Shown: piece by piece, positions 1-64,000 of the stretch
Position numbering within the stretch: position 1 is the stretch's first letter
Layout: every line of letters begins with the position of its first letter
Assembly: GCA_942492885.1 (NCBI GenBank)
Contig: OW818651.1
Span: forward strand, 962,959-1,026,958
DNA from: an uncultured Eubacteriales bacterium
GTDB lineage: Bacteria > Bacillota > Clostridia > Christensenellales > CAG-138
Direction: 5' to 3'
Length of the DNA stretch: 64,000 nt
Made by a program: the position numbers and the translations under genes
Notes under the pieces: generated by a model
Database searches by the model: none
What the model saw: only the letters and a program-made list of their open reading frames with translations
What the model was told of the DNA's origin: nothing

Positions 1-846
1 CGCGCCGAGCACGAACACCGCCGTGGAGAGCGCGTCCAGCGCGAGAGCGCTTTCTCCGATGAGCGTCACGCTCCTGATGTTTGCGCGGGACGGATACCCC
101 GTGCGCGGGTCTACGATGTGGTGATACCGCGTGCCGTCCACCTCGTAATACCGCTCATAATCGCCGGAGGTCACCGCGCAGGCGTTGGCAAGAGAGATGC
201 GCCCCATCGCGATACCGGTCAGTCGATCCGGATGCTGGATGCCGACGTTCTTGGCGCTTCCGATCACCGAGACCGTACCGCCGAGGTTGATCAGCGCATC
301 CGTCACCCCGCCTTCTATCAGAATCCGCCGCACCTCGTCCGCCGCGTATCCTTTCGCGATGGCACCGAGGTCGACACTCTGGCCAAACTGCCTCAATCCC
401 GCCGTCTGCTCGGCTTCATCCAATAGGATATCCTGATCATTGACCAGCGTGAGCGCATGCTCGACCTCCGCGCGAGAGGGAACGGTGCCGCAGCGGGCGT
501 GAATCCTCCAGAGAGCGCTGAGCACACGAGTTGTAATCGAAAACGCGCCATCGCTTAACGCAGAATAGCGGCGGCTTTCCGAGAGCAGAAAAAACGTGTC
601 CGCGCTGACGGCAACACTGCTGCATCCGGCGGAGGCGTTTAGCAGCGAAAGCTCACTCTCCGGCTGAAAGACCGACAGACGATCATGCAAAACGCGAACG
701 CGCGCTTGTGCCTGCTTGAGCGCTTTGCCCGCCGCGCTCCGCTCTCGATACGCAAGAACCTGAATTTGGTTTCTCGTGCCTAACGCTTCAAAAGCCGTCT
801 GTAATTTGGCGGGATTCTGATCCGGTTGTTCTGTGAAATTCTGCAT
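1..846 (-). CDS. apbE: FAD:protein FMN transferase, ApbE family (C-terminal part lies beyond base 1)
   Basis: Hand translation of the minus strand from ATG 846..844 stays open to base 1. It is absent from the ORF track because no stop lies in the window. ApbE family blocks seen: MQNFTEQPDQ, SVFQPESELSLLNASAG, VDLGAIAKGYAADEV, TSGDYERYY, HHIVDPRTGYP. Confidence 0.8.
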   Translation of the reverse strand, partial: MQNFTEQPDQNPAKLQTAFEALGTRNQIQVLAYRERSAAGKALKQAQARVRVLHDRLSVFQPESELSLLNASAGCSSVAVSADTFFLLSESRRYSALSDGAFSITTRVLSALWRIHARCGTVPSRAEVEHALTLVNDQDILLDEAEQTAGLRQFGQSVDLGAIAKGYAADEVRRILIEGGVTDALINLGGTVSVIGSAKNVGIQHPDRLTGIAMGRISLANACAVTSGDYERYYEVDGTRYHHIVDPRTGYPSRANIRSVTLIGESALALDALSTAVFVLGA

Positions 847-1177
847 ACATTTAGTTTACAGGGTTCTTGGCAACAAGCAAGTACACAAACGTGTCAAATT
901 GTGGTAAAAAGAAAACACAAGGTTACCGCTGCATTAGAATCTGCTGAGAAACCCGATTCGTGGTTGGTTTTCCAGTGTTTTGTTGTCTTTTTCAGCAAAT
1001 TCGGAATCATTTGCATTAGAGGGTAACATACGCCAAAGCATGTTATAATCATGCACTCGTTTTGCATGTTTTTTGCGTTAGGATGTAAATTTTGGCTTGT
1101 CATACGATAGATTCTATGCGATAATTTCTTTTTCGGTGTGTTCCTATAACTCGTGCACAGAAAGGCGGCGCGGCAGC

Positions 1178-2017
1178 ATGCGTCTCGTTCAGGCCGCACA
1201 ACTCATCGAACCCATACGCAGGCTCTGCCTGCGCGCCTGCTGCAACCTCCCGGACGATGCAGTCTCTGCTCTAAACGCTGCACGCGAATCGGAAACGGCG
1301 GGTAGCGCGGCAAGAAACGTGCTAGACCAATTGCTTGAAAACCAGCAGTTGGCGCGGGAGAAATTTCGTCCGATCTGTCAGGACACCGGCATGGTTGTCG
1401 TGTTTGCCGACATTGGACAGGATGTATTCATTCAAGGCGATCTTACCGCCGCCGTCAACGAAGGCGTGTGTCTGGCATATACCGAAGGCTACTTACGCAA
1501 ATCCGTTCTCGACCCCCTCACGCGCATCAACACCGGGGACAACACCCCTGCCGTGCTGCATGTACGTTTTGTGACGGGAGATCGAATTACGCTCACCGTC
1601 GCGCCGAAGGGTTTCGGCAGCGAAAATATGAGCCGTCTTATTATGCTTCCACCGTCAGCCGGAATCGAAGGAATCCTCACCCACATCACCGCCACCGTGC
1701 GGGATGCGGGCGCTTCTGCATGTCCGCCTGTCGTGGTCGGCGTCGGCATCGGCGGCACGATGGAATCCTGCGCGCTGCTGGCTAAGCGGCAACTGCTGCG
1801 CCCGCTGGGCGAACCAGCCGAACGCGAAGACGTCGCCGCAATCGAGCGGGAGGCGCTCGTTCGCATCAATTTGAGCGGTATTGGTCCTATGGGGCTTGGC
1901 GGCGCTGTCACCGCGCTGGCGGTGCACGCCGCAGCGGAACCCACGCATATCGCAGGCTTGCCGCTCGCGGTCAATATCCAGTGCCACGCCTGCCGCCACG
2001 CGAGCGAGGAGGTGTAG
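1178..2017 (+). CDS. Fe-S type hydro-lyase alpha subunit (class I fumarate hydratase / L(+)-tartrate dehydratase alpha)
   Basis: ORF 1097..2017 carries the family blocks RPICQDTGMVVVFADIGQDV and GFGSENMS. Start moved to ATG 1178 (MRLVQAAQ), which follows aaaggcgg and gives the usual ~280 aa. Confidence 0.85.
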   Translation: MRLVQAAQLIEPIRRLCLRACCNLPDDAVSALNAARESETAGSAARNVLDQLLENQQLAREKFRPICQDTGMVVVFADIGQDVFIQGDLTAAVNEGVCLAYTEGYLRKSVLDPLTRINTGDNTPAVLHVRFVTGDRITLTVAPKGFGSENMSRLIMLPPSAGIEGILTHITATVRDAGASACPPVVVGVGIGGTMESCALLAKRQLLRPLGEPAEREDVAAIEREALVRINLSGIGPMGLGGAVTALAVHAAAEPTHIAGLPLAVNIQCHACRHASEEV

Positions 2018-2021
2018 GTAG

Positions 2022-2555
2022 ATGGAGTATCATATGCAATCCCCGCTGAATCCGGCAGATATGGGCGTGTTGCGCGCCGGAGACGTGGTATACTGTACCG
2101 GTGTGATCTACACCGCGCGCGACGCGGCGCATGCACGGTTTGCTGATCTTCTTAAAGCGGGCGAACCGTTACCCGTGCCCAAAGGTGCATGCATCTATTA
2201 TTGCGGGCCTTGCCCGGCGGCGCCCGGCGAGATCATCGGCCCATGCGGGCCAACGACCAGCAAGCGCATGGATGCGTACACCCCCGCGCTCATCGACTAC
2301 GGCATCGTGCAATTCATCGGAAAAGGCGCGCGGTCTGCGGCGGTGAATGAAGCGATGAAGGGTCGCGCAGTGCATTTTGCCGCAACAGGGGGAGCGGGCA
2401 TGCTCTATGCCTCCCGCATCACGGCTTGCGAACTCATTGCGTTTGCCGATCTCGGCGCAGAGGCGGTCTATCGCCTGGAGGTTCGGGATTTTCCCGTGGT
2501 CGTGACGTTTGACTTAAATGGAAACGATGTGTACGCCCGTACGCAGATAAAATAG
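2022..2555 (+). CDS. Fe-S type hydro-lyase beta subunit (class I fumarate hydratase / tartrate dehydratase beta)
   Basis: ORF 2022..2555 starts 4 nt after the alpha subunit stop. It has the GPTTSKRMD block typical of the beta/C-terminal catalytic domain. Confidence 0.85.
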   Translation: MEYHMQSPLNPADMGVLRAGDVVYCTGVIYTARDAAHARFADLLKAGEPLPVPKGACIYYCGPCPAAPGEIIGPCGPTTSKRMDAYTPALIDYGIVQFIGKGARSAAVNEAMKGRAVHFAATGGAGMLYASRITACELIAFADLGAEAVYRLEVRDFPVVVTFDLNGNDVYARTQIK

Positions 2556-2627
2556 TTTACTTGCGGCACGCAAGAAGTTGCGTTGCTAACAATAGTAAGG
2601 GTTTCAATTTGGAAAGGAGCGGAAGAA

Positions 2628-3896
2628 ATGAACTGTGCAATCGTAGGAATCAACTGGGGAGACGAAGGAAAAGGCCGCATGGTGGATCTCATCGCCGCGG
2701 ATTACGACGTCGTCGTGCGCTATCAGGGCGGCAACAACGCGGGGCATACCGTGGTCAACGAATATGGGAAATTTGCGCTGCACCTCTTGCCCAGCGGTAT
2801 TTTCCGCAAGGGCGTGGTCAACGTGCTGGGCAACGGCGCGGTCATCGACCCGGAAAAGCTGCTGGAGGAGATCGACGAGCTGCACAGCAAAGGCATTTCC
2901 ATCACGCCCGAAAACCTGAAAGTCAGCGACCGTGCGCCGATCGTGTTCCCCTATCATCGCGATCAGGACTCGCTGGAAGAGGCGCGCTTGGCTGACGCGA
3001 AATACGGCTCCACAAAGCGCGGCATCGCGCCCGTTTACGGCGACAAATACATGAAAAAAACCATCATGCTGGGCGAGCTGTTTTATCCGGAATATCTCAA
3101 GAAACGACTCGAAGGCATCCTGGAGTGGAAAAACCTCACGCTCAAGAACGTCTACGGCGGCAAGACCTATTCGCTGGATGAAATCTGGGAGTGGCTGATG
3201 ACCTATGGCGAGCGTCTAAAACCCTATATCTGCGACGCGGGCGCATACCTGCGCAGTGTCGACGGCAAAAAAAATATTTTATTCGAAGCGCAACTCGGCG
3301 TACTTCGCGATCTCGACTTCGGCATCTTCCCCTATACCTCAAGCTCTGCACCGCTGGCTGCCTATGCGCCCATCGGCGCCGGCATGCCGGGCACCAAGAT
3401 CGACAGCGTTGTCGGCGTGGTGAAGGCCTACTCCACCTGCGTGGGCGAAGGCCCGTTCACGGCGGAGTGGTTTGGCGAGGAGGCATCCCGCCTGCGCGAA
3501 GCTGGCGCGGAATACGGCGCGGCAACGGGTCGTCCCCGCCGCGTGGGTCCCATGGACATCGTGGCAACCCGCTACGGCGTCGCCATGCAGGGCGCAACCG
3601 AAGTCGCGCTCACCAAGATCGACATCCTTTCGTATATGGAGCAGATTCCGATCTGCGTGCAATATGAGCTAAACGGCGTAAAGACGGATGAATTCCCCTT
3701 CCCCGCCGCGATTGCCGAGGCAAAGCCAGTGATTGAGTATATGCCCGGCTGGCTGACCGACGTTTCGAAATGCCGCACGTTTGATTCGCTGCCCAAAGCC
3801 GCGCAGGATTACATCCTCTATATTGAAAAGAACATCGGTTGCCCGATTACGAACATCTCCGTCGGTGCCGCGCGCGACGAGATCATCCGGAGGTAA
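2628..3896 (+). CDS. purA: adenylosuccinate synthetase
   Basis: ORF 2583..3896 has GINWGDEGKGRMVD, GGNNAGHT and TKRGIAPVY blocks. Start set at ATG 2628 (MNCAIVGINWGDEGKG), downstream of ggaaaggagcggaag. Confidence 0.95.
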   Translation: MNCAIVGINWGDEGKGRMVDLIAADYDVVVRYQGGNNAGHTVVNEYGKFALHLLPSGIFRKGVVNVLGNGAVIDPEKLLEEIDELHSKGISITPENLKVSDRAPIVFPYHRDQDSLEEARLADAKYGSTKRGIAPVYGDKYMKKTIMLGELFYPEYLKKRLEGILEWKNLTLKNVYGGKTYSLDEIWEWLMTYGERLKPYICDAGAYLRSVDGKKNILFEAQLGVLRDLDFGIFPYTSSSAPLAAYAPIGAGMPGTKIDSVVGVVKAYSTCVGEGPFTAEWFGEEASRLREAGAEYGAATGRPRRVGPMDIVATRYGVAMQGATEVALTKIDILSYMEQIPICVQYELNGVKTDEFPFPAAIAEAKPVIEYMPGWLTDVSKCRTFDSLPKAAQDYILYIEKNIGCPITNISVGAARDEIIRR

Positions 3897-3903
3897 CGAC
3901 ATC

Positions 3904-5310
3904 ATGCGGGATCAATACGAAAGCCCGCTGAACAGCCGCTATGCCTCCGATGAGATGCAGCGGTTGTTCTCGCCGGATATGCGATATTCCACGTGGCGAA
4001 AGCTCTGGGTGAGCCTTGCCCGCGCGGAGCACGCGCTGGGGCTGCCCGTCTCAAAAGAGCAGGTGGAGGAACTATCCGCGCACACAGATGACATCGACTA
4101 TGACGCGGTCGCCAAACGCGAGGCCGAGGTGCGGCACGATGTGATGGCGCATGTCTACGCCTACGGCCTTGTCTGCCCTAAGGCGGCGGGCATCATCCAT
4201 CTGGGCGCGACCAGCTGCTATGTCACCGATAATGCAGATTTGATCATCATTCGAGACGCCCTCATCAGCATTCGAAACAGCATCTATGCTGTGCTCAAGC
4301 CGCTCTCCATGTTTGCGGAGCGCACCAAGACGATCCCCACCGTGGGCTATACGCATTTTCAGCCCGCGCAGCCAGTCACCGTCGGCCGCCGCGCCTGCCT
4401 CTGGTTGCAGGATCTCTGGCTGGACGTGGAGGAAATCGAGGATACGCTTAAGGCAATCCGATTCTTGGGCAGCCGGGGAGCCACGGGCACGGAGGCAAGC
4501 TTTGTCTCCCTCTTTGGCGGGGACACGCAGAAGATCGATGTACTGAACGAGCGCATCGCCCGCGATTTCGGGTTTGAGCGCTGCTATGACGTCAGCGGGC
4601 AGACGTATCCGCGCAAGCTCGACAGCCGCGTCTTAAACGCGCTGTCCTCCGTCGCGCAGAGTGCTTATAAGTTCGGCGACGATATCCGCCTGCTCCAGCA
4701 TGACGGCATCCTCTCCGAGCCGTTTGAGAGCAAGCAGATCGGCTCCTCCGCGATGGCATACAAGCAAAACCCCATGCGCTCGGAGCGTATCTGTTCGCTT
4801 TCCCGTTTCGTGATGGCAACTTCGCTCAATGCGCCCATGACCGCGAGCACGCAATGGCTTGAGCGCACATTGGACGACTCCGCCAACCGCCGTCTCTCGC
4901 TCCCGGAAGCATTTCTCGCGACCGACGCGGTGCTGCGGCTCATGGCGAATATCTGCTCAGGGTTGATCGTGCACGAACAGGCAAACGCGAAGATCCTCAG
5001 TGACGCGCTGCCGTTTCTTGCGACGGAAAACCTGCTCATGGCGGCGGTCAAGCGCGGCGCAGACCGGCAGGCGCTGCATGAAATCATCCGCACACACTCC
5101 CTCGCGGCAAAAGAACGGCTGGCCACGGGCGAAGGAAACGACCTTGCCGAGCGCCTCGCCGCCGACCCCACGTTCCCGCTGAGCCTTGCGGAGATCCGAC
5201 AAGAGCTCGATCCCATGCGGCACATCGGCCGCTCGATTGAGCAGACGGATCGCTTCTTGGCGTCTCACCCCGTGCCTGAGAGCAAACCCTTGCAGGAGAT
5301 CATGGTGTAA
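3904..5310 (+). CDS. purB: adenylosuccinate lyase
   Basis: ORF 3781..5310; start set at ATG 3904 (MRDQYESPLNSRYASDEM), 8 nt after the purA stop. Contains the fumarate-lyase signature GSSAMAYKQNP. Confidence 0.93.
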   Translation: MRDQYESPLNSRYASDEMQRLFSPDMRYSTWRKLWVSLARAEHALGLPVSKEQVEELSAHTDDIDYDAVAKREAEVRHDVMAHVYAYGLVCPKAAGIIHLGATSCYVTDNADLIIIRDALISIRNSIYAVLKPLSMFAERTKTIPTVGYTHFQPAQPVTVGRRACLWLQDLWLDVEEIEDTLKAIRFLGSRGATGTEASFVSLFGGDTQKIDVLNERIARDFGFERCYDVSGQTYPRKLDSRVLNALSSVAQSAYKFGDDIRLLQHDGILSEPFESKQIGSSAMAYKQNPMRSERICSLSRFVMATSLNAPMTASTQWLERTLDDSANRRLSLPEAFLATDAVLRLMANICSGLIVHEQANAKILSDALPFLATENLLMAAVKRGADRQALHEIIRTHSLAAKERLATGEGNDLAERLAADPTFPLSLAEIRQELDPMRHIGRSIEQTDRFLASHPVPESKPLQEIMV

Positions 5311-5328
5311 ACCGATTGAATCACAAAT

Positions 5329-5359
5329 GGAGGTTTCCAGCGATGGAAGCCTCTTTTTT
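5329..5359 (+). terminator. intrinsic terminator after purB
   Basis: ggaggtttcca-gcga-tggaagcctc stem-loop followed by tttttt. Confidence 0.6.
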
Positions 5360-5396
5360 GCGGGCGTCGATGATTTTACGCACATTAGCAACACGT

Positions 5397-5527
5397 GCGG
5401 ATACTATCCGCCCCTAAAACGGCTTGAGCCGATCCTCAAACAAACGTCATGAAAGTTTGTCGTATTATCTTTCACAAATTCACCCGCCGAACCACGCGAG
5501 CTCTGTAGGGGCGGATAGTATCCGCCC
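5397..5527. repeat. MITE-like palindrome-ended interspersed element, copy 1
   Basis: Left end gcggatactatccgccccta and right end taggggcggatagtatccgc are reverse complements (about 20-nt terminal inverted repeat). Each end contains its own gcggata/tatccgc hairpin. The interior aligns closely with a second copy at 59671..59794. Confidence 0.6.
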
Positions 5528-5661
5528 GCGTCCTCTCCTGCTTCGTTGTCATTCCCACTACAAGGTTTTAACTATTATAATCCTTGTTTTTTCGCACGTA
5601 TGGTACTATAATATGGATGAAAAATAACACAATTCTTCAGATTGTAAGAAAGAGCCACATC

Positions 5662-6600
5662 ATGAAAGCGCTGCAACTACTCGATATCGCCGTCGCACCC
5701 GATCTGCACGAACTCACCAAGCACGGCACGCCGATATTTCCCTGCGCGGGTTATGACGAAGACCCCGGCAAGTACCTGGTCGGCAACATTCCCTGGCACT
5801 GGCACGAGGAGATGGAGATCATCCTCGCGCTTGAGGGGGATACGCTCGTGCTCAGCGGGGAAACGGAATACCTGCTGCACGCAGGCGAGGCGATCTTCGT
5901 CAACAGCAACGTCCTGCACAAGCTCAAGCGTGCGCAGAAGAATTCGCCCTGCCGCATCAACAGCCTGCTGTTCATGCCGGAGTTTGTCGCGAGCTTTCCC
6001 CAGAGCATCATCCAGCAGCGTTATATCGCGCCGCTGATGCGCTGCGCAACGCTTGCGGATGTGATGCTTCGTCCCGATGTAGCGTGGCAAAAGGAGGCGA
6101 TCGCGCGCTTTGAGGCGGCGTTTCGCGCGTTTACCAGCGACCGCTATGGTTATGAAATCCTCGTGCAGGTCGAGCTGATGCAGATGCTGCTCCTCATCCT
6201 CGAAAACCTGCAGGATCGCGTTTGCGACACAGATCTGGTGCAAAACAAAGACTCGGTGCGCATCAAACAGATGCTGGGCTACATCCATGCGCATTATGCC
6301 GAGCCGCTGACCGTCTCGCAGATTGCAGCCGCCTCCGCCATCAGCGAAAGTGAATGCTACCGCTGCTTTCGAAAGGTGCTCGACGCCTCACCGATAGACT
6401 ACCTACTCCAGTATCGCATCCGTGCCGCGGCGGGCTTGCTCTCCGGCTCGGATATGAGCGTTTCGGACATCTGCTTTGCAACGGGGTTCAACAGCCCCAG
6501 CTATTTTGCAAAGGTGTTTCGGCAGGAGCTTTTAGTCAGCCCCCGAAAATATCGCGCAACACACCAGAGCGCTGCTCCCAATATCAAACACCGCACTTGA
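5662..6600 (+). CDS. AraC family transcriptional regulator (cupin sensor + HTH)
   Basis: ORF 5584..6600. The C-terminus has the AraC double HTH (LTVSQIAAASAISESECYRCFRKVL ... DICFATGFNSPSYFAKVFRQ) and the N-terminus is cupin-like (WHWHEEMEIILALEG). Start set at ATG 5662 (MKALQLL). Confidence 0.85.
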   Translation: MKALQLLDIAVAPDLHELTKHGTPIFPCAGYDEDPGKYLVGNIPWHWHEEMEIILALEGDTLVLSGETEYLLHAGEAIFVNSNVLHKLKRAQKNSPCRINSLLFMPEFVASFPQSIIQQRYIAPLMRCATLADVMLRPDVAWQKEAIARFEAAFRAFTSDRYGYEILVQVELMQMLLLILENLQDRVCDTDLVQNKDSVRIKQMLGYIHAHYAEPLTVSQIAAASAISESECYRCFRKVLDASPIDYLLQYRIRAAAGLLSGSDMSVSDICFATGFNSPSYFAKVFRQELLVSPRKYRATHQSAAPNIKHRT

Positions 6601-6623
6601 AATTCTATTGGTCTTGTCCGTTC

Positions 6624-6650
6624 AATCCCCGCAAATAGCGGGGATTTCTG
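6624..6650 (+). terminator. probable terminator after the AraC gene
   Basis: aatccccgc-aaata-gcggggatt hairpin followed by a short T-rich tract (tctgtt); the T-run is weak. Confidence 0.4.
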
Positions 6651-6845
6651 TTGGAAGCACATCGATCTGTTTTCACGCGGGTAAATCGCGCTCCGACACG
6701 CGTAAAGCTTCTGCTCCCGCTCCTTAAAACCCGCTATGGTCATCAGGCAGTTAAGTGTGATATGATATGGGGAAAGTATCTTGTGACTATCAGGCTTTTG
6801 TAAAGCCCGCGTGGCGGCAGAAAAACCCTGCATCACACCAATCTG

Positions 6846-6875
6846 TTGACAGACACGCCATAGCAGTATTATAAT
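6846..6875 (+). promoter_or_regulatory. sigma-70-type promoter of rex
   Basis: TTGACA (6846..6851), 17-18 nt spacer, then TTATAAT, about 30 nt upstream of the rex start. Confidence 0.5.
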
Positions 6876-6902
6876 ATCGATATCGCTTTTCGGAGGTTCG
6901 CT

Positions 6903-7556
6903 ATGGAAAAACATACCCCCGTCTCCATTTCAAAGCAGGCGCTCCAGCGCATGCCTTATTACCTGCAGGCGCTCCGCGCCGCGCGGGACGCGGGCGCCGA
7001 GATCATCTCTGCGCCAACCGTTGCCGCGCAGCTCGGCCTAAACGAAGTGCAGGTGCGAAAAGATTTTGCCGCGGTGAACGACACCGCAGGCAAGCCGAAA
7101 ACCGGATTTCAAACCAACGAGCTTATCGCAGCCATCGAGCGCACGCTGGGGTATGACAACTCCAACGACGCGGTACTCGTCGGCGCTGGCAGCCTCGGGC
7201 GCGCGCTGCTGTCCTATCGCGGGTTTGAAGCATATGGACTTAGCATCGTCGCGGCGTTTGACGTAGACCCCAACCTCTCCGGCGGCGAAATCTCCGGCAA
7301 GCAGGTGCTGCCAATGGGCAAACTCACGAGCATCTGCCGCAACATGAACATCCACATCGGCATCATCACCGTGCCCGCGTCCCAGGCGCAGGCGGTTTGT
7401 GACGCGCTGGTGGAAAGCGGTGTCATGGCTATCTGGAACTTTGCGCCCGTGCACCTGAGCACGCCGGAGGGCATCCTCGTGCAAAACGAGAACATGGCGG
7501 CCTCGCTCGCGCTGCTCTCCAAGCATCTCTCCGAACGGCTCGGCTCCAAAGTATAA
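6903..7556 (+). CDS. rex: redox-sensing transcriptional repressor Rex
   Basis: ORF 6903..7556, preceded by cggagg. N-terminal winged helix QALQRMPYYLQALR and Rossmann block VLVGAGSLGRALLSY. Confidence 0.92.
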   Translation: MEKHTPVSISKQALQRMPYYLQALRAARDAGAEIISAPTVAAQLGLNEVQVRKDFAAVNDTAGKPKTGFQTNELIAAIERTLGYDNSNDAVLVGAGSLGRALLSYRGFEAYGLSIVAAFDVDPNLSGGEISGKQVLPMGKLTSICRNMNIHIGIITVPASQAQAVCDALVESGVMAIWNFAPVHLSTPEGILVQNENMAASLALLSKHLSERLGSKV

Positions 7557-7575
7557 AGCTGCGTTTTGATTTACC

Positions 7576-7599
7576 AGCGCCCTTCGGGGCGCTTTTTTT
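7576..7599 (+). terminator. intrinsic terminator after rex
   Basis: agcgccc-ttcg-gggcgct (UUCG loop) followed by ttttttt. Confidence 0.7.
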
Positions 7600-7658
7600 G
7601 CGCCCGAACACAATCGAGACAGGAGATGCGTTTTATTTGTGATTTTCTAGAAACCGGG

Positions 7659-7687
7659 TTGACACAGCTTTTATTCAGTGCTATATT
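7659..7687 (+). promoter_or_regulatory. sigma-70-type promoter of the alcohol dehydrogenase gene
   Basis: TTGACA (7659..7664), exactly 17 nt spacer, TATATT (7682..7687). It is followed immediately by paired TATCGAT motifs. Confidence 0.55.
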
Positions 7688-7735
7688 ATCGATTGTTGAA
7701 TATCGATATAGAATACTGATACAAGGAGATTGCAT

Positions 7736-8911
7736 ATGTCACGTTTTACACTCCCCCGTGATCTTTATCACGGAAAAGGTTCTCTGGAAGCACTCAAAAC
7801 CCTCACCGGCAAGCGGGCAATCGTCGTAGTCGGCGGTGGCTCCATGAAACGCTTTGGTTTTCTTGACCGCGTGGAAGCCTATCTGCGCGAAGCCGGAATG
7901 GAAGTCGAGCTCTTCGAAGGCGTTGAGCCGGATCCTTCCGTTGAAACCGTCATGCGCGGCGCGGCTGCCATGCGCAAGTTTCAGCCGGACTGGATCGTCT
8001 CCATCGGCGGCGGCTCACCCATCGACGCGGCAAAAGCCATGTGGGCGTTTTATGAATATCCGGACGTGACGTTTGAGTCGCTCTGCATTCCGTTTAACTT
8101 CCCCAAGCTGCGCACAAAGGCGCATTTCTGCGCGATTCCCTCCACCTCCGGCACGGCGACCGAGGTCACCGCGTTCTCCGTCATCACGGACTATCAAAAA
8201 GGCATCAAGTACCCGCTCGCGGACTTCAACATCACGCCGGATGTAGCGATTGTCGACCCCGACCTTGCCGAGACGATGCCCAAGAAGCTCACCGCGCACA
8301 CCGGCATGGACGCGATCACGCACGCCATCGAGGCATATGTCTCCACGCTGCATTGCGACTATACCGACCCGCTTGCCCTGCATGCCATCAAGATGGTCAG
8401 CGAGTTTTTGATTCCGTCCTACAATGGCGATATGGCAGCGCGAGATAGCATGCACAACGCGCAATGCCTCGCGGGCATGGCGTTCTCCAACGCGCTGCTC
8501 GGCATCGTCCACTCCATGGCGCACAAGACGGGCGCGGCATACTGCGGCGGACACATCGTCCACGGCTGCGCAAACGCCATGTACCTGCCCAAGGTGATTC
8601 AGTACAACGCCAAAGACCCGGCCGCTGCCAAACGCTATGGCGAAATCGCCGCGCACCTGGGGCTTGCGCCCAATGCCGACGCGCTGGTCAAGCACATCCG
8701 CTCCATGAACAAGGCGCTGGAGATTCCGGATTGCATCCGCTCTTACGAAGGCGGCATCATCGACGAGAAGGAATTCCTCGACAAACTGCCCCGCGTGGCA
8801 GAGCTCGCCGTGGGCGACGCCTGCACCGGCTCCAACCCGCGCGCGATTACGCCCGCGGTCATGGAGCAGCTATTAAAAGCCTGCTATTATGACACGGCGG
8901 TCAATTTCTAA
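7736..8911 (+). CDS. iron-containing (group III) alcohol dehydrogenase
   Basis: ORF 7730..8911; ATG 7736 lies 7 nt after aaggag. Family blocks GGGSPIDAAKA, metal histidines in HAIEAYVS and HSMAHKTG, and a C-terminal DACTGSNPR. Confidence 0.9.
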   Translation: MSRFTLPRDLYHGKGSLEALKTLTGKRAIVVVGGGSMKRFGFLDRVEAYLREAGMEVELFEGVEPDPSVETVMRGAAAMRKFQPDWIVSIGGGSPIDAAKAMWAFYEYPDVTFESLCIPFNFPKLRTKAHFCAIPSTSGTATEVTAFSVITDYQKGIKYPLADFNITPDVAIVDPDLAETMPKKLTAHTGMDAITHAIEAYVSTLHCDYTDPLALHAIKMVSEFLIPSYNGDMAARDSMHNAQCLAGMAFSNALLGIVHSMAHKTGAAYCGGHIVHGCANAMYLPKVIQYNAKDPAAAKRYGEIAAHLGLAPNADALVKHIRSMNKALEIPDCIRSYEGGIIDEKEFLDKLPRVAELAVGDACTGSNPRAITPAVMEQLLKACYYDTAVNF

Positions 8912-9040
8912 AGATAGATACATCCGATTGGTGGTTCACCAGTCATAACCCCTTCGCAGGCGGGCCATTCTGCTTGGCCTGCATGGTGCGAACGATCCAA
9001 TTCTTCCTCACTCATTCATCGCTCGCTGCGATGAGAAATG

Positions 9041-9076
9041 CGAACGCCGTTTTCTGCGCGGCGTTCGTTTTTTTTG
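9041..9076 (+). terminator. intrinsic terminator downstream of the alcohol dehydrogenase gene
   Basis: cgaacgccg ... cggcgttcg stem followed by tttttttt. Confidence 0.65.
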
Positions 9077-9188
9077 TCGTCTGCATTCTTATAATCTGGC
9101 GTCGGGACTATTCCGATAATTTTCCTGCACCGTAGCACGCGATACTACCTTTGGATACCCCGCAAAAACCATTCAAAGGAGGTAAGAA

Positions 9189-10247
9189 ATGCAAACCAAA
9201 GATTATTCCATCACGCTGGATATGATGCGCACGCTCCCGTTTCGCCCGTTTGAGGTCGTGGAGGGCGACACGGGAAACATTCTGCACGTCACCCTGCTCA
9301 ACAACGGGGACGCTATGGATCTTTCCGGCTGCGCGATTCATGTCGCGTTCGCGTCCAGCAGCGGCTTTGCCATGCAGGACGAGACCAGCGGCATTGAGAA
9401 AACCGCAGGAACGGGCACGTTTGACATCGCGCTGCTGCCAACCGCCTATGGTGCGGGCAACGTCAGCGCGGATGTACAGGTCTACAGCGGAGAGAACGGC
9501 GAGACGCTGGTGACCAGCACGCGCTTTGACTTTCGCTGCCGCAAATCGCTCATCAGCGGCGAGATCATTCGCGCAAACACAGCCTATCCGCCGCTGATCG
9601 AGGCGGCACGGGTCGCAAACGAAGCGGCTGCTGCCGCGCTTGCTTCGGCGGAACGCATCGACACCGACATCGGGGAACTCAACGTGCAGGCGGACTGGAA
9701 CGAGACGGATACAGCGCAGGATGCGTATATCCGCAACAAACCCGCCATTCCGTCCACCCCCGCAGCCGTCGGCGCGGCTCCCGCAAGCCACGCTGCGCAG
9801 CATCAGCAGGGAGGTAGCGACCCCGTGACGCCGATCCCCCATGCGGCAAGGCACGCAACCGGCGGTGCAGACGCGCTCTCCCCTGCGGACATCGGCGCGG
9901 CAAGCCTCGTGAACGGTATCATCGACGCCGAGCAGAGCGCGGTTGCGATCCACTCTCAAACCGCAAGCTACACGGCGACCGCCGCGGACAACGGAAAAGA
10001 CATTTGGATCACCAGCGCATCCGCAGCGACGCTGACGATTCCGGCGCAGGCCAACGCTGTCTTTCCTGAGAAGACGTTCTTTTTTGTCACCCGCGCGGGA
10101 AGCGGCGCGCTCACACTCGCGGTTGAAGCGGGCGTCACGCTCCATTCTGCTGGCAACAGACTGCAACTTGCGGAGCAGTTTGCCACGGTGCTCCTGAGAA
10201 AGCTTGCGGATAACGTCTGGCTCGCTACAGGGAGCTTATCCGCATGA
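9189..10247 (+). CDS. phage tail-fibre / baseplate-upper-protein-like protein
   Basis: ORF 9189..10247 with the strong RBS aaaggaggtaagaa. The N-terminus (YSITLDMMRTLPFRPFEVVEGDTGNILHVTLLNNGDAMDLSG) resembles BppU-type N domains. NVQADWNETDTAQDAYIRNKPA is a motif I recognise from many phage tail fibres. Confidence 0.75.
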   Translation: MQTKDYSITLDMMRTLPFRPFEVVEGDTGNILHVTLLNNGDAMDLSGCAIHVAFASSSGFAMQDETSGIEKTAGTGTFDIALLPTAYGAGNVSADVQVYSGENGETLVTSTRFDFRCRKSLISGEIIRANTAYPPLIEAARVANEAAAAALASAERIDTDIGELNVQADWNETDTAQDAYIRNKPAIPSTPAAVGAAPASHAAQHQQGGSDPVTPIPHAARHATGGADALSPADIGAASLVNGIIDAEQSAVAIHSQTASYTATAADNGKDIWITSASAATLTIPAQANAVFPEKTFFFVTRAGSGALTLAVEAGVTLHSAGNRLQLAEQFATVLLRKLADNVWLATGSLSA

Positions 10248-10996
10248 GGCAGCTGATGATGGGCTGCGTTGCGGCGAGCGCGGGTAGCTTTGAGCTCACA
10301 GACTACACCTACACCGGCTCATGCCTTTGGGTGCAGGATACCGTGTCGAATTGGCGACTGAAATTTTTCACGAGCGGTATCTTTACGCCAAAAAAGAGCG
10401 TCTCAATCGACGCTTTCCTACTCGGTGGTGGCGGAGGAGGCGGCGCTTACGCAAACAGCTCAAGACTAGGTGGCGGTGGAGGCGGCGGATATACCGGAAC
10501 AGTCAGAAGTATCACACTAACCCCGGGAATCGCATACTCGATTACGATTGGAGCCGGCGGCGGGCCAGGCGGCGGAGGCGGCACGACTTCGGCATTCGAA
10601 AACAGCAGAACGGGCGGCTTGGGCGGTGGGTATGCATCCATCACGGCACCGGGCGGTCAGGGCGGCTCAGGCGGTGGCCAGGGCAGCCAAGGGGCTGAAT
10701 CGGGCGGCTCGGATGGCTCGAACGGTGGCGGCACTTTCGGCGGAGCAGGCCAGGGTTCGACCACGCGTGAATTCGGCGAAGCTGGCGGCGATCTCTATGC
10801 TGCCGGCGGCGGCGGTGGTTCTTGGGATTTCATGGGCGGTCTGGGCGGTGCAGGCGGCGGTGGACGCGGCGACGGCAATGCCGGCGCTCCAACGGCGGGT
10901 GCGGCGAATACCGGCAGCGGTGGCGGCGGTCGCGCAGATATTCAGGCAGCATCCGGCGGCTCCGGCATATTGATCATCCGCAACAAACGAGGATAA
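10244..10996 (+). CDS. glycine-rich phage-associated protein
   Basis: ORF 10244..10996; its start overlaps the upstream stop (ATGA). Contains runs such as LLGGGGGGGAY and LGGGGGGGYTG, with a non-Gly N-terminal domain and a C-terminal SGGSGILIIRNKRG. Confidence 0.65.
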   Translation: MRQLMMGCVAASAGSFELTDYTYTGSCLWVQDTVSNWRLKFFTSGIFTPKKSVSIDAFLLGGGGGGGAYANSSRLGGGGGGGYTGTVRSITLTPGIAYSITIGAGGGPGGGGGTTSAFENSRTGGLGGGYASITAPGGQGGSGGGQGSQGAESGGSDGSNGGGTFGGAGQGSTTREFGEAGGDLYAAGGGGGSWDFMGGLGGAGGGGRGDGNAGAPTAGAANTGSGGGGRADIQAASGGSGILIIRNKRG

Positions 10997-11009
10997 GGAG
11001 GAAACAATC

Positions 11010-11264
11010 ATGGATGAACCGATGAACTATGCTCTCATTGACGAGAACGGAACGGTAGATAACATCATATGGCTTTGCAGCGCAAACCGAAGCGATTTTT
11101 CAAACGCAATCTGCGTGGCAAATCGTCCGGTGGCGATTGGGGACGTGTATGCCGATGGCGTATTCATGCGCGACGGCGCGGTCGTGCTGACCTATCCGGA
11201 GCAGATTGCATTGCTTGCGGCCCGGATTGCAGAGCTAGAAGCACAGCAAAGCGCTGGTGCTTGA
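11010..11264 (+). CDS. small hypothetical protein, last gene of the tail-fibre-like cassette
   Basis: ORF 11010..11264 preceded by ataaggaggaaacaatc. No family recognised. Confidence 0.6.
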   Translation: MDEPMNYALIDENGTVDNIIWLCSANRSDFSNAICVANRPVAIGDVYADGVFMRDGAVVLTYPEQIALLAARIAELEAQQSAGA

Positions 11265-11314
11265 GGTTCAGCGCTTCTAAAACGCACAAGAATCCGCTAA
11301 ACGAAATTACTGGT

Positions 11315-11353
11315 AAACACAAAAGAAGAGGACGGCGGATATCCGCCGTCCTC
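11315..11353 (-). terminator. intrinsic terminator of the permease gene (may also stop the plus-strand cassette)
   Basis: Perfect 13-bp stem gaggacggcggat/atccgccgtcctc. On the minus strand it is followed by ttcttttgtgttt. Confidence 0.6.
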
Positions 11354-11399
11354 GCTCTAACGAGAAATGGAGTTGGGTTGGAATCGAACGAGAGAATGC

Positions 11400-12719
11400 T
11401 TATGCTTCCTCGTTGAAGACGTAGTCCTTGCCCGGCAGGATGGCATTGACGATAACGCCGACGATTGCCGCTACAGCGAGACCGCCCAGGGTCAGAGTAC
11501 CGATCTTGAGCGGATATGCGTTGAAGCCGAGGCCGCAGACGAGGATGAGCGCCATCACGATGATGTTGCGCATGTTCTTGAAGTCCACTTTGTTTTCAAC
11601 AATCGTGCGAATACCGGTTGCGGAGATCATGCCGTAGAGAACGATTGAGACGCCGCCGATGATTGAGAACGGGATTGTATTAATGAACGCATCAAGAACG
11701 CTGATAAACGAGAGCAGGATCGCGAAGACTGCCGCAATGAACATGACTTTCGGGTCATACACCTTCGTCAGCGCGACGACACCGGTGTTCTCCGAATAGG
11801 TTGTGTTCGCGGGGCCGCCAAACGCGCCGGCCAGAGAGGTTCCGATACCGTCGCCAAGCAGCGTACGGGTCAGGCCCGGGTCAGCGATGAAGTTCTTGCC
11901 GCAGGTTGCGCCGATGGCACAGATATCGCCAATGTGCTCGACCATAGCAGCAATCGCGACCACCATGAAGGTGATGATGGCGGGCCAGGCAATCGCCGGA
12001 TCAAACGCCTGCAGACCAAATACGAAGCGCAGCGGCGAGTAATCCATAAACGGCGGAACGTTGAAGATAGCTACATCTTTGAATGCGGAGAAGTCCACCC
12101 ACTGCAACCCAAACAGTGCGTTGCCGGAGAGCAGGGATACGATCACGCCAATGATATAAGCACCAAAGATACCGCAGAGAATCGGGATAATCTTGAGCAT
12201 CCCCTTGCCGAAAAGATTGGCGCAAATGATGATCACAAGCGCAATCAGTGCCAGTATCCAGTTGTTTTGAGCCCACATAATACCGACGGGCGCTAGGATC
12301 AGACCGATGAGAACGATGATCGGTCCCGTGACAACCGGCGGGAAGAGTCTCATGACCTTCTTCGGCCCAAATATGCCAAAGAGGATCGCGAGCACGACAT
12401 AGCCCAAGCCAGCAAACACGACGCCGAGTGTGGCGTACGGCAGCAGCGCCATGTCGCCATTGGCAACAGACGCGAATGCGCCGAGGAATGCAAACGATGA
12501 ACCGAGGAATACCGGAACTTTTTTCTTGGTGATGAAGAAGAACCAGAGCGTTGCAATACCGGCGCAGAAGAGCGTGACAGAGACGGACAAACCGGTGAGC
12601 AAGGGAACAAGAACCGTAGCTCCAAACATTGCAAATACGTGCTGGAGGCCCAGGACGAGCATTTTGCCCGTGCCAAGCTCTTTAAAGCCATCGTAAATGC
12701 CTTCGACTTTCTTTTCCAT
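11400..12719 (-). CDS. NCS2 family nucleobase permease (uracil/xanthine permease-like)
   Basis: ORF 11400..12980; start set at ATG 12719 (MEKKVEGIYDG), preceded by aggaggtaattc. Contains the LGLQHVFAMFGATVLVP and FLGSSFAF blocks of the UraA/PyrP family. Confidence 0.9.
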   Translation of the reverse strand: MEKKVEGIYDGFKELGTGKMLVLGLQHVFAMFGATVLVPLLTGLSVSVTLFCAGIATLWFFFITKKKVPVFLGSSFAFLGAFASVANGDMALLPYATLGVVFAGLGYVVLAILFGIFGPKKVMRLFPPVVTGPIIVLIGLILAPVGIMWAQNNWILALIALVIIICANLFGKGMLKIIPILCGIFGAYIIGVIVSLLSGNALFGLQWVDFSAFKDVAIFNVPPFMDYSPLRFVFGLQAFDPAIAWPAIITFMVVAIAAMVEHIGDICAIGATCGKNFIADPGLTRTLLGDGIGTSLAGAFGGPANTTYSENTGVVALTKVYDPKVMFIAAVFAILLSFISVLDAFINTIPFSIIGGVSIVLYGMISATGIRTIVENKVDFKNMRNIIVMALILVCGLGFNAYPLKIGTLTLGGLAVAAIVGVIVNAILPGKDYVFNEEA

Positions 12720-13139
12720 TGAATTACCTCCTAATGTTTTTGGATAATTAGGTCTCCATTTCTCTTTATTATCAAGAGCTTCTGCTCTGGATAACCATAA
12801 CGGGGAAACGAGAATTCGCTGGGTTGTATCGATGGTAGTATGTGACTGAAAGAGACTTGATAATACCATTCTTGCCGAAATAAACAGATTAAGCAAGATT
12901 TTTTTGTGCGGATATCGCTCAAACCGAGTGTTTACTGAAGTCCACCGCATTTTAACAGTATTAACGAGTATATCCGCCATTTAACAAACACAGTATAGTC
13001 TAACTGTTGCGCAAAACGAGTATCACAACATGTTCATCGCTCGCTTCTGGTTATCTTACCGTAAACGGATGCTGTGCACAAGTTATTTTTGATTGCAGTT
13101 TACGATTCGTGATAGCTCAAAACGCAGATTTGCGCGCGT

Positions 13140-13685
13140 TTAGACGATTGCGATTCGCACCGCGCAGGAGCGGGAAACGATTGCAGCAAGCGTAACGTTG
13201 CGAATGTGGGACTGCTTATGCAACATGTAATGAAACTGATCCAGATCTTTTTGCGAGATGAGCTGAGAAGGGTCCTGTATGATAGATAGATAAGCATTGA
13301 GGGAATCGAATACTTGATTTGTGATTGCGTTGTATTTGTCTTTGGCGAAGCTCCCGTTGCTGGCCTGCGCCTGAATGTCGTCCCGAAGAAAATAGAGTTC
13401 CCTGACGCTAGCGAGCACCGTTTCGTCGATCAGTTTTTGCAGCACGTTTCGAATTGCTTCGGGTTGTTCCTGCAAAGGAAGGATGCGAACGAGGCTACCG
13501 TCAAGCGATTCGCCAAGCAAGCGTTCTTTTGTGCCGTGGTTTTCCAGTAAACGATCCGCAAGTTTGCAGTATTCCTCCGCAAACCGGTCACAGGAAGGAT
13601 ACATCTTTTTCTTCTTGAGGTAGGATACGCCATAGAAAGCGGCAGCTACGACTGCGACGACCAGCATTGCGAAGTATTTCTCCAT
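13140..13685 (-). CDS. hypothetical membrane-anchored protein
   Basis: ORF 13140..13685 with one N-terminal TM helix (FAMLVVAVVAAAFYGVSYL). AT-richer than its neighbours. No family recognised. Confidence 0.5.
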   Translation of the reverse strand: MEKYFAMLVVAVVAAAFYGVSYLKKKKMYPSCDRFAEEYCKLADRLLENHGTKERLLGESLDGSLVRILPLQEQPEAIRNVLQKLIDETVLASVRELYFLRDDIQAQASNGSFAKDKYNAITNQVFDSLNAYLSIIQDPSQLISQKDLDQFHYMLHKQSHIRNVTLAAIVSRSCAVRIAIV

Positions 13686-13763
13686 GCATTCGCCTCACAT
13701 TCATTGAGATTCAAGCGCAGCCGGAGAGGACTCCCGCTCCGGCCGCGCAATTGTTATAGCAAA

Positions 13764-14564
13764 TTATACCTCATCGAAGCCGTCAAATGCAACGACGCGG
13801 GAAATGCAGCTTTCGCCGTCTTTCAGCTTCCACGGGAAGATGCCGATGACGCAGCGCTTGTTGGAGAGTTTCTCAATCTCGCCGCCGAGGCATTCCGCAT
13901 GGATCGCCTCATAGGGCTGACAGAAAAGCTCAATATGCATCGCCTGATAGTGATCCGGCCACGGATAGACTTCTTCGAGCGTCTTGCCGTACTTCTTTTG
14001 GAAGATGGCGTCGCACTTCTTGGCTTCCATGGGTTCCCACTCGCGAATCTTCGTGTTCATCGGGTGATCCGCGCTGCCGCAGTCCACGCCGATCCAGCTG
14101 AGCTTCTTATCGCGCACCCACTGAATGAAGTCCAGCGACGGGCCGGGATGGCGCAGCATATAGCGGCGCTCATCGGCCTTCGGGTTATCCCAGCCGTAGA
14201 TGTGGTAGCCGGTGTTGATGATCAGCACGTCGCCTTCCTTGACGGTCACGCGCTTTTCGATGTCCTGCGGTGTATAGATGCCGAAATCCTCCGCCTGATC
14301 GCTCAGGTCGACCACCACGCCGGGACGGCAGAGACGGGTCAGCTCGAGGGACGCGATGTCGCGCCCGGCGGTGTCAAAATGCAGCGGGCCGTCGAGGTGG
14401 GTGCCGACGTGGTTGCTGTGCGTCAGCAGCTGTCCGTTTGCGCCGTTGGGTGTGAGGCGCTTGAAGAATTTCATCGTCAGCGGCTCATACGTCGGCCAGG
14501 CGGGCGTGTTGATGCCAATCGGAATCGTGAGGTCATACATCTTGATGTCAGACCATTTACTCAT
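13764..14564 (-). CDS. cyclase-family metal-dependent hydrolase (kynurenine formamidase-like)
   Basis: ORF 13764..14564. HVGTHLDGPLHF matches the HxGTHxDxPxH motif of the putative cyclase family. Confidence 0.88.
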   Translation of the reverse strand: MSKWSDIKMYDLTIPIGINTPAWPTYEPLTMKFFKRLTPNGANGQLLTHSNHVGTHLDGPLHFDTAGRDIASLELTRLCRPGVVVDLSDQAEDFGIYTPQDIEKRVTVKEGDVLIINTGYHIYGWDNPKADERRYMLRHPGPSLDFIQWVRDKKLSWIGVDCGSADHPMNTKIREWEPMEAKKCDAIFQKKYGKTLEEVYPWPDHYQAMHIELFCQPYEAIHAECLGGEIEKLSNKRCVIGIFPWKLKDGESCISRVVAFDGFDEV

Positions 14565-14635
14565 GTGTTTTGCCTCCTAAAAATTATTGATGAAGTCGTT
14601 ATAGTATGCTCCCTTGCGGGTGCGAGTTTCTGCTG

Positions 14636-16060
14636 TTATGCCCAGGCCTCGGCGCAAGCCGCAAGCGCCTGCTTGAAGCAATCGTCCGGCGGATACACGA
14701 TGCCCGCGCCGACCTGCCCCACGCCGGGGTTTTTATGCGCAATGCCCGTGTTAATCACGGGGCGGATGCCGGTTTCGATGACTTTGCGCAGGTCGATACC
14801 CGTCGGGCTTCCGCGGAAATCCAGCGCAGGAATTTTATACGACCTGCCCTCGCCCACCGTGATTTCATACATCCGCGTGGAATAGTTGATCGAGTCGCTG
14901 ACCTGTCCGCCAACGAACTGCACGATTGCGGGCGCCGCCGCCATGCAGAATCCGCCGATGCCGGCAGTCTCCGTGATGCAGCTGTCCCCCATGTCGCGCG
15001 CGGCGTCCGCCTCGCTATAGCCGGGGAAATACAAGCCCTTGACCATCTCCGCTTCCGCCGCAAACCAGCGGTTTTTGCCGAGCCCCGCGATGCGGATGCC
15101 GAAGTCGGTGCCGTTGCGGCTCATGGTCGCGACCACCGTGCAATACGGAATATCGAAGATCGGGTCGAGCGTGCATTTCATCGCGGGCATGGAGATATTC
15201 AGAAACGTGTGGTTGTTGCCGTTGATGAAGTTAAATACCGCGACCTTCTCGGCAAGCGATCTGTCGCAATTCATGATCGCGGGCACCAGCTCTCTAAGCA
15301 GCAGCGAAGTTCCCGCTTCGTTGCGGTTGTGTCCCTCGTCGCCCATCTGCAGGAGCTTGCTGACCAACACTTTGACGTCGATTTCGCCCTTTATCGCCAT
15401 CGCTTCCTTGAGCACGGGATAGATCTCCCGTTCCATCCAGCGAAGGCGCGTGAGCACTTCGTTATCATATGCACCAAAGCGCAATACTTTTCCCAAGCCT
15501 TCGTTGATTGTGCAATACGCGCGGTTGCCGAAGGTTTTGTTTTCGAGAATCCAGACCGGCATGCTTGCGGTCACGACGCCCGCCATGGGGCCAACCGCGT
15601 CGTGCATGTGGCACGGGTCAAACGTGATCTCGCCGCTTGCGGCGAGGGCTTCTGCTTCTTTTGCGTCGCGTGCTAAGCCTTCGTAGATCAGCCCGCCCAT
15701 GACCGCGCCGCGCTGCGGGCCACTCATCCGCGCCCACGTGACCGGAGGTCCCGCGTGCAGAATCGTCTTCTTCGTCATGCCGGGGATGACTTCCCCCGCG
15801 ATGCCGAGGCCCATGATCGTCGGCTGCGCGGCGAGGATACGCTCCAGCGCCTCCTTGTTTGCCGCGTCGATCTTTGCCGCAAGCTGCGGTTGTTTGAGTG
15901 TTCTGAGGTTTGCGGATGCGACCTTATCGCCGCCCGCGACGGGCTTCCAGTCCACGTGCACAGCGTCTACCTTCTGGCTCGCGAGATCGTCATAAAACGA
16001 CTCGATGCCGAAGTTCACCACGTGCAGCTTCTGTTCAAATAATTCATTCAGTTTCGACAT
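14636..16060 (-). CDS. DUF1116 protein (YlbE/AllG-like)
   Basis: ORF 14636..16153; start set at ATG 16060 (MSKLNELFEQK), 1 nt after the FdrA stop. Long blocks match E. coli YlbE as I recall it: LHAGPP, CHMHDAVGPMAGV, GNRAYCTINEGLGKVLRFGAYDNEVLTRLRWM, NTGIAHK. Confidence 0.88.
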   Translation of the reverse strand: MSKLNELFEQKLHVVNFGIESFYDDLASQKVDAVHVDWKPVAGGDKVASANLRTLKQPQLAAKIDAANKEALERILAAQPTIMGLGIAGEVIPGMTKKTILHAGPPVTWARMSGPQRGAVMGGLIYEGLARDAKEAEALAASGEITFDPCHMHDAVGPMAGVVTASMPVWILENKTFGNRAYCTINEGLGKVLRFGAYDNEVLTRLRWMEREIYPVLKEAMAIKGEIDVKVLVSKLLQMGDEGHNRNEAGTSLLLRELVPAIMNCDRSLAEKVAVFNFINGNNHTFLNISMPAMKCTLDPIFDIPYCTVVATMSRNGTDFGIRIAGLGKNRWFAAEAEMVKGLYFPGYSEADAARDMGDSCITETAGIGGFCMAAAPAIVQFVGGQVSDSINYSTRMYEITVGEGRSYKIPALDFRGSPTGIDLRKVIETGIRPVINTGIAHKNPGVGQVGAGIVYPPDDCFKQALAACAEAWA

Positions 16061-16061
16061 G

Positions 16062-17633
16062 TTATCCCTCCTGACGCAGGTTCGCGAGGATACGGGAGAC
16101 AAAGCGTGTCGCCTGCGCGTTGCTGGGCAGCACGACCGCGCCCGCGTCCGCAAGCTGCTGCTGCGTGCGGTTCAGGCTCTGGGGGTCTCCCTCCGTGCCG
16201 CAGACCGCGCATACGCAGCAAAGATTTCTGCCCGCGCGCGCCGCTTCGTCCTTTGCAGTCTTGATCGCTTCGGCGAGATCCTCCGCCGGGTTCGGGTGCG
16301 AACCGAATCCGATCACGCAGTCCGCCATGATCACCGCGCAGGATGGATCTTTTGCGTCCGTGATCACGCGCTCGGCACGCAAACTCGGGTCGATCATCGG
16401 GTGCGGACGACCGACGGTGAACGCGTCGTCCCCGAAATCGAGGAACGTGTGCTCGCGGCTCTCTCCGCCCTTCGGGTCTTCCAGCGCATCCTCCGCGTTG
16501 AGCGGAATGTTGCTGTAGATGTGCCCGAGCTCGGAGATCATGAGCTTCATGGCTTCGTCGCAGAGCGTGCCGCCGGTGTAGAACCCGCGCACGTATTTCT
16601 GCCATTTGGCAAACTTTGTTGCGATCTCTTTTGCCATCGCTTCCGCTTTGGCTTCGCCCATATCAAATCCGGCGTAGTCCTTCGGTGTTTCTCCGCGGCT
16701 CAATGCAACGGCTTTGTGCGCCGCATCCTCGAGGGAGACGGCGGCGGTCAGGCCGAACGATTCAATCTCTTTGCGGTCTCCACCGATGAAGCAGACGACC
16801 ACGGGCTTGCCCGTCTTTGCCGCAAGGGCGAGCATCTCACTCGCGATCTCTTTGGCCGGGGGCTTGCTGATGAGCGTAATGACTTTCGTCTTGGGGTCAT
16901 TCTTGAGTGCGTCGAGGCCGAGCTTCATCATCAGCCCGCCGATGTCCTTCTTGAGGTCGCGTCCGCCGGTGCCGATCACCTGGCTCACGCCGGAACCCAG
17001 CTGGTCGATGATGCTCGAAACTTCCTGCGTGCCCGTGCCGCTCGCGGCGACGATGCCGATATCCCCGCTCTTGACCACGTTTGCAAACGCGAGCGGCACA
17101 TGGTTGATGATCGCGGTGCCGCAGTCCGGTCCCATCATCAGCAGCTCATGTTCATAAGCGTAGGTCTTGAGCGCTTTTTCCTCTTCTATGGTCACGTTGT
17201 CCGAAAACAGCATGACGTTGATTCCATTGTCGAGGCAGCTCTGAGCGACGTCCGCCGCGTGCCTGCCCGGAATGGAGATGATTGCCATATTCAGCGCGGG
17301 ATCGATCTTAAGCGCGCCGTCGAGCGTCGGCGGGGCGTAGAGTGCGCCTTTGCTCTCGGCTTTCTTGTTGAGCAGTTCTTCCGTCTTCTTGAGCACGGCG
17401 GCAAAGGCCGCTTCCCCGTCGCACGAAACCGCTACAAAAAAATCGTTGGCCAAAACCGCGCTGGCGAGCTCCGGCGTTGCAACGCCGATGTTCTGTGCGA
17501 TCTCCTTATTCAGATCCGACCCCATGCCGACGAGCGCTTCGCTCACGCCTTCGAGCTTTTTGAGCTCTTTGGAGATAAGCATCAGGGTGACGGAATCATA
17601 GTATGCGTTTTTCTTGATTTCAAGTTTGATCAT
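16062..17633 (-). CDS. FdrA family acyl-CoA synthetase-like protein (AllF-like)
   Basis: ORF 16062..17633. The N-terminus MIKLEIKKNAYYDSVTLMLISKELK parallels E. coli FdrA, and succinyl-CoA-synthetase-alpha-like CoA-binding/ligase blocks follow. Confidence 0.9.
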   Translation of the reverse strand: MIKLEIKKNAYYDSVTLMLISKELKKLEGVSEALVGMGSDLNKEIAQNIGVATPELASAVLANDFFVAVSCDGEAAFAAVLKKTEELLNKKAESKGALYAPPTLDGALKIDPALNMAIISIPGRHAADVAQSCLDNGINVMLFSDNVTIEEEKALKTYAYEHELLMMGPDCGTAIINHVPLAFANVVKSGDIGIVAASGTGTQEVSSIIDQLGSGVSQVIGTGGRDLKKDIGGLMMKLGLDALKNDPKTKVITLISKPPAKEIASEMLALAAKTGKPVVVCFIGGDRKEIESFGLTAAVSLEDAAHKAVALSRGETPKDYAGFDMGEAKAEAMAKEIATKFAKWQKYVRGFYTGGTLCDEAMKLMISELGHIYSNIPLNAEDALEDPKGGESREHTFLDFGDDAFTVGRPHPMIDPSLRAERVITDAKDPSCAVIMADCVIGFGSHPNPAEDLAEAIKTAKDEAARAGRNLCCVCAVCGTEGDPQSLNRTQQQLADAGAVVLPSNAQATRFVSRILANLRQEG

Positions 17634-18520
17634 GATTTGATTCCTCCAGTGTTCTGTCGCAGCGCGAGCACAATGCCTGTGAGCATGTCCGCGCCGGATG
17701 TGGAGCCGATGGTGAGCGCGCGATCGATGGCGCGCTTTGCCGCCGCGATGTCCATAAACGTAAAGATTGACCGAAACAGGTCACAGATCGCGGTGTTGGC
17801 GAGCGCTTCCCCGCTGTGGAGCAAAAACGTCGCGCTGATTTGGTTGGTCTTTTCCGCAGCAGCCTGCGCCATGGTTTTGATGTCCGCTTTCGCGTCAAAT
17901 AGATGCTGTGCGCGAAGGCGCAGATGAAGTGTCGTAACATATCCGCTGAGCAGGTCGTCTGACGACGGAGTCAGCCCCATGCCGCAACCCGCGCAATCCG
18001 CCGCCGCCTGTGCGGCTTCTTCCCACGCGCCCAGTGAAACCGCGGAGCTGAGCCGCTCAAGTCTTGGCGCGAGAAATCGTGTATAGATGTTCCCGCTATC
18101 GCCTGTTGCGAGCGGGGCAAGGCCGATCTCCGCATCCGCGCCTTTGAGCGCTTCTAAGATTATCGTTACCAGCTTCCCTTCCGCCTCTTTGCCATATCGC
18201 AATTCGATCGCGTCAACGCTGAGGTCAGAGAGTGGCGCGCTTGCCAGATTGATCTCGAACTGCGCGTCGGGGATGATGAGCATCCCTTCTCCAAGATACG
18301 CCGCCATGCCCGTGCGGACACCCGTTAGGGCAAACGGGGCGTTCGTCCGCACAAGCACAGCATATGGCGTTAGGGCCTTTTCTTCGGCAATCAGTCCGAT
18401 CAGCCCGCGAAACCCAAACTCCAGATTCACCGCGTGATCAAACACGGAATGCACCGTGCCGGAACGCGAACGGCTCAGCGAGAGATCCAGGAGACGACGG
18501 CAAACGGCTGTTGCGTGCAT
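17630..18520 (-). CDS. DUF2877 protein (YlbF/AllH-like)
   Basis: ORF 17630..18520; its stop overlaps the FdrA start (ATGA). Size and position match the third member of the FdrA/YlbE/YlbF trio. The call rests on context plus weak recall of the family. Confidence 0.7.
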   Translation of the reverse strand: MHATAVCRRLLDLSLSRSRSGTVHSVFDHAVNLEFGFRGLIGLIAEEKALTPYAVLVRTNAPFALTGVRTGMAAYLGEGMLIIPDAQFEINLASAPLSDLSVDAIELRYGKEAEGKLVTIILEALKGADAEIGLAPLATGDSGNIYTRFLAPRLERLSSAVSLGAWEEAAQAAADCAGCGMGLTPSSDDLLSGYVTTLHLRLRAQHLFDAKADIKTMAQAAAEKTNQISATFLLHSGEALANTAICDLFRSIFTFMDIAAAKRAIDRALTIGSTSGADMLTGIVLALRQNTGGIKS

Positions 18521-18526
18521 GGGTGG

Positions 18527-18892
18527 TTACGGCCTGACGAACACGAAGCCGTAATCCTGGCAGTCGATGCTTTCCTTATAGAGGATGCGGCGCGTGCGCA
18601 CGACGTTGACGGTGGCGAGCAGCTCCATGCCGCTCTCGATGCCGTCGTCAAAGCCGATCTGTCCCGTCACGCGGACGCCGTTTTCAAACTCGACCACGCC
18701 GAAATGGAGCCACGGCTGCATGTATCCTTCGGGCAGGTTATACACCCGCGTCCATGTCAGGAGTTTGCACTTGCCGCCGAGCGGTTCCTCGGTGAATTCG
18801 CGCCCGTCGCAGTCCGGATTCTGGCAGACGACGTAGCGGGGATGGTGCAGCTTGCCGCATTTTGTGCATTTGTAGGCGTACATCTGTTCCAT
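18527..18892 (-). CDS. DUF35 Zn-ribbon/OB-fold protein (thiolase partner)
   Basis: ORF 18527..18892. CTKCGK ... CQNPDC forms a rubredoxin-like knuckle, followed by an OB-fold segment (LLTWTRVY ... GVVEFENGVRVTGQI). Confidence 0.85.
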   Translation of the reverse strand: MEQMYAYKCTKCGKLHHPRYVVCQNPDCDGREFTEEPLGGKCKLLTWTRVYNLPEGYMQPWLHFGVVEFENGVRVTGQIGFDDGIESGMELLATVNVVRTRRILYKESIDCQDYGFVFVRP

Positions 18893-18907
18893 TTCTTCTT
18901 CCCTCCC

Positions 18908-20104
18908 CTACTTCGTGGTCAAAATCGTCGCCACGACATTGTTGCCAAACCCGCCGAAATTCACGGCAAGCCCGGTCTTTGCGCCCTCGACCTGACGGCC
19001 TTCCGCTTCTCCGCGGAGCTGGCGCACCAGTTCGATGATCTGGGAAACGCCCGTCGCACCCAGCGGATGGCCTTTCGCCTTCAGCCCGCCGGAGGTGTTG
19101 ATCGGCAGCTTGCCGCCGACCTTCGTGTCCCCGTTGCGCGCCGCGATGTGGCCCTGTCCGCGCGGGAAGAGTCCCGCTTCTTCGCTCTCCTCGATTTCGA
19201 GGATCTGGAACGCATCGTGCAGCTCGGCAACGTCGATATCCGAGGGCTGCATACCCGCCATCTTGTAGGCCTTCTGTGCGCTGAGGCGCACGGCCAACAG
19301 ATCGCTCGGGTTGTCGCGGTTGGCGACCACGTGCGTGTCCGTCGCGGAGGCGATGCCCGCCACACGGACAAACGGTTTACTCGCAAAGCCCAGCTCGTCC
19401 TGCTTGTCTTTTGCTACCAGCAGTACGGCAGCCGCGCCATCCGAAACGGGGCACATATCAAACTGCCGCAGCGGATCGGCGACGATGGGGTTTGTCGCGT
19501 TGATGTACAGGGGATTCGTGATACGCTCCAGCACCACGGGGCGCTGGATGTGCGCCACGGGGTTGTGGCAGGCGTTGTCATGGTTTTTGACCGAGACGAT
19601 GGAGAGGTCTTTGCTCTCCACGCCGAAGCGATCCATGCAAAGCCGCGTAAACATGCCCGCAAACGACGGCAATGTCAGGCCGTATTTATACTCCGCTGTG
19701 GGATGCAGCATGGTCGCGACAAAGTCGGTGCCTTCCCAGCCGGTGACCTCGCGCATGGCTTCGCCGCCGATGACCAGCACGCAATCGCACATGCCGCTGG
19801 CGATCGCCATCACGCCGAGCTTCACGGCGGAGGCTCCCGAGGCGGGGCCGTTTTCGATGGTCTCCGCCATCGCGGGGCGAATGTTGAGCGCGTCTACCAC
19901 CGCGCTTGCGGCTCCGCTGACGCGGTTGACCATGCCCGCGCCCATAGAGGCGACAAACACCTGCTCAATGACGTTTCTGCGTCCCGTCTTGGCGCCCGCG
20001 TCGTCCATGCAAAGCAGCGCCGCCTCACAGAGCAAATCGAGAAACGAGCCGTTCGTCTTTCCAAACTTGGTGTGGCCCACGCCAACGATTCCTACCTGTC
20101 TCAT
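18908..20104 (-). CDS. SCP2/archaeal-type thiolase-fold protein lacking both catalytic cysteines
   Basis: ORF 18908..20128; start set at ATG 20104 (MRQVGIVGVGHTKFGK) after ggaagaaaggaagaagg. Has INTSGGLKAKGHPLGATG. It reads ENGPASG where thiolases have NxCASG, and ELHDAF where SCP2-thiolases have HDCF. Confidence 0.85.
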   Translation of the reverse strand: MRQVGIVGVGHTKFGKTNGSFLDLLCEAALLCMDDAGAKTGRRNVIEQVFVASMGAGMVNRVSGAASAVVDALNIRPAMAETIENGPASGASAVKLGVMAIASGMCDCVLVIGGEAMREVTGWEGTDFVATMLHPTAEYKYGLTLPSFAGMFTRLCMDRFGVESKDLSIVSVKNHDNACHNPVAHIQRPVVLERITNPLYINATNPIVADPLRQFDMCPVSDGAAAVLLVAKDKQDELGFASKPFVRVAGIASATDTHVVANRDNPSDLLAVRLSAQKAYKMAGMQPSDIDVAELHDAFQILEIEESEEAGLFPRGQGHIAARNGDTKVGGKLPINTSGGLKAKGHPLGATGVSQIIELVRQLRGEAEGRQVEGAKTGLAVNFGGFGNNVVATILTTK

Positions 20105-20175
20105 TGCCTTCTTCCTTTCTTCCTTCACGCAGCGCGGGCGCAGTCCATCGCACCCGTCGCTAACCTGCCGAAGCG

Positions 20176-20847
20176 TCAGACGCTGATCTTGGCGGGCATG
20201 TGCACCACTTTGTTGGCCGCGATGACGTCTTCAAACGCGGGGCGAATGCCGACGTTCTTGTTGGCTTTGTGCTTTTCCCAAAGTGCGCGCGTGAGAACAA
20301 AGGTCGGCACACCGCCCAGCTCGTGCGGGCTCTGCGGACGGGATTCGAGCTCATACTCGATCATCCAGCGTTTGAAGCCGTTGGGGCTTTCGGCGACGAT
20401 CCATACTTCGTCCTGATTCATATAGTCAAAGTGATATTCCATCTTGGCGGCAAAAAGCTGCGCGCCGACGCGAGCGCCGCGCTTGAGGGTCATGGTGTGA
20501 TAGCTCATGCCGACTTTTTCGTTGACCATGCGGCCGTTGACGATGCCGGCGATCTCGCCGTCGATCGCGCCGATGAGCAGGTATTCATCCTGCACACGAT
20601 AGCGCAGCATGCCTAAGAGTTCCGCGACGATGCGCGCAGAGACGATGTCGTAGAAATCCTTCTGGTGGTCTAACAAAACCTTGATGCCTTCGATGACCAT
20701 TTCGGTCTCTTCGCGCGTCGCGGTGCGAACGAGCATATCTTCGCCGGTGGTCAGCGGAATCACCTTCGCCTCGTAGGGTTTAAGCCCAATTGTCGGCGGA
20801 CGCAGCGTTGCTTCCATTTCGTCAACGAGAATATCATACTTACCCAT
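20176..20847 (-). CDS. hypothetical protein, possible GNAT-fold acyltransferase
   Basis: ORF 20176..20865; start set at ATG 20847 (MGKYDILV) after ggaggcaaaacac. LKRGARVGAQLFAAKMEY resembles the GNAT acyl-CoA-binding R/Q-x-x-G-x-G/A segment. Weak call. Confidence 0.55.
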   Translation of the reverse strand: MGKYDILVDEMEATLRPPTIGLKPYEAKVIPLTTGEDMLVRTATREETEMVIEGIKVLLDHQKDFYDIVSARIVAELLGMLRYRVQDEYLLIGAIDGEIAGIVNGRMVNEKVGMSYHTMTLKRGARVGAQLFAAKMEYHFDYMNQDEVWIVAESPNGFKRWMIEYELESRPQSPHELGGVPTFVLTRALWEKHKANKNVGIRPAFEDVIAANKVVHMPAKISV

Positions 20848-21399
20848 GTGTTTTGCCTCCTTCAATTTGTAAAAGAAATATGATAGAAAGGATTGGTGGG
20901 ATTTACAAGTTCATTTTAGCGTCATTATGAAGCCTTGTCCAGTATTTCTTGCAAATATATTGTTTTCGGCGAGCGCGGACGTTTTCCCCTAAGCAGCCTC
21001 GTCAAATTACTGGAACTACGCACCAGTTCTTGCAGGAAAGGCTGTATAGTTGTCGATTACAAGCCATTTTCTAATTTGATAAGAAACAGAGCTACCTGCA
21101 TTTGTGACGCCATTTTCTGATAATTTAGCTACTTTTCGTGTATTTTTCAAAATATCTCCAACGTATTGTTGATTATTTGTGCAGTATTTGTTTACATATC
21201 CTGCATTTTGTGTTTTACAGGGATTTCTCCGGCGCAAATTGTTTTTTTCACATGCGCGTAGTATACTGTATGAAAATAATGGGGTGGAATTTTGTTTTTT
21301 TCCACTTTGCGCGGTTTCCCGCGCGCACGTTATATTTAAAAGCTTATGATTACGGAATCCCGATATCGGGTTCTGGTTGAAGAAAGAGGATCGTAACAC

Positions 21400-22374
21400 A
21401 TGGACAACAAGATTCGCAGAATCGGCATCCTCACCAGCGGCGGCGACGCGCCGGGCATGAACGCCGCCATCCGCGCGGTGGTTCGTACCTGCGTGCTGCA
21501 CGACGTCATCCCCATCGGTATTCACCGCGGCTATAACGGACTGATTCATTCGGACGTGGTCGAGCTCGACGCGCGCGCCGTCAACGGCATCACCTCGCGC
21601 GGCGGCACGATTCTCTACACCGCCCGCAGCGAAGAATTCCGCACGGATGAAGGCGTACAGCGCGCGGCTGAAAACTGCAAATACCTCGGCATCGACGGCG
21701 TGATCGCCATCGGCGGAGACGGCACCTTCCGCGGTGCGCGTGAGCTCTCCAAATACGGCATCAACACAATCGGCATCCCCGGCACGATCGACAACGACAT
21801 CGCCTGCTCGCATTATTCCATCGGCTTTGACACCGCGGCAAACACCGCAATCGACGCCATCGATAAGCTCGCGGACACCATGCAGAGCCACCAGCGCACC
21901 AGCGTGGTGGAGATCATGGGCAGAAACGCTGGACATCTCGCCGTCTATGTCGGAATCTCTGTGGGAGCAACCGCAATCATCCTGCCGGAGCGCCCGTTTG
22001 ACTTTGAGCGTGACGTTGTGGAGAACATCCGCGAGGGACAATATCGCGGCAAGCACCATCACCTGATCATCGTAGCCGAGGGCACGAACAGCACCAACGA
22101 GATCGCCCAGCGCTGCCGCGACGAGCTGGGGCTGGACACCCGCGTCACCATCATTGGCCACGTGCAGCGCGGCGGCAGCCCGTCCGCGCGCGACCGCGTG
22201 ATGGCAACGCGCATGGGTCACCGCGCGGTGGAGGAAATCCTCGCGGGCGGCACCAACCTCATCGTGTGCTACCGCAACAGCCAGATCACGACCGTACCCA
22301 TCGACGAGGCACTCACCATGACGAAGGACCTCGACGAGTACATGTATCGCGTCGCAACCGAGATCACGATCTGA
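21400..22374 (+). CDS. pfkA: ATP-dependent 6-phosphofructokinase
   Basis: ORF 21400..22374 with RIGILTSGGDAPGMNAAIRAVVR, GGDGTF, PGTIDND and MGRNAGHLA blocks. Confidence 0.95.
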   Translation: MDNKIRRIGILTSGGDAPGMNAAIRAVVRTCVLHDVIPIGIHRGYNGLIHSDVVELDARAVNGITSRGGTILYTARSEEFRTDEGVQRAAENCKYLGIDGVIAIGGDGTFRGARELSKYGINTIGIPGTIDNDIACSHYSIGFDTAANTAIDAIDKLADTMQSHQRTSVVEIMGRNAGHLAVYVGISVGATAIILPERPFDFERDVVENIREGQYRGKHHHLIIVAEGTNSTNEIAQRCRDELGLDTRVTIIGHVQRGGSPSARDRVMATRMGHRAVEEILAGGTNLIVCYRNSQITTVPIDEALTMTKDLDEYMYRVATEITI

Positions 22375-22454
22375 CGATTGTACTAAAAACAAGCCCGGGT
22401 GTTTTGCCCGGGTTTTCTTGCGCAAAATATTAGAATAACTTGAGGAGAAACAAT

Positions 22455-23192
22455 ATGGTATTCGATACATATGGCGATTCCAAGAACCCCACCCTGGTTT
22501 TGCTGCACGGCGCGGCGGCTCTTGATACGTTTGCGCACCAATACGAGATGCTCACGCAGCGCTTTCACGTGCTGGTGCCGCATCTGCCAGGCGCGGGCGA
22601 GGCGGCGGCTCAAGCCTATGACCCGCAGACAACGTGCAACGCGCTCGCCGCTTGGATCGGTTCGCTCGACGTGGGCAAAGTGCTGGTGATGGGACATTCC
22701 GTCGGCGCGCAGCTCGCGGTCAAGCTCGTCAGCGAGCACGAATCTCTCTTCTCCCGCGCGGTGTTCCTCAGCGCGTGGCTCATCTCGACTCAAGCCACTA
22801 TGCGCCTCTTTGCCGGCATGGCAAAGATGTCCTACGGCGCGATCAAGAACGCATCTCTGCTGCGCATGCAGGCGAAATACTGGGGCATGACGGCGGAACA
22901 GACGGAGAAGCTCGTCGCCTACAGCCCGCGCATCACAAAGGAAACCTACGTCGGGTTCTACGCAAACCGGATCGATCTAAAAGACCTGCCCGGCTATGCC
23001 TCCGTGACGATCCCAATGCTCGCGATGTGCGCGCGCGGCGAAACGGCGGAGATGAAGCAGTCGCTCAACGCCTTGGGCGAACAAAACACAAACTGCCTCA
23101 CGGTACTTTTCCCGCAAGGCAGCCATGATTTTGTTCTTCGCAACTACGACTTGTTAAATCCGATGTTGATGGACTTTTTGACGGCAGAGTAA
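22455..23192 (+). CDS. alpha/beta-fold hydrolase
   Basis: ORF 22440..23192; start set at ATG 22455 after gaggag. Has LVLLHGAAA and the nucleophile elbow MGHSVGA. Confidence 0.85.
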   Translation: MVFDTYGDSKNPTLVLLHGAAALDTFAHQYEMLTQRFHVLVPHLPGAGEAAAQAYDPQTTCNALAAWIGSLDVGKVLVMGHSVGAQLAVKLVSEHESLFSRAVFLSAWLISTQATMRLFAGMAKMSYGAIKNASLLRMQAKYWGMTAEQTEKLVAYSPRITKETYVGFYANRIDLKDLPGYASVTIPMLAMCARGETAEMKQSLNALGEQNTNCLTVLFPQGSHDFVLRNYDLLNPMLMDFLTAE

Positions 23193-23200
23193 ATTCTCGT

Positions 23201-23872
23201 TTAGGATTCTGCGCCCGTATCTGCTTGCGATTCGGCTGCACCGTGCCAGACGAGGATCAGCGCAAAGGGTATGATGTTGTTCTTCGTCAAGAACCCGCGC
23301 ATGGTGTCGTGGTGGTTCTCCTTGCCCGCGAGACCGTTGAGAAAGCGAAATTTCGCCTCTCCGTCCTCCGGTTGAATGGCTTCGTCCGCATAGAACGTCA
23401 CAAAATGAAAGCCGTCCTTGTGGCAATACCAGATAATCCCCGCGCTTGTCCCCTCGGGCAGGCGCGCTTTTTTGTTCCAGCGGAACTTGATCGGCATGCG
23501 GTAACCGTGTTTTTTGAGGTGACGGCGCAGACGAAAGAGATCCGTCCCCGCAAGTCCACGAAAGAGCGTATGACGAATCAGCTCGTCCGCCAGCGCTTTT
23601 TCGGTCACGCTCTGCCCCATCCGCTTGAGAAAGTTAAACTCCGCAATCCAGCCGCAGCCGTTGATGTCGCTGGTCAGCGCACCATAGCGGATGTCGGTCA
23701 CCCTTGCCTGATCTATGATGTAGCCGTCTGTGGAATACGGCGTTTTTACCTTCTCTATCTTCTCTATCTTCACTATCTTCTCAATCTTCTCTATCTTCTC
23801 TATCTTGTCTATCTTCTCAATCTTGTCTAACTTCTCAATCTTATCTATCTTCTCATTCTTTTCCATCTTCAT
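23201..23872 (-). CDS. repeat-bearing protein with possible papain-like Cys/His domain
   Basis: ORF 23201..23872. The N-terminus is (K-I/L-E/D)n. The C-terminal domain has INGCGWIAEF and a later HFVTF, compatible with a C39-like/papain-like fold (weak). The start overlaps the stop of the acyltransferase (ATGA). Confidence 0.65.
   Translation of the reverse strand: MKMEKNEKIDKIEKLDKIEKIDKIEKIEKIEKIVKIEKIEKVKTPYSTDGYIIDQARVTDIRYGALTSDINGCGWIAEFNFLKRMGQSVTEKALADELIRHTLFRGLAGTDLFRLRRHLKKHGYRMPIKFRWNKKARLPEGTSAGIIWYCHKDGFHFVTFYADEAIQPEDGEAKFRFLNGLAGKENHHDTMRGFLTKNNIIPFALILVWHGAAESQADTGAES
23750..23858. repeat. in-frame 9-bp tandem repeat (about 12 units of tatcttctc variants)
   Basis: Directly visible: ttctctatcttctctatcttcactatcttctcaatcttctctatcttctctatcttgtctatcttctcaatcttgtctaacttctcaatcttatctatcttctc. 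It encodes EKIDKIEKLDKIEKIDKIEKIEKIEKIVKIEKIEK. Confidence 0.9.
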
Positions 23873-25188
23873 TCCCCTCGCTCTTGCGTGTCTGCGTCGG
23901 TTGTGATTGCTTCCTCTTCGTCCGGGATGATCTCAAGTGCGATCAGCGGTCCCTGCTTTTTACCGCCTTGTTGCCATGCCATGATTCGCCGAGCTGCGGG
24001 GTGCTCGATCAAATACGTCCCCGCAATCGCCAGCGCAAATGTCGCAAGGAAGATCAGCACGGTATACGTCCATTGCCAGCGCGCATCCCCGGTCATATTC
24101 GGCGGCTGTTCACCCGACCAATACGGAATCTTCCATTCCTTGAGCCGCACGGCGATCCACTGATGCCAGATATAGACATTGTACGAGATCAGCGAGAGGA
24201 ACTGCATCAACTTATTGGAAAACAGCCAGCGCACGCCGGAGAAGGTCAGCGCGGCGGAGACGGTGATCAGCGCAAACACGATCGAAAGAACGAACCGGTT
24301 TTGCGCCTGCCAGATCTGCACAGGGCTTGTCTCCGGCGCCGCCGTCATCATCTGCTTGAGTAGCACAAATCCCGCGATGAGCCCGACCAGCGCCAGCGCG
24401 GAGAGTTGCGGGCTTCTCTTGAGGTGCTTGCCCGCGAGCACAAAGAGAAACGCAAACGCCATACCGTTGGCAAACACGCCAAAGAATGCTGGCAGCTGGT
24501 TCACACTCAGGCGAATGCTGTCCGCGTGCGGGAGCGCATATCCGCGCAGATACAGCACGGAGACTGCTAGCATGCCAAGATACGTCCAGACCGGTTTCCT
24601 GACAAACGCCTTAGCAAGAAACGGAAAAAACAGGTAGAACTGCATCTCGATGGCAGCTGTCCACAACACGCCGTTGATCTTGGTGCCGATGAGCACATCG
24701 GAAAAAAACGTCTGCGTAAACGTCAACGTCGGCAGCAAGTCACCCAGCGCATCCCCAACCGTGCGGTAAGCACCGGAGGGAACGGACACCACAAGGAAGA
24801 TAACCAACACGCTGACAAGATAGCTCGGCACAATCCGCGCGATACGCTTTTTGTAGAACAATCGCGTGTCCGGCAGCGCTGTTTGCTCCAGCTGCGCGCG
24901 CACATACGGCAAAAACAGGCAAAACGCGGAGAGAAACAGGAGCCAGTCGACCAGCAAAAACCCTGCTCGCGGAATAAACAGCAGGCTCAACGTACCAGGC
25001 AGGCCAAGACGCGTGAGAAACGGCAGCTGAATATAGGGCATAATCCAGTTTTGTTGCCAGAAATGGAACCACAGCACGCCGAACACCGCCAGCGCGCGCA
25101 CACCGTCGAGCACATCTATATGCTTTGTATCGATCCTGTCGTCCGCGGCTTTCCTCTGGCGGACGGTTGCTTCAACAATTTTTTCCAT
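23869..25188 (-). CDS. acyltransferase family 3 membrane protein (OafA/YrhL-like O-acyltransferase)
   Basis: ORF 23869..25188. IDVLDGVRALAVFGVLWFHFWQ is the typical N-terminal block, and the protein is multi-TM throughout. Confidence 0.88.
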   Translation of the reverse strand: MEKIVEATVRQRKAADDRIDTKHIDVLDGVRALAVFGVLWFHFWQQNWIMPYIQLPFLTRLGLPGTLSLLFIPRAGFLLVDWLLFLSAFCLFLPYVRAQLEQTALPDTRLFYKKRIARIVPSYLVSVLVIFLVVSVPSGAYRTVGDALGDLLPTLTFTQTFFSDVLIGTKINGVLWTAAIEMQFYLFFPFLAKAFVRKPVWTYLGMLAVSVLYLRGYALPHADSIRLSVNQLPAFFGVFANGMAFAFLFVLAGKHLKRSPQLSALALVGLIAGFVLLKQMMTAAPETSPVQIWQAQNRFVLSIVFALITVSAALTFSGVRWLFSNKLMQFLSLISYNVYIWHQWIAVRLKEWKIPYWSGEQPPNMTGDARWQWTYTVLIFLATFALAIAGTYLIEHPAARRIMAWQQGGKKQGPLIALEIIPDEEEAITTDADTQERGE

Positions 25189-25411
25189 GCGGATAGTGTA
25201 CCATAACCGGGAAACGCAAGAAAGATCAGATTGGAAAGTTTCGTGTTGCGCACGCTTGCCGCGCAGGGTTTTTCAGCAAATTAAGCGTCTATTCTGCCGC
25301 GAAAATTGCCCTGCCGCTCTTCTTTCTGACGAGCGCGTGTATTATAATAGAACAAACATGCTTCGTGCGCGAAAGAAAAGCGCACCGCATGAAAACGGGA
25401 GGTTTGTCAGC

Positions 25412-26455
25412 ATGAGCGTTACTGTTTCCGAATTCGGGCGCCTGCCCTCCGGCGAGGCGGTGCTTCGCTATACCATCACCAACAAAAACGGCGCGAGCGC
25501 GAGCCTGCTCAACTACGGCGCAACCTGGCAGACGATGTTTGTGCCAAACCGCAAGGGTGAGCTTGTCGACGTCGTGCTGGGCTACGACACGGTTGAAGAC
25601 TATCAGAAGAATTTTATGTATTTGGGCGCCACCATCGGCCGCGTGGGAAACCGCATCAAGAATGCGCGCTTTACGCTAAACGGCGTGGAATACAAGCTCG
25701 CCGCAAACAACGGTTCCTCCTGTCTGCACGGCGGAATCGTGGGCTACGACAAAAAGATATGGCAGGCGCAGGTCGACGGAGACGCCGTCTTCTTCTCTTT
25801 GACCAGTCAGGATGGAGACGAGGGCTTCCCCGGCGCGCTTTCTATCGTGGTGATCTACTCGCTGGACGAGGAGAATGCGCTCTCGATTCAGTATCTGATC
25901 AACAGCGATCAAGACACGATTCAAAACATGACCAACCACGCCTACTTTAACTTAACGGGTCAGCAATCCACCGTGCTAGAGCAGACCCTCCAGATATTCG
26001 CGGATAAGTTCACCCGCATCGACGAAGCGACCGTGCCCACAGGCGAAATCGTGCCCGTGTTCGGCACCCCGCTCGATTTTACGAAGGCCAAGCCCATCGG
26101 GCGCGACATCAACGCCAAGGTCGAGCACATCGACACCGCGGGCGGCTTTGACCACAACTTTGTGATCAACCGTAAAACCAACGGCGTAGAGAGAATCGCA
26201 ACGGCGATCGACCCCATCGGCGGCATCGCGATGGACGTGTATACCGATCAGCCGGGCGTGCAGCTCTTCACCCCGCCGGATTTCTCGTACATGACCGGCA
26301 AAGGCGGGGTCAAATACGGCCCGCGTCCTGCGTTCTGCCTCGAAACCCAGCATTTTGCGGACGCGATGAACCACCCGCATTTCCCGAGCATCGTGCTCCG
26401 CGCGGGTGAAATCTTCTCCTCCGAAACCATCTATCGCTTCCGGGTCGAGAAATAA
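25412..26455 (+). CDS. galM: aldose 1-epimerase (galactose mutarotase)
   Basis: ORF 25187..26455; start set at ATG 25412 (MSVTVSEFG) after gggagg. Has GNRIKNARFTLNGVEYKL, LHGG, TNHAYFNL and FCLETQHF blocks. Confidence 0.92.
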   Translation: MSVTVSEFGRLPSGEAVLRYTITNKNGASASLLNYGATWQTMFVPNRKGELVDVVLGYDTVEDYQKNFMYLGATIGRVGNRIKNARFTLNGVEYKLAANNGSSCLHGGIVGYDKKIWQAQVDGDAVFFSLTSQDGDEGFPGALSIVVIYSLDEENALSIQYLINSDQDTIQNMTNHAYFNLTGQQSTVLEQTLQIFADKFTRIDEATVPTGEIVPVFGTPLDFTKAKPIGRDINAKVEHIDTAGGFDHNFVINRKTNGVERIATAIDPIGGIAMDVYTDQPGVQLFTPPDFSYMTGKGGVKYGPRPAFCLETQHFADAMNHPHFPSIVLRAGEIFSSETIYRFRVEK

Positions 26456-26470
26456 GCGAAACACGCAAAC

Positions 26471-26499
26471 AAAAATCCGCCCAATGGGCGGATTTTTTT
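26471..26499. terminator. bidirectional terminator between galM and the methyltransferase gene
   Basis: aaaaatccgccc-aat-gggcggattttttt, with an A-run and a T-run flanking an 8-bp GC stem. Confidence 0.7.
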
Positions 26500-26511
26500 G
26501 TTGTAGTGAAG

Positions 26512-27738
26512 TTACACGATCTGAAACAAATAAAACTTCAAATAGTCCGTTTCCGGCACGTGCATCAGCGTCGGATGATCGGGCGATTGTCTGCGCGCCT
26601 CGATGAGCTTGAGCGCAACGCCCGCGTCCCGCGCAGCGGAGAGCAGCATCCTCTCGAACAATTCACTCGGCATAAAGTGCGAACACGAGCAGGTCGCGAG
26701 GTACCCGCCGCGCGGCAGCAGCTTCATGGCGTTGTAGTTGATCGTCCGATATCCGCGCTCCGCGCCCGCAATGGTCTTGCGGCTCTTGGTGAACGCCGGC
26801 GGGTCGAGGATGATCATATCGTATGTGTCATGTTTATCCAACAGCTGCGGCAGCAGGTCAAACACATCTGCGCAGACGAAATCCATCTTGCCGGTCAACC
26901 CGTTTTTCTCCGCGTTCGCGCGGGCGAGCTCCACCGCCGCAGCGGAAACATCCACCGCCGTGACGTGCGCAGCGCCTGCCTTTGCCGCGTTGAGTGCAAA
27001 AGAACCCGTGTGCGTGAAGCAATCGAGCACGCGCTTTCCGCGCGCGATCTTCGCCGCTGCGAGGCGGTTGTATTTCTGGTCGAGGAAGTAGCCCGTCTTT
27101 TGCCCGTTCTCTACATCCACATCATAGCGGATGCCGTTTTCGACAATCTCGATGCGCGGGCTTGGCGGTTCGGGTAAGAACGCGGCGTGATACCAACCCT
27201 TCTCCAGCTTGAGACCTTCCAGCTCGCGGATGCCGACTTCGTTTCGCTCGAAGATACCTTTTATCTCGATCCCGTCGTCTCTAAGCAGCGTGACCAGCAG
27301 GCGGTAGAGCATGTCCTTGATCCGCTCAATGCCCACGGAGAGCACCTGGCTCACCAGCACGTCGTGATAACAATCGATGGTCAGCCCCGGCAGTCCGTCC
27401 GCCTCGCCGAAGATCATGCGGCAGCAGCCGTAGTCCTCGCCCATCGCGGTCTTGCGGTAATCCAGCGCATAGCGAATCCTGCGCGAAAAAAACGCCTCGT
27501 CAAACTTTTCATTTGCGTTGCTGGAGAGCAGGCGCAGGCGGATTTTACTTTGTTTGCTCAGAAATCCAGTGCCAAGATAAGCGCCTTTTTCGGAAAAACC
27601 ATCGACCAGCGTGCCGTTTTCCAGTTGGTCCGTGTTGCCCGAAACCTCCGTATCGTATACCCAAGGGTGCCCTGCCTTGACGGTTACTTCCGCCCGTTTG
27701 GATATCGTTAGCCGCGCAAAGGCGCGTTCCTGCTTCAT
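26512..27738 (-). CDS. class I SAM-dependent rRNA methyltransferase (RlmI/YwbD-like, PUA + MTase)
   Basis: ORF 26512..27831. Has AGHPWVYDTEV (PUA-like N-terminus) and VLDCFTHTGSFALNAA (SAM motif I). Start placed at ATG 27738; the upstream in-frame ATGs cannot be excluded. Confidence 0.82.
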   Translation of the reverse strand: MKQERAFARLTISKRAEVTVKAGHPWVYDTEVSGNTDQLENGTLVDGFSEKGAYLGTGFLSKQSKIRLRLLSSNANEKFDEAFFSRRIRYALDYRKTAMGEDYGCCRMIFGEADGLPGLTIDCYHDVLVSQVLSVGIERIKDMLYRLLVTLLRDDGIEIKGIFERNEVGIRELEGLKLEKGWYHAAFLPEPPSPRIEIVENGIRYDVDVENGQKTGYFLDQKYNRLAAAKIARGKRVLDCFTHTGSFALNAAKAGAAHVTAVDVSAAAVELARANAEKNGLTGKMDFVCADVFDLLPQLLDKHDTYDMIILDPPAFTKSRKTIAGAERGYRTINYNAMKLLPRGGYLATCSCSHFMPSELFERMLLSAARDAGVALKLIEARRQSPDHPTLMHVPETDYLKFYLFQIV

Positions 27739-28154
27739 CTGTGTTGTCCTCGTTTCGTCGGCTTTGGATGCGTATTTCGTCGTGTACGATGAGTCCGGCA
27801 TCATGGTAACACGGGGAATGGTGTTTGTCAAAGCATGGCGCGCAATTCTCTTTTCGTGCGCCGATTTCTCCCGAATTCGCCGGAATTCGCGCGAATTACG
27901 GGCTGTTAGACCGTTGCAGCCGCGCTGAGGCCACTATTGCTAAATTTTACGTGATTTGTTTCATTCTTTTTCATTTTTAAGCTTTCCCAATCGTTTGAAT
28001 GGGACTATAATAGTAACGAACTCAAGGAAAGGAGTGTGATTGGACGGTGGATACCGTTCCCGAACGAAGTAAATACAATCGAATATCAGAAGCGCGCGTT
28101 CGGGAAGCTTCGCTTTCTTGCCGCGCGCGGTAAAGCGAAAGGAGTAACACTGCC

Positions 28155-29096
28155 ATGAAGAAGATCTTCAAAACCTTCGAGGCGGAAATGCGGCAGCTCA
28201 GTGTGCCCGAAAAGGACTGCTGGATCTCTCTCATCAAGCCGACGGAGAAGGAACTCGCCGAGGTGGCCGAACAGTACGCCATCGAGCCGGATGACCTTCG
28301 GGCCGCGCTGGACGAAGAAGAACGCTCCCGCATCGAACTGGAAGACAACTACACACTCATCCTCGTAGACATCCCCGCCGTGGAAAAAAACAAAGGCAAG
28401 GATATCTACACCACCGAACCGCTCGGCATCATCCTCGCCAAAGACGCGATCATTACCGTCTGCCTCGAGGAGACGCCCGTGCTCTATGCCCTCAAGCAAA
28501 AGCACGCAAACGAGCTCCGCACCTATATGCGCACACGCTTTGTTTTGCAGATTTTGTATCGCAACGCGTCTCTGTATCTGCAATATCTGCGCGTCATCAA
28601 CAAGCTCAGCGACAAGATCGAGCAAAAGCTGCACGGCTCTACAGAGAACCGCGAGCTCATCGAGCTGCTGGAGCTGGAAAAGAGCCTCGTTTACTTCACG
28701 ACCTCCCTGCGTTCCAACGAGGTCGTGCTCGAAAAGCTCCTCAAGAGCGACAGAGTCAAAAAGTACCCCGAGGATGAAGACCTGCTTGAGGACGTCATCG
28801 TCGAAAACCGGCAGGCCATCGAGATGTCGAATATCTACAGCGGAATCCTGAGCGGCATGATGGACGCGTTTGCCTCCGTCATCTCCAACAACCTCAACAT
28901 CGTCATGAAATTCCTCGCGGTGATGACGATTGTGCTTTCGGTTCCGTCGATTATTTTCGCAGCCTACGGCATGAACGTGGTTCCCGCAGGCATGCCATTC
29001 GCGGGTAGCCCATTTGGGTTTCTGATCATCGTGTTGATATCGTTTGCGGTATCTATCGGTGTTGCGGTTTACTTCTTTAAAAAGAAGATGTTCTGA
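28155..29096 (+). CDS. corA: CorA family magnesium/cobalt transporter
   Basis: ORF 28155..29096 after aaaggag. Has the YGMN signature (AAYGMNV) ahead of the last TM helix. Confidence 0.92.
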   Translation: MKKIFKTFEAEMRQLSVPEKDCWISLIKPTEKELAEVAEQYAIEPDDLRAALDEEERSRIELEDNYTLILVDIPAVEKNKGKDIYTTEPLGIILAKDAIITVCLEETPVLYALKQKHANELRTYMRTRFVLQILYRNASLYLQYLRVINKLSDKIEQKLHGSTENRELIELLELEKSLVYFTTSLRSNEVVLEKLLKSDRVKKYPEDEDLLEDVIVENRQAIEMSNIYSGILSGMMDAFASVISNNLNIVMKFLAVMTIVLSVPSIIFAAYGMNVVPAGMPFAGSPFGFLIIVLISFAVSIGVAVYFFKKKMF

Positions 29097-29154
29097 TTGT
29101 TGATTGTCCGGTGGTGATCCGCCGAAAAAGAGAGAAAAAATGAATACGTAAAAA

Positions 29155-29186
29155 TACCTACGGTATGAATTCCCGTAGGTTTTTTA
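29155..29186 (+). terminator. intrinsic terminator after corA
   Basis: cctacgg-tatgaattc-ccgtagg followed by tttttt. Confidence 0.7.
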
Positions 29187-29280
29187 CTTTTTGGAGTTCT
29201 GATATTCTCTAAGAAATATGCTTAGAATAGGTTTTTTACTTTTTGGAGTTCTGCTATTCTCAAAGGAATTTGCTTAGAAT
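29177..29280. repeat. 52-bp tandem duplication (2 units)
   Basis: Unit 29177..29228 (aggttttttactttttggagttctgatattctctaagaaatatgcttagaat) versus unit 29229..29280 (aggttttttactttttggagttctgctattctcaaaggaatttgcttagaat). Confidence 0.85.
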
Positions 29281-30692
29281 TGGAAATAGATAAACGCGGT
29301 GTCCCCGGCGTAGAAGAACATCATCGTCAGCAGGAGCGTCAGTAAAATCAAAACCTTCGGCCAGAACTTGTTCAAATTCTGAATCGGATAATACCCGTGA
29401 CCATGATTTTTCACCACGCCGATGACAGACGCAGCCGCAATGACCACCGCAAAGACAAACGTAAATACATAATAATATTGCACACCTGCAGCACCCGTTG
29501 TGATTCTGGTGAGAATCGTGATCGCGTCTGCAAAGGACTGCGCGCGGAAAAACACCCAACACACGCAGGTAAACAGGTACATGCCGAGAACGGACAGTCC
29601 GGTGACCACTCCTTTTAACACACGGTTGGTCACGTGCAGATTGTGGCTATCGCTCTGCTCGCGAAATGTCTTGTGCACCACCAGCGCGCCACCGTGCAGC
29701 GCACCCCAGAACACCATCTGCCAGTTTGCGCCGTGCCAGAGGCCGCCAAGGAGCATCGTGACCATCAGGTTGATCTTCGTACGAAGTTTGCCTTTTCTGT
29801 TGCCGCCCAGCGAAATATAGAGATAGTCCCGCAGCCAAGTCGAAAGGCTAATGTGCCAGCGCTTCCAGAACTCAGTCGGATTTTTCGAAACATACGGCAT
29901 GTCGAAATTCTTGCACAGATCGTACCCGAACGTCTTTGCAATACCGATCGCCATATCCGAATAGCCCGAAAAATCGCAGTAGATTTGAATCGAATACGCG
30001 ACTACCGCGAGCGCGAGCGACAGCCCGCTGTAGCTTCCGGGTGTGGCAAACACCGCGTCCACGCAGACCGCCAGCCGATCCGCGATGACGATCTTCTTGA
30101 TCAACCCAAACAGGAATATCTGCAAGCCATCGACCAAATTGTCCCACGTCATCGGCCGGTCTTCGTCAAGCTGCGGCAAAAAATCGCTGGCGCGGACGAT
30201 CGGGCCTGCCACAAGCTGCGGGAAAAACGCAATATACATCGACAGATTGACAAATCGGTCGCACGCCTTGAGCTTGCCCCGATACACGTCAATCAAATAA
30301 CTCAGCGCCTGAAATGTGTAAAACGAGATCCCGACCGGCAGGATGATGTTCAGCGCGCCGAGACTTTGTATGCCAAACAACTGCGCAAACGAGCCGATGA
30401 AAAAGTTGAAATACTTAAAGAAGCCTAGAATGCCAAGCGAGATCGAAACACCCAGAAGCATAAAGCGTTTGCCCTGCTGCTGTGTCTCTGCGCGCTCAAT
30501 CTTTTTTGCAAGAAAGTAGCTGATATAGGTTTGGAGGATCAGCAACAGCAGAAACCGCGCATCCCAATACGCATAGAAGATATAACTCGCGATCAGTAAC
30601 ACAAAATGCTTTTGATCCTTGGTCTGAACCAGCCTGCAAATCACGTAGGAGAAGACAAAGAGCAGCACGAATGCCAAAGAAACGAATGACAT
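29274..30692 (-). CDS. MBOAT family O-acyltransferase (AlgI/DltB-like)
   Basis: ORF 29274..30692. Multi-TM, with the conserved His region GGLWHGANW and FWKRWHISLSTWLRDYLY. Confidence 0.9.
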   Translation of the reverse strand: MSFVSLAFVLLFVFSYVICRLVQTKDQKHFVLLIASYIFYAYWDARFLLLLILQTYISYFLAKKIERAETQQQGKRFMLLGVSISLGILGFFKYFNFFIGSFAQLFGIQSLGALNIILPVGISFYTFQALSYLIDVYRGKLKACDRFVNLSMYIAFFPQLVAGPIVRASDFLPQLDEDRPMTWDNLVDGLQIFLFGLIKKIVIADRLAVCVDAVFATPGSYSGLSLALAVVAYSIQIYCDFSGYSDMAIGIAKTFGYDLCKNFDMPYVSKNPTEFWKRWHISLSTWLRDYLYISLGGNRKGKLRTKINLMVTMLLGGLWHGANWQMVFWGALHGGALVVHKTFREQSDSHNLHVTNRVLKGVVTGLSVLGMYLFTCVCWVFFRAQSFADAITILTRITTGAAGVQYYYVFTFVFAVVIAAASVIGVVKNHGHGYYPIQNLNKFWPKVLILLTLLLTMMFFYAGDTAFIYFQF

Positions 30693-31810
30693 CAGTTATT
30701 CTCCTTATCTTGAATTTTCATCCACGCTTGATAGAATTCCTCTGCGACGATCCGGTGACCCGTTGTGTTCAGGTGCCCGCTTGGCATCGTGGTGTTGTGA
30801 AATCCATATGGCAGGGAGTAGTCCGCCGTATAGGCCCGGAGGAAGGCGTCTCCCGCATCCAGAAACACGATGCCGTTGTCCTCGCAAGCCCGTTTAAATT
30901 CGTCATAGTATCGCATATCGCGATCGATCCGCAGCGTTCCGTCCGCAAGTACGGACACGCCCGAATGATACAAAATCAGAATGGGTTTGCCAAACTCTGC
31001 GTGCAGCAGCTCCATCACCTGATTGATCCGCTCAAAGTACGCAGTTTCACCCGTCTGAGCCGCTGACGCGCTCTCTACGGAGTCCTGATCGGCGGTCTGG
31101 TCTGTTGCGGCATTCGCACGGTACTGCTCCAGAAATGCCGCGATGCCGAACGCATCCTGCAAGCTCAAACTCACCGAGTCCATCTGCTGTCGCAGCTGCG
31201 AGATCACGGGTAGCACACCGAGGATGCCGTTGCGCAGTCTCCGCGTGAAACCGAGCGACTGCTCCAGCGCCTGCCCCGAACTTGCGGGATCAAAAACCGC
31301 CTGATCCATTGCGCTGTCGAAATCCGCCTCCGAGAAGTCCAGCTGAGAAATCTCGATCATGATCGCTTCTGCGTTCGGAAACTCCTCAATCGCCGCCTGA
31401 TAACCCTCTACAATCAGTGGAAATGTCTGCCCCGCTGTGCCGATGTTATATACCGTTCTGGTTTTTGGATCAATCTTTCGATTGAGTACACCGGCTATCG
31501 TGTCCCGCTGCATCACCTGCAAGCCTTCGGCGTGCGAAGACCCCATCAGCAAGATATAGTGCTGTGAAAGCGGCTGGCTGCTGTCGTTGAGGTAGCCGTT
31601 TTCGTCAACCGCGTTTATGCCGTATCCCTCCGCCCCGCGCACGATGGTACTGTTGGGTGTGCGGATGCTGCCGGAGTACGCGTTTTCGCGCTGAATGGAG
31701 CCTGCTCCGCTTCGATAAAAAAAGGAAATAAGGTTGGCGCAAAGCAACGCAACGGTAAACGCAAGGCACCAAGACATGATTGTTTTAAATGTCTTCTTTG
31801 TCAAAAACAT
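30692..31810 (-). CDS. membrane-anchored SGNH/DltD/AlgJ-like partner of the MBOAT protein
   Basis: ORF 30692..31810; its stop overlaps the MBOAT start by 1 nt (TGATG). It has an N-terminal TM anchor, LLMGSSHAEG (a GDS-like serine block) and a C-terminal GHLNTTGH. Confidence 0.7.
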   Translation of the reverse strand: MFLTKKTFKTIMSWCLAFTVALLCANLISFFYRSGAGSIQRENAYSGSIRTPNSTIVRGAEGYGINAVDENGYLNDSSQPLSQHYILLMGSSHAEGLQVMQRDTIAGVLNRKIDPKTRTVYNIGTAGQTFPLIVEGYQAAIEEFPNAEAIMIEISQLDFSEADFDSAMDQAVFDPASSGQALEQSLGFTRRLRNGILGVLPVISQLRQQMDSVSLSLQDAFGIAAFLEQYRANAATDQTADQDSVESASAAQTGETAYFERINQVMELLHAEFGKPILILYHSGVSVLADGTLRIDRDMRYYDEFKRACEDNGIVFLDAGDAFLRAYTADYSLPYGFHNTTMPSGHLNTTGHRIVAEEFYQAWMKIQDKENN

Positions 31811-31983
31811 GGCCTCCTATCTTGGTGATCCGAGGTGCGGCTCGTCCGAAAACAAACTTCCCGTGCCGTTTCTCAACTCTTGCCGCAACATATTTGATCT
31901 TCACATAAACAGTCTTTTCTGATTGTAGTTGTGATTGGTTTCTGCGTCAATACTTGCGTTTGTGAGTCATGATTGCGAAATAG

Positions 31984-32016
31984 AAAAAACCGGTGCGGAT
32001 TGGCTCCACACCGGTC
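31984..32016 (-). terminator. intrinsic terminator of the PAS-GGDEF gene
   Basis: Minus strand reads accggtg-tggagccaatccg-caccggt followed by tttttt. Confidence 0.7.
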
Positions 32017-32055
32017 TTGAAACACATCGGGTTTTGAAGAATCTCCTTTAAAAAC

Positions 32056-32955
32056 TTAAAGCACCGTCACACGGTTTCTTCCTTCGTCCTTGCTGTTGTA
32101 GAGCGCCTTGTCCGCGCGCTGAATCAGCGTACCGGCGTTATCCGTCTGCACAATCATTGTGGCACCGATGGATACCGTCACCCGCAGGCAATCATCATTG
32201 TGTGTCAGACCGGCTTGTGCAACGATCTTGCAGAGTTTTTCCGCGATCAACTGTAGCTCCGCCTGCGTCACCCCGCGCAAAATCGCGACAAACTCTTCTC
32301 CGCCCCAACGACCCACAAAATCATTTTTTCGTATTGCGCTCTGAACTGTTCCCGCAACCATCTTGAGCACCAAGTCTCCGACGTCGTGCCCATATGTGTC
32401 GTTGACTCCCTTAAAAAAATCCAGGTCGAGCATCATGATGCCAAACGGAATACCGAGCGTCTGAAAGTCGCGAATCTGATTGTCAAGAAACGTATCGATG
32501 TATCGACGGTTTGGCAGCTGTGTGAGCTGGTCATACAACGCTAGTCGTTCCATCGCCTTCAGCCCCGCTTCCGAAAGGTCGCTCAGCTCCGCGCTGGAAA
32601 ACAATTCTGTCGCGCCTACGATCTCATCTTTGATATACATCGGCCGAATCTTAACATCCACCCGAACACGTTGCCCGTTCTTGTGATGCAGAAAGACCTG
32701 CGCACTACGCACCAGTCCGTCTTTCAGCGTTTCGTGAAGCGGACAGCCATCAAAACAAAGCTGCTTGCCATACTGGTCAACATGACTGAGCAGATTATCG
32801 TAGCAATACCGTCCTAGCATCTCGCTAGCGGAAAATCCTGTGATTCGTTCCGCCCCCTGATTCCAGAATGTAATCCCCCTGTCCTTGTCTACAAAATAGA
32901 CGCCTTCATAGAGATCGTTCAACAGGTCTTCGTAACTAGATAGTTCGGTATCCAT
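32056..32955 (-). CDS. PAS-GGDEF diguanylate cyclase
   Basis: ORF 32056..32955. PAS block (GVYFVDKDRGITFWNQGAERITGF), RKND I-site and GGEEF active site (RWGGEEFVAIL). Confidence 0.9.
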   Translation of the reverse strand: MDTELSSYEDLLNDLYEGVYFVDKDRGITFWNQGAERITGFSASEMLGRYCYDNLLSHVDQYGKQLCFDGCPLHETLKDGLVRSAQVFLHHKNGQRVRVDVKIRPMYIKDEIVGATELFSSAELSDLSEAGLKAMERLALYDQLTQLPNRRYIDTFLDNQIRDFQTLGIPFGIMMLDLDFFKGVNDTYGHDVGDLVLKMVAGTVQSAIRKNDFVGRWGGEEFVAILRGVTQAELQLIAEKLCKIVAQAGLTHNDDCLRVTVSIGATMIVQTDNAGTLIQRADKALYNSKDEGRNRVTVL

Positions 32956-33243
32956 TTTTTTGCCAACTTTCGCAACATATTCGAATCCTTGTGTTTATTA
33001 TAGCGAAACCGAGAACGAATGTCATCAAAGAAATGCACGTTCCGGCACATTTGTTTCATTGTAATTGTTTTCTCTGCCGTTGGCAATCTTCGCTGCAGCG
33101 CCTGCTTTGCTCTGCGTGATCAAACTGTTCTTTCGATAGACTTCTTCCTCTTACATATAAAAGCAACGCCCGGCTTACAACCAGGCGCTGCTTTGTTCAA
33201 ACGATAGTCTGTGTGTTTGATCGGTATCCTACCAACTCACGGA

Positions 33244-34389
33244 TCACGGCGACACGGAGGTCGTTGGCGTCGGTGTCGGCGTGGGTGTCGGCGTCGGCGT
33301 TGGGGTCGGTGTCGGCGTCGGGGTCACCGTCGGAGCCGCTGTCGGCACTACCGTCGGGCTGGCAGACGGCGTTGCTGTCGGCGTGGGCGTCGGCGTTGCG
33401 GAGATGATCGTGATATATATTGCAAACACATAGCCGGTCTTGCCCGTGCTGTTCACCGTCACCTGATACCAGTCGCCGGATTTGGCGAGCACGGTAACCG
33501 CCGTATCCTTCGCGAGTTTACCATAGCTGGAATACGTCGTCGCCGGACCGGAGCGGAAATTGACGCTGGCTGCGTTGAGTTTCCCCTGCTGGCTGCCCGC
33601 GGGTGTCGTCGTTGGCAGCGGTGTCGGCGTGGTTGGGCCGGGTGTTGCCGTCGGGGATGTGCTGGTCACCTTGACAAAGGTTGCGAACACATAGCCCGTC
33701 TTGTTGAGAGCAATCGCGGTTACCTTGTACCAGTCCCCGCTCTTCTCGAGTATGGTCACTTTGTCCAGCTTCTGCAGCTTATCGAGCTTACTGTAGTTCG
33801 TGCCCGGGCCGGAGCGCAGGTTGACGTTGTCTGAGGTGAGTTCCCCGGCGGTTGCCGTTGAGCTGCTGACTTTGTCCACCTTGGAGACAATCTTGACATA
33901 GGTTGGGGAAATATATCCTTCGGCACCCGTCCCGTGAACTTTCACCTTATACCAGCCGGTTTTCGTATCCGCCGAGTAGATCGTGAGTCCGGTGTTTGCG
34001 GCAACAACCGCAAGGCTTTCGCTCTTGCTTGACGCTTCCTTGCGCAGGTTGACCCTGCCGGAGGTGCTGCCAAGCGCATATGCGCTCAGGCTCGTGCCGT
34101 TGACGGTGATATATTTTCCGCTCACATAGCCGCTCTTCCCGGTGGAAGGCACGTCGATACGCAGCCATGTTCCGCTGACTTCATAAATATTGACCGCTGT
34201 GCTCTTTGCGAGCGTATCCACAATTGCGTTGCCCGTGCCCGCGCCTTTGCGCAGGTTGAGCTTTGTGGTGTTGACGACTCCGCTGGCCAGCACGGTCTCC
34301 GCGTGCGCCCGCTGCATCGGCAGTGTGCCAATCAAGAGTGCGACGCAAAACAGCCCCGCCAGTAATCGAATCCAAGTTTTGTTCCGCAT
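33244..34389 (-). CDS. secreted protein with five SH3b repeats and a Pro/Thr-rich tail
   Basis: ORF 33244..34389. Signal peptide (LLAGLFCVALLIGTLPMQRAHA), repeated units of the form LNLRKGAGT...W..V...G..GYV, and a C-terminal (PT)n. Confidence 0.85.
   Translation of the reverse strand: MRNKTWIRLLAGLFCVALLIGTLPMQRAHAETVLASGVVNTTKLNLRKGAGTGNAIVDTLAKSTAVNIYEVSGTWLRIDVPSTGKSGYVSGKYITVNGTSLSAYALGSTSGRVNLRKEASSKSESLAVVAANTGLTIYSADTKTGWYKVKVHGTGAEGYISPTYVKIVSKVDKVSSSTATAGELTSDNVNLRSGPGTNYSKLDKLQKLDKVTILEKSGDWYKVTAIALNKTGYVFATFVKVTSTSPTATPGPTTPTPLPTTTPAGSQQGKLNAASVNFRSGPATTYSSYGKLAKDTAVTVLAKSGDWYQVTVNSTGKTGYVFAIYITIISATPTPTPTATPSASPTVVPTAAPTVTPTPTPTPTPTPTPTPTPTPTTSVSP
33247..33400. repeat. low-complexity coding repeat (Pro-Thr dipeptide run)
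   Basis: cggtgtcggcgtgggtgtcggcgtcggcgttggggtcggtgtcggcgtcgg on the plus strand encodes TPTPTPTPTPTPTPTPTPTP. Confidence 0.8.
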
Positions 34390-34449
34390 TGTTGTTTCCC
34401 TCCCCGCGGCTTGTCCGCGTTAGCGTACTAGTCGTACTAATACACTTGC

Positions 34450-34478
34450 ATCATACGCCACCGGCATACCATTGTCAA
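34450..34478 (-). promoter_or_regulatory. sigma-70-type promoter of the SH3b gene
   Basis: Minus strand reads TTGACA, 17 nt spacer, TATGAT, about 60 nt upstream of the start codon. Confidence 0.45.
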
Positions 34479-34772
34479 TGCGCAGTCAACCGGATTCACA
34501 TTCGCTTCACAAATAACACTTTCTTCAAGAGCGTTTGGTTGCACTGCTATGTAAAATCACAGTGTCATCATACCCGATTTGCAGACAACTGCGGAAATAC
34601 AATTGCCGCATTACAAATTTCCTCTTTGAACATTGACATCGCGTAAAAATACGATTATATCTAGAGTGTGGCATGTCTTCTGCGATTCGCAGGGTTGGGG
34701 TTGCCTCCTGCGCGTCCCATGCAAAGAAAGAGTTGCACAATACCTAAATACGAAAACGCAAGGAGGGCTATC

Positions 34773-35345
34773 ATGATCATCAACATCATCGCAATCGTTT
34801 TTGGACTCATCGCTTGTTTCTATGGCTATAAAGTGTTCCGCATCTGGCTTGCTCTTGCAGGTCTCATCCTCGGCGCCGCGCTGGGGTACTATCTAGGCGG
34901 ACTCATCGGCGCGCAAGTGTGGCCGATCATCGGCGCAATCGTCGTTGGCCTCGTGGTCTGTCTGCTGTCGTATTTCATCTATCGCGTCGGCGCAATTCTG
35001 ATTGGCGCGCTGCTCGGTGGTGCGTTTACCTCCGTGATCCTCTCCGCCGTCGGTGTGACGGCATTGCCGTGGATGATCCTCGTGGGCGCGGTTGTCGTCG
35101 CAATCATCGCAGGCATCTTCCTCAAGCAGTTCATCATCCTCGGAAGTTCATTTCAGGGTTCCTACCTGATCGTCGCTGGCGCTTACGCGCTAATCAGCGG
35201 CGTGAGCTATGCCGGATTTAGCGACGCGCTGCAAGCCGTCGAGCTTCCTTGGTATCTCTACGCGATTATCGTGGTGCTTGGCATCGTCGGCATAATCGTA
35301 CAAAACCAGAGCGACAAGAAAGCGCCCGTGGCAACACAAGCGTAA
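34773..35345 (+). CDS. polytopic membrane protein (DUF4203/TMEM198-like)
   Basis: ORF 34668..35345; start set at ATG 34773 after aaggaggg. Consists entirely of Gly/Ala/Ile-rich TM helices. Confidence 0.72.
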   Translation: MIINIIAIVFGLIACFYGYKVFRIWLALAGLILGAALGYYLGGLIGAQVWPIIGAIVVGLVVCLLSYFIYRVGAILIGALLGGAFTSVILSAVGVTALPWMILVGAVVVAIIAGIFLKQFIILGSSFQGSYLIVAGAYALISGVSYAGFSDALQAVELPWYLYAIIVVLGIVGIIVQNQSDKKAPVATQA

Positions 35346-35383
35346 GGATCAACGCGCTTTGCGCATCTCCACCTAAGTCTGCA

Positions 35384-35417
35384 GAAAACCGCATGTGCAA
35401 GCATGCGGTTTTCTTTG
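35384..35417 (+). terminator. intrinsic terminator
   Basis: gaaaaccgcatg-tgcaag-catgcggttttc followed by tttg. Confidence 0.7.
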
Positions 35418-35492
35418 CAGTGTTTTGATCATATTCTCTTGGCTTACCGCTCGATAGTCGCGCTTGGTCTACGCCGCATCGTAATTCTTCTG

Positions 35493-35521
35493 TTTACACA
35501 TCGTATTTTTCACATTATAAT
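35493..35521 (+). promoter_or_regulatory. sigma-70-type promoter of the XRE/ImmA pair
   Basis: TTTACA, 17 nt spacer, TATAAT, ending 9 nt before the annotated GTG. Confidence 0.5.
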
Positions 35522-35530
35522 GAAAGCGAG

Positions 35531-35863
35531 GTGATTGTTTTGACCCTGACTGAAAAACTGAACGTATTGCTCGAGGAGCACAATCTCAACAAATCCCAGC
35601 TCTCCGCGCAATCGGGACTTCCGTATACCACCATTGTGAGCCTGTATGAAAAAGGCGCGGAAAACGCGAAGCGTTCCACGCTGCTTACGCTTGCGCGGTT
35701 TTTCAACGTATCCCTCGACTATCTGGCCGACGACGAGATAGAGGAGCGCGGCACGCGCATCTACGCCTCCGCCGGACATTTTGATGTGAGCAAATTGACG
35801 CCGGAAGGGCGCGAACGATATGAGGAATATATCGAATTTTTAGCGGACAAGTTCACAAAATAA
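35531..35863 (+). CDS. XRE family HTH transcriptional regulator
   Basis: ORF 35531..35863 with the HTH block LNKSQLSAQSGLPYTTIVSLYEKG. The start is GTG 35531 or TTG 35540; the transcript is nearly leaderless relative to the predicted promoter. Confidence 0.85.
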   Translation: MIVLTLTEKLNVLLEEHNLNKSQLSAQSGLPYTTIVSLYEKGAENAKRSTLLTLARFFNVSLDYLADDEIEERGTRIYASAGHFDVSKLTPEGRERYEEYIEFLADKFTK

Positions 35864-35908
35864 ACGCAACACACATCGCAACAGCCAAACGAAAGGAGCA
35901 CAACGGGA

Positions 35909-36388
35909 ATGGATCGCATCGAAGAACTCACCGTAGAGGCGGGTGAGCGCGGAATTGACGTGCACGAGCGCGAAATTCCCGTACCCGGCATGTCTGCCGC
36001 CTACATCAAAACTGAAACTGGCGAGCACATCATCATCCGTATGGACGGCACACAGGCGGAACGCGCCTGCTGGCTGGCGGAGGAGCTTGGGCATCACTAC
36101 ACCGGCTCAGACCGCAGGCTGCATTACAACGCCGCGGACGACTGGCGCGCCGAGGCAAAGGCGCGCAAATGGGCGCATGACCGCCTGCTCTCGCCGGAGG
36201 CAATCCGCACCGCCGCGCGCAACACCGACGACATCTACGAAATCGCCTTCACGCTCAACGTCAGCGTGGAGTTTCTGCGCGAATCCATCGATTGGTACAT
36301 GGCGCGCGGTCTCTGGGCGCCGGATGTTCCGCCAATCGAACCGGATAACGCAGGCGAATCCCCCGCAGAATCAGACCGCGAAACCTGA
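35909..36388 (+). CDS. ImmA/IrrE family zinc metallopeptidase
   Basis: ORF 35909..36388 with the HEXXH-type motif in LAEELGHHYTG. It sits in the typical position directly downstream of an XRE repressor. Confidence 0.85.
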   Translation: MDRIEELTVEAGERGIDVHEREIPVPGMSAAYIKTETGEHIIIRMDGTQAERACWLAEELGHHYTGSDRRLHYNAADDWRAEAKARKWAHDRLLSPEAIRTAARNTDDIYEIAFTLNVSVEFLRESIDWYMARGLWAPDVPPIEPDNAGESPAESDRET

Positions 36389-36734
36389 TTGCGCTCCTTT
36401 ATTTAAGCACCGCGCAGAACCACATGATGAATGTAAGCAAACGGAGAGCGGCTGCGGCGTTGCCGCGCTCGTGCTCTCCCTCATCGGTTTATACTGCTTG
36501 CCACAGATTCAAAAGATATCCTTCAAGCGGCTGAAGGCAAGGTTTAAAAAGCTGGAAAGCAATGTTACCCTTGCCGATTTGACGAGGTTATGAGAAGATG
36601 AATGATATCGTGTACATCAGGCTATTATTCGGAAGGCAACCGCTCCAAATCATATTTTTTGAACGCGCCAGATGTTTCAAAAGATATGTGTTCATGAAAT
36701 CTAATACGATTGCACAGAAAAGGATCTTCAGATA

Positions 36735-37973
36735 ATGAGATGGTTATTACGCTTGTTTGGTCGAATCGCTAAGTTTATCTTACCTCGTAAAGTTTACGAT
36801 TGGCTCTTCTTCAAATCTCTTTCATTGCTTGGCAAAAGACGTCAGAAGAGCAAAAGAGAAGATAGGCGGCATCTCAAAGAATTACCAAGCGGCGTTAATT
36901 TATTTAGTTATTGTAGCATGAAGAACAGCGCTGCTATAGAAGGCCGCCTGCTGCAGCAATCGCTGGAAGAAGCGAAGATCCCCTATCATTTGATTGATTT
37001 GGATGATCCGAATTGTATCAAGAAGACGGGCGTTGAGCTTTACAATGTGAATCTGATCGTCTGCCATGTTGTGAATAAAATTGAGTTTTATATGCTTCAA
37101 TCCGGCATCAATTTAAGCAATCACTTCAATATCGGATATATGGCTTGGGAACTGCCAACGCTTCCTGATTCACTAGCCTCATCTCTTGATATGTTTCAGG
37201 AAGCATGGACGCTCTCCACCTTCTGTACAGGTGCCCTTGAGAAAAAGGCAACTGCGCCCGTATTGACCGTCCCTCTTTTTGCTGACTCGAATCGGACAGT
37301 CATAGAGAATGGAAGAGAATATTTCAATCTTGACAAGGATGCATTCTTGTTTATGATGGCATATGACTGCAACAGCTATGTGTCCCGAAAAAACCCTCAA
37401 GCAGCTGTCGAAGCATTCCTAAAGGCATTTTCACCACAAGAGCGTAATGTTGGTTTGGTGATCAAGCTGGCCTATCCTGAGAATTACAAGGAACATATTG
37501 TCGAATTGCGAAATATGCTTGCGCCCTATTCGAATATTTACTTCATTGAAAAATACCTTTCGGATGAAGAAATGAGAACGTTGATTCAAGCATCAAATGC
37601 CTTTGTCACGCTGCACCGTTCCGAAGGGCTCGGTTTGATTCCTATGGAGGCCATGTCGCTGGGCACACCCGTCATTTCAACTGCGTGGTCAGGCAATATG
37701 GAGTATATGACGCACATGAATACCGCGCTTGTCGGTTATCGCATGGTGCCGGTTGCGGGTCAATATGTCGGCTCAGTGCCTGGTGACGATCTGGTTTGGG
37801 CAGAGCCCGACTTAAACGAAGCAGCTGAGCAAATGCGCCGCATGGTTACGGATGCGCAATGGAGAGAAAAACTGATCGCCAATGGCAAACACACGGCAAT
37901 CGAATGTTATAATGCAACGACCATCGGCAAAATAATACGTGATCGATTGGAGTATTTGAAACTGATTCAATAG
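36735..37973 (+). CDS. GT4-type glycosyltransferase
   Basis: ORF 36735..37973. The C-terminal block LHRSEGLGLIPMEAMSLGTPVISTAWSGNMEY matches the E-x7-E GT4 motif. AT-rich. Confidence 0.8.
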   Translation: MRWLLRLFGRIAKFILPRKVYDWLFFKSLSLLGKRRQKSKREDRRHLKELPSGVNLFSYCSMKNSAAIEGRLLQQSLEEAKIPYHLIDLDDPNCIKKTGVELYNVNLIVCHVVNKIEFYMLQSGINLSNHFNIGYMAWELPTLPDSLASSLDMFQEAWTLSTFCTGALEKKATAPVLTVPLFADSNRTVIENGREYFNLDKDAFLFMMAYDCNSYVSRKNPQAAVEAFLKAFSPQERNVGLVIKLAYPENYKEHIVELRNMLAPYSNIYFIEKYLSDEEMRTLIQASNAFVTLHRSEGLGLIPMEAMSLGTPVISTAWSGNMEYMTHMNTALVGYRMVPVAGQYVGSVPGDDLVWAEPDLNEAAEQMRRMVTDAQWREKLIANGKHTAIECYNATTIGKIIRDRLEYLKLIQ

Positions 37974-38100
37974 AGATAGGTATCTCTCAAACTTTTAAGG
38001 TGCAATCTTTGATGCGGCACATGCAACTGTGCCCCGCTATCAAACCAAATAACAGCCCTGCAACGATTCAACATCGTTTGCAGGGCTGTTCCATTCGATT

Positions 38101-38640
38101 CTACTTTACCCAATATGGATAGTTCTTGTCCTTCGCGCTTAGGATCGGACCAACCTCGACCTCCGGCCACTCGATCGCGATCGTCGGATCGTCCCATCGA
38201 ATGCCAACCTCATCTTCCGGATGATAGAAATCATCGCATTTGTAGGAAAACTCAGCCGTCTCGCTCAACACCAAAAACCCATGCGCAAGCCCTTTGGGGA
38301 TCAGCATCTGTTTCTTGTTCTCGGCGGAGAGGATCACGCCAACCCATTGCCCATATGTTTCGCTCTCTTTGCGAATGTCAACGGCGACGTCGAACACCTC
38401 GCCGGAGATCACGCGCACCAGCTTTGCCTGCGGAAAGGTTTTTTGATAGTGCAGCCCGCGCAGAACGCCTTTGCCGGACTTGGATTGATTGTCCTGCACG
38501 AATGAAATCTTGATCCCGGCAGCTATGAATTCCTGTTCGTTATACGTCTCCATAAAATAGCCGCGTGCATCGCCAAAGACAGTGGGCTCAATGATGAAGA
38601 CATCTTTTATTTCGGTCTTTTGAAAACAAAACTTCCCCAT
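38101..38640 (-). CDS. rfbC: dTDP-4-dehydrorhamnose 3,5-epimerase
   Basis: ORF 38101..38640 with FIIEPTVFGDARGYFMETYN and LRGLHYQ. Confidence 0.93.
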   Translation of the reverse strand: MGKFCFQKTEIKDVFIIEPTVFGDARGYFMETYNEQEFIAAGIKISFVQDNQSKSGKGVLRGLHYQKTFPQAKLVRVISGEVFDVAVDIRKESETYGQWVGVILSAENKKQMLIPKGLAHGFLVLSETAEFSYKCDDFYHPEDEVGIRWDDPTIAIEWPEVEVGPILSAKDKNYPYWVK

Positions 38641-39662
38641 TATCGATCCCCGTACATTCTTTCATAATAATTCTGATACTCACCGGAGATGATGTTTTGC
38701 CACCAGTCTCGATTGGCAAGATACCATTGGATGGTCATCTGTATGCCGTCCGCAAACTTCGTCTCCGGCAGCCAACCCAGCTCGTTGTGAATCTTGGTGG
38801 GGTCGATTGCATACCGCATGTCGTGCCCTTTGCGATCCGTCACGTAGGTGATCAAATCCTCGCTCTTGCCAAGCGCGTGAACGATCATCTTGACGACGTC
38901 GATGTTGCGCGTTTCGTTGTGTCCGCCGATGTTATAGATCTCCCCGTCGCGGCCTTTGTGGAGGATGAGATCGATGGCCTTGCAGTGATCCAGCACATAC
39001 AGCCAGTCCCGAACGTTTTCGCCTTTTCCATAGACCGGAAGCGGCTTGTCGTTTAGGGCGTTTGCAATCATCAACGGGATGAGTTTTTCCGGAAAATGAT
39101 ACGGCCCGTAGTTATTGGAGCAGCGGGATATGGTAGCTGGAACGTTGAATGTGCGCTGATACGCCTGAACCAGCAGATCTGCGGCCGCTTTGCTTGCGGA
39201 ATACGGGCTGGACGTATGAAGATGCGTCTCCTCTGTAAACAGCAGGTCGGGGCGGTCAAGCGGCAAATCGCCATACACCTCATCCGTGGATACCTGGTGA
39301 AACCGCGTGACGCCATATTTTCTGCAAGAGTCAAGCATCGTCTGCGTGCCTAAAATATTCGTCTGCAGAAACACACCGGGATTCTCAATCGAACGATCCA
39401 CATGGCTCTCCGCGGCGAAATTCACCACGTAGTTCGGGTGCTCTTCCTCAAACAACTGAAACACCGCGTCGCGATCCAGAATGGATGCCTTCACAAAACG
39501 AAAGCGCGGATTATCCATCACGCTTGACAGCGTCTCCAGATTTCCGGCATACGTCAGAGCATCCAGACAAATGACGCGCGCATCTTCATGCGCCTCCAGC
39601 ATGTGAAAAATAAAATTGCTGCCAATGAACCCGGCGCCGCCTGTTACAAGATAGGTGTTCAT
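38640..39662 (-). CDS. rfbB: dTDP-glucose 4,6-dehydratase
   Basis: ORF 38640..39662 with VTGGAGFIGSNF, STDEVYG and YSASKAAAD. Confidence 0.95.
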   Translation of the reverse strand: MNTYLVTGGAGFIGSNFIFHMLEAHEDARVICLDALTYAGNLETLSSVMDNPRFRFVKASILDRDAVFQLFEEEHPNYVVNFAAESHVDRSIENPGVFLQTNILGTQTMLDSCRKYGVTRFHQVSTDEVYGDLPLDRPDLLFTEETHLHTSSPYSASKAAADLLVQAYQRTFNVPATISRCSNNYGPYHFPEKLIPLMIANALNDKPLPVYGKGENVRDWLYVLDHCKAIDLILHKGRDGEIYNIGGHNETRNIDVVKMIVHALGKSEDLITYVTDRKGHDMRYAIDPTKIHNELGWLPETKFADGIQMTIQWYLANRDWWQNIISGEYQNYYERMYGDR

Positions 39663-40555
39663 TTTTTCTCTTCTTTCAAGTGCGAAATAAATACTTCCAA
39701 CGCATCTTCCCAGTTTCGCATTTCGTCTCCAACCGTCAGGCGGAGCATCATATGATCCAGCACGGAATACGCAGGCCGCTTGGTCGGGCTAGGATACTCA
39801 TCAGAGCTGCACGGCGTGACCTGCGCATCGATTCCCGCCAGGGAAACGATTTTTTGCGCGAATTCAAACCAGGAGCATTGCCCGTTTCCCGTGCAATGAT
39901 AGATGCCGTATTCCTCGCTTGCAGCGATCTTGAGTATGTGGTGCGCGAGATCCGCCGCGTTGGTCGGGTTGCCGACTTGATCGTTCACCACGCTGAGCGC
40001 GCCCTTTTCCCTCGCCTTGTTTAGTATGGCTTTTACGAAGTTCTTCCCGTAATAGCCATATAGCCAGGCGGTTCGGATGATAAACCACCGCGACGAAAAG
40101 CTCTTGACGAATTCCTCACCCGCGTACTTCGTTTTGCCATATACGCTGATCGGATTTGCCGGGTCAAATTCCCTGCGCGGCGTTGTTTCGTCCCCGCGAA
40201 AAACATAGTCTGTGGAGATATGAATCATCTTCGCGCCGACTTGTTCCGCCGCCATCGCAAGGTTTCTTGCCCCGATTGCGTTGGCCTTATAGGCATCTTC
40301 CGGATGGCTCTCGCAGCCGTCTACATTGGTATAGGCCGCACAGTTGATGACAACGTCCGGTTTGTTTTCATTGACGCAGGCCGAAACAAGGCGGCTGTCG
40401 GTGATATCCAATGTGTCGATGTCAACACCAACAATTTCCGCCGCCTGAAAGTTCTGCGGTATTGGGCCAATCTCGCTGTTTCCGTTTGTGAAACAGTTGA
40501 GCAGCTCGGTGCCAAGTTGGCCTTTGTGGCCGATGATCATGATCTTCATGGACAT
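39659..40555 (-). CDS. rfbD: dTDP-4-dehydrorhamnose reductase
   Basis: ORF 39659..40555 with IIGHKGQLG, ISTDYVF and YGKTKYAGE. Either ATG 40555 (overlapping the rfbA stop) or ATG 40549 is possible. Confidence 0.93.
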   Translation of the reverse strand: MSMKIMIIGHKGQLGTELLNCFTNGNSEIGPIPQNFQAAEIVGVDIDTLDITDSRLVSACVNENKPDVVINCAAYTNVDGCESHPEDAYKANAIGARNLAMAAEQVGAKMIHISTDYVFRGDETTPRREFDPANPISVYGKTKYAGEEFVKSFSSRWFIIRTAWLYGYYGKNFVKAILNKAREKGALSVVNDQVGNPTNAADLAHHILKIAASEEYGIYHCTGNGQCSWFEFAQKIVSLAGIDAQVTPCSSDEYPSPTKRPAYSVLDHMMLRLTVGDEMRNWEDALEVFISHLKEEKK

Positions 40556-41436
40556 TATCGGATCTTTCCGTCTGCAACCTGTTTCAAATGTTCGCCGTAA
40601 GGTGATTTACCGTATCGCTTTGCAGAAGCACATAACGTTTCATTGTCAATCCAACCTTTGCGGTATGCGATCTCTTCGGGTGCGGAGATTTTGACGCCCT
40701 GCCGCTTCTCGATCATGCGGACAAAATCCGCAGCCTCGATCAGGCTGTCGAATGTGCCGGTATCAAGCCACGCAAACCCGCGACCCAGCGTCGCTGCAAT
40801 CAGCGTCCCGTCCTCCAGATACAGCCGGTTGAGGTCGGTGATCTCCAGCTCTCCGCGCGCGGAAGGGCGCACGTTTTTTGCATACTCCACCACTCGTTTG
40901 TCATAGAAATAGAGCCCCGTGATGGCATAATTGGACTTGGGCACTTTGGGTTTTTCTTCTACCGAGAGAACCTTGCCGTCTTCGGTGATCTCCAGAACGC
41001 CGAAGCGTTCAGGGTCGGTAACATAATAGCCGAATATGGTTGCCTTGCCTTCCATCGCATGATCGCAGGCATCCATCAAAATCTTCTGGAAACCATTTCC
41101 ATAGAATACATTGTCGCCTAAAATCATGGCGCAGCAGTCATCGCCTATGAACTCTTCCCCGATCAGAAAAGCCTGCGCCAATCCGTCCGGTGATGGCTGC
41201 TCCTTATAGGACAACCGAATGCCAAACTGACTTCCGTCGCCCAGCAACCGTTCGAAGTTCGGTAAATCCACGGGTGTTGAGATGATCAGAATGTCCTGAA
41301 TACCCGCCAGCATCAACGTCGATAGCGGATAGTAAATCATCGGCTTATCATAAACCGGCAAGAGTTGTTTGCTGGTTATCATCGTCAACGGATACAATCG
41401 CGTCCCTGTTCCGCCCGCCAATATAATCCCCTTCAT
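40555..41436 (-). CDS. rfbA: glucose-1-phosphate thymidylyltransferase
   Basis: ORF 40555..41436 with [18 protein letters not shown] and [11 protein letters not shown]. Confidence 0.95.
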
Positions 41437-41459
41437 GTTATCCTCCTCAATCGCCTGAA

Positions 41460-42389
41460 CTAAATATAGAAAAACTGTCCCAGTATCCGCAGAAGCCCGT
41501 GCTTATATGTCTTTAGGCGATACACGTCATAGAGTCGCCTGAACTTCCAGTGCTTCGGAATCTCGCAATATGCTTTGATGAGATCTTTTTTTTCTGCACT
41601 CAGCCGCTCGCAATACTGGTTGTAAAACGATTCTGCCTGCCGATAGGTTTGGTTCACAAGCTCACGTGTTTTATTCGAATGCGCCACTCGTTCGTAAATG
41701 AACGACAGCGAAAACGTGTTCTTGGCTCCAACCGCATTGCTGGCGTGCTGCCGGTATAAGATCGGCGTCTCTTGATCCAGTGTCACGATATGACCAAAGG
41801 ACGCCGCGATCAGCATCAACCACCAATCATGCATGACACAATAGTCCGGCAACTGTTTGACGAACGCTTGAAGCGGTTTGTTCAGCATCGCCGTGCAGCC
41901 CGTCATCGTGTTCTGAACGAGTTGATCCTTCAATGCAACGCGATGATAATCCAAATGCGACATCTCGCGAAACGATGCATGGATCGGTTGAAGCTTCTCA
42001 TCAACCACCGTAAGATCCGTGTGCACCAGAATCGCTGCGTCCTCCCCATAAGATGCTTGCGCTTTATGCATGGCATTGAGTGTGATCTCGATTTTATTCG
42101 GCAGCCACACATCGTCCTGATCACACAGCATTACATAGTCATCCTGATAGGTCAGCAGCATCTGTAAAAAGTTCCACTTTGCTCCGCCGCTGTTTGTCTC
42201 GTTCTTATGAATGAAAATCTTTTGAGGATACCTGGCAGCGTAATCGCTCAGAATCTGCCATGTCTTGTCGGTTGAACAATCGTCATGAACGTGAAGCGTA
42301 AAATTCTGCTCGGTCTGAGACAACAGTGATTCGATTTGCTCGGCAATGAACCGTTCGCCGTTGTAAGAAGCCATGAGTATTTTGATCAT
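41460..42389 (-). CDS. GT2 family glycosyltransferase (rhamnosyltransferase-like)
   Basis: ORF 41460..42407; start set at ATG 42389 ([23 protein letters not shown]) after gaagga. DDCSTD block present. Confidence 0.85.
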
Positions 42390-42480
42390 GCTCAAGTTGT
42401 CCTTCACTTATAAAATAATGCCACATGTCTCGCTTTGGGTTGCCGGTACGAGATTCAATTGAAACCTGGTTTCAATTCTT

Positions 42481-43362
42481 TTATACGAGACCGCCGCTAT
42501 GGCGCCCTTTCCGATTCCCGATCACCTTTGCCGCACAGAGCAGGCAGAAGCGGATGCCTTCGCCAATCGCACGCTGTTGCAGCAATCGTTTCAGCACATA
42601 CTTCACATATCGAACCCCTTCGCTCTCCGCGCGAACAGCGCCGAAGCGATCCCGATATTTCTCCATGACAAACCCGATTTTATAGTTGCGCTCGTATTCC
42701 TGACGCAGCGAATACAGGTGCGAATGGAGGATGGCGGCTTCCGCGCAGTAGGCAATCTTATAGCCCGCAGTAAGGAACTTTGCGGCAATCAGCATGTCCT
42801 CGTTTGTCAGAATCGGGTGATCAAACCCGCCAACCGCCAGATACGCCTCGCGTCGATAGGCCGAGCAGGCATCCGAGAGGAAAAAAGCCTTGATCCCCAG
42901 TCTCTCAATATCGGAAGCATCGCGCACGTTGCTTTGGGGCGGATAGTTGTATTCCCGCGTGAATTTCTCGTAGAGCGGCGCATCCGCGCGCGCAATCTGG
43001 CGTCCGCAAGCGCTGGCAACGCCCTCCTGCAAAACGGACTTCACAATCGCTTCTACATACTTGTCGCCACTTGGCATGGCATCCTGTGTGAGAAATAAAA
43101 CGATATCCCCATGCGCTGCCCGAAACGCCAAATCCCGGGAACCGCCGTGGTCAAAATCCGCGCGCTTGATTTCGATGACGCGCGTCAACGGATACTTCTT
43201 TGCTATCTCAACAGTATCGTCATTCGATTCCGAATCCAAGACAAGTATCTCATCCGGGCAAAGCGTTTGCTTTAGGAGCATCTCAAGTAAGGACCCCAGC
43301 TCGACACTCGCGTTTAATGTCGGAATGATGATCGATACGGTAGCCTTTTGATTTTGCTCCAT
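42481..43362 (-). CDS. GT2 family glycosyltransferase
   Basis: ORF 42481..43362 with VSIIIPTLNASVELGSLLEMLLKQT and LDSESNDDT. Confidence 0.85.
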   Translation of the reverse strand: MEQNQKATVSIIIPTLNASVELGSLLEMLLKQTLCPDEILVLDSESNDDTVEIAKKYPLTRVIEIKRADFDHGGSRDLAFRAAHGDIVLFLTQDAMPSGDKYVEAIVKSVLQEGVASACGRQIARADAPLYEKFTREYNYPPQSNVRDASDIERLGIKAFFLSDACSAYRREAYLAVGGFDHPILTNEDMLIAAKFLTAGYKIAYCAEAAILHSHLYSLRQEYERNYKIGFVMEKYRDRFGAVRAESEGVRYVKYVLKRLLQQRAIGEGIRFCLLCAAKVIGNRKGRHSGGLV

Positions 43363-43504
43363 GAAATCTTGCCGCTTTCTTACACTTGATTGTCTTCTCT
43401 TCTATGCTAACGTTAGTAGATACTAAGTTCTCTTTTCATACACGCCAACTACATCCTAAGTGCTACACAATTTGCCGGAAAACGAGCTGCATTCAAAAAC
43501 AGGT

Positions 43505-44734
43505 CTATTCCTTTGCAGCAGGCAGTTTTTTTGACGCGCTGAAAATCCGCGCTGCCGCAAAGAGCAGCACGAAATAAACACCATAATGCCGTTCATAATA
43601 CGTGACACCGCCGATATCCATCACCAGATGTGCAAGCATCAGAACGATGAAAACGTAGACCGTGCGGCGTTCTTCCGCGCGCTCATTGTTGGGATCCTCC
43701 GCCTTTGCGCGCTTGATCACCCGCGCAGCATAGATCAGCGCACCGATCTGACCAACATAATAGATCACCAGCATCGGAATGCCGCCGGAGACCAATAGCT
43801 CGATATAGTTGTTGTGCGCATACGAGCCCAGAGAGCCTTCGAGGAAGCGGAAGCAAGCAAGCCCCCACCCGGTCATCGGGCGCTGCGCAAACCAGTAATA
43901 TGCCGCCTGAACCAGCGTGATGCGCTCAGCCGTTGAGCCACCAAGTCCCTCACCTTTTATGAAGAACAGCCCGACCTCGCGAACATGTGCCAGCGCAGGG
44001 ATGCCCATAAACAAATCGGTAAACAAGACGAGCCCACCCGCAACTGCGCCGAGACCCGCAAGGCCTGCGAGTTTCCAGCCCCATTTCTTCGGGAAGCGAA
44101 CCAGCAGCAGCACGACCATTAGTCCCGCCGCGATCACAAGGCTACCAAACGAAATCGTGAGCACGATTCCGCCCAGCAGAATCGCCAGCGGAATCAGCCA
44201 AAGCAGCCGCCAGCGTTTGTCGATAAGCATGACGCATGCGCCGGTTGCAAATGCGCTGATCAATCCGATGGTGTTCGGATGCACCCCATCCGGCCCGCCA
44301 AGCCGCGTTGTGCTCCAGGGCAACATCCGCTCTTTATAATACAGATAGCAAACGGCGAGCATCGTCGCGATCACATAAATCGCCAGATAGCGCCGCATAT
44401 CCGCCCGCAAAAGAAGGTATTGAAACAGAAAGAAGAAAAAGACCGATGTGATGATCAGCGTCTTGACCATGTCAATCGACACCGCGCGATCAAGCGCCCA
44501 ACCAAACGAAACGATCGCGCTCCAGAGGACGAGCAACGCTGAAACGATCATCCACCAGGAGAAGTACAGGTGTTTCTTCTGCAGCACCAGCAGAGCTGTG
44601 CAGCCAAAGAAAACGAGCATGCTTGCCTGAGAGACCAGCGAATGCGCAAAAACGATTTCAGCCAACAGACAGAAACACAATGCAATCTCAGCAATCCAAG
44701 ATAGGACGCGAAACGTTTTTTCCTTCTGATCCAT
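43505..44734 (-). CDS. O-antigen ligase/polymerase family membrane protein (Wzy_C domain)
   Basis: ORF 43505..44734. Roughly 10 TM helices and the YAHNNYIELLVSGGI block typical of Wzy_C. Confidence 0.8.
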   Translation of the reverse strand: MDQKEKTFRVLSWIAEIALCFCLLAEIVFAHSLVSQASMLVFFGCTALLVLQKKHLYFSWWMIVSALLVLWSAIVSFGWALDRAVSIDMVKTLIITSVFFFFLFQYLLLRADMRRYLAIYVIATMLAVCYLYYKERMLPWSTTRLGGPDGVHPNTIGLISAFATGACVMLIDKRWRLLWLIPLAILLGGIVLTISFGSLVIAAGLMVVLLLVRFPKKWGWKLAGLAGLGAVAGGLVLFTDLFMGIPALAHVREVGLFFIKGEGLGGSTAERITLVQAAYYWFAQRPMTGWGLACFRFLEGSLGSYAHNNYIELLVSGGIPMLVIYYVGQIGALIYAARVIKRAKAEDPNNERAEERRTVYVFIVLMLAHLVMDIGGVTYYERHYGVYFVLLFAAARIFSASKKLPAAKE

Positions 44735-45247
44735 ACTTACGATACCTCCATCCGCTTACAAACGGTTTTGATCCAAGTCACTAAACTCTTGCTTTTTTGA
44801 TCAATCAGAGCGATCATTGAAAGCCAACAATATCAGCAGCTAACCAATCCACGCTCATAAAACTGTAATTTTACAAATAAAAGTATACAGATTTTTGTAC
44901 TTAATTGCAAATGCAAGTTGGCTCTTGAAACGAGCATCCAAACGATTCGAACGTTCGCAAGCGCGATTCGCGCGGCCTTGTAACAATCTGCCGGCACAGA
45001 AAAAACGAGACCGTTTCACTGAACTCTATCCAAATTAGGATGCCGCGGCAAGCACAATTCGCAGTATAATTTGATTAAGAAAAAATCTTTCGATCAGACG
45101 CGCCTTCTGCGCCGCTTGACAGAATCCATCGGTTTTCATATGCTTACAGCACAATGCTCGTCATCAACGATAACTCCATCGCGCATGCAATCAGTAGCGC
45201 TGTTATAGTTACGAGCATATGAGCGAAACAAGACGGAGGTAACATCT

Positions 45248-45493
45248 GTGAAGTGTCCGAATTGCAGAAGTGAAAACATTATCATTCAAGCGGTGACGGA
45301 AGTGAAGGAAAAGCGCAAAAAGGGTTGGGCGTACTGGATCTTCATCGGTTGGTGGTGGGAGATCATCGCGTGGATTCTGTTTGGCGTTTGGAAATTGCTG
45401 GTCGTCCTCTTTGGTAAGAAGACCAGGGTCGTTTCGATCACGCGGTCTGTTGCCGTCTGCCAGAACTGCGGCACACGCTGGAATGTGAAATAG
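45248..45493 (+). CDS. small zinc-ribbon membrane protein (LITAF-like topology)
   Basis: ORF 45248..45493; GTG start after ggaggtaacatct. CPNC ... 30-aa Trp-rich hydrophobic segment ... CQNC. Confidence 0.6.
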   Translation: MKCPNCRSENIIIQAVTEVKEKRKKGWAYWIFIGWWWEIIAWILFGVWKLLVVLFGKKTRVVSITRSVAVCQNCGTRWNVK

Positions 45494-45592
45494 CTATTTT
45501 TCATCGCCCTAGTTTGACGAGTAAATTTTTGCACCAATCATCCCAAAACAACAAAAAACCCGCTAGCTGAGCGAGTTTTTTTGTTATCCGAG

Positions 45593-45620
45593 TGGCTGCG
45601 GAACCAGGACTCGAACCCAG
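45593..45620 (-). repeat. orphan copy of the 3' 28 nt of tRNA-Gln (att-like direct repeat)
   Basis: tggctgcggaaccaggactcgaacccag matches 58844..58871 (tggctgcggaactaggactcgaacctag) at 26/28 positions. It covers CCA, discriminator, 3' acceptor strand and T-arm. Similarity stops there and no anticodon arm follows. Confidence 0.7.
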
Positions 45621-45853
45621 CGCAAATGGCTCAGGCATCGTTTTTATTGATCGTTTTACATGTTCTTTCGACACAGTTTAACGATTGAAGGCTCTACTGC
45701 GGTGTTCACAGCACCGTCGTAGAGCCTTTTTGTGTTTCTATGTGCAAACATTTTTAACGATGGTTCGCTACCTTGTGCGTTATTGAACGATTCTTCAAAG
45801 CAAGTTGTCGTAATAAATCTTTACTTCAGGTGTTGAGGTCTCTTTGACCGCAT

Positions 45854-46774
45854 CTAACAGCTCGTCATGTTTCTCCCGTTTTTCTTTGACAAGTACAGCG
45901 CCTGATCAGCAGCATTTAGTAACTCGGTGCTTGAATCGTTCTTTGCCGGCATTCTCGTTGCAACGCCAACGCTGATCGTCACAAACTTTTCGACGGTTGA
46001 GAATGCGTGCGGAATATTCAATGACGCGACCACCAGGCGTAGCTTTTCAGCAATAATAAATGCGCTATCCTCATTTGTATTCGGTAAAACGCACACGAAT
46101 TCCTCGCCGCCGTATCTGGCGAGAAGATCTGTCTTGCGGACAATCACCTTGCATAAGGCGTGCGCAATTTGAATCAAACAGTTGTCCCCGCCCTGGTGTC
46201 CGTAATTGTCGTTATATTGCTTAAATAAATCGATATCCATCATAATGAGAGAAACAGGTATGGATGCGCGAACCGACAGGTTCCAGGTGGATTCGAGATA
46301 TTCGTTGAACTTGCGGCGGTTAGAAATGCCGGTTAAGCCATCCAAATAGGACATGTTCTCCAGATAATCCCGGTATTGCTTGAGTTCGATGTGCATACCG
46401 ACTCTGGCTTTTACGATGACGGAATTGTATGGCTTCTTGATATAATCAACCGCACCCAGATTGAATCCAAAGATTTCCTCGTCTTCATTCACTTTTCCGG
46501 TCACGAATATGATTGGTATGCCTTTTGTCAGTGAATCAGCCTTCAATCGTCTGCACACCTCGTAACCGTCGATGCCGGGCATGATGACATCCAAAAGGAT
46601 CAAGTCCGGCGGGTTCTCGGAAAAAGCGATCTCAAGCGCCTTTTCTCCGTTGATCGCTGCACGGATTTTGTATTCGGGCTTCAAGAGCTCGGCCAGAATA
46701 CTGATGTTTTCTTTCGCATCGTCAACGATCAATACCGTCGGTTGCTCGAACAGATCATTCATTGTCTGCACCAT
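45854..46774 (-). CDS. response regulator-diguanylate cyclase (REC-GGDEF)
   Basis: ORF 45854..46774. REC domain (VLIVDD ... DLILLDVIMPGIDG ... K), RKTD I-site and ARYGGEEF. An alternative start at ATG 46762 is possible. Confidence 0.9.
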   Translation of the reverse strand: MVQTMNDLFEQPTVLIVDDAKENISILAELLKPEYKIRAAINGEKALEIAFSENPPDLILLDVIMPGIDGYEVCRRLKADSLTKGIPIIFVTGKVNEDEEIFGFNLGAVDYIKKPYNSVIVKARVGMHIELKQYRDYLENMSYLDGLTGISNRRKFNEYLESTWNLSVRASIPVSLIMMDIDLFKQYNDNYGHQGGDNCLIQIAHALCKVIVRKTDLLARYGGEEFVCVLPNTNEDSAFIIAEKLRLVVASLNIPHAFSTVEKFVTISVGVATRMPAKNDSSTELLNAADQALYLSKKNGRNMTSC

Positions 46775-49700
46775 CCAATCTGATATTTAGTTCCGCCGCA
46801 ATCTTTTGTAAAGGTTTCTTAGCTGCATCGAAATCAAACCCGTCGACGCATTGTGCAATTTCTTCAACTTCCCCGGCAAATCTCTTTCCCAATGCGCGTT
46901 TCAGTTTTATGATTGCTTTTTCCGAATCGATATCATCCATCCAGATTAGATGCGCTGCCTCCTGTAGAATCGGTTCAAGGTCCGCAACGGAAATCCCGTC
47001 CTGTTCTTCGAATACATTCGCCTGCTTCTCTTGGCGCACAACCTCCAGGGCATCTATGACCGAACCTAGTGCTGTGTCCAACGCATCCAGTAACGCGGTG
47101 CAGTCCCCGGGTGTCGCCGGGATCAATGCTTTTTCCAGCTGCTCCGATAGAGAGAAAATCTCGTTGGCGGATATATTGCCGGCCACGCCTTTCAATGTAT
47201 GCGCCAACCGTCTGGCTTCTTCTATCTTGTTTTCTGAAATCGCTTGCCGGATATTGGCGGCATAGTGTCTGTATCCGCTCGCAAAATCAACCAGTAATTT
47301 CAGGTAAAGCCTCTTGTTTCCGCCGACGCGATTTAGCCCCTCGCTGATGTCTACTCCCGGTATATTGTCTGGCATACTCGGTTCTACGGTTCTGACGCTT
47401 TCTTTTTTCTGAGCGGTTTCCGAAACTTCTCCGTATCGTTCAAGCTTTGGTTTGATCCATTTCACAATGGTGGAAAAGAGATTCTGAGGGTCGATGGGTT
47501 TGCTGACATAATCGTTCATGCCCGCGGCTTTACACTCCGCCTCCACTCCTTGCATCGCATGTGCTGTCATCGCGATGATGGGCAAATTCAGATTCTTGCG
47601 ATCGGCTCGAATGAATTTTGTCGCTTCGTATCCTCCCATGACCGGCATTTGCAAATCCATCAACACCAAGTCATATGTCTTTGCAGCAATCGCATCGATC
47701 GCTTCTTGTCCGTTGTTGGCGACTTCAACAGTTGCCCCCGCGCTGCCTAGTATTTCCGTAGCGACTTCTTGGTTGATCACATTATCTTCGACCAGAAGGA
47801 TTTTTGCTCCGTCGATTCTAATATCTTTTGGTCCTTCATTCGCATTTCCGCTGCTCTGGATTGTCATGCCGCTCTTATCCATGTCAAACATATTTACAAT
47901 CGTATCGAATAGCAATGATTGGTTGATCGGCTTCATGAGGAAATTTTGAACGCCTATCTTTTCTGCTTTCTTTGCGACCTCTTCTCTGCCAAATGCGGAT
48001 ACCATAATGGCCATGGGCGTACGGCTGATATTTTTATCGTTGAGAATCGCCTTTGCAGCCTCAATCCCGTCCATCTCAGGCATTCTCCAATCCATGATCA
48101 CCAGATCAAACGGTTTGTGTTCGGAATGGTTCTTCACCTCTTGAATCGCTGCTTTTCCCGAAGCAACCGCAACCGCATCCACTCCAAATGCACCGATCTG
48201 TTCCTTGAGAATTTCTCTTGAAACTTCGTTGTCGTCTACGATCAGAACCTTCAGATTCTGCAAGCTTTTTTTGTAAACAGGCTGGTTCGCTTTCTCGTCA
48301 CTCTGAATCTGAAATTCGAGTTCAAAGGAGAATGTGCTCCCTACCCCGAACTCACTCTCGACAGAAATGGTTCCTTTCATCATCTCGACCAGCCGTTTGG
48401 AGATCGTCAGTCCCAGCCCTGTTCCACCGAATCTTCTGGTCACAGAAGTATCCGCCTGCGAGAATGCGGAAAACAGTTTGTCTTTTTGTTCTTTTGTCAA
48501 TCCGATTCCCGTGTCAGAAACAGCAAACTTGATCCGGCATGTTTGATCCGCTTTTTCAACAAGCGATACCTCAACAAGTACATGGCCTTCATTCGTGAAT
48601 TTGACCGCGTTGTTGACGAGATTGAGTAAGACTTGTCCGACCCTCAACGGGTCCCCGATCAAGCAATACGGAACATCCCTTTCGATGTTGTTGATTAATT
48701 CAAAGTTCTTATCCGCCGCCTTATTGGAGTTCATGCTGATGACGTTGTTGATCACATCGTCCAGTCGGAAATCAACTGCCTCAAGCTCCAGCTTTCCTGC
48801 TTCCATCTTCGAGAAATCAAGAATATCATTGATGATCCCGAGCAGCGATTTTGCGGAGGCATCAACCTTGTTGATGTAATCCCTCTGTTTCACAGTCATA
48901 TCTGTCTTTTTCAGCAGCTCAGAAAAACCGATGACGGCATTCATCGGGGTACGGATTTCATGGCTCATATTCGCCAGAAATTCGCTTTTTGCATGTGTGG
49001 CTTCTTCTGCAACCGTCTTTGCGTTGATCAGTTCTTCTTCGTTTTTCTTTTGCTGCGTGATATCCCGCAAAATGCAGATCGAATGCCAACCATTGCTCAT
49101 TTCTACTGCGGATAAGGAGAGCTGCACAGGGACAGTCGTCTGGTTCTTTCTTGTCATATCCAGCTCAAACGTCTCCCCGAGGGCAGTTCCTTTCTCGCCG
49201 AAGTGCGGTTTTGGAAACTCGTCAAGCGGTAATTCATTGTGGAATCGCGAAACGAGCAGCCCCTGAGGGTTCTTCCCGATTGCTTCTTGGTTCGAGTACC
49301 CAAAGATTCGCGATGCGGCAAGATTCCAATAGGAGATCGTACCGAAAGAATCCAACATCATAATGGCATCGTAAGCGGAGTCCGTAATGGAACGCATCTG
49401 GATTTCGCGGTCTTTTAGCGCGTCCTCCGTTTGTTTGCGTTTTGTGATGTCGCGGACGGCAGCCATCCTTAGCCTTGAACCGGCAGTCCCCATGGACTTG
49501 CCTTCCACTTCCGCAAGGAATATGGTTCCGTCCTTTTTTAACAGGCTGATCTCAAGAACTCGGCCGGAGTCCTGCGATATGCTTTCGGCAACTGCCGCCC
49601 TATCGTCCGGGCAGATAAAATCGATGATGTTCCTGCCCAACACTTCGCTCTGGTCATATCCCAACATCTTCGCGAGGGAAGGATTCGCGTCCTTTATAAT

Positions 49701-50195
49701 GCCATTCTCGTGGATCACGATTCCTTCGATTGTGATCTCCGCAAGCAGGTGAAATCTGGCCTCCCGCTCTTTCGTTTCCAGCTCCGCCTTTTTTTGGTTC
49801 GTAATATCGGTTGAAATACCCCAAGTGCCAACAATGTTTCTTTCGCGATCATACAGCGGATATCTGGACACGATAGACCAAAGCAGATCACCGTTTGCAA
49901 ACGCAGAGTGTTCCTCCTCGCCGATGATCGGAACCCCGGTTTTCATGATCTCCTGCTCATTGTGAAACGATTTTGTGGCGTGCTCTTCGGAGAAGAAATC
50001 GAAATCCGACTTGCCAATCACGTCCTTCATATCCGTTTTGTTGAGCCTTCTTAGTTGCGCATCGCTCACAAAGAGAAATCGCGATCCCCTATCTTTGATA
50101 TAGATCGAATCGCTTGTGCTCTTCATCATAATTTCGAATACATCTTTATAGCTAAGAGATACGCATTTGAAAAAATCATCCGCAATGCTGCTCAT
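46755..50195 (-). CDS. cytoplasmic multi-PAS hybrid histidine kinase with two receivers and an Hpt domain
   Basis: ORF 46755..50195 with RBS gaggtg. H-box SHEIRTPMNAV, G2 box GTGLGLTISK, two REC domains (VLIVDDNEV.., ILLVEDNVINQ..) and Hpt HTLKGVAGN. Confidence 0.92.
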   Translation of the reverse strand: MSSIADDFFKCVSLSYKDVFEIMMKSTSDSIYIKDRGSRFLFVSDAQLRRLNKTDMKDVIGKSDFDFFSEEHATKSFHNEQEIMKTGVPIIGEEEHSAFANGDLLWSIVSRYPLYDRERNIVGTWGISTDITNQKKAELETKEREARFHLLAEITIEGIVIHENGIIKDANPSLAKMLGYDQSEVLGRNIIDFICPDDRAAVAESISQDSGRVLEISLLKKDGTIFLAEVEGKSMGTAGSRLRMAAVRDITKRKQTEDALKDREIQMRSITDSAYDAIMMLDSFGTISYWNLAASRIFGYSNQEAIGKNPQGLLVSRFHNELPLDEFPKPHFGEKGTALGETFELDMTRKNQTTVPVQLSLSAVEMSNGWHSICILRDITQQKKNEEELINAKTVAEEATHAKSEFLANMSHEIRTPMNAVIGFSELLKKTDMTVKQRDYINKVDASAKSLLGIINDILDFSKMEAGKLELEAVDFRLDDVINNVISMNSNKAADKNFELINNIERDVPYCLIGDPLRVGQVLLNLVNNAVKFTNEGHVLVEVSLVEKADQTCRIKFAVSDTGIGLTKEQKDKLFSAFSQADTSVTRRFGGTGLGLTISKRLVEMMKGTISVESEFGVGSTFSFELEFQIQSDEKANQPVYKKSLQNLKVLIVDDNEVSREILKEQIGAFGVDAVAVASGKAAIQEVKNHSEHKPFDLVIMDWRMPEMDGIEAAKAILNDKNISRTPMAIMVSAFGREEVAKKAEKIGVQNFLMKPINQSLLFDTIVNMFDMDKSGMTIQSSGNANEGPKDIRIDGAKILLVEDNVINQEVATEILGSAGATVEVANNGQEAIDAIAAKTYDLVLMDLQMPVMGGYEATKFIRADRKNLNLPIIAMTAHAMQGVEAECKAAGMNDYVSKPIDPQNLFSTIVKWIKPKLERYGEVSETAQKKESVRTVEPSMPDNIPGVDISEGLNRVGGNKRLYLKLLVDFASGYRHYAANIRQAISENKIEEARRLAHTLKGVAGNISANEIFSLSEQLEKALIPATPGDCTALLDALDTALGSVIDALEVVRQEKQANVFEEQDGISVADLEPILQEAAHLIWMDDIDSEKAIIKLKRALGKRFAGEVEEIAQCVDGFDFDAAKKPLQKIAAELNIRLDGADNE

Positions 50196-50651
50196 ATTCC
50201 ACCTCGTTTATTTTCCATAATGTACCACCGCTTCATCTTGGGTTTGAGTTCGCTAATTTCAGAAGCAATCTGTAATAAAACATGCTTCCGTTCATTTTTT
50301 CACTATTCTATTCATACGCGTCTTGAAGAAAATATTTGTCAAATCAATAGCACTCCAGAAGTTAAAAGTAACGATCACAAATCGAATTATAACAGACAAA
50401 GCGAGATAAACGCTATCCCACCCATTAGACTCGAATCAATCCGAAACCATTCGAATTCCCGTCTCATGAAGCTCGCTTCCGACGCTACATGTGATTGTCT
50501 TTAGCCCCTATCCCGGCTTGCAAAAAACGGTTGGATATCATTGGCATATGGTAATCAAAGACTCATCCATGTTTTCTTCTGACAATCTATTCGCAATCAT
50601 ATTGTATTTTGCTTCTTCCTGCAACTCCAGCCGAATAATGCATCGCTCGCG

Positions 50652-53600
50652 TCAATGATTTGCCTTTGCTTCCGTCAAGGATGAACCGGTTCCCGGCAAT
50701 ATTGTTCTGATAAAAGCGTCTACTACTTTTTGATCAAATTGACTACCCGCACAGCGTATCAATTCCTCAACTGCACATTCTATGCTGATCGCACCCCTAT
50801 ATGGCCTGCTTACCGTCATTGCATCGAAAGAATCAGCAACAGCGATGATCTTTGCTTCGATCGGTATCTGCTTTTCAGTCAACCCAGCCGGATAACCGCA
50901 CCCATCAATTCTTTCGTGATGCGCTTTGACTATCGGAACAATATCTAGATATTCATCAACACTTGCTAATATTCGCGCACTACGAATTGGATGTTGCTTT
51001 ATCAATTCCCATTCTTGGTCGCTTAAGCGTTCGGTTTTGTTCAATATGCTCTCGTCTATTCCTATCTTACCGATATCGTGTAGCGCGCCGGCAACTCTGG
51101 TCTTAGCAACGGTGGCATCGTCAAGCCCCATTTCACTCGCAATTGCCGTCGCGATGGTGCTTACTCGAATCGAATGCTGCTGTTCTCTTTCACTTTTCTC
51201 AAACAAAGTACTCATGATAGCATCGATAACATTGCTGCGCTTGCTCGTGTTCTCCAAGAATTTGCGACGGTTGATATATGTTTCAACTTCCTTCACGAGC
51301 GCATCCATGTCCTGCCCTTGGAATGTTTGGCAGCTGTATCCAAACGTTGCGGTCAACACAGCATCAACGTCGCGTCCTTCGTTGTCCTTGACGATTATTT
51401 GGGTGCACGCCTGCAGCTCTCCTGCAAGTTTCTTCGCCTTTGCTTCCGAGCTACGGGTAAGAAGGACGGCAAACTCGTCTCCGCCAATACGTGCCAGAAC
51501 CGCATCTTTGGGGATTTGTTTTCGTATATCGATTGCAAACTGCTGTATTGCAAGATCCCCGGAGTGATGGCCAAACGAATCGTTGATCAGTTTTAGTCCA
51601 TTTAAGTCGCCTGATACGATCGCTAACGGATAATGCTTTCCGGTGTTTTTATCAGCATATTCGTTTTCAAAATACCTTCTGTTATATGCATCCGTCAAGT
51701 AATCATGATAAGCAAGATATTCAATGTTTTCTTCCGCTCGCTTCTTATCCGTGATATCCAGAAAAACTATAACGCCCGCGCTGATAACGCCCATTGGATT
51801 CCTTATTGGCGCAGCATGAGCAAGCACATACCGATTCTCGAGGTCGTCACGTTGAATGATGAATTCATCACTTCTAGTCTCTCCAAACAAAAATGCTCTG
51901 GCTAAAATGAACTCTTCCTCTTCATATGGTGTTCCATCAAGGTGAAGAAGGCTCCACCTCTTGATATAACTGAGCTTGTCACTATCTTTTTGAAGCTCTT
52001 CTTCCGTTTTATTTCGAATAAGAAGACCGGCTTTGTTAACATATCGCAACTTCCCGCTAGGCGCGTCTACAATAACGATTCCAGCCTGGCTGTTTTCAAA
52101 TGCCGCCTTCAACAATGCTTGAGATTCCGAGAAGGCTTCTTCTGCTTGCTTTCTCTCCGTAATATCCAACGAAGCAATCTGAATGCCAATATTCTGCCCT
52201 GACGCGCCCGTTACTCTCGTAAATACACTTGAAAACCACTTGTGTGCTGAATTCATAACCAGATGGTCCAAATATTCTTGCGGTTTATCGCTTTCAATCG
52301 CTCGTTTAATTCGCGCAAAATAAATTTCTGCTTCTTCATTTGGGAACAATGTACGGATCGATTTGCCAACATAATCTTCTAGTTTTCCGCCAATATTCTC
52401 AAGCGCTTTCTGGTTATACGAAATTACAGTTCCATCTGTTGTATAATACCCAATTCCCACGCCGGAGTTCTCAAAGAGATATTTGTAGCGCTCTTCACTT
52501 TCGATTAGCGCTTTCTCAGCCGCCTTTTTCTCTGTTGTATCAACGAAGCTGATCAATACTCCTGAAATATCTCCATTTTTATCAATGATGTTGAATCCAT
52601 TTACTTTAATCCATTTGATTTTTCTTGGCTCTTCAAAAATGATACCCATTTCATAATCAACAAGAGCCTGTTTGCCTTTGTACACAAGCGAAAACGGGTA
52701 TGCATCTACCGAGAGAGGTTCGCCGAATCTGTCGCAAAAGTGCCACGACTCATCCGAAACATGTTTGTTTTGAATTTGATCTGCTGTAAAGCCCAAAAGT
52801 TCTTCTGCTAAAGAGTTGCTATACGAAATCGATGAGTCAACATTATGTAGGACAATAGCAACCTGTAGATGATCTAATAAAAGTCTTCGTGCATGTTCGC
52901 TTTCTTTTAATGCTGCTTCTGCTTTTTTTTGATTGGTGATGTCCTGTAAAATACAGTGCGTTTGTACGAAATTTCCGCCGAAATCATAACCAATTTTGCC
53001 TTCAAACGCTATAAACAATCGGTTGCCGTTTTTCGCCAGCATTTCGAACTCGCTGTGAATAAATCCCTGCGCCTTGAATATCGGAAACCGATTACGGAAT
53101 CCTTCCACATATTCAGGGCAAAGAAAATCGCCGAACCATTTGCCGATGACTTCCTCGCGCGTATACCCAAGCGTATCGAGCCATTGCTGATTGATCTCAA
53201 TAAAGCGACCGTCAAAATCGAGAGATTGATACCCAAGCGGCGCTCTATTAAATAAAAGTTGAAACCGTTCTTCGCTTTGTTTGAGTTCGATTTCTATTTT
53301 TTTCCGGTTTGTTATGTCTTGCGCCGCGCCCCAAAGCGCGACGATCTTCCCGCTTGAATCGGTCTTTGCCTCCCCGCGCACCCACATCCATCCATTCGAT
53401 CCGTCAAACGTTACCGTTTTTAACTCCAACTCATATGGAATTCCCAGCATTTTCGTGTGTTCAATCGCTGTCGTTAATTGGATCCAACTTTCCGGAGTAA
53501 ATAGTTTCATATGCTCCGAATAAGGAGGCGGTGGCAATGCAGGATCAAACCCATACATCTTATATAACTCTTCTGACCAAACAACTTGATTTGTGATCAA

Positions 53601-54515
53601 ATCCAGATTCCATGTCCCAAGATGCGCTATGCGTTGAGATTCCAGCAATGCAGCTTCTAATCGCTTTTGTTCCGTAATATCTATGCCAATCCCGGTGAAG
53701 TACTTCTGTCCATTCATCAAGAGGGGAACCCCGCTTGAACGCGTCAACATTTTCCCGCCGTTTTTAAGTTTCAACCATGCTTCTACTTCGCCGTATCCTT
53801 TTTCGAAAACTTCACGAACCGCGGCATTAACCTTTAAAAGATCCTTTTGATCAAACCATTGATCAAGGCTCATATGTGCCAATTCCTCAGTGGAATACCC
53901 CGTCATCGTTTCATGCTTATTGTTCCACTTGATCAACTTTCCGCTCTCATCATAAACATACAAGTAACCCGGTATGCTATCGAAGATCGCTTCTATGAGT
54001 GCTTGCTCTCTCTTCAAAGCCTCCACGGTCTTCACTAGTGCCGTATTGGCGGCGAGCAGATCTCTCGTTTTATCTTCGACGAGTGCCGAAAGTATTTGCT
54101 TCTCGTCACGCTTCTGGATGTTTGCAGCGCGAATTTTGAGCATTGCCCGAATTTGAGCGGTCAGCTCGATGTCATCGATCGGTTTTGTTAAAAACGCCTC
54201 TGCGCCACACTCAAGCGCTCTGATTCGGCTATCTTTATTACTTCTGATTGCCGTGACAAACACCACCGGAATATCGCAAAGTTTCTCGTCGCTTTTCAGC
54301 CTGCGGCATACTTCGTATCCGTCCATCCCGGGCATGATGATATCGAGCAGAATGATATCCGGTTCTTCGCTGGCCGCTAACTCAAGTCCTTTTTGTCCAT
54401 TAAGCGCGGAAAGAACCCTTGTATTTGGAAATGCCTCCAGAATGAGCGTGTTTAGAATCGTCAGATTATCCTGATTATCATCAATCATCAGAATTCTCAT
54501 CGTTCTACTTTCCAT
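50652..54515 (-). CDS. REC - multi-PAS - GGDEF - HD-GYP c-di-GMP turnover protein
   Basis: ORF 50652..54569; start set at ATG 54515 (MESRTMRILMIDD), 7 nt after aggagg. REC domain (DIILLDIIMPGMDG), several PAS units, RIGGDEF, HDIGK and HHERIDGCGYP. Confidence 0.9.
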   Translation of the reverse strand: MESRTMRILMIDDNQDNLTILNTLILEAFPNTRVLSALNGQKGLELAASEEPDIILLDIIMPGMDGYEVCRRLKSDEKLCDIPVVFVTAIRSNKDSRIRALECGAEAFLTKPIDDIELTAQIRAMLKIRAANIQKRDEKQILSALVEDKTRDLLAANTALVKTVEALKREQALIEAIFDSIPGYLYVYDESGKLIKWNNKHETMTGYSTEELAHMSLDQWFDQKDLLKVNAAVREVFEKGYGEVEAWLKLKNGGKMLTRSSGVPLLMNGQKYFTGIGIDITEQKRLEAALLESQRIAHLGTWNLDLITNQVVWSEELYKMYGFDPALPPPPYSEHMKLFTPESWIQLTTAIEHTKMLGIPYELELKTVTFDGSNGWMWVRGEAKTDSSGKIVALWGAAQDITNRKKIEIELKQSEERFQLLFNRAPLGYQSLDFDGRFIEINQQWLDTLGYTREEVIGKWFGDFLCPEYVEGFRNRFPIFKAQGFIHSEFEMLAKNGNRLFIAFEGKIGYDFGGNFVQTHCILQDITNQKKAEAALKESEHARRLLLDHLQVAIVLHNVDSSISYSNSLAEELLGFTADQIQNKHVSDESWHFCDRFGEPLSVDAYPFSLVYKGKQALVDYEMGIIFEEPRKIKWIKVNGFNIIDKNGDISGVLISFVDTTEKKAAEKALIESEERYKYLFENSGVGIGYYTTDGTVISYNQKALENIGGKLEDYVGKSIRTLFPNEEAEIYFARIKRAIESDKPQEYLDHLVMNSAHKWFSSVFTRVTGASGQNIGIQIASLDITERKQAEEAFSESQALLKAAFENSQAGIVIVDAPSGKLRYVNKAGLLIRNKTEEELQKDSDKLSYIKRWSLLHLDGTPYEEEEFILARAFLFGETRSDEFIIQRDDLENRYVLAHAAPIRNPMGVISAGVIVFLDITDKKRAEENIEYLAYHDYLTDAYNRRYFENEYADKNTGKHYPLAIVSGDLNGLKLINDSFGHHSGDLAIQQFAIDIRKQIPKDAVLARIGGDEFAVLLTRSSEAKAKKLAGELQACTQIIVKDNEGRDVDAVLTATFGYSCQTFQGQDMDALVKEVETYINRRKFLENTSKRSNVIDAIMSTLFEKSEREQQHSIRVSTIATAIASEMGLDDATVAKTRVAGALHDIGKIGIDESILNKTERLSDQEWELIKQHPIRSARILASVDEYLDIVPIVKAHHERIDGCGYPAGLTEKQIPIEAKIIAVADSFDAMTVSRPYRGAISIECAVEELIRCAGSQFDQKVVDAFIRTILPGTGSSLTEAKANH

Positions 54516-57465
54516 ACAACACCTCCTGAATCTTCTCAAAGAATTCCGCCTCGATGATGGGCTTGGCAATAAATCCGTTGAACCCGTACGCCAGAATAGC
54601 TTCGCGATCCTGTCGCATAGCGCTTGCCGTCAATGCAATCACGGGTACACTCATCAATTTTAAAATGCTTCTAATCTGTTTAAATGCATCGATTCCGCTG
54701 GCATCCGGCAAAGCGATATCCATCAAGATGAGATCAGGAACATGTTTCACTGCCATCTCAATACTTTCTTTCGCGTTTGTCGCTTCTAGGACGACATAAT
54801 CATCCCGCAACAATGCTTTGATGGTGATCCTGTTGTCCGCGTTATCTTCCACTACGAGGACGACCGGTTTCCACTGTATTGGTCTTGCGATTGGTGCGGG
54901 CGTCTCTTTTTCCGCAGTTGCATGATCGAGCATACCCAGGATCGCTTTTTCAAGTTCTTTGGCGTTCACATCGCCCTTTTGAATGAGTTGATGGATGTTA
55001 TTACGTTTCAAAAACTTCAACTCGTCTTTGGTTACTTGTTTTGCCGTCAGAATCAGTACAGGTACATGTGCCGTTATCTCCGCATTGCGCAAAATTTCAA
55101 GTACACGAAAACCATCCACATCCGGCATCATCAGATCAAGAATCATTGCGTCTGGAATCGCATGCTCGATGATTTCGAATGCTTCTCCAGCATTATGCGC
55201 AATGAAGACCTGACAGCCAATTGATTCCACCAAGTCTTTTATTTGGATGATTGCTGATTCATTGTCTTCGACCAATAAGATGCTGTGCTCGTTTAAGCGT
55301 GACTCGTTTCGAGTCGAAAACTGAGCGGTTACCGCCTTAGGCCCGACTGTTGGATACTGCACTATGGCTGAGTCGCACTGAATTGGTAGCGTCAGCGTAA
55401 ACTCAGACCCCACATTCAGCGTACTCGTAACCGAAATCGTCCCTCCCAGCATGTCTGCATATTTTTTGGAGATCGCCAACCCAAGCCCCGCGCCTCCAAA
55501 CCGCCGGGACGTGCTCCCGTCGGCTTGGCGAAACTCATCAAAGATGTACGGTAGTTGCTCCTGCGGGATTCCGATTCCGGTATCACTTATCTTGATACAG
55601 ATCTGTGCTTCGCGGAGTTCAGAAGCAACTATGACGCTTCCCTTTTCGGTGAACTTGACGGCGTTTCCAATCAAGTTTTGCAGGATATGGCGAAATTTAT
55701 CGACATCAGTATAGATCTGAATTGGATTGCCAGACTCATACAGCAGTTCAATCGATTTTTGTTCGGCTTGCGGATGTATCATCTCTACGAGATCGCTTAG
55801 GACTGTATTCGCGTTAAACTGCTCGATCTCGATCTCTTCACGTCCCGCCTCAATGCGAGATATGTCAAGAATATCATTGATCAGCACCAGCAGGTTTTTT
55901 CCGTTACGTTCAATGATTTCTAAAAATCCGAGTTCTTCATCCGGTATCTTGCTCGCAAGTCTGCGGCTTAAAACACCCGTGAGCGCAATGACAGAATTGA
56001 GCGGCGTGCGCAGCTCATGACTCATATTAGACAAGAAATTTGTCTTTAACCGACTGGCTTCATCCAGTTGTTTCTTCTGAAATTCCAGCTCGGTGTTTTG
56101 CTCGGATAATTCCGCAGTTTGCATCTCGAGCTCTTTTGCTTGCTGCTGCAGTTCTGTGTTTTTGTCCTGTAGCCTTTGTGAGAACTCTTGAATCTTCTCG
56201 GACGCCATAATCGAGCTCAACCGCGCTGAGATTTCGTTGAGCAACCCGCTTATTAACCGGACGGAAGCCGGCGAATAACGTTTGATACTTGCAATCGAGA
56301 TGATCGAAATCACATCTTTTTCACTGATAATTGGTATTGTAATGATTTCTCTTGCACGGAACTCTCCGCTGACCGTTGAGAAAACAATCTTCGAATCCGC
56401 TGGAATATCCGTTACGTGCTGCACCGCTTTTGATGCCAATGCGGTTCCGAACTCACCTTCCTTTCTCGAAGTTGAGAATGAGGGCAAGCGCTCCATGCTC
56501 GCGCCGATCGATTCATAGGGTTCAAATCTGTTTTTCTGCTCGTTTGGAAAATAGATTGCAGCAATTTGCGAATCGGTCAGCTGCATCAGCGTTTTTAGTA
56601 ATTCCGAGCAGAACGGCCGCAAAGAATCCTCATGAAACATAACCGAAGAAATCTTCGTAATTTTATCTTTATGTGCTGTCTCTGCTTCTATGGTTTCAGC
56701 CATAGCATTAAACGCCTTTGATAACGTACCGATTTCGCTTTTCGCTTCATACTGCACGCGTGTGTTCAGCTCGCCCTTGTGCATCGCTTCTGCAGCGCCA
56801 GTGATCTCTCTCAATGGTGGAACCATGCTCATTCTCATGAAATAACCGATGCCCAGTAATGCAAGCGCTGCCGCAGAACTCAGAAGCGCCGTTCGCAAAA
56901 TAGTTTGACTTCTTTGCGTCCTGGCACCCTGGTAAAACTCATCGCCTTTGCTTTTTGAGAAATCACTGATGTTTAAAATTGTGCTCAAAACTTTGTCGGC
57001 TTGCAATCCTCCAGCGCCGTCGGCCTTTACCCTGATTCGAGCTTCATCTACTTGCCCCGCATACAACATGCGGATTGTTTCGGCTCGTATGATACTCCAC
57101 AGTGACAATTCGTTGAGCGTCAAATCAATATCGCTTTGTGGTCCGAGATAGCTCTTGTATAGAACGTCTACTTGGCGGTAAGCGTCCGCTTCAAATGAAT
57201 CAATATCCTGAATTAGCTTGTCGGCATTTTGCTGATTCTCTTCCAACACTAGCTGCATCATATTTCGATGGATGAGAAGAACGTCTGCCTCGATTTCTGC
57301 TACCGCTCTGCGCGACGTGAGAGGATGTTCGTAAAGTCCAGCGGTGTTGACCCACATTCCCTCAATCGAACTCAATGCGCTAACAGAAAGCAGCACGATC
57401 AAAAGCATAATCATTGCCAACCAGATGTATATTTGTTTCGATATTGTAAGGTTTTTCATTTTCAT
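54505..57465 (-). CDS. membrane hybrid histidine kinase (MCP-style N-terminal sensor, HAMP, GAF, HisKA/HATPase, two receivers)
   Basis: ORF 54505..57465. TM helix - periplasmic helical region - TM helix - HAMP (PPLREITGAAEAMHKGELN), H-box SHELRTPLNSV, GGAGLGLAISK, then two REC domains. Confidence 0.9.
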   Translation of the reverse strand: MKMKNLTISKQIYIWLAMIMLLIVLLSVSALSSIEGMWVNTAGLYEHPLTSRRAVAEIEADVLLIHRNMMQLVLEENQQNADKLIQDIDSFEADAYRQVDVLYKSYLGPQSDIDLTLNELSLWSIIRAETIRMLYAGQVDEARIRVKADGAGGLQADKVLSTILNISDFSKSKGDEFYQGARTQRSQTILRTALLSSAAALALLGIGYFMRMSMVPPLREITGAAEAMHKGELNTRVQYEAKSEIGTLSKAFNAMAETIEAETAHKDKITKISSVMFHEDSLRPFCSELLKTLMQLTDSQIAAIYFPNEQKNRFEPYESIGASMERLPSFSTSRKEGEFGTALASKAVQHVTDIPADSKIVFSTVSGEFRAREIITIPIISEKDVISIISIASIKRYSPASVRLISGLLNEISARLSSIMASEKIQEFSQRLQDKNTELQQQAKELEMQTAELSEQNTELEFQKKQLDEASRLKTNFLSNMSHELRTPLNSVIALTGVLSRRLASKIPDEELGFLEIIERNGKNLLVLINDILDISRIEAGREEIEIEQFNANTVLSDLVEMIHPQAEQKSIELLYESGNPIQIYTDVDKFRHILQNLIGNAVKFTEKGSVIVASELREAQICIKISDTGIGIPQEQLPYIFDEFRQADGSTSRRFGGAGLGLAISKKYADMLGGTISVTSTLNVGSEFTLTLPIQCDSAIVQYPTVGPKAVTAQFSTRNESRLNEHSILLVEDNESAIIQIKDLVESIGCQVFIAHNAGEAFEIIEHAIPDAMILDLMMPDVDGFRVLEILRNAEITAHVPVLILTAKQVTKDELKFLKRNNIHQLIQKGDVNAKELEKAILGMLDHATAEKETPAPIARPIQWKPVVLVVEDNADNRITIKALLRDDYVVLEATNAKESIEMAVKHVPDLILMDIALPDASGIDAFKQIRSILKLMSVPVIALTASAMRQDREAILAYGFNGFIAKPIIEAEFFEKIQEVLYGK

Positions 57466-58296
57466 TTAAACCTCCGCTTTCTTTTGGAAAATCGGTGATT
57501 GCGGAACGACAGCGCGTAATCCACTATATTTTAAAACGTTCTGCCTCTCTGCTTCCCCGGTTACTAAATATCCATTCCCGGTAAGGGCGTTTGCTAATTT
57601 CTTCAGAATTAACCCCTGCGATTTACTTTCATAATAGAAAAGAACATTGCTGCAGATGATAAGGTCAAAGTTCCCAAATATACTCTCCTGAGGATTTGCG
57701 GAGAGCGGATCTAATAGATCATAACGGGAGAAACTTACACGCTGTTTCAAACTTTCGCAAACGGTGTAGGTGTTGCCCGATCTCTCAAAGAACTGATTGA
57801 TGTCTCTTGCTCGAATCGTTTGAATGGCCTCTTGACTGTATTCTCCGTTGAGCGCGAATCCCAATGCATATTCCGAAATATCCGTTGCGATGATTCGATA
57901 TCGAAATGGGTCTCTCCGCTTATCCGCTGCATTTTCCAGCATCATCGCGATTGAGTATGCTTCCTGCCCTGTTGAACATCCAGCCGACCAAACCCGAAGC
58001 TCACTGCCAAACGGTTTACGATTGATGAGATTCGGAAGAAGCCACTGTTCTAAATTTGCAAAAGTAAGTGCGTTTCTAAAGAATTCGGTATATGTAATAT
58101 TCAAAGACCGAACAAGTAAATCAGCCTCCGGTTTATTGCTGGATATGATTTCAAGATAACCCTGAATATCATTGACCCCAAGAGCTACACACCTGCGATC
58201 GACAGCTTGCTTAAAAAATGCATCATCAAACTGCGCGAGATCAATCCCGTACAGAGCTTTTAACGTTTCTATAATTGATTGCAACTCATTTTGCAT
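57466..58296 (-). CDS. CheR-type SAM-dependent protein-glutamate O-methyltransferase
   Basis: ORF 57466..58296 with YTEFFRN and VWSAGCSTGQEAYSIAMML blocks. Its stop directly abuts the kinase start. Confidence 0.88.
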   Translation of the reverse strand: MQNELQSIIETLKALYGIDLAQFDDAFFKQAVDRRCVALGVNDIQGYLEIISSNKPEADLLVRSLNITYTEFFRNALTFANLEQWLLPNLINRKPFGSELRVWSAGCSTGQEAYSIAMMLENAADKRRDPFRYRIIATDISEYALGFALNGEYSQEAIQTIRARDINQFFERSGNTYTVCESLKQRVSFSRYDLLDPLSANPQESIFGNFDLIICSNVLFYYESKSQGLILKKLANALTGNGYLVTGEAERQNVLKYSGLRAVVPQSPIFQKKAEV

Positions 58297-58811
58297 ATGG
58301 GCTCCAATTCGATTTATTTGAATTGCGCGGACTGAAATGATTGGTTTGAAAGTCTCATTTGTAGATTCTTTTTGTGCGCTTCAAATGCTGCCCCGCAATC
58401 AAAAAACGATGGGATCGTTCACGTAAATTGTTAGTCACGCGAGCGTTACTATTTAGTAATAAAAGGCTCGAGATATTGTAGACCAACTGCGATTTATAAA
58501 ACACACTGACATGCAACAAGCACACACATGTTCTGATTTCATTGTAGTATCCAACACAATCCACCGTCAATGTTTATCTGCTTTATCGGACCGCGCCGGA
58601 CACGTTCAGGCGGGAAAGTTTAGCCATCTACGTGGACAAATCGATCAAGAGCGAATAGGTCTGTGAAACCTGATTGATTCATTCGGATTCGAACGTAATG
58701 GGTATTACATATTTCGTTACCAATTGTATTGATATCCCGTTGCACAAGACTCTGACATGTTGGCTAAATACATGATATTCTAGCGGTATTTACAATTACT
58801 TGTTTTTCAAA

Positions 58812-58838
58812 CAAAAAAAGCGCCCTTATAAGGCGCTC
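58812..58838 (-). terminator. intrinsic terminator of the tRNA operon
   Basis: Minus strand reads agcgcc-ttataag-ggcgct followed by ttttttt, 5 nt after the tRNA-Gln CCA. Confidence 0.7.
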
Positions 58839-58843
58839 AATTT

Positions 58844-58917
58844 TGGCTGCGGAACTAGGACTCGAACCTAGACAATACGAGTCAGAGTCGTAGGTGCTAC
58901 CATTACACAATTCCGCA
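58844..58917 (-). tRNA. tRNA-Gln (anticodon CUG)
   Basis: Hand-folded cloverleaf: acceptor TGCGGAA/TTCCGCA (U1:A72, G73, encoded CCA), D stem GTGT/GCAC, anticodon stem TACGA/TCGTA with loop CT-CTG-AC, T arm CTAGG-TTCGAGT-CCTAG. Confidence 0.95.
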
Positions 58918-58928
58918 ATGTGGATGTT

Positions 58929-59107
58929 GAGTATCCCGAAGTGCCGTTCGCCTTCTGTATAACACCCGCCTCTCGGCAGGTGGGTACGCCGTGATTGACG
59001 CGATCTTCCCATCCGTAATGGGCCTGATCTTGTCTTCTCAACGAAACGCTCCCGAAGTTACTTTGTGGGTTTATAACCGAAAACGTCACGCACACCGCAG
59101 GATATTC
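58929..59107 (-). ncRNA. candidate rod-shaped structured RNA (6S RNA-like) in the tRNA-Val/tRNA-Gln spacer
   Basis: No credible ORF. The 5' GAAUAUCCUGCGGUG pairs with the 3' CACUUCGGGAUACUC (13/15). Further in, CGUU..UAUAA.CCC pairs with GGGUGUUAUA..AACG. There is an apical CCCAU-UACGG-AUGGG hairpin flanked by GAUC/GAUC, and a GNRA-capped side hairpin CCUGCC-GAGA-GGCGGG. Confidence 0.4.
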
Positions 59108-59118
59108 AATTTTGAAGG

Positions 59119-59195
59119 TGGTGGGGTTAATTGGGATCGAACCAACGACCTCTACGATGTCAACGTAGCGCTCTGACCAGCTGAGCTATAACCCC
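59119..59195 (-). tRNA. tRNA-Val (anticodon GAC)
   Basis: Hand-folded cloverleaf: acceptor GGGGTTA/TAACCCC, A73, encoded CCA, D arm GCTC-AGCTGGTCA-GAGC, anticodon stem CTACG/CGTAG with loop TT-GAC-AT, T arm GTTGG-TTCGATC-CCAAT. Confidence 0.95.
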
Positions 59196-59208
59196 GAGTG
59201 CACATATT

Positions 59209-59236
59209 ATTATACACATGGGGGATGAAAAAGCAA
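59209..59236 (-). promoter_or_regulatory. promoter of the tRNA-Val / RNA / tRNA-Gln operon
   Basis: Minus strand reads TTGCTT, 16 nt spacer ending in TGTG, then TATAAT, about 14 nt upstream of the tRNA-Val 5' end. Confidence 0.55.
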
Positions 59237-59670
59237 GACGTTTTTTCTCTTTTTTAGACAGAAAAATCAAGTGCGAATTTTGCATATTTTACGATTGTTA
59301 CCGTGTGATAAGCGGACAAATCAGCAAAAACGACAGTTTTCCGCGTAATTGCTCGATTTTTTTGCGAACCATACCGGATGATGCGCGCTGGCAGTTGCCT
59401 GTCTCGCATGCAGAAAAATGCATTTCTATAAATATTTTTGTAGGTTTCGCGCGAGAAAAGAACGCGTTTGAGGAAGCTTTTTGTGTGTAACAGGAAGTTC
59501 ACTTTCTATCCATTGCTAATCCACAAGCGCGGAGTACATTATACCCAGAGCAAGGACATAGACTGACAAACCCCCAATATTACCTCCCATCCCATCCCAA
59601 TCAAAAGCCTCTACCAGAAACGGTAGGGGCTTTTGATTTTTGGGACTTTGTTCGTGAGGGGTGGGTTCGC

Positions 59671-59794
59671 GGGCGGATAATATCCGCCCCTACAGCGGCT
59701 TGCGCGGATTCTCAACCAAACGTCGTGAACGTTCTTCGTATTCTCTTTCACAAGTTCACCCGCCGTACAAAGTAGGGGCGGATATCATCCGCCC
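59671..59794. repeat. MITE-like palindrome-ended interspersed element, copy 2
   Basis: Ends gggcggataatatccgcccctac and gtaggggcggatatcatccgccc are inverted repeats (1 mismatch). The interior (ctcaaccaaacgtcgtgaacgttcttcgtattctctttcacaagttcacccgcc) aligns with copy 1. Confidence 0.6.
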
Positions 59795-59864
59795 GCATCA
59801 AAAGTCGTTCAGGGCTTTTGATTTTTGGCCTTCTTTCTTCTTGTACGCGTATTTCTCCTGATTT

Positions 59865-60503
59865 TTACACTTTCACCACCGGATGTCGCAGGATCGTTTT
59901 GAGTTTCTCCGGCGCGGATTTGGAGGGATCGCCCAGATAGATCTCATGGTGGCGGCGAAGGCCGAGGTCGTTGCGATAGCCGTTCTCCGCGAGAAACGCA
60001 TCCATCCGCTCCACGCTTGCAGGCTCCGCATCATAGGGACCGATGTGCATCATCTGCACGCAAAGCCCCTCGCGAAAGCGCAGCAGCCGCGCGCGGGACG
60101 TGTCCAGCGCCTTTTTGCGGCGCACCTCACCGCAAGCCCACTCAAACACCGTTTCATCCACGAACTCCGGCTGGCGGATCATGCTCGTCCACTCAAATTT
60201 ATCCTTGTTGTTGTAGTCCACGCCCGGAACCCCGCCCGACATCTGCCAGAGCCCCTCCAAGGGGGCAACTTTGTACGCATAGAATCCCGCCAGCTGCGTC
60301 TTGCTTTTGTCGCTCATCTTGATTGTATAGCTCAGCGCGTAGAGAAGCCCCACGGCCTTGCCGTATTCTCCGTCGAGATCGTTGGGGTTACCCTTGCCAT
60401 CTACCGCGAGAAACACCATCTCCGGCACGTCGATGATCGCGGGGACTGTTTTGGGTTGATAGAGTTCTTTGTATTCTTTTATGAATTCGAATTGTTGATT
60501 CAT
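59865..60503 (-). CDS. GyrI-like small-molecule-binding domain protein
   Basis: ORF 59865..60521; start set at ATG 60503 (MNQQFEFIKEYKELYQP) after aggaga. VFLAVDGKGNPN and HHEIYLGDP are blocks I associate with this family. Confidence 0.78.
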   Translation of the reverse strand: MNQQFEFIKEYKELYQPKTVPAIIDVPEMVFLAVDGKGNPNDLDGEYGKAVGLLYALSYTIKMSDKSKTQLAGFYAYKVAPLEGLWQMSGGVPGVDYNNKDKFEWTSMIRQPEFVDETVFEWACGEVRRKKALDTSRARLLRFREGLCVQMMHIGPYDAEPASVERMDAFLAENGYRNDLGLRRHHEIYLGDPSKSAPEKLKTILRHPVVKV

Positions 60504-60582
60504 ACACATCTCTCCTGCCATTTGATAACAATATAGTAAAACAAAAAACCTGACAACATTCTGTCAGGTTCTTATGCTCTAT

Positions 60583-61401
60583 TCAAAAATGTGTTTCAGG
60601 CCTGTAGTGCTCGAAGATAATCGCGTCATTATGCCGCGTGAGTTTCGCGTGGTCGTCGGTTGGCCGCGCTGTCCAGGCGACGCGCATCGCGCCCAGCCAT
60701 TCGCAGATGCGCACGGAGAGGCATTTTGGCCCCACCCGATAGGCGATGAATTGCGGATGCGTGAGGATGTTGGTAAACAACCGGCTCATCATGATCGCCT
60801 GATACAGCGGCAAACCCTTGCGCGAGAACCGCGCTGCCTCGGAAAGCTGCCCGCGCAGAATCTGTGGCGCATTTAAGTAAAACCAGCGCACCAACAGCGG
60901 ATGAAAGCTCTCCACGCAATAATCGCCCTTGTAAGCTTGCAGCTGCTCTAGCGTCTTGGGGCAGAGCGCTTTCCAGTCCCCGCCGCTCTTGAGCTCAACG
61001 ATCATCGGTATCTTGCCGCCGATCGTGCCGAGCACGTCCGTAAACAAAGGAATCCGCTCCTGCGTGCCAAAGAGCGAAAGCGTTTGCAACTCGTCATAGG
61101 AATACGCGTCTACCCGCGCGTCAATGCCGCAGGCGCGCTTGAGATCATCGTCATGAAACACCACAACCTGCTTGTCCCGCGTGAGTTGCACATCCAGCTC
61201 AACCCCGTAATCCGCCTCTACCGCCGCGCGAAACGCGGCAAGCGAGTTTTCCGGTACGCACTGATCCTTTGAAAACAACCCGCGGTGCGCAAACATCCGC
61301 CCGCAAAACGGCGTGCGCTGCGCTTCCGTGCTCCGCGCGGGCATCATCAGGGCGAGCCACAGCGTGACCAGAACGAGCAACACAGCAAGAGCAATCCACA
61401 T
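60583..61401 (-). CDS. glycerophosphodiester phosphodiesterase family protein, N-terminal membrane anchor
   Basis: ORF 60583..61410 with FAHRGL, ENSLAAF, GVELDVQLTRDKQVVVFHD. ATG 61401 is better spaced from ggagg than ATG 61410. Confidence 0.86.
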   Translation of the reverse strand: MWIALAVLLVLVTLWLALMMPARSTEAQRTPFCGRMFAHRGLFSKDQCVPENSLAAFRAAVEADYGVELDVQLTRDKQVVVFHDDDLKRACGIDARVDAYSYDELQTLSLFGTQERIPLFTDVLGTIGGKIPMIVELKSGGDWKALCPKTLEQLQAYKGDYCVESFHPLLVRWFYLNAPQILRGQLSEAARFSRKGLPLYQAIMMSRLFTNILTHPQFIAYRVGPKCLSVRICEWLGAMRVAWTARPTDDHAKLTRHNDAIIFEHYRPETHF

Positions 61402-61588
61402 GATATCCATCCTCCGGTTGATTTTTACCTCGATTTGTATTGTTATTATACGATGATTGCGTTACCATGTATATAACACTCTCGGCAGGCAAACCGGTCT
61501 GGCGATAGGCACGTGCGGATGATTTCCGCTACAAAAAAGCGCTCAAAAAACGTTCCTGCAAATCTGAATTTTATCGGAGAAAAAGCAC

Positions 61589-62902
61589 ATGAAACTGAAC
61601 TATAAGCGTACGTTCCTGGTCGGCTTTGCGTTTCTCTCGATCAGCGCATTCTGGCAGATGTATGACACCATCCTGCCCTTGATCATGCGCGACACCTATC
61701 ATCTGGCTGACGGCCCCGCGGGCATCATCATGAGCCTCGACAACATCGTCGCTCTCTTTTTGCTGCCGCTCTTCGGCGCGCTGAGTGACAAGGTCGGACG
61801 GCGCATCCCGTTCATCGTCGCGGGTACTTTTACCGCGGTGGTGCTCATGATGCTCATCCCCGCGTTGGACAACACCTATGGCACATGGACGACCTCCACT
61901 TCGCTGATCGTGTTCGTCGTGGTGCTCGGTATGCTGCTGCTGACCATGGGCACCTATCGCTCCCCTGCGGTTGCGTTGATGCCGGATGTCACGCCGAAAC
62001 CCGTGCGCAGCAAGGGCAACGCGATCATCAACCTCATGGGTGCGGTCGGCGGTGCATTTACGCTGATCGTCATCAAGATGTTGGTTGTAAACGGCCCAAG
62101 CGGACGCGCGGACTACCTCTATCTCTTCCTTGCGGTTGCAGTGCTGATGGTTCTCGCGGCGCTGACGGTGCTCTTCTTCGTGCCGGAGCGAAAGCTCGTC
62201 CAGCAGATGAAGGACATCAACTACGGTGTTTCCAAGGAGGAAGACCAGAGCAAGTCCATTGAGGTGGACGGCAAACAGAAGCTTCCGCCGGAAGTCATGC
62301 GCAGCCTGATATTGATTCTCGCTACCATCACACTCTGGTTTTTAGGCTACAACGCGGTCACGACTGCCTTTAGCAAATATGCGACCAAGATGTGGGCTGC
62401 CGGTCTCGGCGGTGCCTCCACCTGCCTGCTTGTGGCAACGGGCGCTGCGATTATCTCGTATCTCCCAATCGGTTTTCTTTCCGCCCGCATTGGACGCAAA
62501 AAGACCATTATCATTGGTCTGATCGTTGCGGTCGTCTGCTTTGTCTTTGGCGCAGTCGGTGCGCGCACCTTCTCCCCGCTGCTGTACGTGATGTTCGCGG
62601 CAGTCGGCTTTGCGCAGGCAGCGGTCACGGTCAACACCTTCCCGATGGTGTGGGAGATCTCCCGCTTTGGCAACGTCGGCAAATATACGGGGTTCTACTA
62701 TACCTGCTCCATGGCGGCGCAGGTGGTGACTCCGATCGTCTCGGGCTATTTGCTCCAGTATGTCGGCTATGACACGCTCTTCCCGTATGCTGCGTTTTTC
62801 ATCGCGCTTGCGATCGTCCCGATTTCGCTCGCGAAGTACGGCGACAGCAAACCCGGTAAGCCGCAGTCCAAACTAGAAGCGCTAGCGGGTGCGGACGACT
62901 AA
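61589..62902 (+). CDS. MFS transporter
   Basis: ORF 61589..62902 with 12 predicted TM segments and the loop 2-3 motif GALSDKVGRR. Confidence 0.88.
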   Translation: MKLNYKRTFLVGFAFLSISAFWQMYDTILPLIMRDTYHLADGPAGIIMSLDNIVALFLLPLFGALSDKVGRRIPFIVAGTFTAVVLMMLIPALDNTYGTWTTSTSLIVFVVVLGMLLLTMGTYRSPAVALMPDVTPKPVRSKGNAIINLMGAVGGAFTLIVIKMLVVNGPSGRADYLYLFLAVAVLMVLAALTVLFFVPERKLVQQMKDINYGVSKEEDQSKSIEVDGKQKLPPEVMRSLILILATITLWFLGYNAVTTAFSKYATKMWAAGLGGASTCLLVATGAAIISYLPIGFLSARIGRKKTIIIGLIVAVVCFVFGAVGARTFSPLLYVMFAAVGFAQAAVTVNTFPMVWEISRFGNVGKYTGFYYTCSMAAQVVTPIVSGYLLQYVGYDTLFPYAAFFIALAIVPISLAKYGDSKPGKPQSKLEALAGADD

Positions 62903-62949
62903 TCGAGCGGATTCCCCGCTGATTTCGGGCGTAAGTTCAATTGTTTTGC

Positions 62950-62978
62950 TTGACATGACGCGCTATTCTCCATATAAT
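62950..62978 (+). promoter_or_regulatory. promoter of the infC-rpmI-rplT operon
   Basis: TTGACA (62950..62955), 17 nt spacer, TATAAT (62973..62978). Confidence 0.6.
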
Positions 62979-63108
62979 AGTTGATGTTCAAGCAGAAGCG
63001 CCCGCTTCTCACCTGCCGACGATTGTCAGGCACGGTAGCAACACTCTTTCATTACTGATGGTTTGTTTATAGTGGGTGCAGCACAGCTTGCGCCCACTAT
63101 TTTTATTT
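62979..63108 (+). promoter_or_regulatory. ribosomal protein L20 leader-type attenuator region
   Basis: A ~150-nt leader between the promoter and the infC RBS ends in an intrinsic terminator. This position and architecture match the Firmicute L20 leader. Confidence 0.5.
63069..63105 (+). terminator. leader (attenuator) terminator upstream of infC
   Basis: tagtgggtgc-agcacagctt-gcgcccacta followed by tttttattt, ending 8 nt before the ggagg RBS. Confidence 0.6.
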
Positions 63109-63126
63109 ATATGGAGGTGTACTGCC

Positions 63127-63669
63127 ATCGCTATCACGGAATTGATGATCAATGAAGAGATCCGTGACCCACAGGTCCGCTTAATCGGCGAAACAGGCGA
63201 CCAGCTCGGCATCGTAGATGTCCGCACGGCGCAAAAAATGGCCGATGAACGTGAGCTGGATTTGGTCAAGATCGCGCCCAACAGCACTCCGCCCGTCTGC
63301 AAACTCATGGACTACGGCAAATACCGTTTTGAAACGAGCAAGCGCGAGAAGGAACAGCGAAAGAATCAGAAGATCATCGAGCTCAAGGAGACGCGCCTTT
63401 CCGCAACCATCGACGTGCGCGACATGGAGATCAAAGCCAAGCAGACCGTCCGGTTTTTGGCGGACGGCGACAAGGTCAAGGTGTCCATCCGCTTCCGCGG
63501 CCGCCAGATCACGCATGGCGAGATCGGCATGGATGTGATGACCCGCTTCTTCGAGATGCTTGGCGACAGCGCGATCAAAGAGCGCGAGCCGAAGATGGAA
63601 GGCAGAAGCCTGTTCATGATTCTCGCTCCCAAGGCTGAGAAGAAACCCGCCGATAAAACGAATCCGTAA
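63127..63669 (+). CDS. infC: translation initiation factor IF-3
   Basis: ORF 63076..63669 with NEEIRDPQVRLIGETGDQLGIV and KLMDYGKYRFE. The track's GTG start lies inside the leader terminator. A non-AUG start ATC 63127/63133 sits 8-14 nt after ggagg; ATG 63145 is the conservative alternative. Confidence 0.9.
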   Translation: MAITELMINEEIRDPQVRLIGETGDQLGIVDVRTAQKMADERELDLVKIAPNSTPPVCKLMDYGKYRFETSKREKEQRKNQKIIELKETRLSATIDVRDMEIKAKQTVRFLADGDKVKVSIRFRGRQITHGEIGMDVMTRFFEMLGDSAIKEREPKMEGRSLFMILAPKAEKKPADKTNP

Positions 63670-63779
63670 GTTTCGCTCACAGGAGCGAGCAATAAATCTT
63701 AGCAATACAAACGTTTTCAGCTTCGCTCCCGGGAGCGATCAAAATATGATGTGAAGAAAGAACCAGGAGGAACCGACCC

Positions 63780-63977
63780 ATGCCAAAGTTAAAGACCCAT
63801 CGTGGAGCGGCAAAGCGCTTCTCCCTCACGAAATCGGGCAAGATCAAACGTAGCAAAGCTTACAAGCGCCATATCCTTTCCAAGAAGTCTACCAAGCGCC
63901 TGCGTGGTTTGCGTAAGACCGCCTATATTTCGGCTGTCGAAGAAAAGAAAATCCGCAAGCTTTTGCCGTACGCGTAA
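63780..63977 (+). CDS. rpmI: 50S ribosomal protein L35
   Basis: ORF 63780..63977; [14 protein letters not shown] is the canonical N-terminus. Confidence 0.95.
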
Positions 63978-63991
63978 GGAGGAAAAGAAGA

Positions 63992-64000
63992 ATGGCCAGA
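63992..64000 (+). CDS. rplT: 50S ribosomal protein L20, first three codons only
   Basis: ATG GCC AGA (M-A-R) lies 8 nt after aaggagg at the window edge. This matches the expected gene order and the canonical MAR start. Confidence 0.5.

Follow-up and report, generated by a model that had tools for sequence, protein, structure and literature searches.

The window analysed here, a 64-kb stretch of DNA, carries on its minus strand a tightly packed set of seven genes between positions 13764 and 20847. In order of transcription these encode a GNAT-fold protein, g1 (223 aa, 20176-20847), a thiolase-fold protein (398 aa, 18908-20104), a DUF35-type protein with a zinc ribbon and an OB fold (121 aa, 18527-18892), homologues of AllH/DUF2877 (296 aa, 17630-18520), AllF/FdrA (523 aa, 16062-17633) and AllG/DUF1116 (474 aa, 14636-16060), and a cyclase-family metal-dependent amidohydrolase (266 aa, 13764-14564). 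A sequence-only reading had already listed the seven, and all are present, with successive gaps of 71, 15, 6, -4 (an overlap), 1 and 71 nt. The g1 gene starts at the ATG at 20847, preceded by GAAGGAGG, and the AllG gene at the ATG at 16060; a GTG at 20128 was rejected as the start of the thiolase-fold gene, which begins at the ATG at 20104. Downstream of the seven genes lie a conserved 181-aa orphan ORF, o181 (13140-13685, minus strand), and then an NCS2 nucleobase:cation symporter of 439 aa (11400-12719, minus strand). The permease had been described as immediately downstream on the same strand; its strand and direction were right, but o181 intervenes.

Two overlapping promoter-like sites on the minus strand (20880-20941) were found upstream of g1 by consensus scan, TGGACA-17-TAAAAT (20941-20913) and TTGTAA-17-TATCAT (20908-20880), and fall within the 552 nt that separate g1 from a divergently oriented phosphofructokinase gene (21400-22374, plus strand). 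A 484-aa minus-strand ORF in the upstream region (21016-22470) is spurious, being antisense to the phosphofructokinase gene. Within the seven-gene run promoter-like sites occur only upstream of g1, and the only strong terminator follows the permease, where an intrinsic-terminator-like hairpin (11328-11353, minus strand; 11 pairs, 9 of them G-C, then a T-run) sits just past the stop codon and is likely to close the transcription unit. Between 20847 and 11400 the minus strand has no terminator of similar strength.

Protein families in the cluster

The thiolase-fold protein scores far above threshold for the Thiolase_N and Thiolase_C_1 domains, and its best PDB relatives are the archaeal-type thiolases 7yvy and 6esq, followed by BbsB, Ltp2 and PhlC. 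Where 7yvy has EAACASG, however, this protein has ENGPASG, with proline in place of the nucleophilic cysteine; [IV]ENGPASG is found in 86/87 orthologues, and the HDAF and GHPLGATG motifs are kept. The proposed C-C-cleaving or -forming pair of thiolase fold and DUF35 therefore survives as a pair but not as a canonical thiolase, since without the cysteine an acyl-enzyme cannot be formed. The protein may act through enolate chemistry on a CoA thioester, for example decarboxylation or lyase cleavage. Its DUF35 partner is encoded directly after it in all 83 triad-bearing loci and is likely to be its small subunit or scaffold; the four-cysteine ribbon (CxxC...CxxxxC) is visible in the sequence, the BbsA model gives 33 bits, and zf-ChsH2 (20.5 bits) and OB_ChsH2_C (21.4 bits) both fall below Pfam gathering. 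Known pairs of this kind, namely the archaeal thiolase/HMG-CoA synthase/DUF35 complex (6esq, 6et9), BbsAB (7pxp), the Ltp2-ChsH2(DUF35) aldolase (6ok1) and PhlABC (5m3k), likewise have an SCP2/archaeal-type thiolase fold encoded beside a zinc-ribbon/OB protein, and of all solved structures theirs rank with the closest to the window protein. The third partner and setting differ from those seen here, where a GNAT fold replaces HMG-CoA synthase or a KAS-III-like protein and the context is nucleobase catabolism. Ltp2 shares the loss of the thiolase nucleophile, but the window protein is far closer to the archaeal thiolases (255 bits vs 108 to Ltp2), from which it differs by the proline at the cysteine position within the invariant ENGPASG.

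No Pfam, NCBIfam or PDB sequence-profile match was obtained for g1, which had been called GNAT-like. The label holds at the level of fold, since the top 50 Foldseek PDB matches of its AlphaFold2 model (pLDDT 91) are all GNAT acetyltransferases, among them PA3270, RimJ, SpeG and PseH (probability 1.0, TM 0.40-0.57), and a glycine-rich loop, KRGARVGA, lies at the site where GNATs bind the CoA pyrophosphate. It departs from that superfamily in its identity to any solved GNAT (9-18%) and in always being encoded with the thiolase-fold/DUF35 pair. Nearly all of its 2385 homologues are unnamed or 'hypothetical', and with only 196 representatives in 1.84 billion 50%-identity clusters g1 belongs, on sequence clustering, to a compact and isolated family. 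It may move acyl groups between CoA and the nitrogen of an amide.

AllG matches PF06545 (312 bits) and AllH PF11392 (75.7 bits), and AllF, a relative of the alpha subunit of succinyl-CoA synthetase that carries CoA_binding and Ligase_CoA domains, reaches 479.7 bits with the NCBIfam FdrA model (cut-off 433), all far above threshold. AllF is 38% identical to E. coli AllF and 52-54% identical to its orthologues in Alkaliphilus and Tissierellia clusters; AllG is 45% identical to E. coli YlbE, and AllH 30% identical to YlbF over the C-terminal 115 aa. AllH is the fastest-evolving subunit, its orthologues being 30-78% identical vs 65-99% for the other genes, and it is found in all complete loci except two from Pelethousia. 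The first ~55 aa of AllG (15880-16060) form a small mobile module, which aligns with positions 503-551 of the FdrA model and with residues 509-555 of E. coli AllF. Alignment of its four forms places the module at the AllF C-terminus in E. coli and in a free-standing gene of 55-56 aa in Alkaliphilus, Synergistota and Tissierellia.

The hydrolase matches PF04199 at 119.4 bits, far above threshold, and the predicted HxGTHxDxPxH motif is there as HVGTHLDGPLH. It shares both this domain and the metal motif with its distant PDB relatives, kynurenine formamidase (KynB) and isatin hydrolase, but exceeds KynB in length by about 55 aa, reaches only 48 bits with the arylformamidase equivalog (cut-off 223), and belongs to a subfamily, 63-97% identical across several phyla, whose genes are linked to those for a molybdenum hydroxylase and for AllHFG. 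Isatin hydrolase provides a precedent within the cyclase family for opening a lactam ring, and the cluster enzyme may catalyse a ring-opening step. The neighbouring o181 follows the cyclase gene in 35/101 long loci and is a frequent eighth member of the cluster. Its 67 homologues are all unnamed or 'hypothetical'; it has a hydrophobic N-terminal helix and an all-helical AlphaFold2 model (pLDDT 90), for which a Foldseek PDB search returned no match better than E = 0.3.

The window permease exceeds the ncs2 superfamily cut-off (308 vs 292 bits) and is closest to the uracil permease (269 bits, below the cut-off of 477) and RutG (249) models, with pbuX at 192. Its ATG at 12719 is preceded by the Shine-Dalgarno sequence AGGAGG and by a 420-nt leader (12720-13139, minus strand), characterised by alignment and folding. 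An eight-species alignment revealed a conserved promoter-like TTGCTT-(about 18)-AAGAAT and a nearly invariant stretch of ~95 nt by the start codon (roughly 12720-12815) with two hairpins, one of which pairs CCTAAT with an ATTAGG overlapping the Shine-Dalgarno sequence. An exact 29-nt core of the leader is shared by 8 loci and has a single copy in the window. Folding gave an MFE of -26.3 kcal/mol (z = -2.25), and a comparison with Rfam gave no match.

Conservation and genomic context

Loci were surveyed with g1 and with the cyclase as anchors, the 80 closest being kept for each, so the frequencies below are conditional on those anchors. Relatives of g1 occur in 393 of 185,579 species genomes, and among the 80 g1-anchored loci fetched from species genomes every contig that is long enough carries all seven genes. 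The combination of the trio with the thiolase-fold/DUF35 pair, the cyclase and the GNAT-like protein, which had been said to fit no familiar pathway, is thus co-conserved and is not a chance juxtaposition. Cultured bacteria with the cluster include Lawsonibacter hominis NSJ-51, Flavonifractor hominis, Anaerocolumna aminovalerica DSM 1283, Clostridium lamae and Alkaliphilus metalliredigens QYMF. Over the 101 loci that have both the cyclase and AllG and span 12 kb or more, a three-subunit molybdenum hydroxylase is present in 71, an NCS2 permease in 49 and a PucR regulator in 46. The uracil-permease model is matched at E <= 1e-60 by 46 of the 48 distinct cluster permeases. About the equivalog cut-off for that model is reached by 6/48, and no other family reaches its own. 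Equivalogs of cytosine permease, and genes for cytosine deaminase or a deaminase-like protein, lie in or beside the cluster in five named loci (L089, L069, L060, L052, L047) and several metagenome loci, and a Synergistota variant has a xanthine-permease-like transporter. The molybdenum subunit is best matched by an XdhA-like model (557 bits, cut-off 780). The hydroxylase, the uracil-type permeases, the PucR regulators and the cytosine genes back the earlier suggestion of an amide or heterocyclic substrate, possibly derived from a nucleobase.

The g1/thiolase-fold/DUF35 triad is contiguous and collinear in 83/83 loci but behaves as an exchangeable tail. Alkaliphilus, Tissierellia, Synergistota and a large number of metagenome loci keep the core but lack the triad; these clusters have instead a CoA-transferase of family III whose nearest types are those for oxalate, succinate-glutarate and mesaconate, frequently accompanied by a CN-hydrolase or amidase-signature enzyme. 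CoA-transferase (37 metagenome loci and 3 others) and triad (8 and 83 loci) never co-occur, and no locus with g1 has an amidase in the cluster. Such mutual exclusion is expected if both tails make a CoA ester from a small dicarboxylate or amide-acid, and a specific replacement tail that never meets its counterpart marks a single pathway whose modules can be exchanged. It is extremely unlikely, then, that two unrelated operons (g1-thiolase-DUF35 and AllH-AllF-AllG-cyclase) abut here by accident. Such an accident would suit the absence of the first block from the clusters just named, and also its rearrangement elsewhere: the AllH-AllF-AllG-cyclase block is divergent from the triad in L069 and L070 and placed ahead of it in L075, L077 and L078. 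The seven-gene set is nevertheless complete in all five, the second block lies within a few kb of g1 in every sufficiently long locus, and a missing first block is replaced by the CoA-transferase with or without an amidase. The junction in the window, where a promoter between 18520 and 18527 had been named as a possible sign of two independent operons, is a 6-nt gap between co-conserved modules.

Carbamate kinase, ureidoglycolate and allantoinase genes had been reported missing, and a search of the 64 kb bears this out. Among 168 related loci, no more than about 10 have carbamate kinase with the cluster (inside it in L080, L089, L090, L098, L099, L121, L136, L158 and L168, beside it in L059), a scarcity that weighs against the model proposed below. 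Where the gene does sit inside the cluster, it supports carbamoyl phosphate as a product and does not speak against the sequence-only reading. Homologues of AllB, AllC, AllD, AllE, AllW and GlxK were found neither in the window nor in the 168 loci, bar one 25%-identical, AllB-like amidohydrolase in L150. The alternative once considered, that carbamate kinase and allantoin genes lie just outside and are co-regulated, finds no allantoin genes near the cluster.

Discussion

These genes make up a conserved operon, found in anaerobic bacteria, that we consider most likely to degrade uracil or cytosine by an undescribed route, gaining ATP from the ring via carbamoyl phosphate; no published account of the proposed route was found in the literature. 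There is about an even chance that the seven genes act with o181 and the permease as a single unit for catabolising a pyrimidine base, in a Clostridia host that is strictly anaerobic. That the cluster serves nucleobase catabolism, with the trio making carbamoyl phosphate from a ring-opened ureide, is highly probable. The analysis establishes the gene content, co-conservation, fold assignments, missing catalytic cysteine, alternative tail and linked genes; the substrate and every chemical step are what we infer from these. Uracil would be imported by the NCS2 permease, or in some relatives derived from cytosine by the linked deaminase, and hydroxylated at C6 to barbiturate by the three-subunit molybdenum hydroxylase, whose gene lies beside the cluster in most relatives. 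The cyclase-family metal amidohydrolase would then open the ring to give ureidomalonate, an acylurea one CH2 longer than oxalurate. With phosphate, AllH/AllF/AllG would cleave this to carbamoyl phosphate and malonamate, as AllFGH cleaves oxalurate, and carbamate kinase, clustered in some relatives and presumably encoded elsewhere in the window's genome, would make ATP. We regard this passage from uracil through barbiturate and ureidomalonate to malonamate as evenly balanced between right and wrong. We know of no cyclase-family enzyme that hydrolyses barbiturate and of no AllFGH homologue that has been tested on ureidomalonate.

The tail (g1, the cysteine-less thiolase-fold protein and DUF35) would convert the amide-acid to a CoA thioester and ammonia. 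Making a thioester from an amide is thermodynamically uphill. Our preferred mechanism, offered tentatively and with considerable doubt, has the GNAT working backwards as an N-acyltransferase (malonamate + CoA to malonyl-CoA + NH3) and the thiolase-fold/DUF35 pair pulling this step by decarboxylating malonyl-CoA to acetyl-CoA. The proposed coupling to decarboxylation takes KS-Q/CLF-type decarboxylases and also the archaeal thiolase/HMG-CoA synthase/DUF35 complex as its models, an analogy that is not evidence in itself. The main weakness of the uracil model is that no molybdenum hydroxylase lies within the 64-kb window, or within 10 kb in its closest relatives, so the hydroxylation needs a gene elsewhere or the lineage imports an already oxidised compound. 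The shortfall of the window permease against the uracil-permease cut-off also counts against the model.

The predicted intermediates barbiturate and ureidomalonate, and the order of hydroxylation followed by hydrolytic ring opening, are those of the documented aerobic oxidative pathway of Rhodococcus, in which uracil/thymine dehydrogenase, barbiturase and ureidomalonase lead from uracil through barbiturate and ureidomalonate to urea and malonate (PMC3758960). The two differ in that neither an AtzD/barbiturase-family gene nor a recognisable ureidomalonase turned up, and a cyclase-family hydrolase would open the ring instead; phosphate rather than water would then give carbamoyl phosphate/ATP and malonamate instead of urea and malonate, and the hosts are strict anaerobes. 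E. coli AllFGH, a biochemically proven oxamate carbamoyltransferase that forms carbamoyl phosphate and oxamate from oxalurate (PMC11326118), resembles the trio in its three adjacent homologous subunit genes, in the FdrA, AllG and AllH domain matches, in the predicted phosphorolysis of an acylurea to carbamoyl phosphate and an amide, and in the linkage of carbamate kinase in some relatives. The trio is distinguished by identities of only 38%, 45% and about 30%, by the order H-F-G instead of F-G-H-K, by the ~50-aa module on AllG rather than AllF, by the lack of nearby allantoin genes, by its constant partners (molybdenum hydroxylase, cyclase-family hydrolase and nucleobase permease) and by its predicted substrate, which would be ureidomalonate rather than oxalurate.

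Several of these points also bear on other readings of the cluster. The same logic could apply to a different N-heterocycle, of purine type or another kind (such as xanthine, urate or a hydroxylated imidazole), its ring opened by the cyclase to a ureide that AllH/F/G would phosphorolyse to carbamoyl phosphate. The linked PucR-family regulators, the XdhA-type best models of the molybdenum subunit, the xanthine-like permease of Synergistota and a Thermotogota locus in which cyclase and hydroxylase accompany an adenine-deaminase-like gene would all fit, yet the XdhA cut-off is missed, the permeases overwhelmingly match the uracil model, the only one reached at equivalog level, and cytosine permease and deaminase genes recur next to the cluster. 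Enzymes for urate to oxalurate are all absent, and a dicarboxylate-type CoA-transferase with an amidase agrees less well with an aminoimidazole product than with a C3 amide-acid, so we judge a purine-type substrate rather unlikely.

Less probable again, and in our view improbable, is that the trio acts like an ADP-forming acyl-CoA synthetase, conserving energy from, or supplying, the CoA thioester of the thiolase-fold/DUF35 pair while the cyclase merely deacylates or deformylates an amide, in keeping with the old 'FdrA acyl-CoA synthetase' annotation. The succinyl-CoA-synthetase-type domains of AllF point that way, as do the CoA-linked partners in every cluster (GNAT and thiolase fold, or CoA-transferase). 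However, no ATP-grasp nucleotide-binding subunit is present, carbamate kinase recurs within the cluster, and it is the cyclase and hydroxylase, rather than the CoA-linked tail, that the trio accompanies when tails are exchanged; CoA-independent carbamoyl transfer is the one activity for which this three-subunit family has available biochemistry (PMC11326118). An ordinary oxamate carbamoyltransferase for anaerobic allantoin/oxalurate breakdown, with the remaining allantoin genes elsewhere in the genome, would agree with the subfamily and Pfam matches of the trio, and the CoA-transferase of the alternative tail, nearest the CoA:oxalate transferase model, would suit an oxamate-to-oxalate route. 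We think this very unlikely, as the sequence-only reading also held: an allantoin transporter is missing along with AllC, AllD, AllE and GlxK from the window and the 168 loci, leaving the L150 protein as the sole AllB-like match, and the constant partners, a molybdenum hydroxylase and a ring amidohydrolase, are not used by the allantoin route. AllF and AllG, moreover, are closer to hydroxylase- and cyclase-linked orthologues from other phyla (52-68%) than to their E. coli counterparts, and the gene order differs.

Results

Organisation of the cluster

Seven closely packed genes on the minus strand, as proposed in the sequence-only reading, were confirmed at the positions it had given. The first, g1 (20176-20847), encodes a 223-residue GNAT-fold protein from an ATG with GAAGGAGG just 5' of it. 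There follow the genes for a thiolase-fold protein (18908-20104, with its ATG at 20104, the same start as in its orthologues), a DUF35 protein (18527-18892), AllH/DUF2877 (17630-18520), AllF/FdrA (16062-17633), AllG/DUF1116 (14636-16060, ATG at 16060) and a cyclase-family hydrolase (13764-14564). The intergenic distances from g1 to the hydrolase gene are, in order, 71, 15, 6, -4, 1 and 71 nt. An NCS2 permease gene (11400-12719, minus) had been placed immediately downstream and is indeed found there, but a conserved ORF of 181 codons that had been overlooked, which we call o181 (13140-13685, minus), lies between it and the hydrolase gene, and the permease has a 420-nt leader (12720-13139) after o181. 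A consensus scan found promoter-like sites at 20880-20941 only, and the sole strong minus-strand terminator lies 3' of the permease (11328-11353). Upstream, a phosphofructokinase gene (21400-22374) is divergent from g1; a 484-aa minus-strand ORF at 21016-22470 is antisense to it and was rejected as spurious.

About 95 nt of the permease leader directly 5' of the start codon (12720-12815, minus) are nearly invariant across eight species; the remainder of the leader could not be aligned among the same species. The invariant element holds a TTATCCAGAGC/GCTCTTGATAA hairpin, and in a second hairpin CCTAAT pairs with an ATTAGG overlapping the Shine-Dalgarno sequence. Approximately 150 nt upstream there is a conserved promoter-like TTGCTT...AAGAAT. 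Rfam searches of the cluster, the permease leader and the upstream region gave no match at gathering or permissive thresholds. We regard the stretch at 12720-12815 as a candidate leader of the riboswitch-like or attenuator type for the permease.

Conservation of the gene set

Relatives of g1 occur in 393 of 185,579 species-representative genomes. We surveyed the 80 closest g1 loci and the 80 closest metagenome loci anchored on the cyclase-family gene, so that the frequencies reported here are conditional on those anchors; flanks were limited to 10 kb, and pooling gave 101 loci that are 12 kb or longer and carry both the cyclase-family gene and AllG. The 80 closest g1-bearing genomes all belong to the Clostridia and include Christensenellaceae-like and Oscillospiraceae MAGs, Flavonifractor, Lawsonibacter, Pelethousia, Anaerocolumna, Herbinix, Acetivibrio and Clostridium. 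All seven genes were found in every sufficiently long locus with the exception of two from Pelethousia species (L059 and L061), in which AllF directly follows DUF35 and no AllH is detectable within 13 kb. AllH may be dispensable in these organisms, or may be encoded elsewhere in the genome.

That the cluster might be a mere juxtaposition of two operons has to be considered, given that its halves are not always arranged in the same way. The AllH-AllF-AllG-cyclase half is divergent from the g1-thiolase-DUF35 triad in two loci (L069 and L070) and stands ahead of it in three others (L075, L077 and L078). Nevertheless, the halves stay linked despite this rearrangement and the triad is contiguous and collinear in all 83 g1-anchored loci, so that the cluster is not a chance juxtaposition. 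The seven-gene combination suggested from the single sequence is thus a recurrent one.

The AllH/AllF/AllG trio

By sequence the trio belongs to the AllFGH family. AllF scores 479.7 bits against the NCBIfam FdrA model (cut-off 433), and AllG and AllH exceed the Pfam gathering thresholds with 312 and 75.7 bits, respectively. BLASTP identity to the E. coli proteins is 38% for AllF, 45% for AllG and approximately 30% for AllH; window AllF (52-54%) and AllG (65-68%) are closer to the cluster orthologues of other lineages, such as Alkaliphilus and Tissierellia, than to the E. coli proteins. Oxalurate is the proven substrate in E. coli, where AllFGH interconverts oxalurate plus phosphate with carbamoyl phosphate plus oxamate (PMC11326118).

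The genes of the E. coli enzyme are associated with those for allantoin breakdown (allB, allC, allD and allE) and the carbamate kinase gene allK, an association that the window trio does not share. The claim that carbamate kinase and allantoin genes are missing here was borne out across all 64 kb, in which we also found no molybdenum hydroxylase and no homologue of allC, allD, allE, allW, glxK or allK. Likewise, none of 168 related loci contains a homologue of AllC, AllD, AllE, the allantoin transporter or GlxK, and the sole AllB-like match among them is one 25%-identical amidohydrolase (L150). The substrate of the trio is therefore probably other than oxalurate, the genomic context arguing for a different acylurea.

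The AllF/AllG junction initially raised the suspicion of a frameshift, because a long ORF starting at TTG (14636-16153) contains a piece matching the C-terminus of FdrA. The AllF stop codon (TAA, 16062-16064) and the AllG ATG at 16060 are both in place, however, and we reject a frameshift or fusion since the same piece is differently fused or free-standing in other genomes, as expected of a mobile module. Residues 1 to approximately 55 of AllG (15880-16060, minus) match the last 50 or so residues of E. coli AllF (509-555), so that a module of about 50 residues forms the AllF C-terminus in E. coli and the AllG N-terminus in the window. It is a separate gene of 55-56 codons between allF and allG in Alkaliphilus (L085, 8477-8647), Synergistota (L087, 8262-8429) and Tissierellia (L089, 8431-8601), and its forms are 32-50% identical to one another. 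That the module shifts between subunits indirectly supports the action of AllF and AllG as one complex.

The cyclase-family hydrolase

With 119.4 bits against PF04199 (gathering 23.1) and the metal-binding motif HxGTHxDxPxH present as HVGTHLDGPLH, this protein clearly falls within the cyclase family. It fails the arylformamidase equivalog TIGR03035 (48.3 bits, cut-off 223), and kynurenine formamidase and isatin hydrolase are only distant relatives. The subfamily reaches other lineages at 63-70% identity. Close homologues (66-68% identical) are also found at loci that lack AllH/F/G. On a Thermotogota contig (L086) such a gene has as neighbours a molybdenum hydroxylase, a gene resembling adenine deaminase and a tandem GNAT. 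Another, 68% identical and from Omnitrophota (L088, 10001-11737), adjoins an ornithine carbamoyltransferase gene; the idea that this enzyme is a classical replacement for the trio was given no weight, as its neighbours are housekeeping genes and it reaches the ornithine carbamoyltransferase equivalog.

The GNAT-fold, thiolase-fold and DUF35 proteins

Among 1.84 billion clusters at 50% identity, the compact family of g1 has 196 representatives, and profile searches of Pfam, NCBIfam and the PDB gave no match for g1. Its AF2 model is confident (pLDDT 91, pTM 0.88), and the 50 best Foldseek matches in the PDB are all GNATs, with E-values down to 1e-6. We consider g1 a GNAT by predicted fold only: its loop KRGARVGA resembles the GNAT CoA-binding motif Q/R-x-x-G-x-G/A, yet lies outside the consensus.

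The thiolase-fold protein matches Thiolase_C_1 (148.6 bits) and Thiolase_N (80 bits) in Pfam. Its nearest relatives in the PDB are the archaeal-type thiolases 7yvy (255 bits) and 6esq, which function with DUF35 proteins, followed by BbsB, Ltp2 and PhlC. Proline occupies the position of the nucleophilic cysteine (ENGPASG compared with EAACASG in 7yvy) in an alignment of high posterior probability. The ENGPASG motif is found in 79 of 79 orthologues in a first set and, as [IV]ENGPASG, in 86 of 87 in a second; in the first set, ELHDAF is likewise invariant (79/79) and KAKGHPLGATG, with the active-site histidine of the GHP motif, is present in 75. Lacking the nucleophile, the protein cannot form the acyl-enzyme of a thiolase, and despite its Thiolase_N and Thiolase_C domains it is not a true thiolase. 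The candidate DUF35 protein matches both the zinc-ribbon and the OB-fold domain of Pfam below threshold (20.5 against a gathering value of 23.2 bits, and 21.4 against 27.1) and lies far below the cut-off of the BbsA model (33 against 250 bits); four cysteines are visible (CTKCG...CQNPDC), and the gene adjoins that of the thiolase-fold protein in 83 of 83 loci. Of the C-C-cleaving/forming thiolase-fold/DUF35 module proposed in the sequence-only reading, the thiolase fold and the adjacency of the two genes stand, but the thiolase-fold member, with proline in place of cysteine, cannot be a canonical thiolase.

An alternative tail in other lineages

In Alkaliphilus metalliredigens (L085) the locus consists of hydroxylase, permease, PucR, AllH, AllF, the 56-aa gene, AllG, cyclase, a CN-hydrolase and a family-III CoA-transferase, with no g1, thiolase-fold gene or DUF35. 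The Tissierellia locus (L089) has the same core, followed by a CoA-transferase, carbamate kinase, an amidase-signature enzyme, and a cytosine permease and deaminase, and that from Synergistota (L087) has the core and a CoA-transferase. The conserved core is thus hydroxylase, cyclase-family hydrolase, AllH/F/G, permease and regulator. Among the 80 cyclase-anchored metagenome loci the CoA-transferase occurs in 37 and the g1 triad in eight, never both together, and amidases do not co-occur with g1 in that survey; the CoA-transferase is also absent from all 83 g1-anchored loci. A constant core with two tails that are never found together implies that the tails should do equivalent jobs. By similarity the CoA-transferase falls closest to enzymes of the oxalate, succinate-glutarate and mesaconate types, whose substrates are dicarboxylates.

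Linked genes and the likely substrate

In nearly all loci the cyclase-family gene is followed on its 3' side by either a molybdenum hydroxylase of three subunits (FAD, 2Fe-2S and Mo) or, as in the window, an NCS2 permease, and o181 may come before either continuation. A PucR-family regulator is encoded upstream of the cluster in many cases. Within the 101 long loci, the hydroxylase occurs in 71, the NCS2 permease in 49, PucR in 46, o181 in 35, a cytosine-deaminase-like gene in 12, carbamate kinase in seven and a cytosine permease in four. Carbamate kinase lies inside the cluster in nine of the 168 related loci, and a partial copy stands beside it in L059. No molybdenum hydroxylase is within reach in the nearest relatives (10 kb) or the window (64 kb). 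The o181 product is helical with a hydrophobic N-terminal helix; its confident AF2 model has no significant fold match and its sequence no family match. Flavonifractor has a divergent counterpart of 192 aa.

The permeases of the clusters point to pyrimidines by their similarities. At E <= 1e-60, 46 of 48 distinct cluster permeases match the uracil-permease model; six reach about its cut-off level, and none reaches that of any other family's model. That of the Clostridium cluster meets the equivalog (596 against 477 bits), and in several lineages the cluster contains or adjoins cytosine permease equivalogs and genes for cytosine deaminase or deaminase-like proteins. Against this, the regulator and the molybdenum hydroxylase, whose molybdenum subunit in relatives is XdhA-like but under the cut-off (557 against 780 bits), would also fit a purine-type substrate, and one variant cluster has a xanthine-permease-like transporter. 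The earlier guess of a nucleobase-derived substrate draws support from the molybdenum hydroxylase, the permeases, PucR and the cytosine genes of relatives. The window's own permease scores 269.5 bits against the UraA/PyrP equivalog NF007995, below its cut-off of 477. Neither the scanned window proteins nor the genes called in L081-L083 and L085-L089 included a Pfam family of the AtzD/TrzD barbiturases.

In Lawsonibacter and Flavonifractor (L081/L082, 6753-8125), a gene with a Se_S_carrier domain and one for a class-V aminotransferase of the cysteine or selenocysteine lyase type lie just 5' of PucR, a possible sign that in these lineages the molybdenum hydroxylase linked to the cluster depends on selenium.

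Discussion

The sequence-only reading had proposed an uncharacterised acyl-CoA-dependent route for an amide or heterocyclic substrate. This interpretation holds overall and can be made much more specific, in the form of the pathway that we consider most likely, whose every chemical step we infer from what was observed: gene content, folds and gene associations. The core holds exactly three reaction types, namely hydroxylation of an N-heterocycle, hydrolysis of a ring amide and phosphorolysis of an acylurea, which on uracil would give barbiturate, ureidomalonate, and carbamoyl phosphate plus malonamate. Uracil would be hydroxylated to barbiturate by the molybdenum hydroxylase, whose specificity for uracil is a prediction, and barbiturate opened to ureidomalonate by the cyclase-family hydrolase. 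AllH/F/G would then convert ureidomalonate and phosphate to carbamoyl phosphate and malonamate, and carbamate kinase could make ATP from the former. Barbiturate and ureidomalonate are intermediates of the aerobic oxidative pyrimidine pathway (PMC3758960), and oxalurate, the proven AllFGH substrate (PMC11326118), is the next lower homologue of ureidomalonate. The family might be one of general 'acylurea phosphorylases', represented here by a ureidomalonate (malonamate) carbamoyltransferase which would let a fermenter gain ATP from the ureido carbon.

The two tails would differ in how they handle malonamate. In the lineages with a CoA-transferase, an amidase would release malonate for activation by that enzyme. 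In the window, malonamate would be taken by the GNAT-fold, cysteine-less thiolase-fold and DUF35 proteins, and three analogies suggest how. Ketosynthases that lose their cysteine turn into decarboxylases; Ltp2, which acts together with a DUF35 protein, is a lyase without the cysteine; and in the archaeal thiolase/HMG-CoA synthase/DUF35 complex an uphill step is coupled to a downhill one. We propose by analogy that the GNAT-fold protein runs N-acyl transfer in reverse, with amide and CoA giving thioester and ammonia, and that the thiolase-fold/DUF35 pair decarboxylates the resulting malonyl-CoA to acetyl-CoA, making the sequence favourable. Overall, the DUF35-scaffolded complex would turn a primary amide straight into a CoA thioester, with malonamate and CoA giving acetyl-CoA, CO2 and NH3 and the uphill amide-to-thioester transfer pulled by decarboxylation. 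Taken as a whole, an undescribed energy-conserving anaerobic pyrimidine pathway that combines two new kinds of enzymology, an AllH/F/G acylurea phosphorylase and such a complex, is a rather improbable reading, which we put forward tentatively.

The full-text literature open without subscription yielded no account of the cluster and none of an AllFGH-type enzyme acting in pyrimidine catabolism, and the 'reductive uric acid pathway' of 2025 has a different gene set (PMC12507026). What we describe is a probable nucleobase catabolic cluster of known enzyme families, of which the combination and the predicted energy-conserving chemistry have not previously been described. The current names of its products ('acyl-CoA synthetase FdrA', 'kynurenine formamidase', 'acetyl-CoA acetyltransferase' and 'hypothetical protein') are probably all misleading.

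Pyrimidines are known to be degraded by reductive, oxidative, Rut and URC routes, and in strict anaerobes mainly by the reductive one; to our knowledge, genes of the oxidative route have been described for a few aerobes only. If the proposal is true, a further pathway would stand beside these, yielding up to two ATP per uracil, and several hundred species of Clostridia, together with Tissierellia, Synergistota and relatives, would carry out an unrecognised fermentation of uracil and cytosine. The human-gut genera Flavonifractor and Lawsonibacter are among the carriers, and gut, bioreactors and sediment are the source of many of the metagenome loci. The recently discovered AllFGH family would acquire a second physiological role, in energy conservation via carbamoyl phosphate, and both the orphan GNAT-fold family and the cysteine-less thiolase-fold/DUF35 pair would gain a function. 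The proposal is directly testable, as cultured carriers and simple substrates exist.

Other features of the window

The remaining content of the window consists of central metabolism, signalling proteins and polysaccharide genes. Just past the operon terminator are two phage baseplate/tail-like genes (9189-10996, plus strand) whose products have a glycine-rich domain and, at the N-terminus, a BppU domain, and a related family is conserved 3' of the permease in close relatives. A stretch of lower GC content on the minus strand (45854-58296; 0.42-0.48 compared with approximately 0.58 around the cluster) encodes several large signalling proteins in a row, namely two hybrid histidine kinases, a 1305-aa response-regulator/PAS/GGDEF/HD-GYP protein, a response-regulator-GGDEF protein and a CheR methyltransferase. 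Further along are a 6S RNA gene between two tRNA genes (58847-59195, minus) and a ribosomal protein L20 leader (62984-63111, plus).

Follow-up and report, generated by a model that had tools for sequence, protein, structure and literature searches.

A low-GC signalling block at tRNA-Gln in an uncultured Christensenellales bacterium: very probably a decayed genomic island that has lost its integrase

Introduction

Genomic islands integrated into tRNA genes (tDNAs) have been defined with Islander, and a regenerated tDNA together with a displaced fragment of it marks the ends of an island (Hudson, Lau and Williams 2015; PMC4383910). Sublocation classes are those of Williams 2002 (PMC100330); the 'T-stem region' class accounts for 1836 of the 3919 Islander islands (PMC4383910).

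Here, a 64,000-nt stretch of DNA (hereafter the window) from the 3.4-Mb genome of an uncultured Eubacteriales bacterium (G000; other G numbers denote relatives) was analyzed. It contains a 13-kb AT-rich block that is very probably a decayed genomic island integrated at tRNA-Gln, its integrase lost. Like Islander islands, the block has a regenerated tRNA at one end and, at the opposite end, a 3' fragment displaced without change of orientation; its crossover block extends from the T stem as far as the 3' end, its composition is foreign, and its target is a hotspot for several elements. Unlike them, it is devoid of an integrase gene and of any other mobility, phage or conjugation genes, and its cargo is purely signal transduction. 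Since Islander requires an integrase, its own filter would reject the G000 island. No new mechanism is implied, the element being of a textbook kind, but it offers a clean illustration of a stranded tRNA-gene island, a case that integrase-requiring programs such as Islander would miss. It also presents a complete c-di-GMP/His-Asp signalling circuit as horizontally mobile cargo in anaerobic communities, which bears on how the regulatory repertoires of metagenome-assembled genomes (MAGs) are interpreted.

Results

The ends of the block are defined by the following features:

58844..58917, minus strand: intact, single-copy tRNA-Gln(CUG), attL (ARAGORN, ctg; Rfam tRNA, 58.7 bits)
58844-58871, minus strand: recombination core in attL, the last 28 nt of tRNA-Gln
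58818..58838, minus strand: island-side intrinsic terminator directly 3' of the regenerated tRNA-Gln, the best terminator-like match in the region
45593..45620, minus strand: attR core, displaced 28-nt 3' fragment of tRNA-Gln, 26/28 positions identical to the tRNA
45533..45592, minus strand: ancestral downstream flank of tRNA-Gln, 60 nt, 87.5% identical to G014 over 88 nt (fragment included)
45581..45553, minus strand: original terminator within the ancestral flank
45248..45493, plus strand: gene for an 81-aa zinc-ribbon membrane protein, outside the island, 89% identical in amino acids to G046

The tRNA-Gln gene is the only one for Gln(CUG) among the 53 tRNA genes of the genome, and it matches the genus consensus at every position. 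Its last 28 nt read CTAGGTTCGAGTCCTAGTTCCGCAGCCA, and the minus strand from 45620 to 45593 reads CTGGGTTCGAGTCCTGGTTCCGCAGCCA; the copy departs from the tRNA at T-stem positions 51 and 64, in both cases by an A>G change. Alignment confirmed the 26/28 match on which an earlier note had based the proposal of an attL/attR pair, and none of 100 dinucleotide-preserving shuffles gave any such match. The fragment lies downstream of the tRNA 3' end in the same orientation, so that an intact tRNA and its cognate 3' fragment occupy the two ends of the interval. A search of the whole genome with up to 3 mismatches returned only the two copies of the 28-mer and the T arm of tRNA-Trp (3 mismatches), which disposes of the suspicion that the 28-mer might be a dispersed tRNA-Gln fragment.

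Similarity between copy and tRNA covers exactly the stretch from T arm to CCA, stops sharply 5' of the copy, and gives way to the ancestral flank rather than to the tRNA body; alignment of attB, attL and attR bore out these limits, including the abrupt stop that the note had described. In G014 the ancestral flank is the sequence found 3' of an intact tRNA-Gln, and flanks of the same type occur in G046, G007, G023 and G006; in G010 and G020 such a flank follows the displaced fragment. One terminator directly follows each of the two copies. That on the island side, which cannot be aligned with the ancestral flank, takes the place of the ancestral terminator.

An uninterrupted attB, colinear with the joined flanks, is present in G046, on a contig (C437) of only 3.1 kb from a fragmented MAG. 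There, an intact tRNA-Gln is followed by the ancestral flank and then by the zinc-ribbon gene, exactly the order predicted beforehand for an empty site (tRNA-Gln directly before the gene at 45248), and the zinc-ribbon gene is thus the pre-insertion neighbour of tRNA-Gln. With positions 45593-58843 removed, the G000 sequence aligned to C437 in one 832-nt HSP of 85.9% identity that spans the junction; the alignment of the unedited sequence ended 3 nt past the tRNA. Agreement of attL with the empty site extends to ...GCAGCCA, and that of attR begins at the T stem and continues for about 60 nt into the flank. These alignments support the geometry of a tRNA-targeting element. In 17 relatives the five island genes were absent downstream of tRNA-Gln. 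The genomes compared were of other species, the nearest with about 85% DNA identity, so that the insertion is neither datable nor demonstrably polymorphic.

The interval between the cores (45621-58843) has a GC content of 45.2% versus a genome mean of 54.6% (z = -2.85), the 11th lowest among 512 same-size windows, and its tetranucleotide deviation (z = 3.1) gives the 12th highest distance of the 512. Its description as AT-rich therefore holds at the level of the genome, and the low GC extends evenly over the entire interval, both arms included. All five ORFs encode signalling proteins according to Pfam. Other classes of element were considered on this gene content. A prophage was rejected, as virion, packaging and lysis genes were missing from the interval, Pfam detecting only signalling domains in the five ORFs. 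Integrative conjugative or mobilizable elements (ICE/IME) were likewise rejected, because relaxase, coupling protein and type IV secretion domains were absent from the five ORFs and the interval leaves no space for more genes. A composite transposon or other IS-bounded unit was discarded since no IS copies or inverted repeats were found at both ends, a single 81-nt IS3 remnant being located at the proximal end.

The two arms that flank the coding block are non-coding:

58297..58843, no strand: tRNA-proximal arm, 547 nt, the position of the integrase in congeners
58590..58670, plus strand: IS3-family OrfB (rve) transposase remnant of 27 codons, interrupted by an in-frame stop (tblastn 19/27, E = 4e-6)
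45621..45853, no strand: island-specific distal arm, 233 nt, with no homologue in related cargo copies

The proximal arm contains no convincing gene: its only ORF of at least 70 aa is a 71-aa TTG frame (58355-58570, minus strand) that lies mostly in sequence common to two related contigs, L163 and L164, upstream of CheR. A six-frame search of the window for PF00589 found no integrase, and tblastn of the window with the four integrases that adjoin tRNA-Gln in congeners (G003, G005, G010 and G020), or with a 457-aa recombinase of G020, gave nothing at E values up to 10. Integrases of families 1 and 2 were found nowhere in the G000 genome. Thus the interval has no integrase gene, and the proposed search for its remnants yielded none for the families tested or for PF00589. 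The IS3 remnant matches a transposase of G020 with the Pfam domains rve, rve_3 and HTH_21, and it is exactly there that homology of the cargo block to L163 and L164 ends. Its presence corrects the earlier note, which had rightly listed five signalling genes with neither integrase nor relaxase, and had wrongly reported the interval to be free of transposase sequence. For the distal arm, blastn and tblastx against all the loci compared gave no homologue and nothing IS-like; its only match (70% over 132 nt) lies beside tRNA-Val(CAC) in the same genome. Apart from the IS3 remnant, no protein similarity was found in the arms. Exact searches of metagenome contigs for attB-like and attL junction patterns, and of viral contigs for both arm patterns, were negative.

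The cargo consists of the following features, in the direction of transcription:

57466..58296, minus strand: CheR-type methyltransferase, first cargo gene (Pfam CheR, 4e-46)
54505..57465, minus strand: hybrid histidine kinase, 4HB_MCP-HAMP-GAF-HisKA-HATPase-REC-REC (Pfam)
50652..54569, minus strand: response regulator REC-PAS(xN)-GGDEF-HD-GYP (Pfam), 50-74% identical in G020 cassettes
50196..50651, minus strand: deletion scar of 456 nt with gene remnants (tblastn)
50555..50391, minus strand: remnant of a B12-binding gene (tblastn 69% over 55 aa, E = 4e-19)
50417..50295, minus strand: remnant of a gene for a 180-183-aa membrane protein (tblastn 49% over 41 aa)
46755..50195, minus strand: PAS-rich hybrid histidine kinase, REC-REC-Hpt (Pfam)
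45854..46774, minus strand: REC-GGDEF diguanylate cyclase, last cargo gene (Pfam)

Homologues of the CheR protein with 84-92% identity are encoded on metagenome contigs, an exact look-up giving no match, and the hybrid kinase is 75-81% identical in congeners and on a MAG contig, in every case with a CheR partner. On contig L167 (run SRR26113909), the segment with CheR and the kinase shows 90.6% identity. At the position of the scar, L163 and L164 carry four intact genes (B12-binding, 149 aa, GGDEF and 180 aa) and are colinear with G000 on both sides; the 456-nt gap is the scar of these four genes, deleted from the island. Together, the scar and the IS3 remnant are signs of decay, in keeping with the suggestion that the island is old and immobilised. 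Orthologues of the PAS kinase-Hpt with 73-80% identity occupy three distinct loci, in G003, G022 and G010; in the same genomes, REC-GGDEF is 92-94% identical, and DNA homology stops at its stop codon.

tRNA-Gln is a genus-wide hotspot for two integrase families with different sublocations, and for at least one phage, here in an uncultured Christensenellaceae-like genus. Tyrosine integrases adjoin it in four congeners (G003, G005, G010 and G020), three of which (G003, G010 and G020) also have a displaced fragment at a distance of 27-35 kb downstream. The G010 element is a complete siphovirus-like prophage of 35 kb (C14:71.4-106.6 kb) with terminase, portal, capsid, tape-measure and endolysin genes. 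It shares with the G000 island the target tRNA, the T-stem base at which the repeat starts (C49), and the ancestral flank after the displaced fragment. By contrast, it has retained both a tyrosine integrase of 377 aa, 27 nt away from the tRNA, and the full virion and lysis set, of which G000 has none; its repeat runs about 55 nt further into the flank, and the two elements have no common sequence beyond the repeat. Islands of family 1 (G003, G005 and G020) have the same target and an adjoining tyrosine integrase, and in G003 and G020 the displaced fragment lies at a distance of 27-32 kb. Their block of identity begins at the anticodon stem (49-53 nt), an anticodon-type sublocation, and this longer core is missing from the G000 fragment. 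Family-1 integrases are about 80% identical to one another and only about 23% identical to that of G010.

Discussion

The attB, attL and attR alignments demonstrate recombination at tRNA-Gln, regeneration of the tRNA and displacement of its 3' end. The attP of an integrative element recombined with the last 28 nt of tRNA-Gln(CUG), comprising the T arm, the 3' acceptor strand and CCA. Element-derived sequence with a new terminator regenerated the tRNA (attL, 58844-58871), and the original 3' end and terminator were pushed 13.2 kb downstream (attR 45593-45620, flank 45533-45592). In the course of events that we propose, the recombinase would have been a tyrosine integrase with T-stem sublocation, as in the G010 prophage, whose core starts at the same base; the core boundary is the sole guide to its family, because integrase, excisionase and arm-type repeats have all gone. 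The integrase and all other mobility genes appear to have been lost later, probably in connection with IS3 insertion and decay in the tRNA-proximal arm, which would have left the island stranded. The remainder is one colinear low-GC signalling block eroded by internal deletions, in the order CheR, hybrid kinase, REC-PAS-GGDEF-HD-GYP, deletion scar, PAS kinase-Hpt and REC-GGDEF.

The odds are about even that this signalling block came with the element as its original cargo or that an IS3-associated event introduced it into what was left of an older element. Since homology to L163 and L164 breaks off precisely at the IS3 remnant, the cargo may have been acquired separately from the att scars. 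Carried further, this leads to a reading that we consider possible, if somewhat improbable: att scars and cargo would differ in origin, the genes of an earlier element, for example a G010-like prophage, having been deleted and the block added by an IS3-mediated or homologous event, in which case the 13 kb would not be the island that integrated. Consistent with it, the same core bounds a 35-kb prophage in G010, and the cargo block recurs at unrelated non-tRNA loci (three copies in G020, and G051, G003, G022, G010 and L163/L164); besides the break in homology at 58590-58670, IS3 and recombinase fragments lie upstream of the block in L163 too. However, the 13 kb retain no phage or other remnant of mobility genes beyond that trace, GC is uniformly low over interval and arms, and more steps are called for than one integration followed by loss of the integrase.

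The copies in G020 (OY771363.1) and G051 (OY762290.1) have the same gene order and 72-82% DNA identity to 58350-50694 and, unlike the G000 block, are located away from any tRNA. Each G020 copy follows a different tyrosine recombinase (457 aa, with an HTH insert), absent from the G000 island; similarity among the cassette ends sets in within the recombinase gene, and terminal repeats were not apparent. These loci leave a small chance that the signalling block is a self-contained cassette of CheR, hybrid kinase, GGDEF-HD-GYP regulator, B12-binding protein, PAS kinase-Hpt and REC-GGDEF, moving as a unit between anaerobes with any recombinase at hand. The recombinases may then have been the tRNA-Gln integrase in G000, a dedicated HTH-bearing tyrosine recombinase in G020 and the IS3/serine-recombinase neighbours in L163. 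If so, it would be a mobile element whose sole cargo is a c-di-GMP/phosphorelay circuit.

Integration at tRNA-Gln followed by loss of the integrase is much better placed against the two remaining explanations. Misjoining of a low-GC block could be imagined in what is probably a single contig assembled from a metagenome (94.7% complete; the relatives are labelled MAGs), but it is very improbable, since a misjoin would not yield a displaced tRNA fragment with the correct ancestral flank and a regenerated tRNA opposite, and both junctions are in unique sequence. Although tRNA gene fragments are known in prokaryotic genomes (PMC9897764), that the 28-mer is a chance match or the relic of a decayed tandem second tRNA-Gln is scarcely credible given the shuffles, a similarity that leads into the ancestral flank and not the tRNA body, a boundary shared with the G010 prophage repeat, and the uninterrupted site in G046, whose alignment contradicts it.

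To the left of the tRNA-Gln island and outside it, the polysaccharide locus (36.5-45.2 kb) was inserted separately. Compared with G046, it is a plain insertion in the gap between the zinc-ribbon gene and the following gene:

35909-36388: ImmA-like gene

A search for a third att copy near 36.5 kb, as in a tandem array, was negative even when up to 5 mismatches were allowed. That the zinc-ribbon gene might be left over from a family-1 integrase module was also considered: it lies directly upstream of that integrase in G003 and G006, and it has no integrase within 1.5 kb in G046, G045, G007, G049, G020 and G001.

Integration at the tRNA-Gln gene

The intact tRNA-Gln gene closes a unit of three RNA genes, the tRNAs being called by ARAGORN and the 6S RNA by Rfam (RF00013, 63.2 bits; gathering score 46.4):

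59119-59195, minus strand, tRNA-Val(gac)
58929-59106, minus strand, 6S RNA, between tRNA-Val(GAC) and tRNA-Gln(CUG)
58844-58917, minus strand, tRNA-Gln(ctg)

On the minus strand, the 3' end of tRNA-Gln reads ...CTAGGTTCGAGTCCTAGTTCCGCAGCCA, and window positions 45620..45593 read CTGGGTTCGAGTCCTGGTTCCGCAGCCA. The two agree at 26 of 28 positions; the mismatches, both A>G, fall in the T stem, at positions 51 and 64. In the window, a degenerate search for the 28-mer found these two sites only, and no match was observed across 100 dinucleotide-preserving shuffles. An earlier note, made from the sequence alone, had described the tRNA gene and its copy accurately, and had suggested a genome-wide search; at up to three mismatches, the sole extra match in the whole genome (G000; 3,395,507 bp, single contig) was the T-arm of tRNA-Trp. 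tRNA-Gln(CUG) is single-copy among the 53 tRNA genes of G000. The tRNA-Val/6S/tRNA-Gln unit is kept genus-wide (83–97% identity) and is still discernible in two genomes of other families (70–75%). At 59669-59800 lies an element of ~130 nt with terminal inverted repeats of ~28 nt and at least eight genome copies at 72–83% identity, which looks like a MITE.

The 60 nt beyond the displaced fragment (45592..45533) contain a strong terminator (45581..45553) and are homologous to the sequence directly 3' of the intact tRNA-Gln of congener G014 (87.5% over 88 nt, fragment included). The same type of flank follows the intact tRNA-Gln in G046, G007, G023 and G006, and the displaced fragments in G010 and G020. 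By sequence comparison, the flank after the G000 fragment is the ancestral downstream flank of tRNA-Gln. Another terminator (58838..58818), in sequence not alignable with that flank, lies 3' of the intact G000 gene, and this flank is not ancestral. Orthologues of the five island genes were absent downstream of tRNA-Gln in 17 congeners, for each of which up to 20 kb was fetched (shorter at contig ends).

The empty site predicted in the earlier note was present in contig C437 of G046, where the order is GyrI-like gene, tRNA-Val, 6S RNA, tRNA-Gln, ancestral flank, zinc-ribbon gene (89% amino acid identity), ImmA-like gene and XRE gene. When 45593-58843 was removed from G000, a single 832-nt HSP (85.9%) to G046 spanned the junction, whereas the alignment of the unedited sequence ended 3 nt past the tRNA. 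With the unoccupied site (attB) and both island ends placed side by side, attB is matched by attL as far as GCAGCCA and by attR from the T stem onward. This att pattern is classical. The ancestral flank, the empty site and the att pattern amount to proof of site-specific integration and support the reading of the interval as a tRNA-integrated island. Neither a closely related genome nor an exact match to the junctions turned up.

Integrases at tRNA-Gln in the genus

tRNA-Gln is a hotspot of the genus, used by two integrase families. A six-frame PF00589 search located tyrosine integrases adjoining tRNA-Gln in G003, G005, G010 and G020, and displaced tRNA-Gln fragments lie on the same strand 27–35 kb downstream in G003, G010 and G020. 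Family 1 (G003, G005 and G020; ~80% mutual identity) has an identity block from the anticodon stem, of 49–53 nt in G020. Family 2 is represented by G010, whose integrase (377 aa) is ~23% identical to family 1 and whose repeat shares its first T-stem base with that of G000. The G010 element is a siphovirus-like prophage, with large terminase, portal, head protease, major head protein, tape measure, minor tail protein, endolysin and replication initiator. Among the figures given by the Islander report are 3919 islands, 2083 with anticodon-centred and 1836 with T-stem-region att sites (PMC4383910); the two att starts at tRNA-Gln, in the anticodon stem and the T stem, fit this split of tDNA islands as stated there. 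The gene for an 81-aa zinc-ribbon membrane protein, at 45248-45493 in the window, has counterparts in G003 (locus L148) and G006 (L152) that precede a family-1 integrase by ~30 nt on the same strand; in G046, G045, G007, G049, G020 and G001 no integrase occurs within 1.5 kb of the gene.

Content, composition and decay of the island

The island holds five genes, all on the minus strand, and three non-coding stretches:

58297-58843, non-coding
57466-58296, minus strand, CheR
54505-57465, minus strand, hybrid kinase, 4HB_MCP-HAMP-GAF-HisKA-HATPase-REC-REC
50652-54569, minus strand, REC-PAS-GGDEF-HD-GYP
50196-50651, non-coding
46755-50195, minus strand, PAS kinase with REC-REC-Hpt
45854-46774, minus strand, REC-GGDEF
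45621-45853, non-coding

Such an all-signalling cargo is unusual for a tDNA island. The GC content of 45621-58843 was 45.2% versus 54.6% for the genome (z = -2.85; 11th lowest of 512 equal-size windows), and its tetranucleotide distance from the genome ranked 12th highest of 512 (z = 3.1); with both outer flanks ordinary, the AT-richness reported earlier was borne out.

No integrase similarity was detected in the window, by six-frame PF00589 search or with the relatives' tRNA-Gln integrases as queries, in keeping with what the earlier note had claimed. Nor was a family-1 or family-2 integrase found anywhere in G000, the best match (C1:2.99 Mb) being 32% identical. The 547-nt arm at 58297-58843 occupies the position of the integrase in congeners. 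The claim that the interval contains no transposase did not hold:

58590-58670, plus strand, IS3-family OrfB (rve) transposase remnant, 27 codons with an in-frame stop (19/27 identities, E = 4e-6)

All G000 copies found of this transposase are fragments. The 456-nt internal gap is a deletion scar with remnants of two genes, one for a B12-binding protein (69% identity over 55 aa, E = 4e-19) and one for a 180-aa membrane protein. Two metagenome contigs, L163 and L164, whose CheR is 84% identical, run colinear with window positions 58590 to 49504 (80–89% DNA identity) and keep four genes at the gap: B12-binding, 149-aa ORF, GGDEF and 180-aa ORF. The remnants and the intact genes thus indicate that the cargo was one ancestral block, of which ~2.7 kb was lost in G000. 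With no integrase, an IS3 remnant and a deletion scar, the description "old and immobilised" was apt, and a decayed, integrase-less tDNA island, of a well-known kind, is supported.

The adjoining polysaccharide locus

Relative to G046, a rhamnose/polysaccharide locus (GT4, rmlC, rmlB, rmlD, rmlA, two GT2, Wzy-like) forms an insertion of ~8.7 kb at 36490-45227, between the ImmA-like and zinc-ribbon genes, which in G046 are ~215 nt apart with no such locus. Homology to G046 breaks at ~36.33–36.49 kb and at 45227, and no tRNA fragment marks the insertion. By this comparison, the locus is a second, att-less insertion beside the island and separate from it. Its composition (36.6–45.5 kb) is intermediate (49.6% GC, z = -1.4), and this separate insertion accounts for the unsharp left compositional boundary of which the earlier note had warned. 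Other sugar genes fill the same slot in G002, G003 and G019. A second copy of 44700-44943 (244 nt, reaching from upstream of the Wzy-like gene into its 5' end) lies at G000:C1:2234630-2234868 (89% identity), in a region (C1:2.22–2.25 Mb) with many IS3 fragments and a pseudo-integrase. The XRE/ImmA-like (HEXXH) pair at 35531-36388, at the inner edge of the variable region beside tRNA-Gln, is kept in 14 of the 18 congeners looked at. The true ImmA-like ORF is 35909-36388; a mechanically called ORF overlying it, 35943-36593, is a wrong-frame artefact.

Origin of the signalling cargo

The segment from CheR to the GGDEF-HD-GYP regulator shows 72–82% DNA identity to a cassette present in three copies in G020 (OY771363.1, a "Christensenellaceae bacterium" MAG) and one in G051. 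Each G020 copy is preceded by a tyrosine recombinase of 457 aa that carries an HTH insert (HTH_3). These units (L060 6811-16578, L061, L062 6178-14538; CheR/hybrid kinase/GGDEF-HD-GYP) are 93–99% mutually identical, one being without the kinase and one having an inserted ORF pair; neither a tRNA nor clean terminal repeats were detected at the three. The CheR/hybrid-kinase pair is present in MAGs of Bacillota, Spirochaetota (Sphaerochaeta), Bacteroidota (Paludibacter) and Desulfobacterota. CheR with a 4HB_MCP-HAMP-GAF hybrid kinase that has no MCP signalling domain (54505-58296; loci L066-L092) is a conserved pair in several anaerobe phyla (31–81% identity).

The distal pair, PAS kinase and REC-GGDEF, is also present in G003, G022 and G010, at three loci that differ from one another and are low in GC. 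Homology stops at the REC-GGDEF stop codon, and 45621-45853 is therefore specific to the G000 island. At the other end, homology to L163 terminates exactly at the IS3 remnant (58590-58670); because of this, the signalling block is about as likely to have come with the integrating element, as its original cargo, as to have arrived later in an IS3-associated step. Within the distal arm, 45666-45796 shows 70% identity over 132 nt to C1:1436910-1437040. That stretch begins 83 nt past tRNA-Val(CAC), has an IS3 OrfB fragment after it and may be the trace of a second insertion, likewise decayed, at a different tRNA.

Follow-up and report, generated by a model that had tools for sequence, protein, structure and literature searches.

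What does a CheR-family methyltransferase modify when it is encoded beside sensor kinases and c-di-GMP enzymes? CheR enzymes are known to target glutamates in helical coiled coils, and the window (the whole 64-kb stretch of DNA that was analysed) carries such an enzyme at the head of five co-directional minus-strand genes at 45854-58296, as given by its ORF list. The features concerned are as follows.

58541-58570, minus strand: promoter-like site 5′ of cheR, TTGACG-18-TACAAT (consensus scan, 10/12 matches)
57466-58296, minus strand: gene 1, CheR-family protein-glutamate O-methyltransferase, 276 aa, first in the conserved cassette (ORF and Pfam)
54505-57465, minus strand: gene 2, membrane hybrid histidine kinase, 986 aa (ORF and Pfam)
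56059-56160, minus strand: signalling-helix heptad repeats of the gene 2 kinase, residues 436-469
50652-54515, minus strand: gene 3, c-di-GMP-output response regulator, 1287 aa from ATG 54515 (ORF and Pfam)
46755-50195, minus strand: gene 4, neighbouring soluble hybrid kinase, 1146 aa, outside the conserved cassette (ORF and Pfam)
45854-46774, minus strand: gene 5, neighbouring REC-GGDEF diguanylate cyclase, 306 aa, outside the cassette (ORF, Pfam and motifs)
45553-45581, minus strand: terminator-like hairpin 3′ of gene 5

A sequence-only reading had described these five genes with their domains, motifs and junctions, all of which are borne out by ORF calls, Pfam and a motif scan. The CheR stop and the kinase ATG abut directly, with a 0-nt gap. 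The longest gene 3 ORF begins at a TTG at 54569 (50652-54569, minus strand, 1305 aa); its start is likely the ATG at 54515, so that it overlaps the kinase stop by 11 nt, an overlap that recurs in the gene calls of relatives. A gap of 456 nt (50196-50651) separates genes 3 and 4, and genes 4 and 5 overlap by 20 nt. Scanned against Rfam, the two intergenic gaps returned sub-threshold chance matches only, with no c-di-GMP riboswitch found. The promoter-like site is a pattern match only, the count of such sites in the region being that expected by chance; it lies downstream of a terminator (58818-58838) that closes a tRNA/6S unit.

Gene 1 has the features of the CheR family. Its SAM-binding domain (PF01739) scores 157 bits in Pfam, with a borderline CheR_N domain (24.7 bits against a cutoff of 27), and the PDB CheR structures 5FTW, 1AF7 and 1BC5 match it over approximately 240 residues (E 1e-27 to 2e-24). 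The motif scan places TEFFRN at residue 70 and SAGCSTGQEAYS at residue 104. Equivalents of FFR(74), D139, Y221 and R35, covering SAM-binding, catalytic and N-domain arginine positions, are kept in 116-119 of 119 clade members; the degeneracy of SAM-binding residues that the sequence-only reading had named as refuting its idea is not seen. Exact look-up of the protein in public assemblies gave no record, and tblastn against a plasmid collection gave distant matches only (approximately 31% identity). The two plasmid matches examined are CheR domains fused to kinases and were rejected as canonical outgroups.

With its full CheR fold and catalytic residues, gene 1 could be an ordinary chemotaxis enzyme that serves MCPs encoded elsewhere and adjoins the kinase incidentally. 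Profile comparisons lend this some support: a profile of the window clade scores the chemotaxis CheRs of Bacillus subtilis (158 bits) and Escherichia coli (134 bits) about as near as RsbM (111 bits), the orphan methyltransferase discussed below. In the window itself, phmmer queries (the signalling domain of E. coli Tar, CheA P3-P5, CheW and the methylesterase domain of CheB) gave 0 matches among all ORFs of at least 80 aa (E<1e-3), and Pfam scans of 25 ORFs revealed no che domains besides CheR itself, in agreement with the earlier statement that MCP, CheA, CheW and CheB are absent from the 64 kb. The set that marks canonical Che and Wsp systems, an MCP with the MCPsignal domain plus CheA and CheW, is therefore lacking within the window; the visible genome is 64 kb, so MCPs may exist elsewhere. 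The gene nevertheless scores far below the NCBIfam chemotaxis CheR equivalog cutoff (110 bits against 435), and by profile scores and a neighbour-joining tree its clade stands apart from both RsbM and the chemotaxis CheRs.

Related loci also speak against a chemotaxis role. The functional unit is three genes: the CheR, a hybrid kinase of approximately 990 aa and an output protein that begins with REC. Among the 75 related loci with enough downstream DNA to be counted, this CheR clade is followed directly by the same kinase (4HB-HAMP-GAF-HK-REC-REC) in 73, drawn from more than 10 phyla. Of the other two, one is an IS-decayed copy and one lies at a contig end. The hosts include Christensenellaceae, Erysipelotrichaceae, Acetobacterium, Sphaerochaeta, Verrucomicrobia, Planctomycetota, Deltaproteobacteria/Myxococcota, Bacteroidales, Gemmatimonadota and one archaeal MAG, and scan matches extend to at least 547 species-level genomes. 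Junctions are typically overlaps of 0 to 4 nt, with an 11-nt overlap between kinase and regulator. CheW was found within 10 kb of none of the cassette loci, MCP matches at five and CheB-like matches at four. In these neighbourhoods the constant partner of the clade is the kinase. The clade also occurs in Sphaerochaeta MAGs, and the two sequenced isolates of that genus have no chemotaxis genes (PMC3372971). Together these observations make the chemotaxis explanation very improbable, and they support the conclusion that the window CheR belongs to no chemotaxis cluster and is tied in cis to the kinase beside it.

We regard that kinase as the most plausible methyl acceptor. Pfam identifies 4HB_MCP_1, HAMP, a weak GAF (25 bits), HisKA, HATPase_c and two REC domains, in the order TM1, extracytoplasmic 4HB_MCP_1 sensor, TM2, HAMP, GAF, signalling helix, HisKA (H483), HATPase and REC-REC. 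The signalling helix, residues 436-469, is built of heptad repeats (NTELQQQ, AKELEMQ, TAELSEQ, NTELEFQ, KKQLDE) and places E438, E445, E452 and E459 just N-terminal of the H-box, where we infer them to be candidate methyl-accepting glutamates. In 65 orthologues from many phyla they are kept in 60, 64, 62 and 62 sequences, respectively (92-98%), as is the glutamine at +4 of each heptad glutamate (61-64 of 65). The sequence-only reading had suggested scanning for MCP-type methylation heptads and a C-terminal tethering pentapeptide; regex scans of all five proteins matched neither the consensus [ASTG][ASTG]xx[EQ][EQ]xx[ASTG][ASTG] nor an NWETF-type pentapeptide, and the candidates are instead single, heptad-spaced glutamates.

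A precedent for such a substrate exists. Bacillus cereus RsbM, an orphan CheR-type methyltransferase encoded in the same operon as the kinase RsbK (CHASE3-HAMP-GAF-S-helix-HK-REC), methylates the S-helix of RsbK and, jointly with the REC domain, represses signalling, according to PMC4574943, which cites Chen et al. 2012 for the methylation, and to PMC12848376. The sequence-only reading had implied that methylation of a hybrid kinase by an orphan CheR would be new; for CHASE3/4HB-HAMP-GAF kinases it was already published for RsbM/RsbK and, in PMC4574943 and in PMC12848376 citing de Been et al., is reported to be widespread. As a proxy for B. cereus RsbK/RsbM we used an RsbK-RsbM-RsbY locus of Niallia taxi, found by tblastn in the plasmid collection. 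Homologues of its RsbM include proteins from Priestia megaterium and Lysinibacillus, two genera that S3 Table of PMC4574943 lists as having an RsbK.

Over 764 aa the window kinase aligns colinearly with the RsbK-type kinase of Niallia taxi, at 29% identity and E 2e-86. The Niallia protein itself matches 4HB_MCP_1, and the helix heptads of the window kinase align with its SEELQxQ heptads. The sites in RsbK are reportedly E439 and E446, as attributed to Chen and colleagues in 2012. The two kinase types share a membrane-bound hybrid architecture with a sensor of the 4HB_MCP clan (CHASE3 or 4HB_MCP_1), HAMP, GAF, a heptad helix, HisKA, HATPase and a C-terminal REC, and each system as a whole combines a co-transcribed orphan CheR-type enzyme, adjoining the kinase in the same operon, with the lack of a cognate CheB and a separate output protein that begins with REC. 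They differ in gene order, with CheR preceding the kinase in the window and following it in the Rsb type, and in the window kinase having two REC domains, a signalling helix shorter by approximately 19 residues and single glutamates in place of the EE pairs of the RsbK type and of MCPs.

The methyltransferases themselves are less close. The window CheR is 26% identical to the Niallia RsbM orthologue, an RsbM profile gives it 97 bits and B. subtilis CheR 139 bits, and the two form separate clades in the neighbour-joining tree. We therefore rejected the window CheR as an RsbM orthologue, as by profile it is no closer to RsbM than to chemotaxis CheRs, and functional transfer from RsbM rests on analogy and synteny. 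The heptad glutamates were likewise rejected as a marker specific to CheR-linked kinases: in Streptomyces and Novosphingobium, RsbK-type kinases that have no CheR gene beside them carry E-L-x-x-Q heptads too, and the heptads are for that reason not diagnostic of methylation.

These points leave some room for a different target, such as the REC-PAS output protein, a segment of the kinase in REC or HAMP, or some other position away from the signalling helix. CheR-linked kinases are not alone in having the heptad glutamates, no canonical methylation motif marks any site, and the third gene, with REC first in 60 of 63 loci, is linked as tightly as the kinase. Its output domains, however, fall into two classes across the cassettes, REC-PAS-GGDEF-HD-GYP or REC-PAS-HK, whereas the kinase is constant. 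The CheR family is, moreover, known for glutamates of helical coiled coils. The sole experimental precedent puts the methyl groups on the S-helix of the kinase (PMC4574943). We consider a substrate site outside the signalling helix unlikely.

In the window, the third gene comprises REC, four PAS, GGDEF and HD_5 (HD-GYP) domains. The motifs GGDEF at residue 1029, HDIGK at 1164 and HHERIDGCGYP at 1217 are intact, and the I-site position reads PKDA, with no RxxD. The cassette output here is a bifunctional-looking c-di-GMP enzyme. In this, too, the cassette departs from the Rsb system, in which RsbY is a REC-PP2C phosphatase acting on the RsbV/RsbW/sigma-B partner switch: the output in the window is c-di-GMP turnover, and a SpoIIE/PP2C domain was found in none of eight third-gene proteins scanned with Pfam.

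Does the system extend to genes 4 and 5? Gene 4 encodes a soluble kinase with three PAS domains, HisKA, HATPase, two REC and an Hpt domain, and gene 5 encodes a REC-GGDEF protein with an RKTD I-site followed by GGEEF. The sequence-only reading had taken all five genes as one methylation-tuned phosphorelay; on such a reading, phosphate would pass from the REC domains of the first kinase through the Hpt of gene 4 to REC-GGDEF. All five genes run in the same direction, gene 4 would supply the Hpt that the cassette kinase, with its two REC domains, lacks, the 456-nt gap holds no strong terminator, and the single convincing terminator lies 3′ of gene 5. Yet only genes 1-3 recur together. Genes 4 and 5 are absent 3′ of the cassette, and an Hpt is undetected, at every related locus examined; what follows the cassette in relatives is unrelated, for example genes for B12-binding or URO-D proteins and transporters. 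The 456-nt gap is also unlike the spacing within the cassette, where the junctions are a 0-nt gap and an 11-nt overlap. Since the loci of relatives lack both genes, the cassette works without them, and we judge a single five-gene phosphorelay to be improbable. Most likely, genes 4 and 5 encode a two-component pair of their own that likewise contributes to the c-di-GMP pool, gene 5 probably being the partner of the gene 4 kinase (46755-50195).

The reading that we favour, with moderate confidence, is that of a chemotaxis-independent three-gene two-component cassette, in which CheR would methylate the signalling helix of the kinase and thereby tune c-di-GMP output. The four-helix-bundle domain would sense an extracytoplasmic signal, with a cytoplasmic signal through GAF also possible, and the signal would pass through HAMP and the heptad-repeat helix to the DHp histidine, H483. 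Using SAM, the co-transcribed CheR would form methyl esters on glutamates of the helix, with E438, E445, E452 and E459, on one helical face, as candidates; the loss of charge would shift the on/off equilibrium of the kinase and, by analogy with RsbK, would favour the state inhibited by its own REC domains. The kinase would then phosphorylate the N-terminal REC of the translationally coupled gene 3 product, setting the balance of c-di-GMP synthesis and hydrolysis. As no esterase is encoded, methylation would probably act as a slow gain or set-point rather than as fast, reversible adaptation.

Two other arrangements resemble the cassette in part. The Wsp system of Pseudomonas (WspA-F, WspR) shares a 4HB_MCP_1 sensor, a CheR-type enzyme (WspC) and a c-di-GMP output, there a REC-GGDEF protein (PMC8846402). 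Wsp relies on a true MCP (WspA), CheW-like proteins, a CheA-type kinase (WspE) and the CheB WspF, none of which is in the window cassette, where sensor and kinase are one HisKA-type polypeptide. Fusions of CheR or CheB-CheR to PAS histidine kinases, such as RHE_RS26810 of Rhizobium etli p42f, Cupriavidus plasmid proteins and loci L052 and L059, also tie a CheR catalytic domain to a two-component kinase outside chemotaxis. In those proteins CheR is fused to the kinase, often with CheB, whereas the window CheR is a separate protein beside a membrane 4HB-HAMP-GAF kinase.

Because the CheR most likely methylates the adjacent kinase in the manner of RsbM and RsbK, the cassette is most likely a variant of that known mechanism and not a new principle. 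The concept of a methylated kinase dates from 2011-2015; what is added here is breadth and a variant, which takes the RsbK/RsbM paradigm from sigma-B control to outputs through c-di-GMP and kinase cascades, with four named candidate glutamates. Annotation routinely labels CheR genes as chemotaxis genes, although here and in hundreds of genomes the enzyme is instead hard-wired to a sensor kinase, in some cases in lineages without chemotaxis genes, and recognizing the cassette corrects such annotations. More tentatively, and with rather less confidence than in the mechanism itself, the clade may represent a second CheR lineage, apart from RsbM, dedicated to a kinase signalling helix and carried by a mobile cassette across more than 10 bacterial phyla and at least 547 species-level genomes, where it would provide an esterase-free set-point for two-component systems, including those with c-di-GMP outputs, that use no chemotaxis machinery. 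Should the two CheR lineages have joined RsbK-like kinases independently, methylating receptors would be a recurrent means of tuning kinases and not a speciality of chemotaxis; confirmation would make covalent methylation a general way, needing no esterase, to set the gain of two-component systems.

The five genes lie on the minus strand of the window. All five ORFs that the sequence-only reading had placed there are present in our ORF calls, Pfam confirms every domain that it had named, and the motifs that it had quoted are found, including those at the I-site positions of genes 3 and 5.

57466-58296, minus strand: gene 1, CheR (ORF with a Pfam CheR match)
54505-57465, minus strand: gene 2, kinase of 986 aa (Pfam 4HB_MCP_1-HAMP-GAF-HisKA-HATPase-2xREC)
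ORF end 50652, longest start TTG at 54569, minus strand: gene 3 (Pfam REC-4xPAS-GGDEF-HD-GYP)
46755-50195, minus strand: gene 4, 1146 aa (Pfam 3xPAS-HisKA-HATPase-2xREC-Hpt)
45854-46774, minus strand: gene 5, 306 aa, overlapping gene 4 (Pfam REC-GGDEF)

The kinase start codon immediately follows the CheR stop. An internal ATG at 54515 in gene 3 yields the 1287-aa protein with an 11-nt kinase overlap originally described, and the same overlap is seen in the gene calls of relatives. The GGDEF and HD-GYP motifs of gene 3 are intact in a motif scan, without an I-site: the position reads PKDA instead of RxxD, and the gene 5 site reads RKTD. A 456-nt gap separates genes 3 and 4.

Comparison with other genomes shows that the conserved unit is the first three genes. 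CheR relatives number 1794 at E < 1e-10, the closest of which (92-69% identity) come from metagenomes and Christensenellaceae MAGs. All seven relatives with inspected neighbourhoods (84% to 47% identity, including Acetobacterium bakii and a Sphaerochaeta MAG) carry CheR, a 4HB-HAMP-GAF-HK-REC-REC kinase of about 990 aa and a REC-PAS-GGDEF-HD-GYP protein; none of the seven has the hybrid kinase-Hpt or REC-GGDEF gene after this trio. Because the trio recurs with unrelated genes behind it, the five-gene module first proposed contracts to genes 1-3, a cassette whose architecture, synteny and motif integrity are directly observed. Genes 4 and 5 lie next to the cassette and probably make up a two-component pair of their own; a single relay of all five genes, which share a strand, is improbable beside the absence of the last two from these relatives.

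Furthermore, a species-level scan with one genome per species returned at least 547 CheR relatives, and the best 80 of them (34-71% identity) were compared using domain queries. Of the 75 loci with 1.5 kb or more of sequence downstream of CheR, 73 have a GAF-containing hybrid kinase directly after it, the two exceptions being one IS-decayed copy and one contig end. In 60 of 63 loci the third gene product begins with a REC domain. Its output is c-di-GMP, nearly always as REC-(PAS)-GGDEF-HD-GYP, in 28 loci, which belong to Bacillota and Sphaerochaeta; the remaining 32 have a kinase output and belong to Verrucomicrobia, Planctomycetota, Deltaproteobacteria/Myxococcota, Bacteroidales, Gemmatimonadota and one Methanomicrobiales MAG. 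Domain queries scored 24 of these 32 as REC-..-HK, and eight kinase-output third genes were REC-PAS-HK(-REC) by Pfam, save one truncated at a contig end.

The earlier claim that the 64-kb window holds no chemotaxis partners is upheld: an MCP signalling domain, CheA, CheW and the CheB methylesterase were detected neither with E. coli queries among ORFs of at least 80 aa nor in Pfam scans of 25 window ORFs. Within 10 kb of CheR in the best 80 loci, domain queries matched MCPs at only 5 loci, CheB at only 4 and CheW at none. The window CheR aligns over about 240 residues with solved CheRs (B. subtilis 5FTW, Salmonella 1AF7 and 1BC5; E 1e-27 to 2e-24). Against a profile of its clade, B. subtilis CheR reaches 158 bits and E. 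coli CheR 134, with RsbM-type enzymes near 110 bits; against a profile of the RsbM family, the window CheR reaches 97 bits and B. subtilis CheR 139. Kinase-upstream CheRs form one clade apart from RsbM in a neighbour-joining tree, and the window CheR falls far under the cutoff of the NCBIfam chemotaxis CheR equivalog. These comparisons place it in a clade of its own, as a distinct lineage. For all its resemblance to B. subtilis CheR, it is very unlikely to be a canonical chemotaxis enzyme acting on MCPs encoded elsewhere.

The enzyme also looks active, judging from its residues. R74 (FFR), D139 (ATD), Y221 (NVxFY) and R35 (N-domain), which we take to match functionally important positions of Salmonella CheR reportedly described by Djordjevic and Stock, have equivalents kept in 116-119 of 119 clade members; the degeneracy that the sequence-only reading had named as a threat to its proposal is not seen at these positions.

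A precedent for a CheR-type enzyme acting on a hybrid kinase exists in B. cereus, where RsbK, a CHASE3-HAMP-GAF-S-helix-HK-REC kinase, shares an operon with the orphan CheR-type methyltransferase RsbM (PMC4574943). The RsbK signalling helix is methylated by RsbM; methylation and the REC domain jointly hold RsbK off, a methylesterase is not involved, and the paper counts 127 RsbK-like kinases across 10 phyla and calls the module widespread (PMC4574943). According to a second article, de Been and colleagues noted that RsbK and CheR are associated in genomes (PMC12848376). A tblastn search with the N-terminal half of the window kinase found an RsbK-RsbM-type locus in Niallia taxi, comprising a 4HB_MCP_1-HAMP-GAF-HisKA-HATPase-REC kinase, then CheR, with a convergent REC-SpoIIE gene. 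Homologues of this CheR in Priestia megaterium and Lysinibacillus are 64-68% identical, and RsbK of both genera appears in S3 Table of PMC4574943. The window and Niallia kinases are colinear from sensor to REC (29% identity over 764 aa, E 2e-86). In contrast to RsbK/RsbM, the cassette has the reversed gene order and a CheR of distinct lineage; its kinase carries a second REC and a signalling helix that is shorter and bears single Glu residues, and its outputs are REC-PAS-GGDEF-HD-GYP or REC-PAS-HK. Separately, a plasmid of Deinococcus sp. QL22 (L093, 3460-11436) encodes a 1828-aa multi-HAMP RsbK-type kinase and, behind it, a CheR with 48% identity to the RsbM-type enzyme of Niallia, ahead of another phosphorelay protein; RsbM-type pairing is thereby seen beyond Bacillota and on a plasmid.

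Our alignment of 65 orthologous kinases reveals candidate methyl-accepting residues in a heptad repeat just before the H-box (NTELQQQ, AKELEMQ, TAELSEQ, NTELEFQ, KKQLDEA). E438, E445, E452 and E459 are kept in 60-64 of the 65, the L at +1 and the Q at +4 match the Glu in conservation, and the heptads align with SEELQxQ heptads of the Niallia kinase. Chen et al. (2012) reportedly placed the RsbK sites at E439 and E446, which are separated by seven residues and precede H505 by about 60-66; such a spacing would be consistent with heptads like those of the window kinase. As caveats on these candidates, E-L-x-x-Q heptads also occur in RsbK-type kinases without an adjacent CheR (Streptomyces, Novosphingobium), and the canonical MCP methylation consensus and C-terminal pentapeptide, which the sequence-only reading had suggested looking for, have no match in the five proteins. 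A methyl acceptor elsewhere within the cassette seems unlikely.

The cassette lies directly 3′ of a tRNA-6S RNA-tRNA unit with spacers of only 11-12 nt, which looks like a co-transcribed unit needing processing.

59119-59195, minus strand: tRNA-Val
58929-59106, minus strand: 6S RNA, full-length match (63 bits versus a gathering score of 46)
58844-58917, minus strand: tRNA-Gln
58818-58838: strong terminator after tRNA-Gln
62984-63111, plus strand: ribosomal protein L20 leader, an element typical of Bacillota (64 bits, over the gathering score)
32056-32955, minus strand: stand-alone PAS-GGDEF

Taken with the closest relatives, the L20 leader points to a Bacillota genome, probably akin to Christensenellaceae. 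GC content is 0.42-0.48 over the signalling genes (about 44000-60000) and 0.55-0.60 in much of the window; this low-GC block adjoining tRNA genes is consistent with horizontally acquired DNA. Christensenellaceae MAG OY771363.1 holds three cassette copies (L001/L010, L005/L011 and L006/L012), all with B12-binding or URO-D (methyltransferase-like) genes behind them. Two of the three lie directly 3′ of a phage-type integrase. An IS (rve transposase) interrupts one copy, and decay has reduced another to CheR, a 4HB fragment and a truncated GGDEF-HD-GYP. The multiple copies, integrase neighbours and disruptions suggest that the cassette is horizontally mobile. In two MAGs, large CheB-CheR fusions with PAS proteins behind them lie a few kb 5′ of the cassette (L052 1780-4641, L059 2046-4691), and therefore form a second CheR-type system beside the first.

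On the 3′ side of the module, window positions 23869-44734 form a cell-surface polysaccharide region with acyltransferase_3, MBOAT, GT1, dTDP-sugar (rml-type) enzymes (NTP_transferase, RmlD, dehydratase), two GT2 and a Wzy-type ligase/polymerase; these genes and the PAS-GGDEF may plausibly be c-di-GMP targets, which is speculation. Opposite-strand ORFs overlap at 16005-22470, where the true coding strand is uncertain, and the long ORFs 16005-17927 (plus), 18434-20416 (plus) and 21016-22470 (minus) match nothing in Pfam at E < 1e-5.

An orphan CheR-type enzyme that methylates an adjacent CHASE3/4HB-HAMP-GAF hybrid kinase is already published. The distinct CheR lineage, reversed order, second REC, shorter single-Glu helix, GGDEF-HD-GYP/HK outputs and very broad distribution appear without characterisation in the literature searched. 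We consider it fairly probable that CheR methylates the signalling helix of the adjacent kinase, which feeds the c-di-GMP output of gene 3; here the substrate, sites, sign of effect and phosphotransfer route are what we infer. The kinase would sense through its extracytoplasmic four-helix bundle, possibly also GAF, and methylation of the heptad glutamates would set its on/off equilibrium, stabilising the REC-inhibited state by analogy with RsbK. The kinase would phosphorylate the gene 3 protein, its translationally coupled partner, on the REC domain, and that protein may then switch between making and degrading c-di-GMP. Because the cassette is without an esterase, methylation would more likely provide a slow set-point than fast adaptation.
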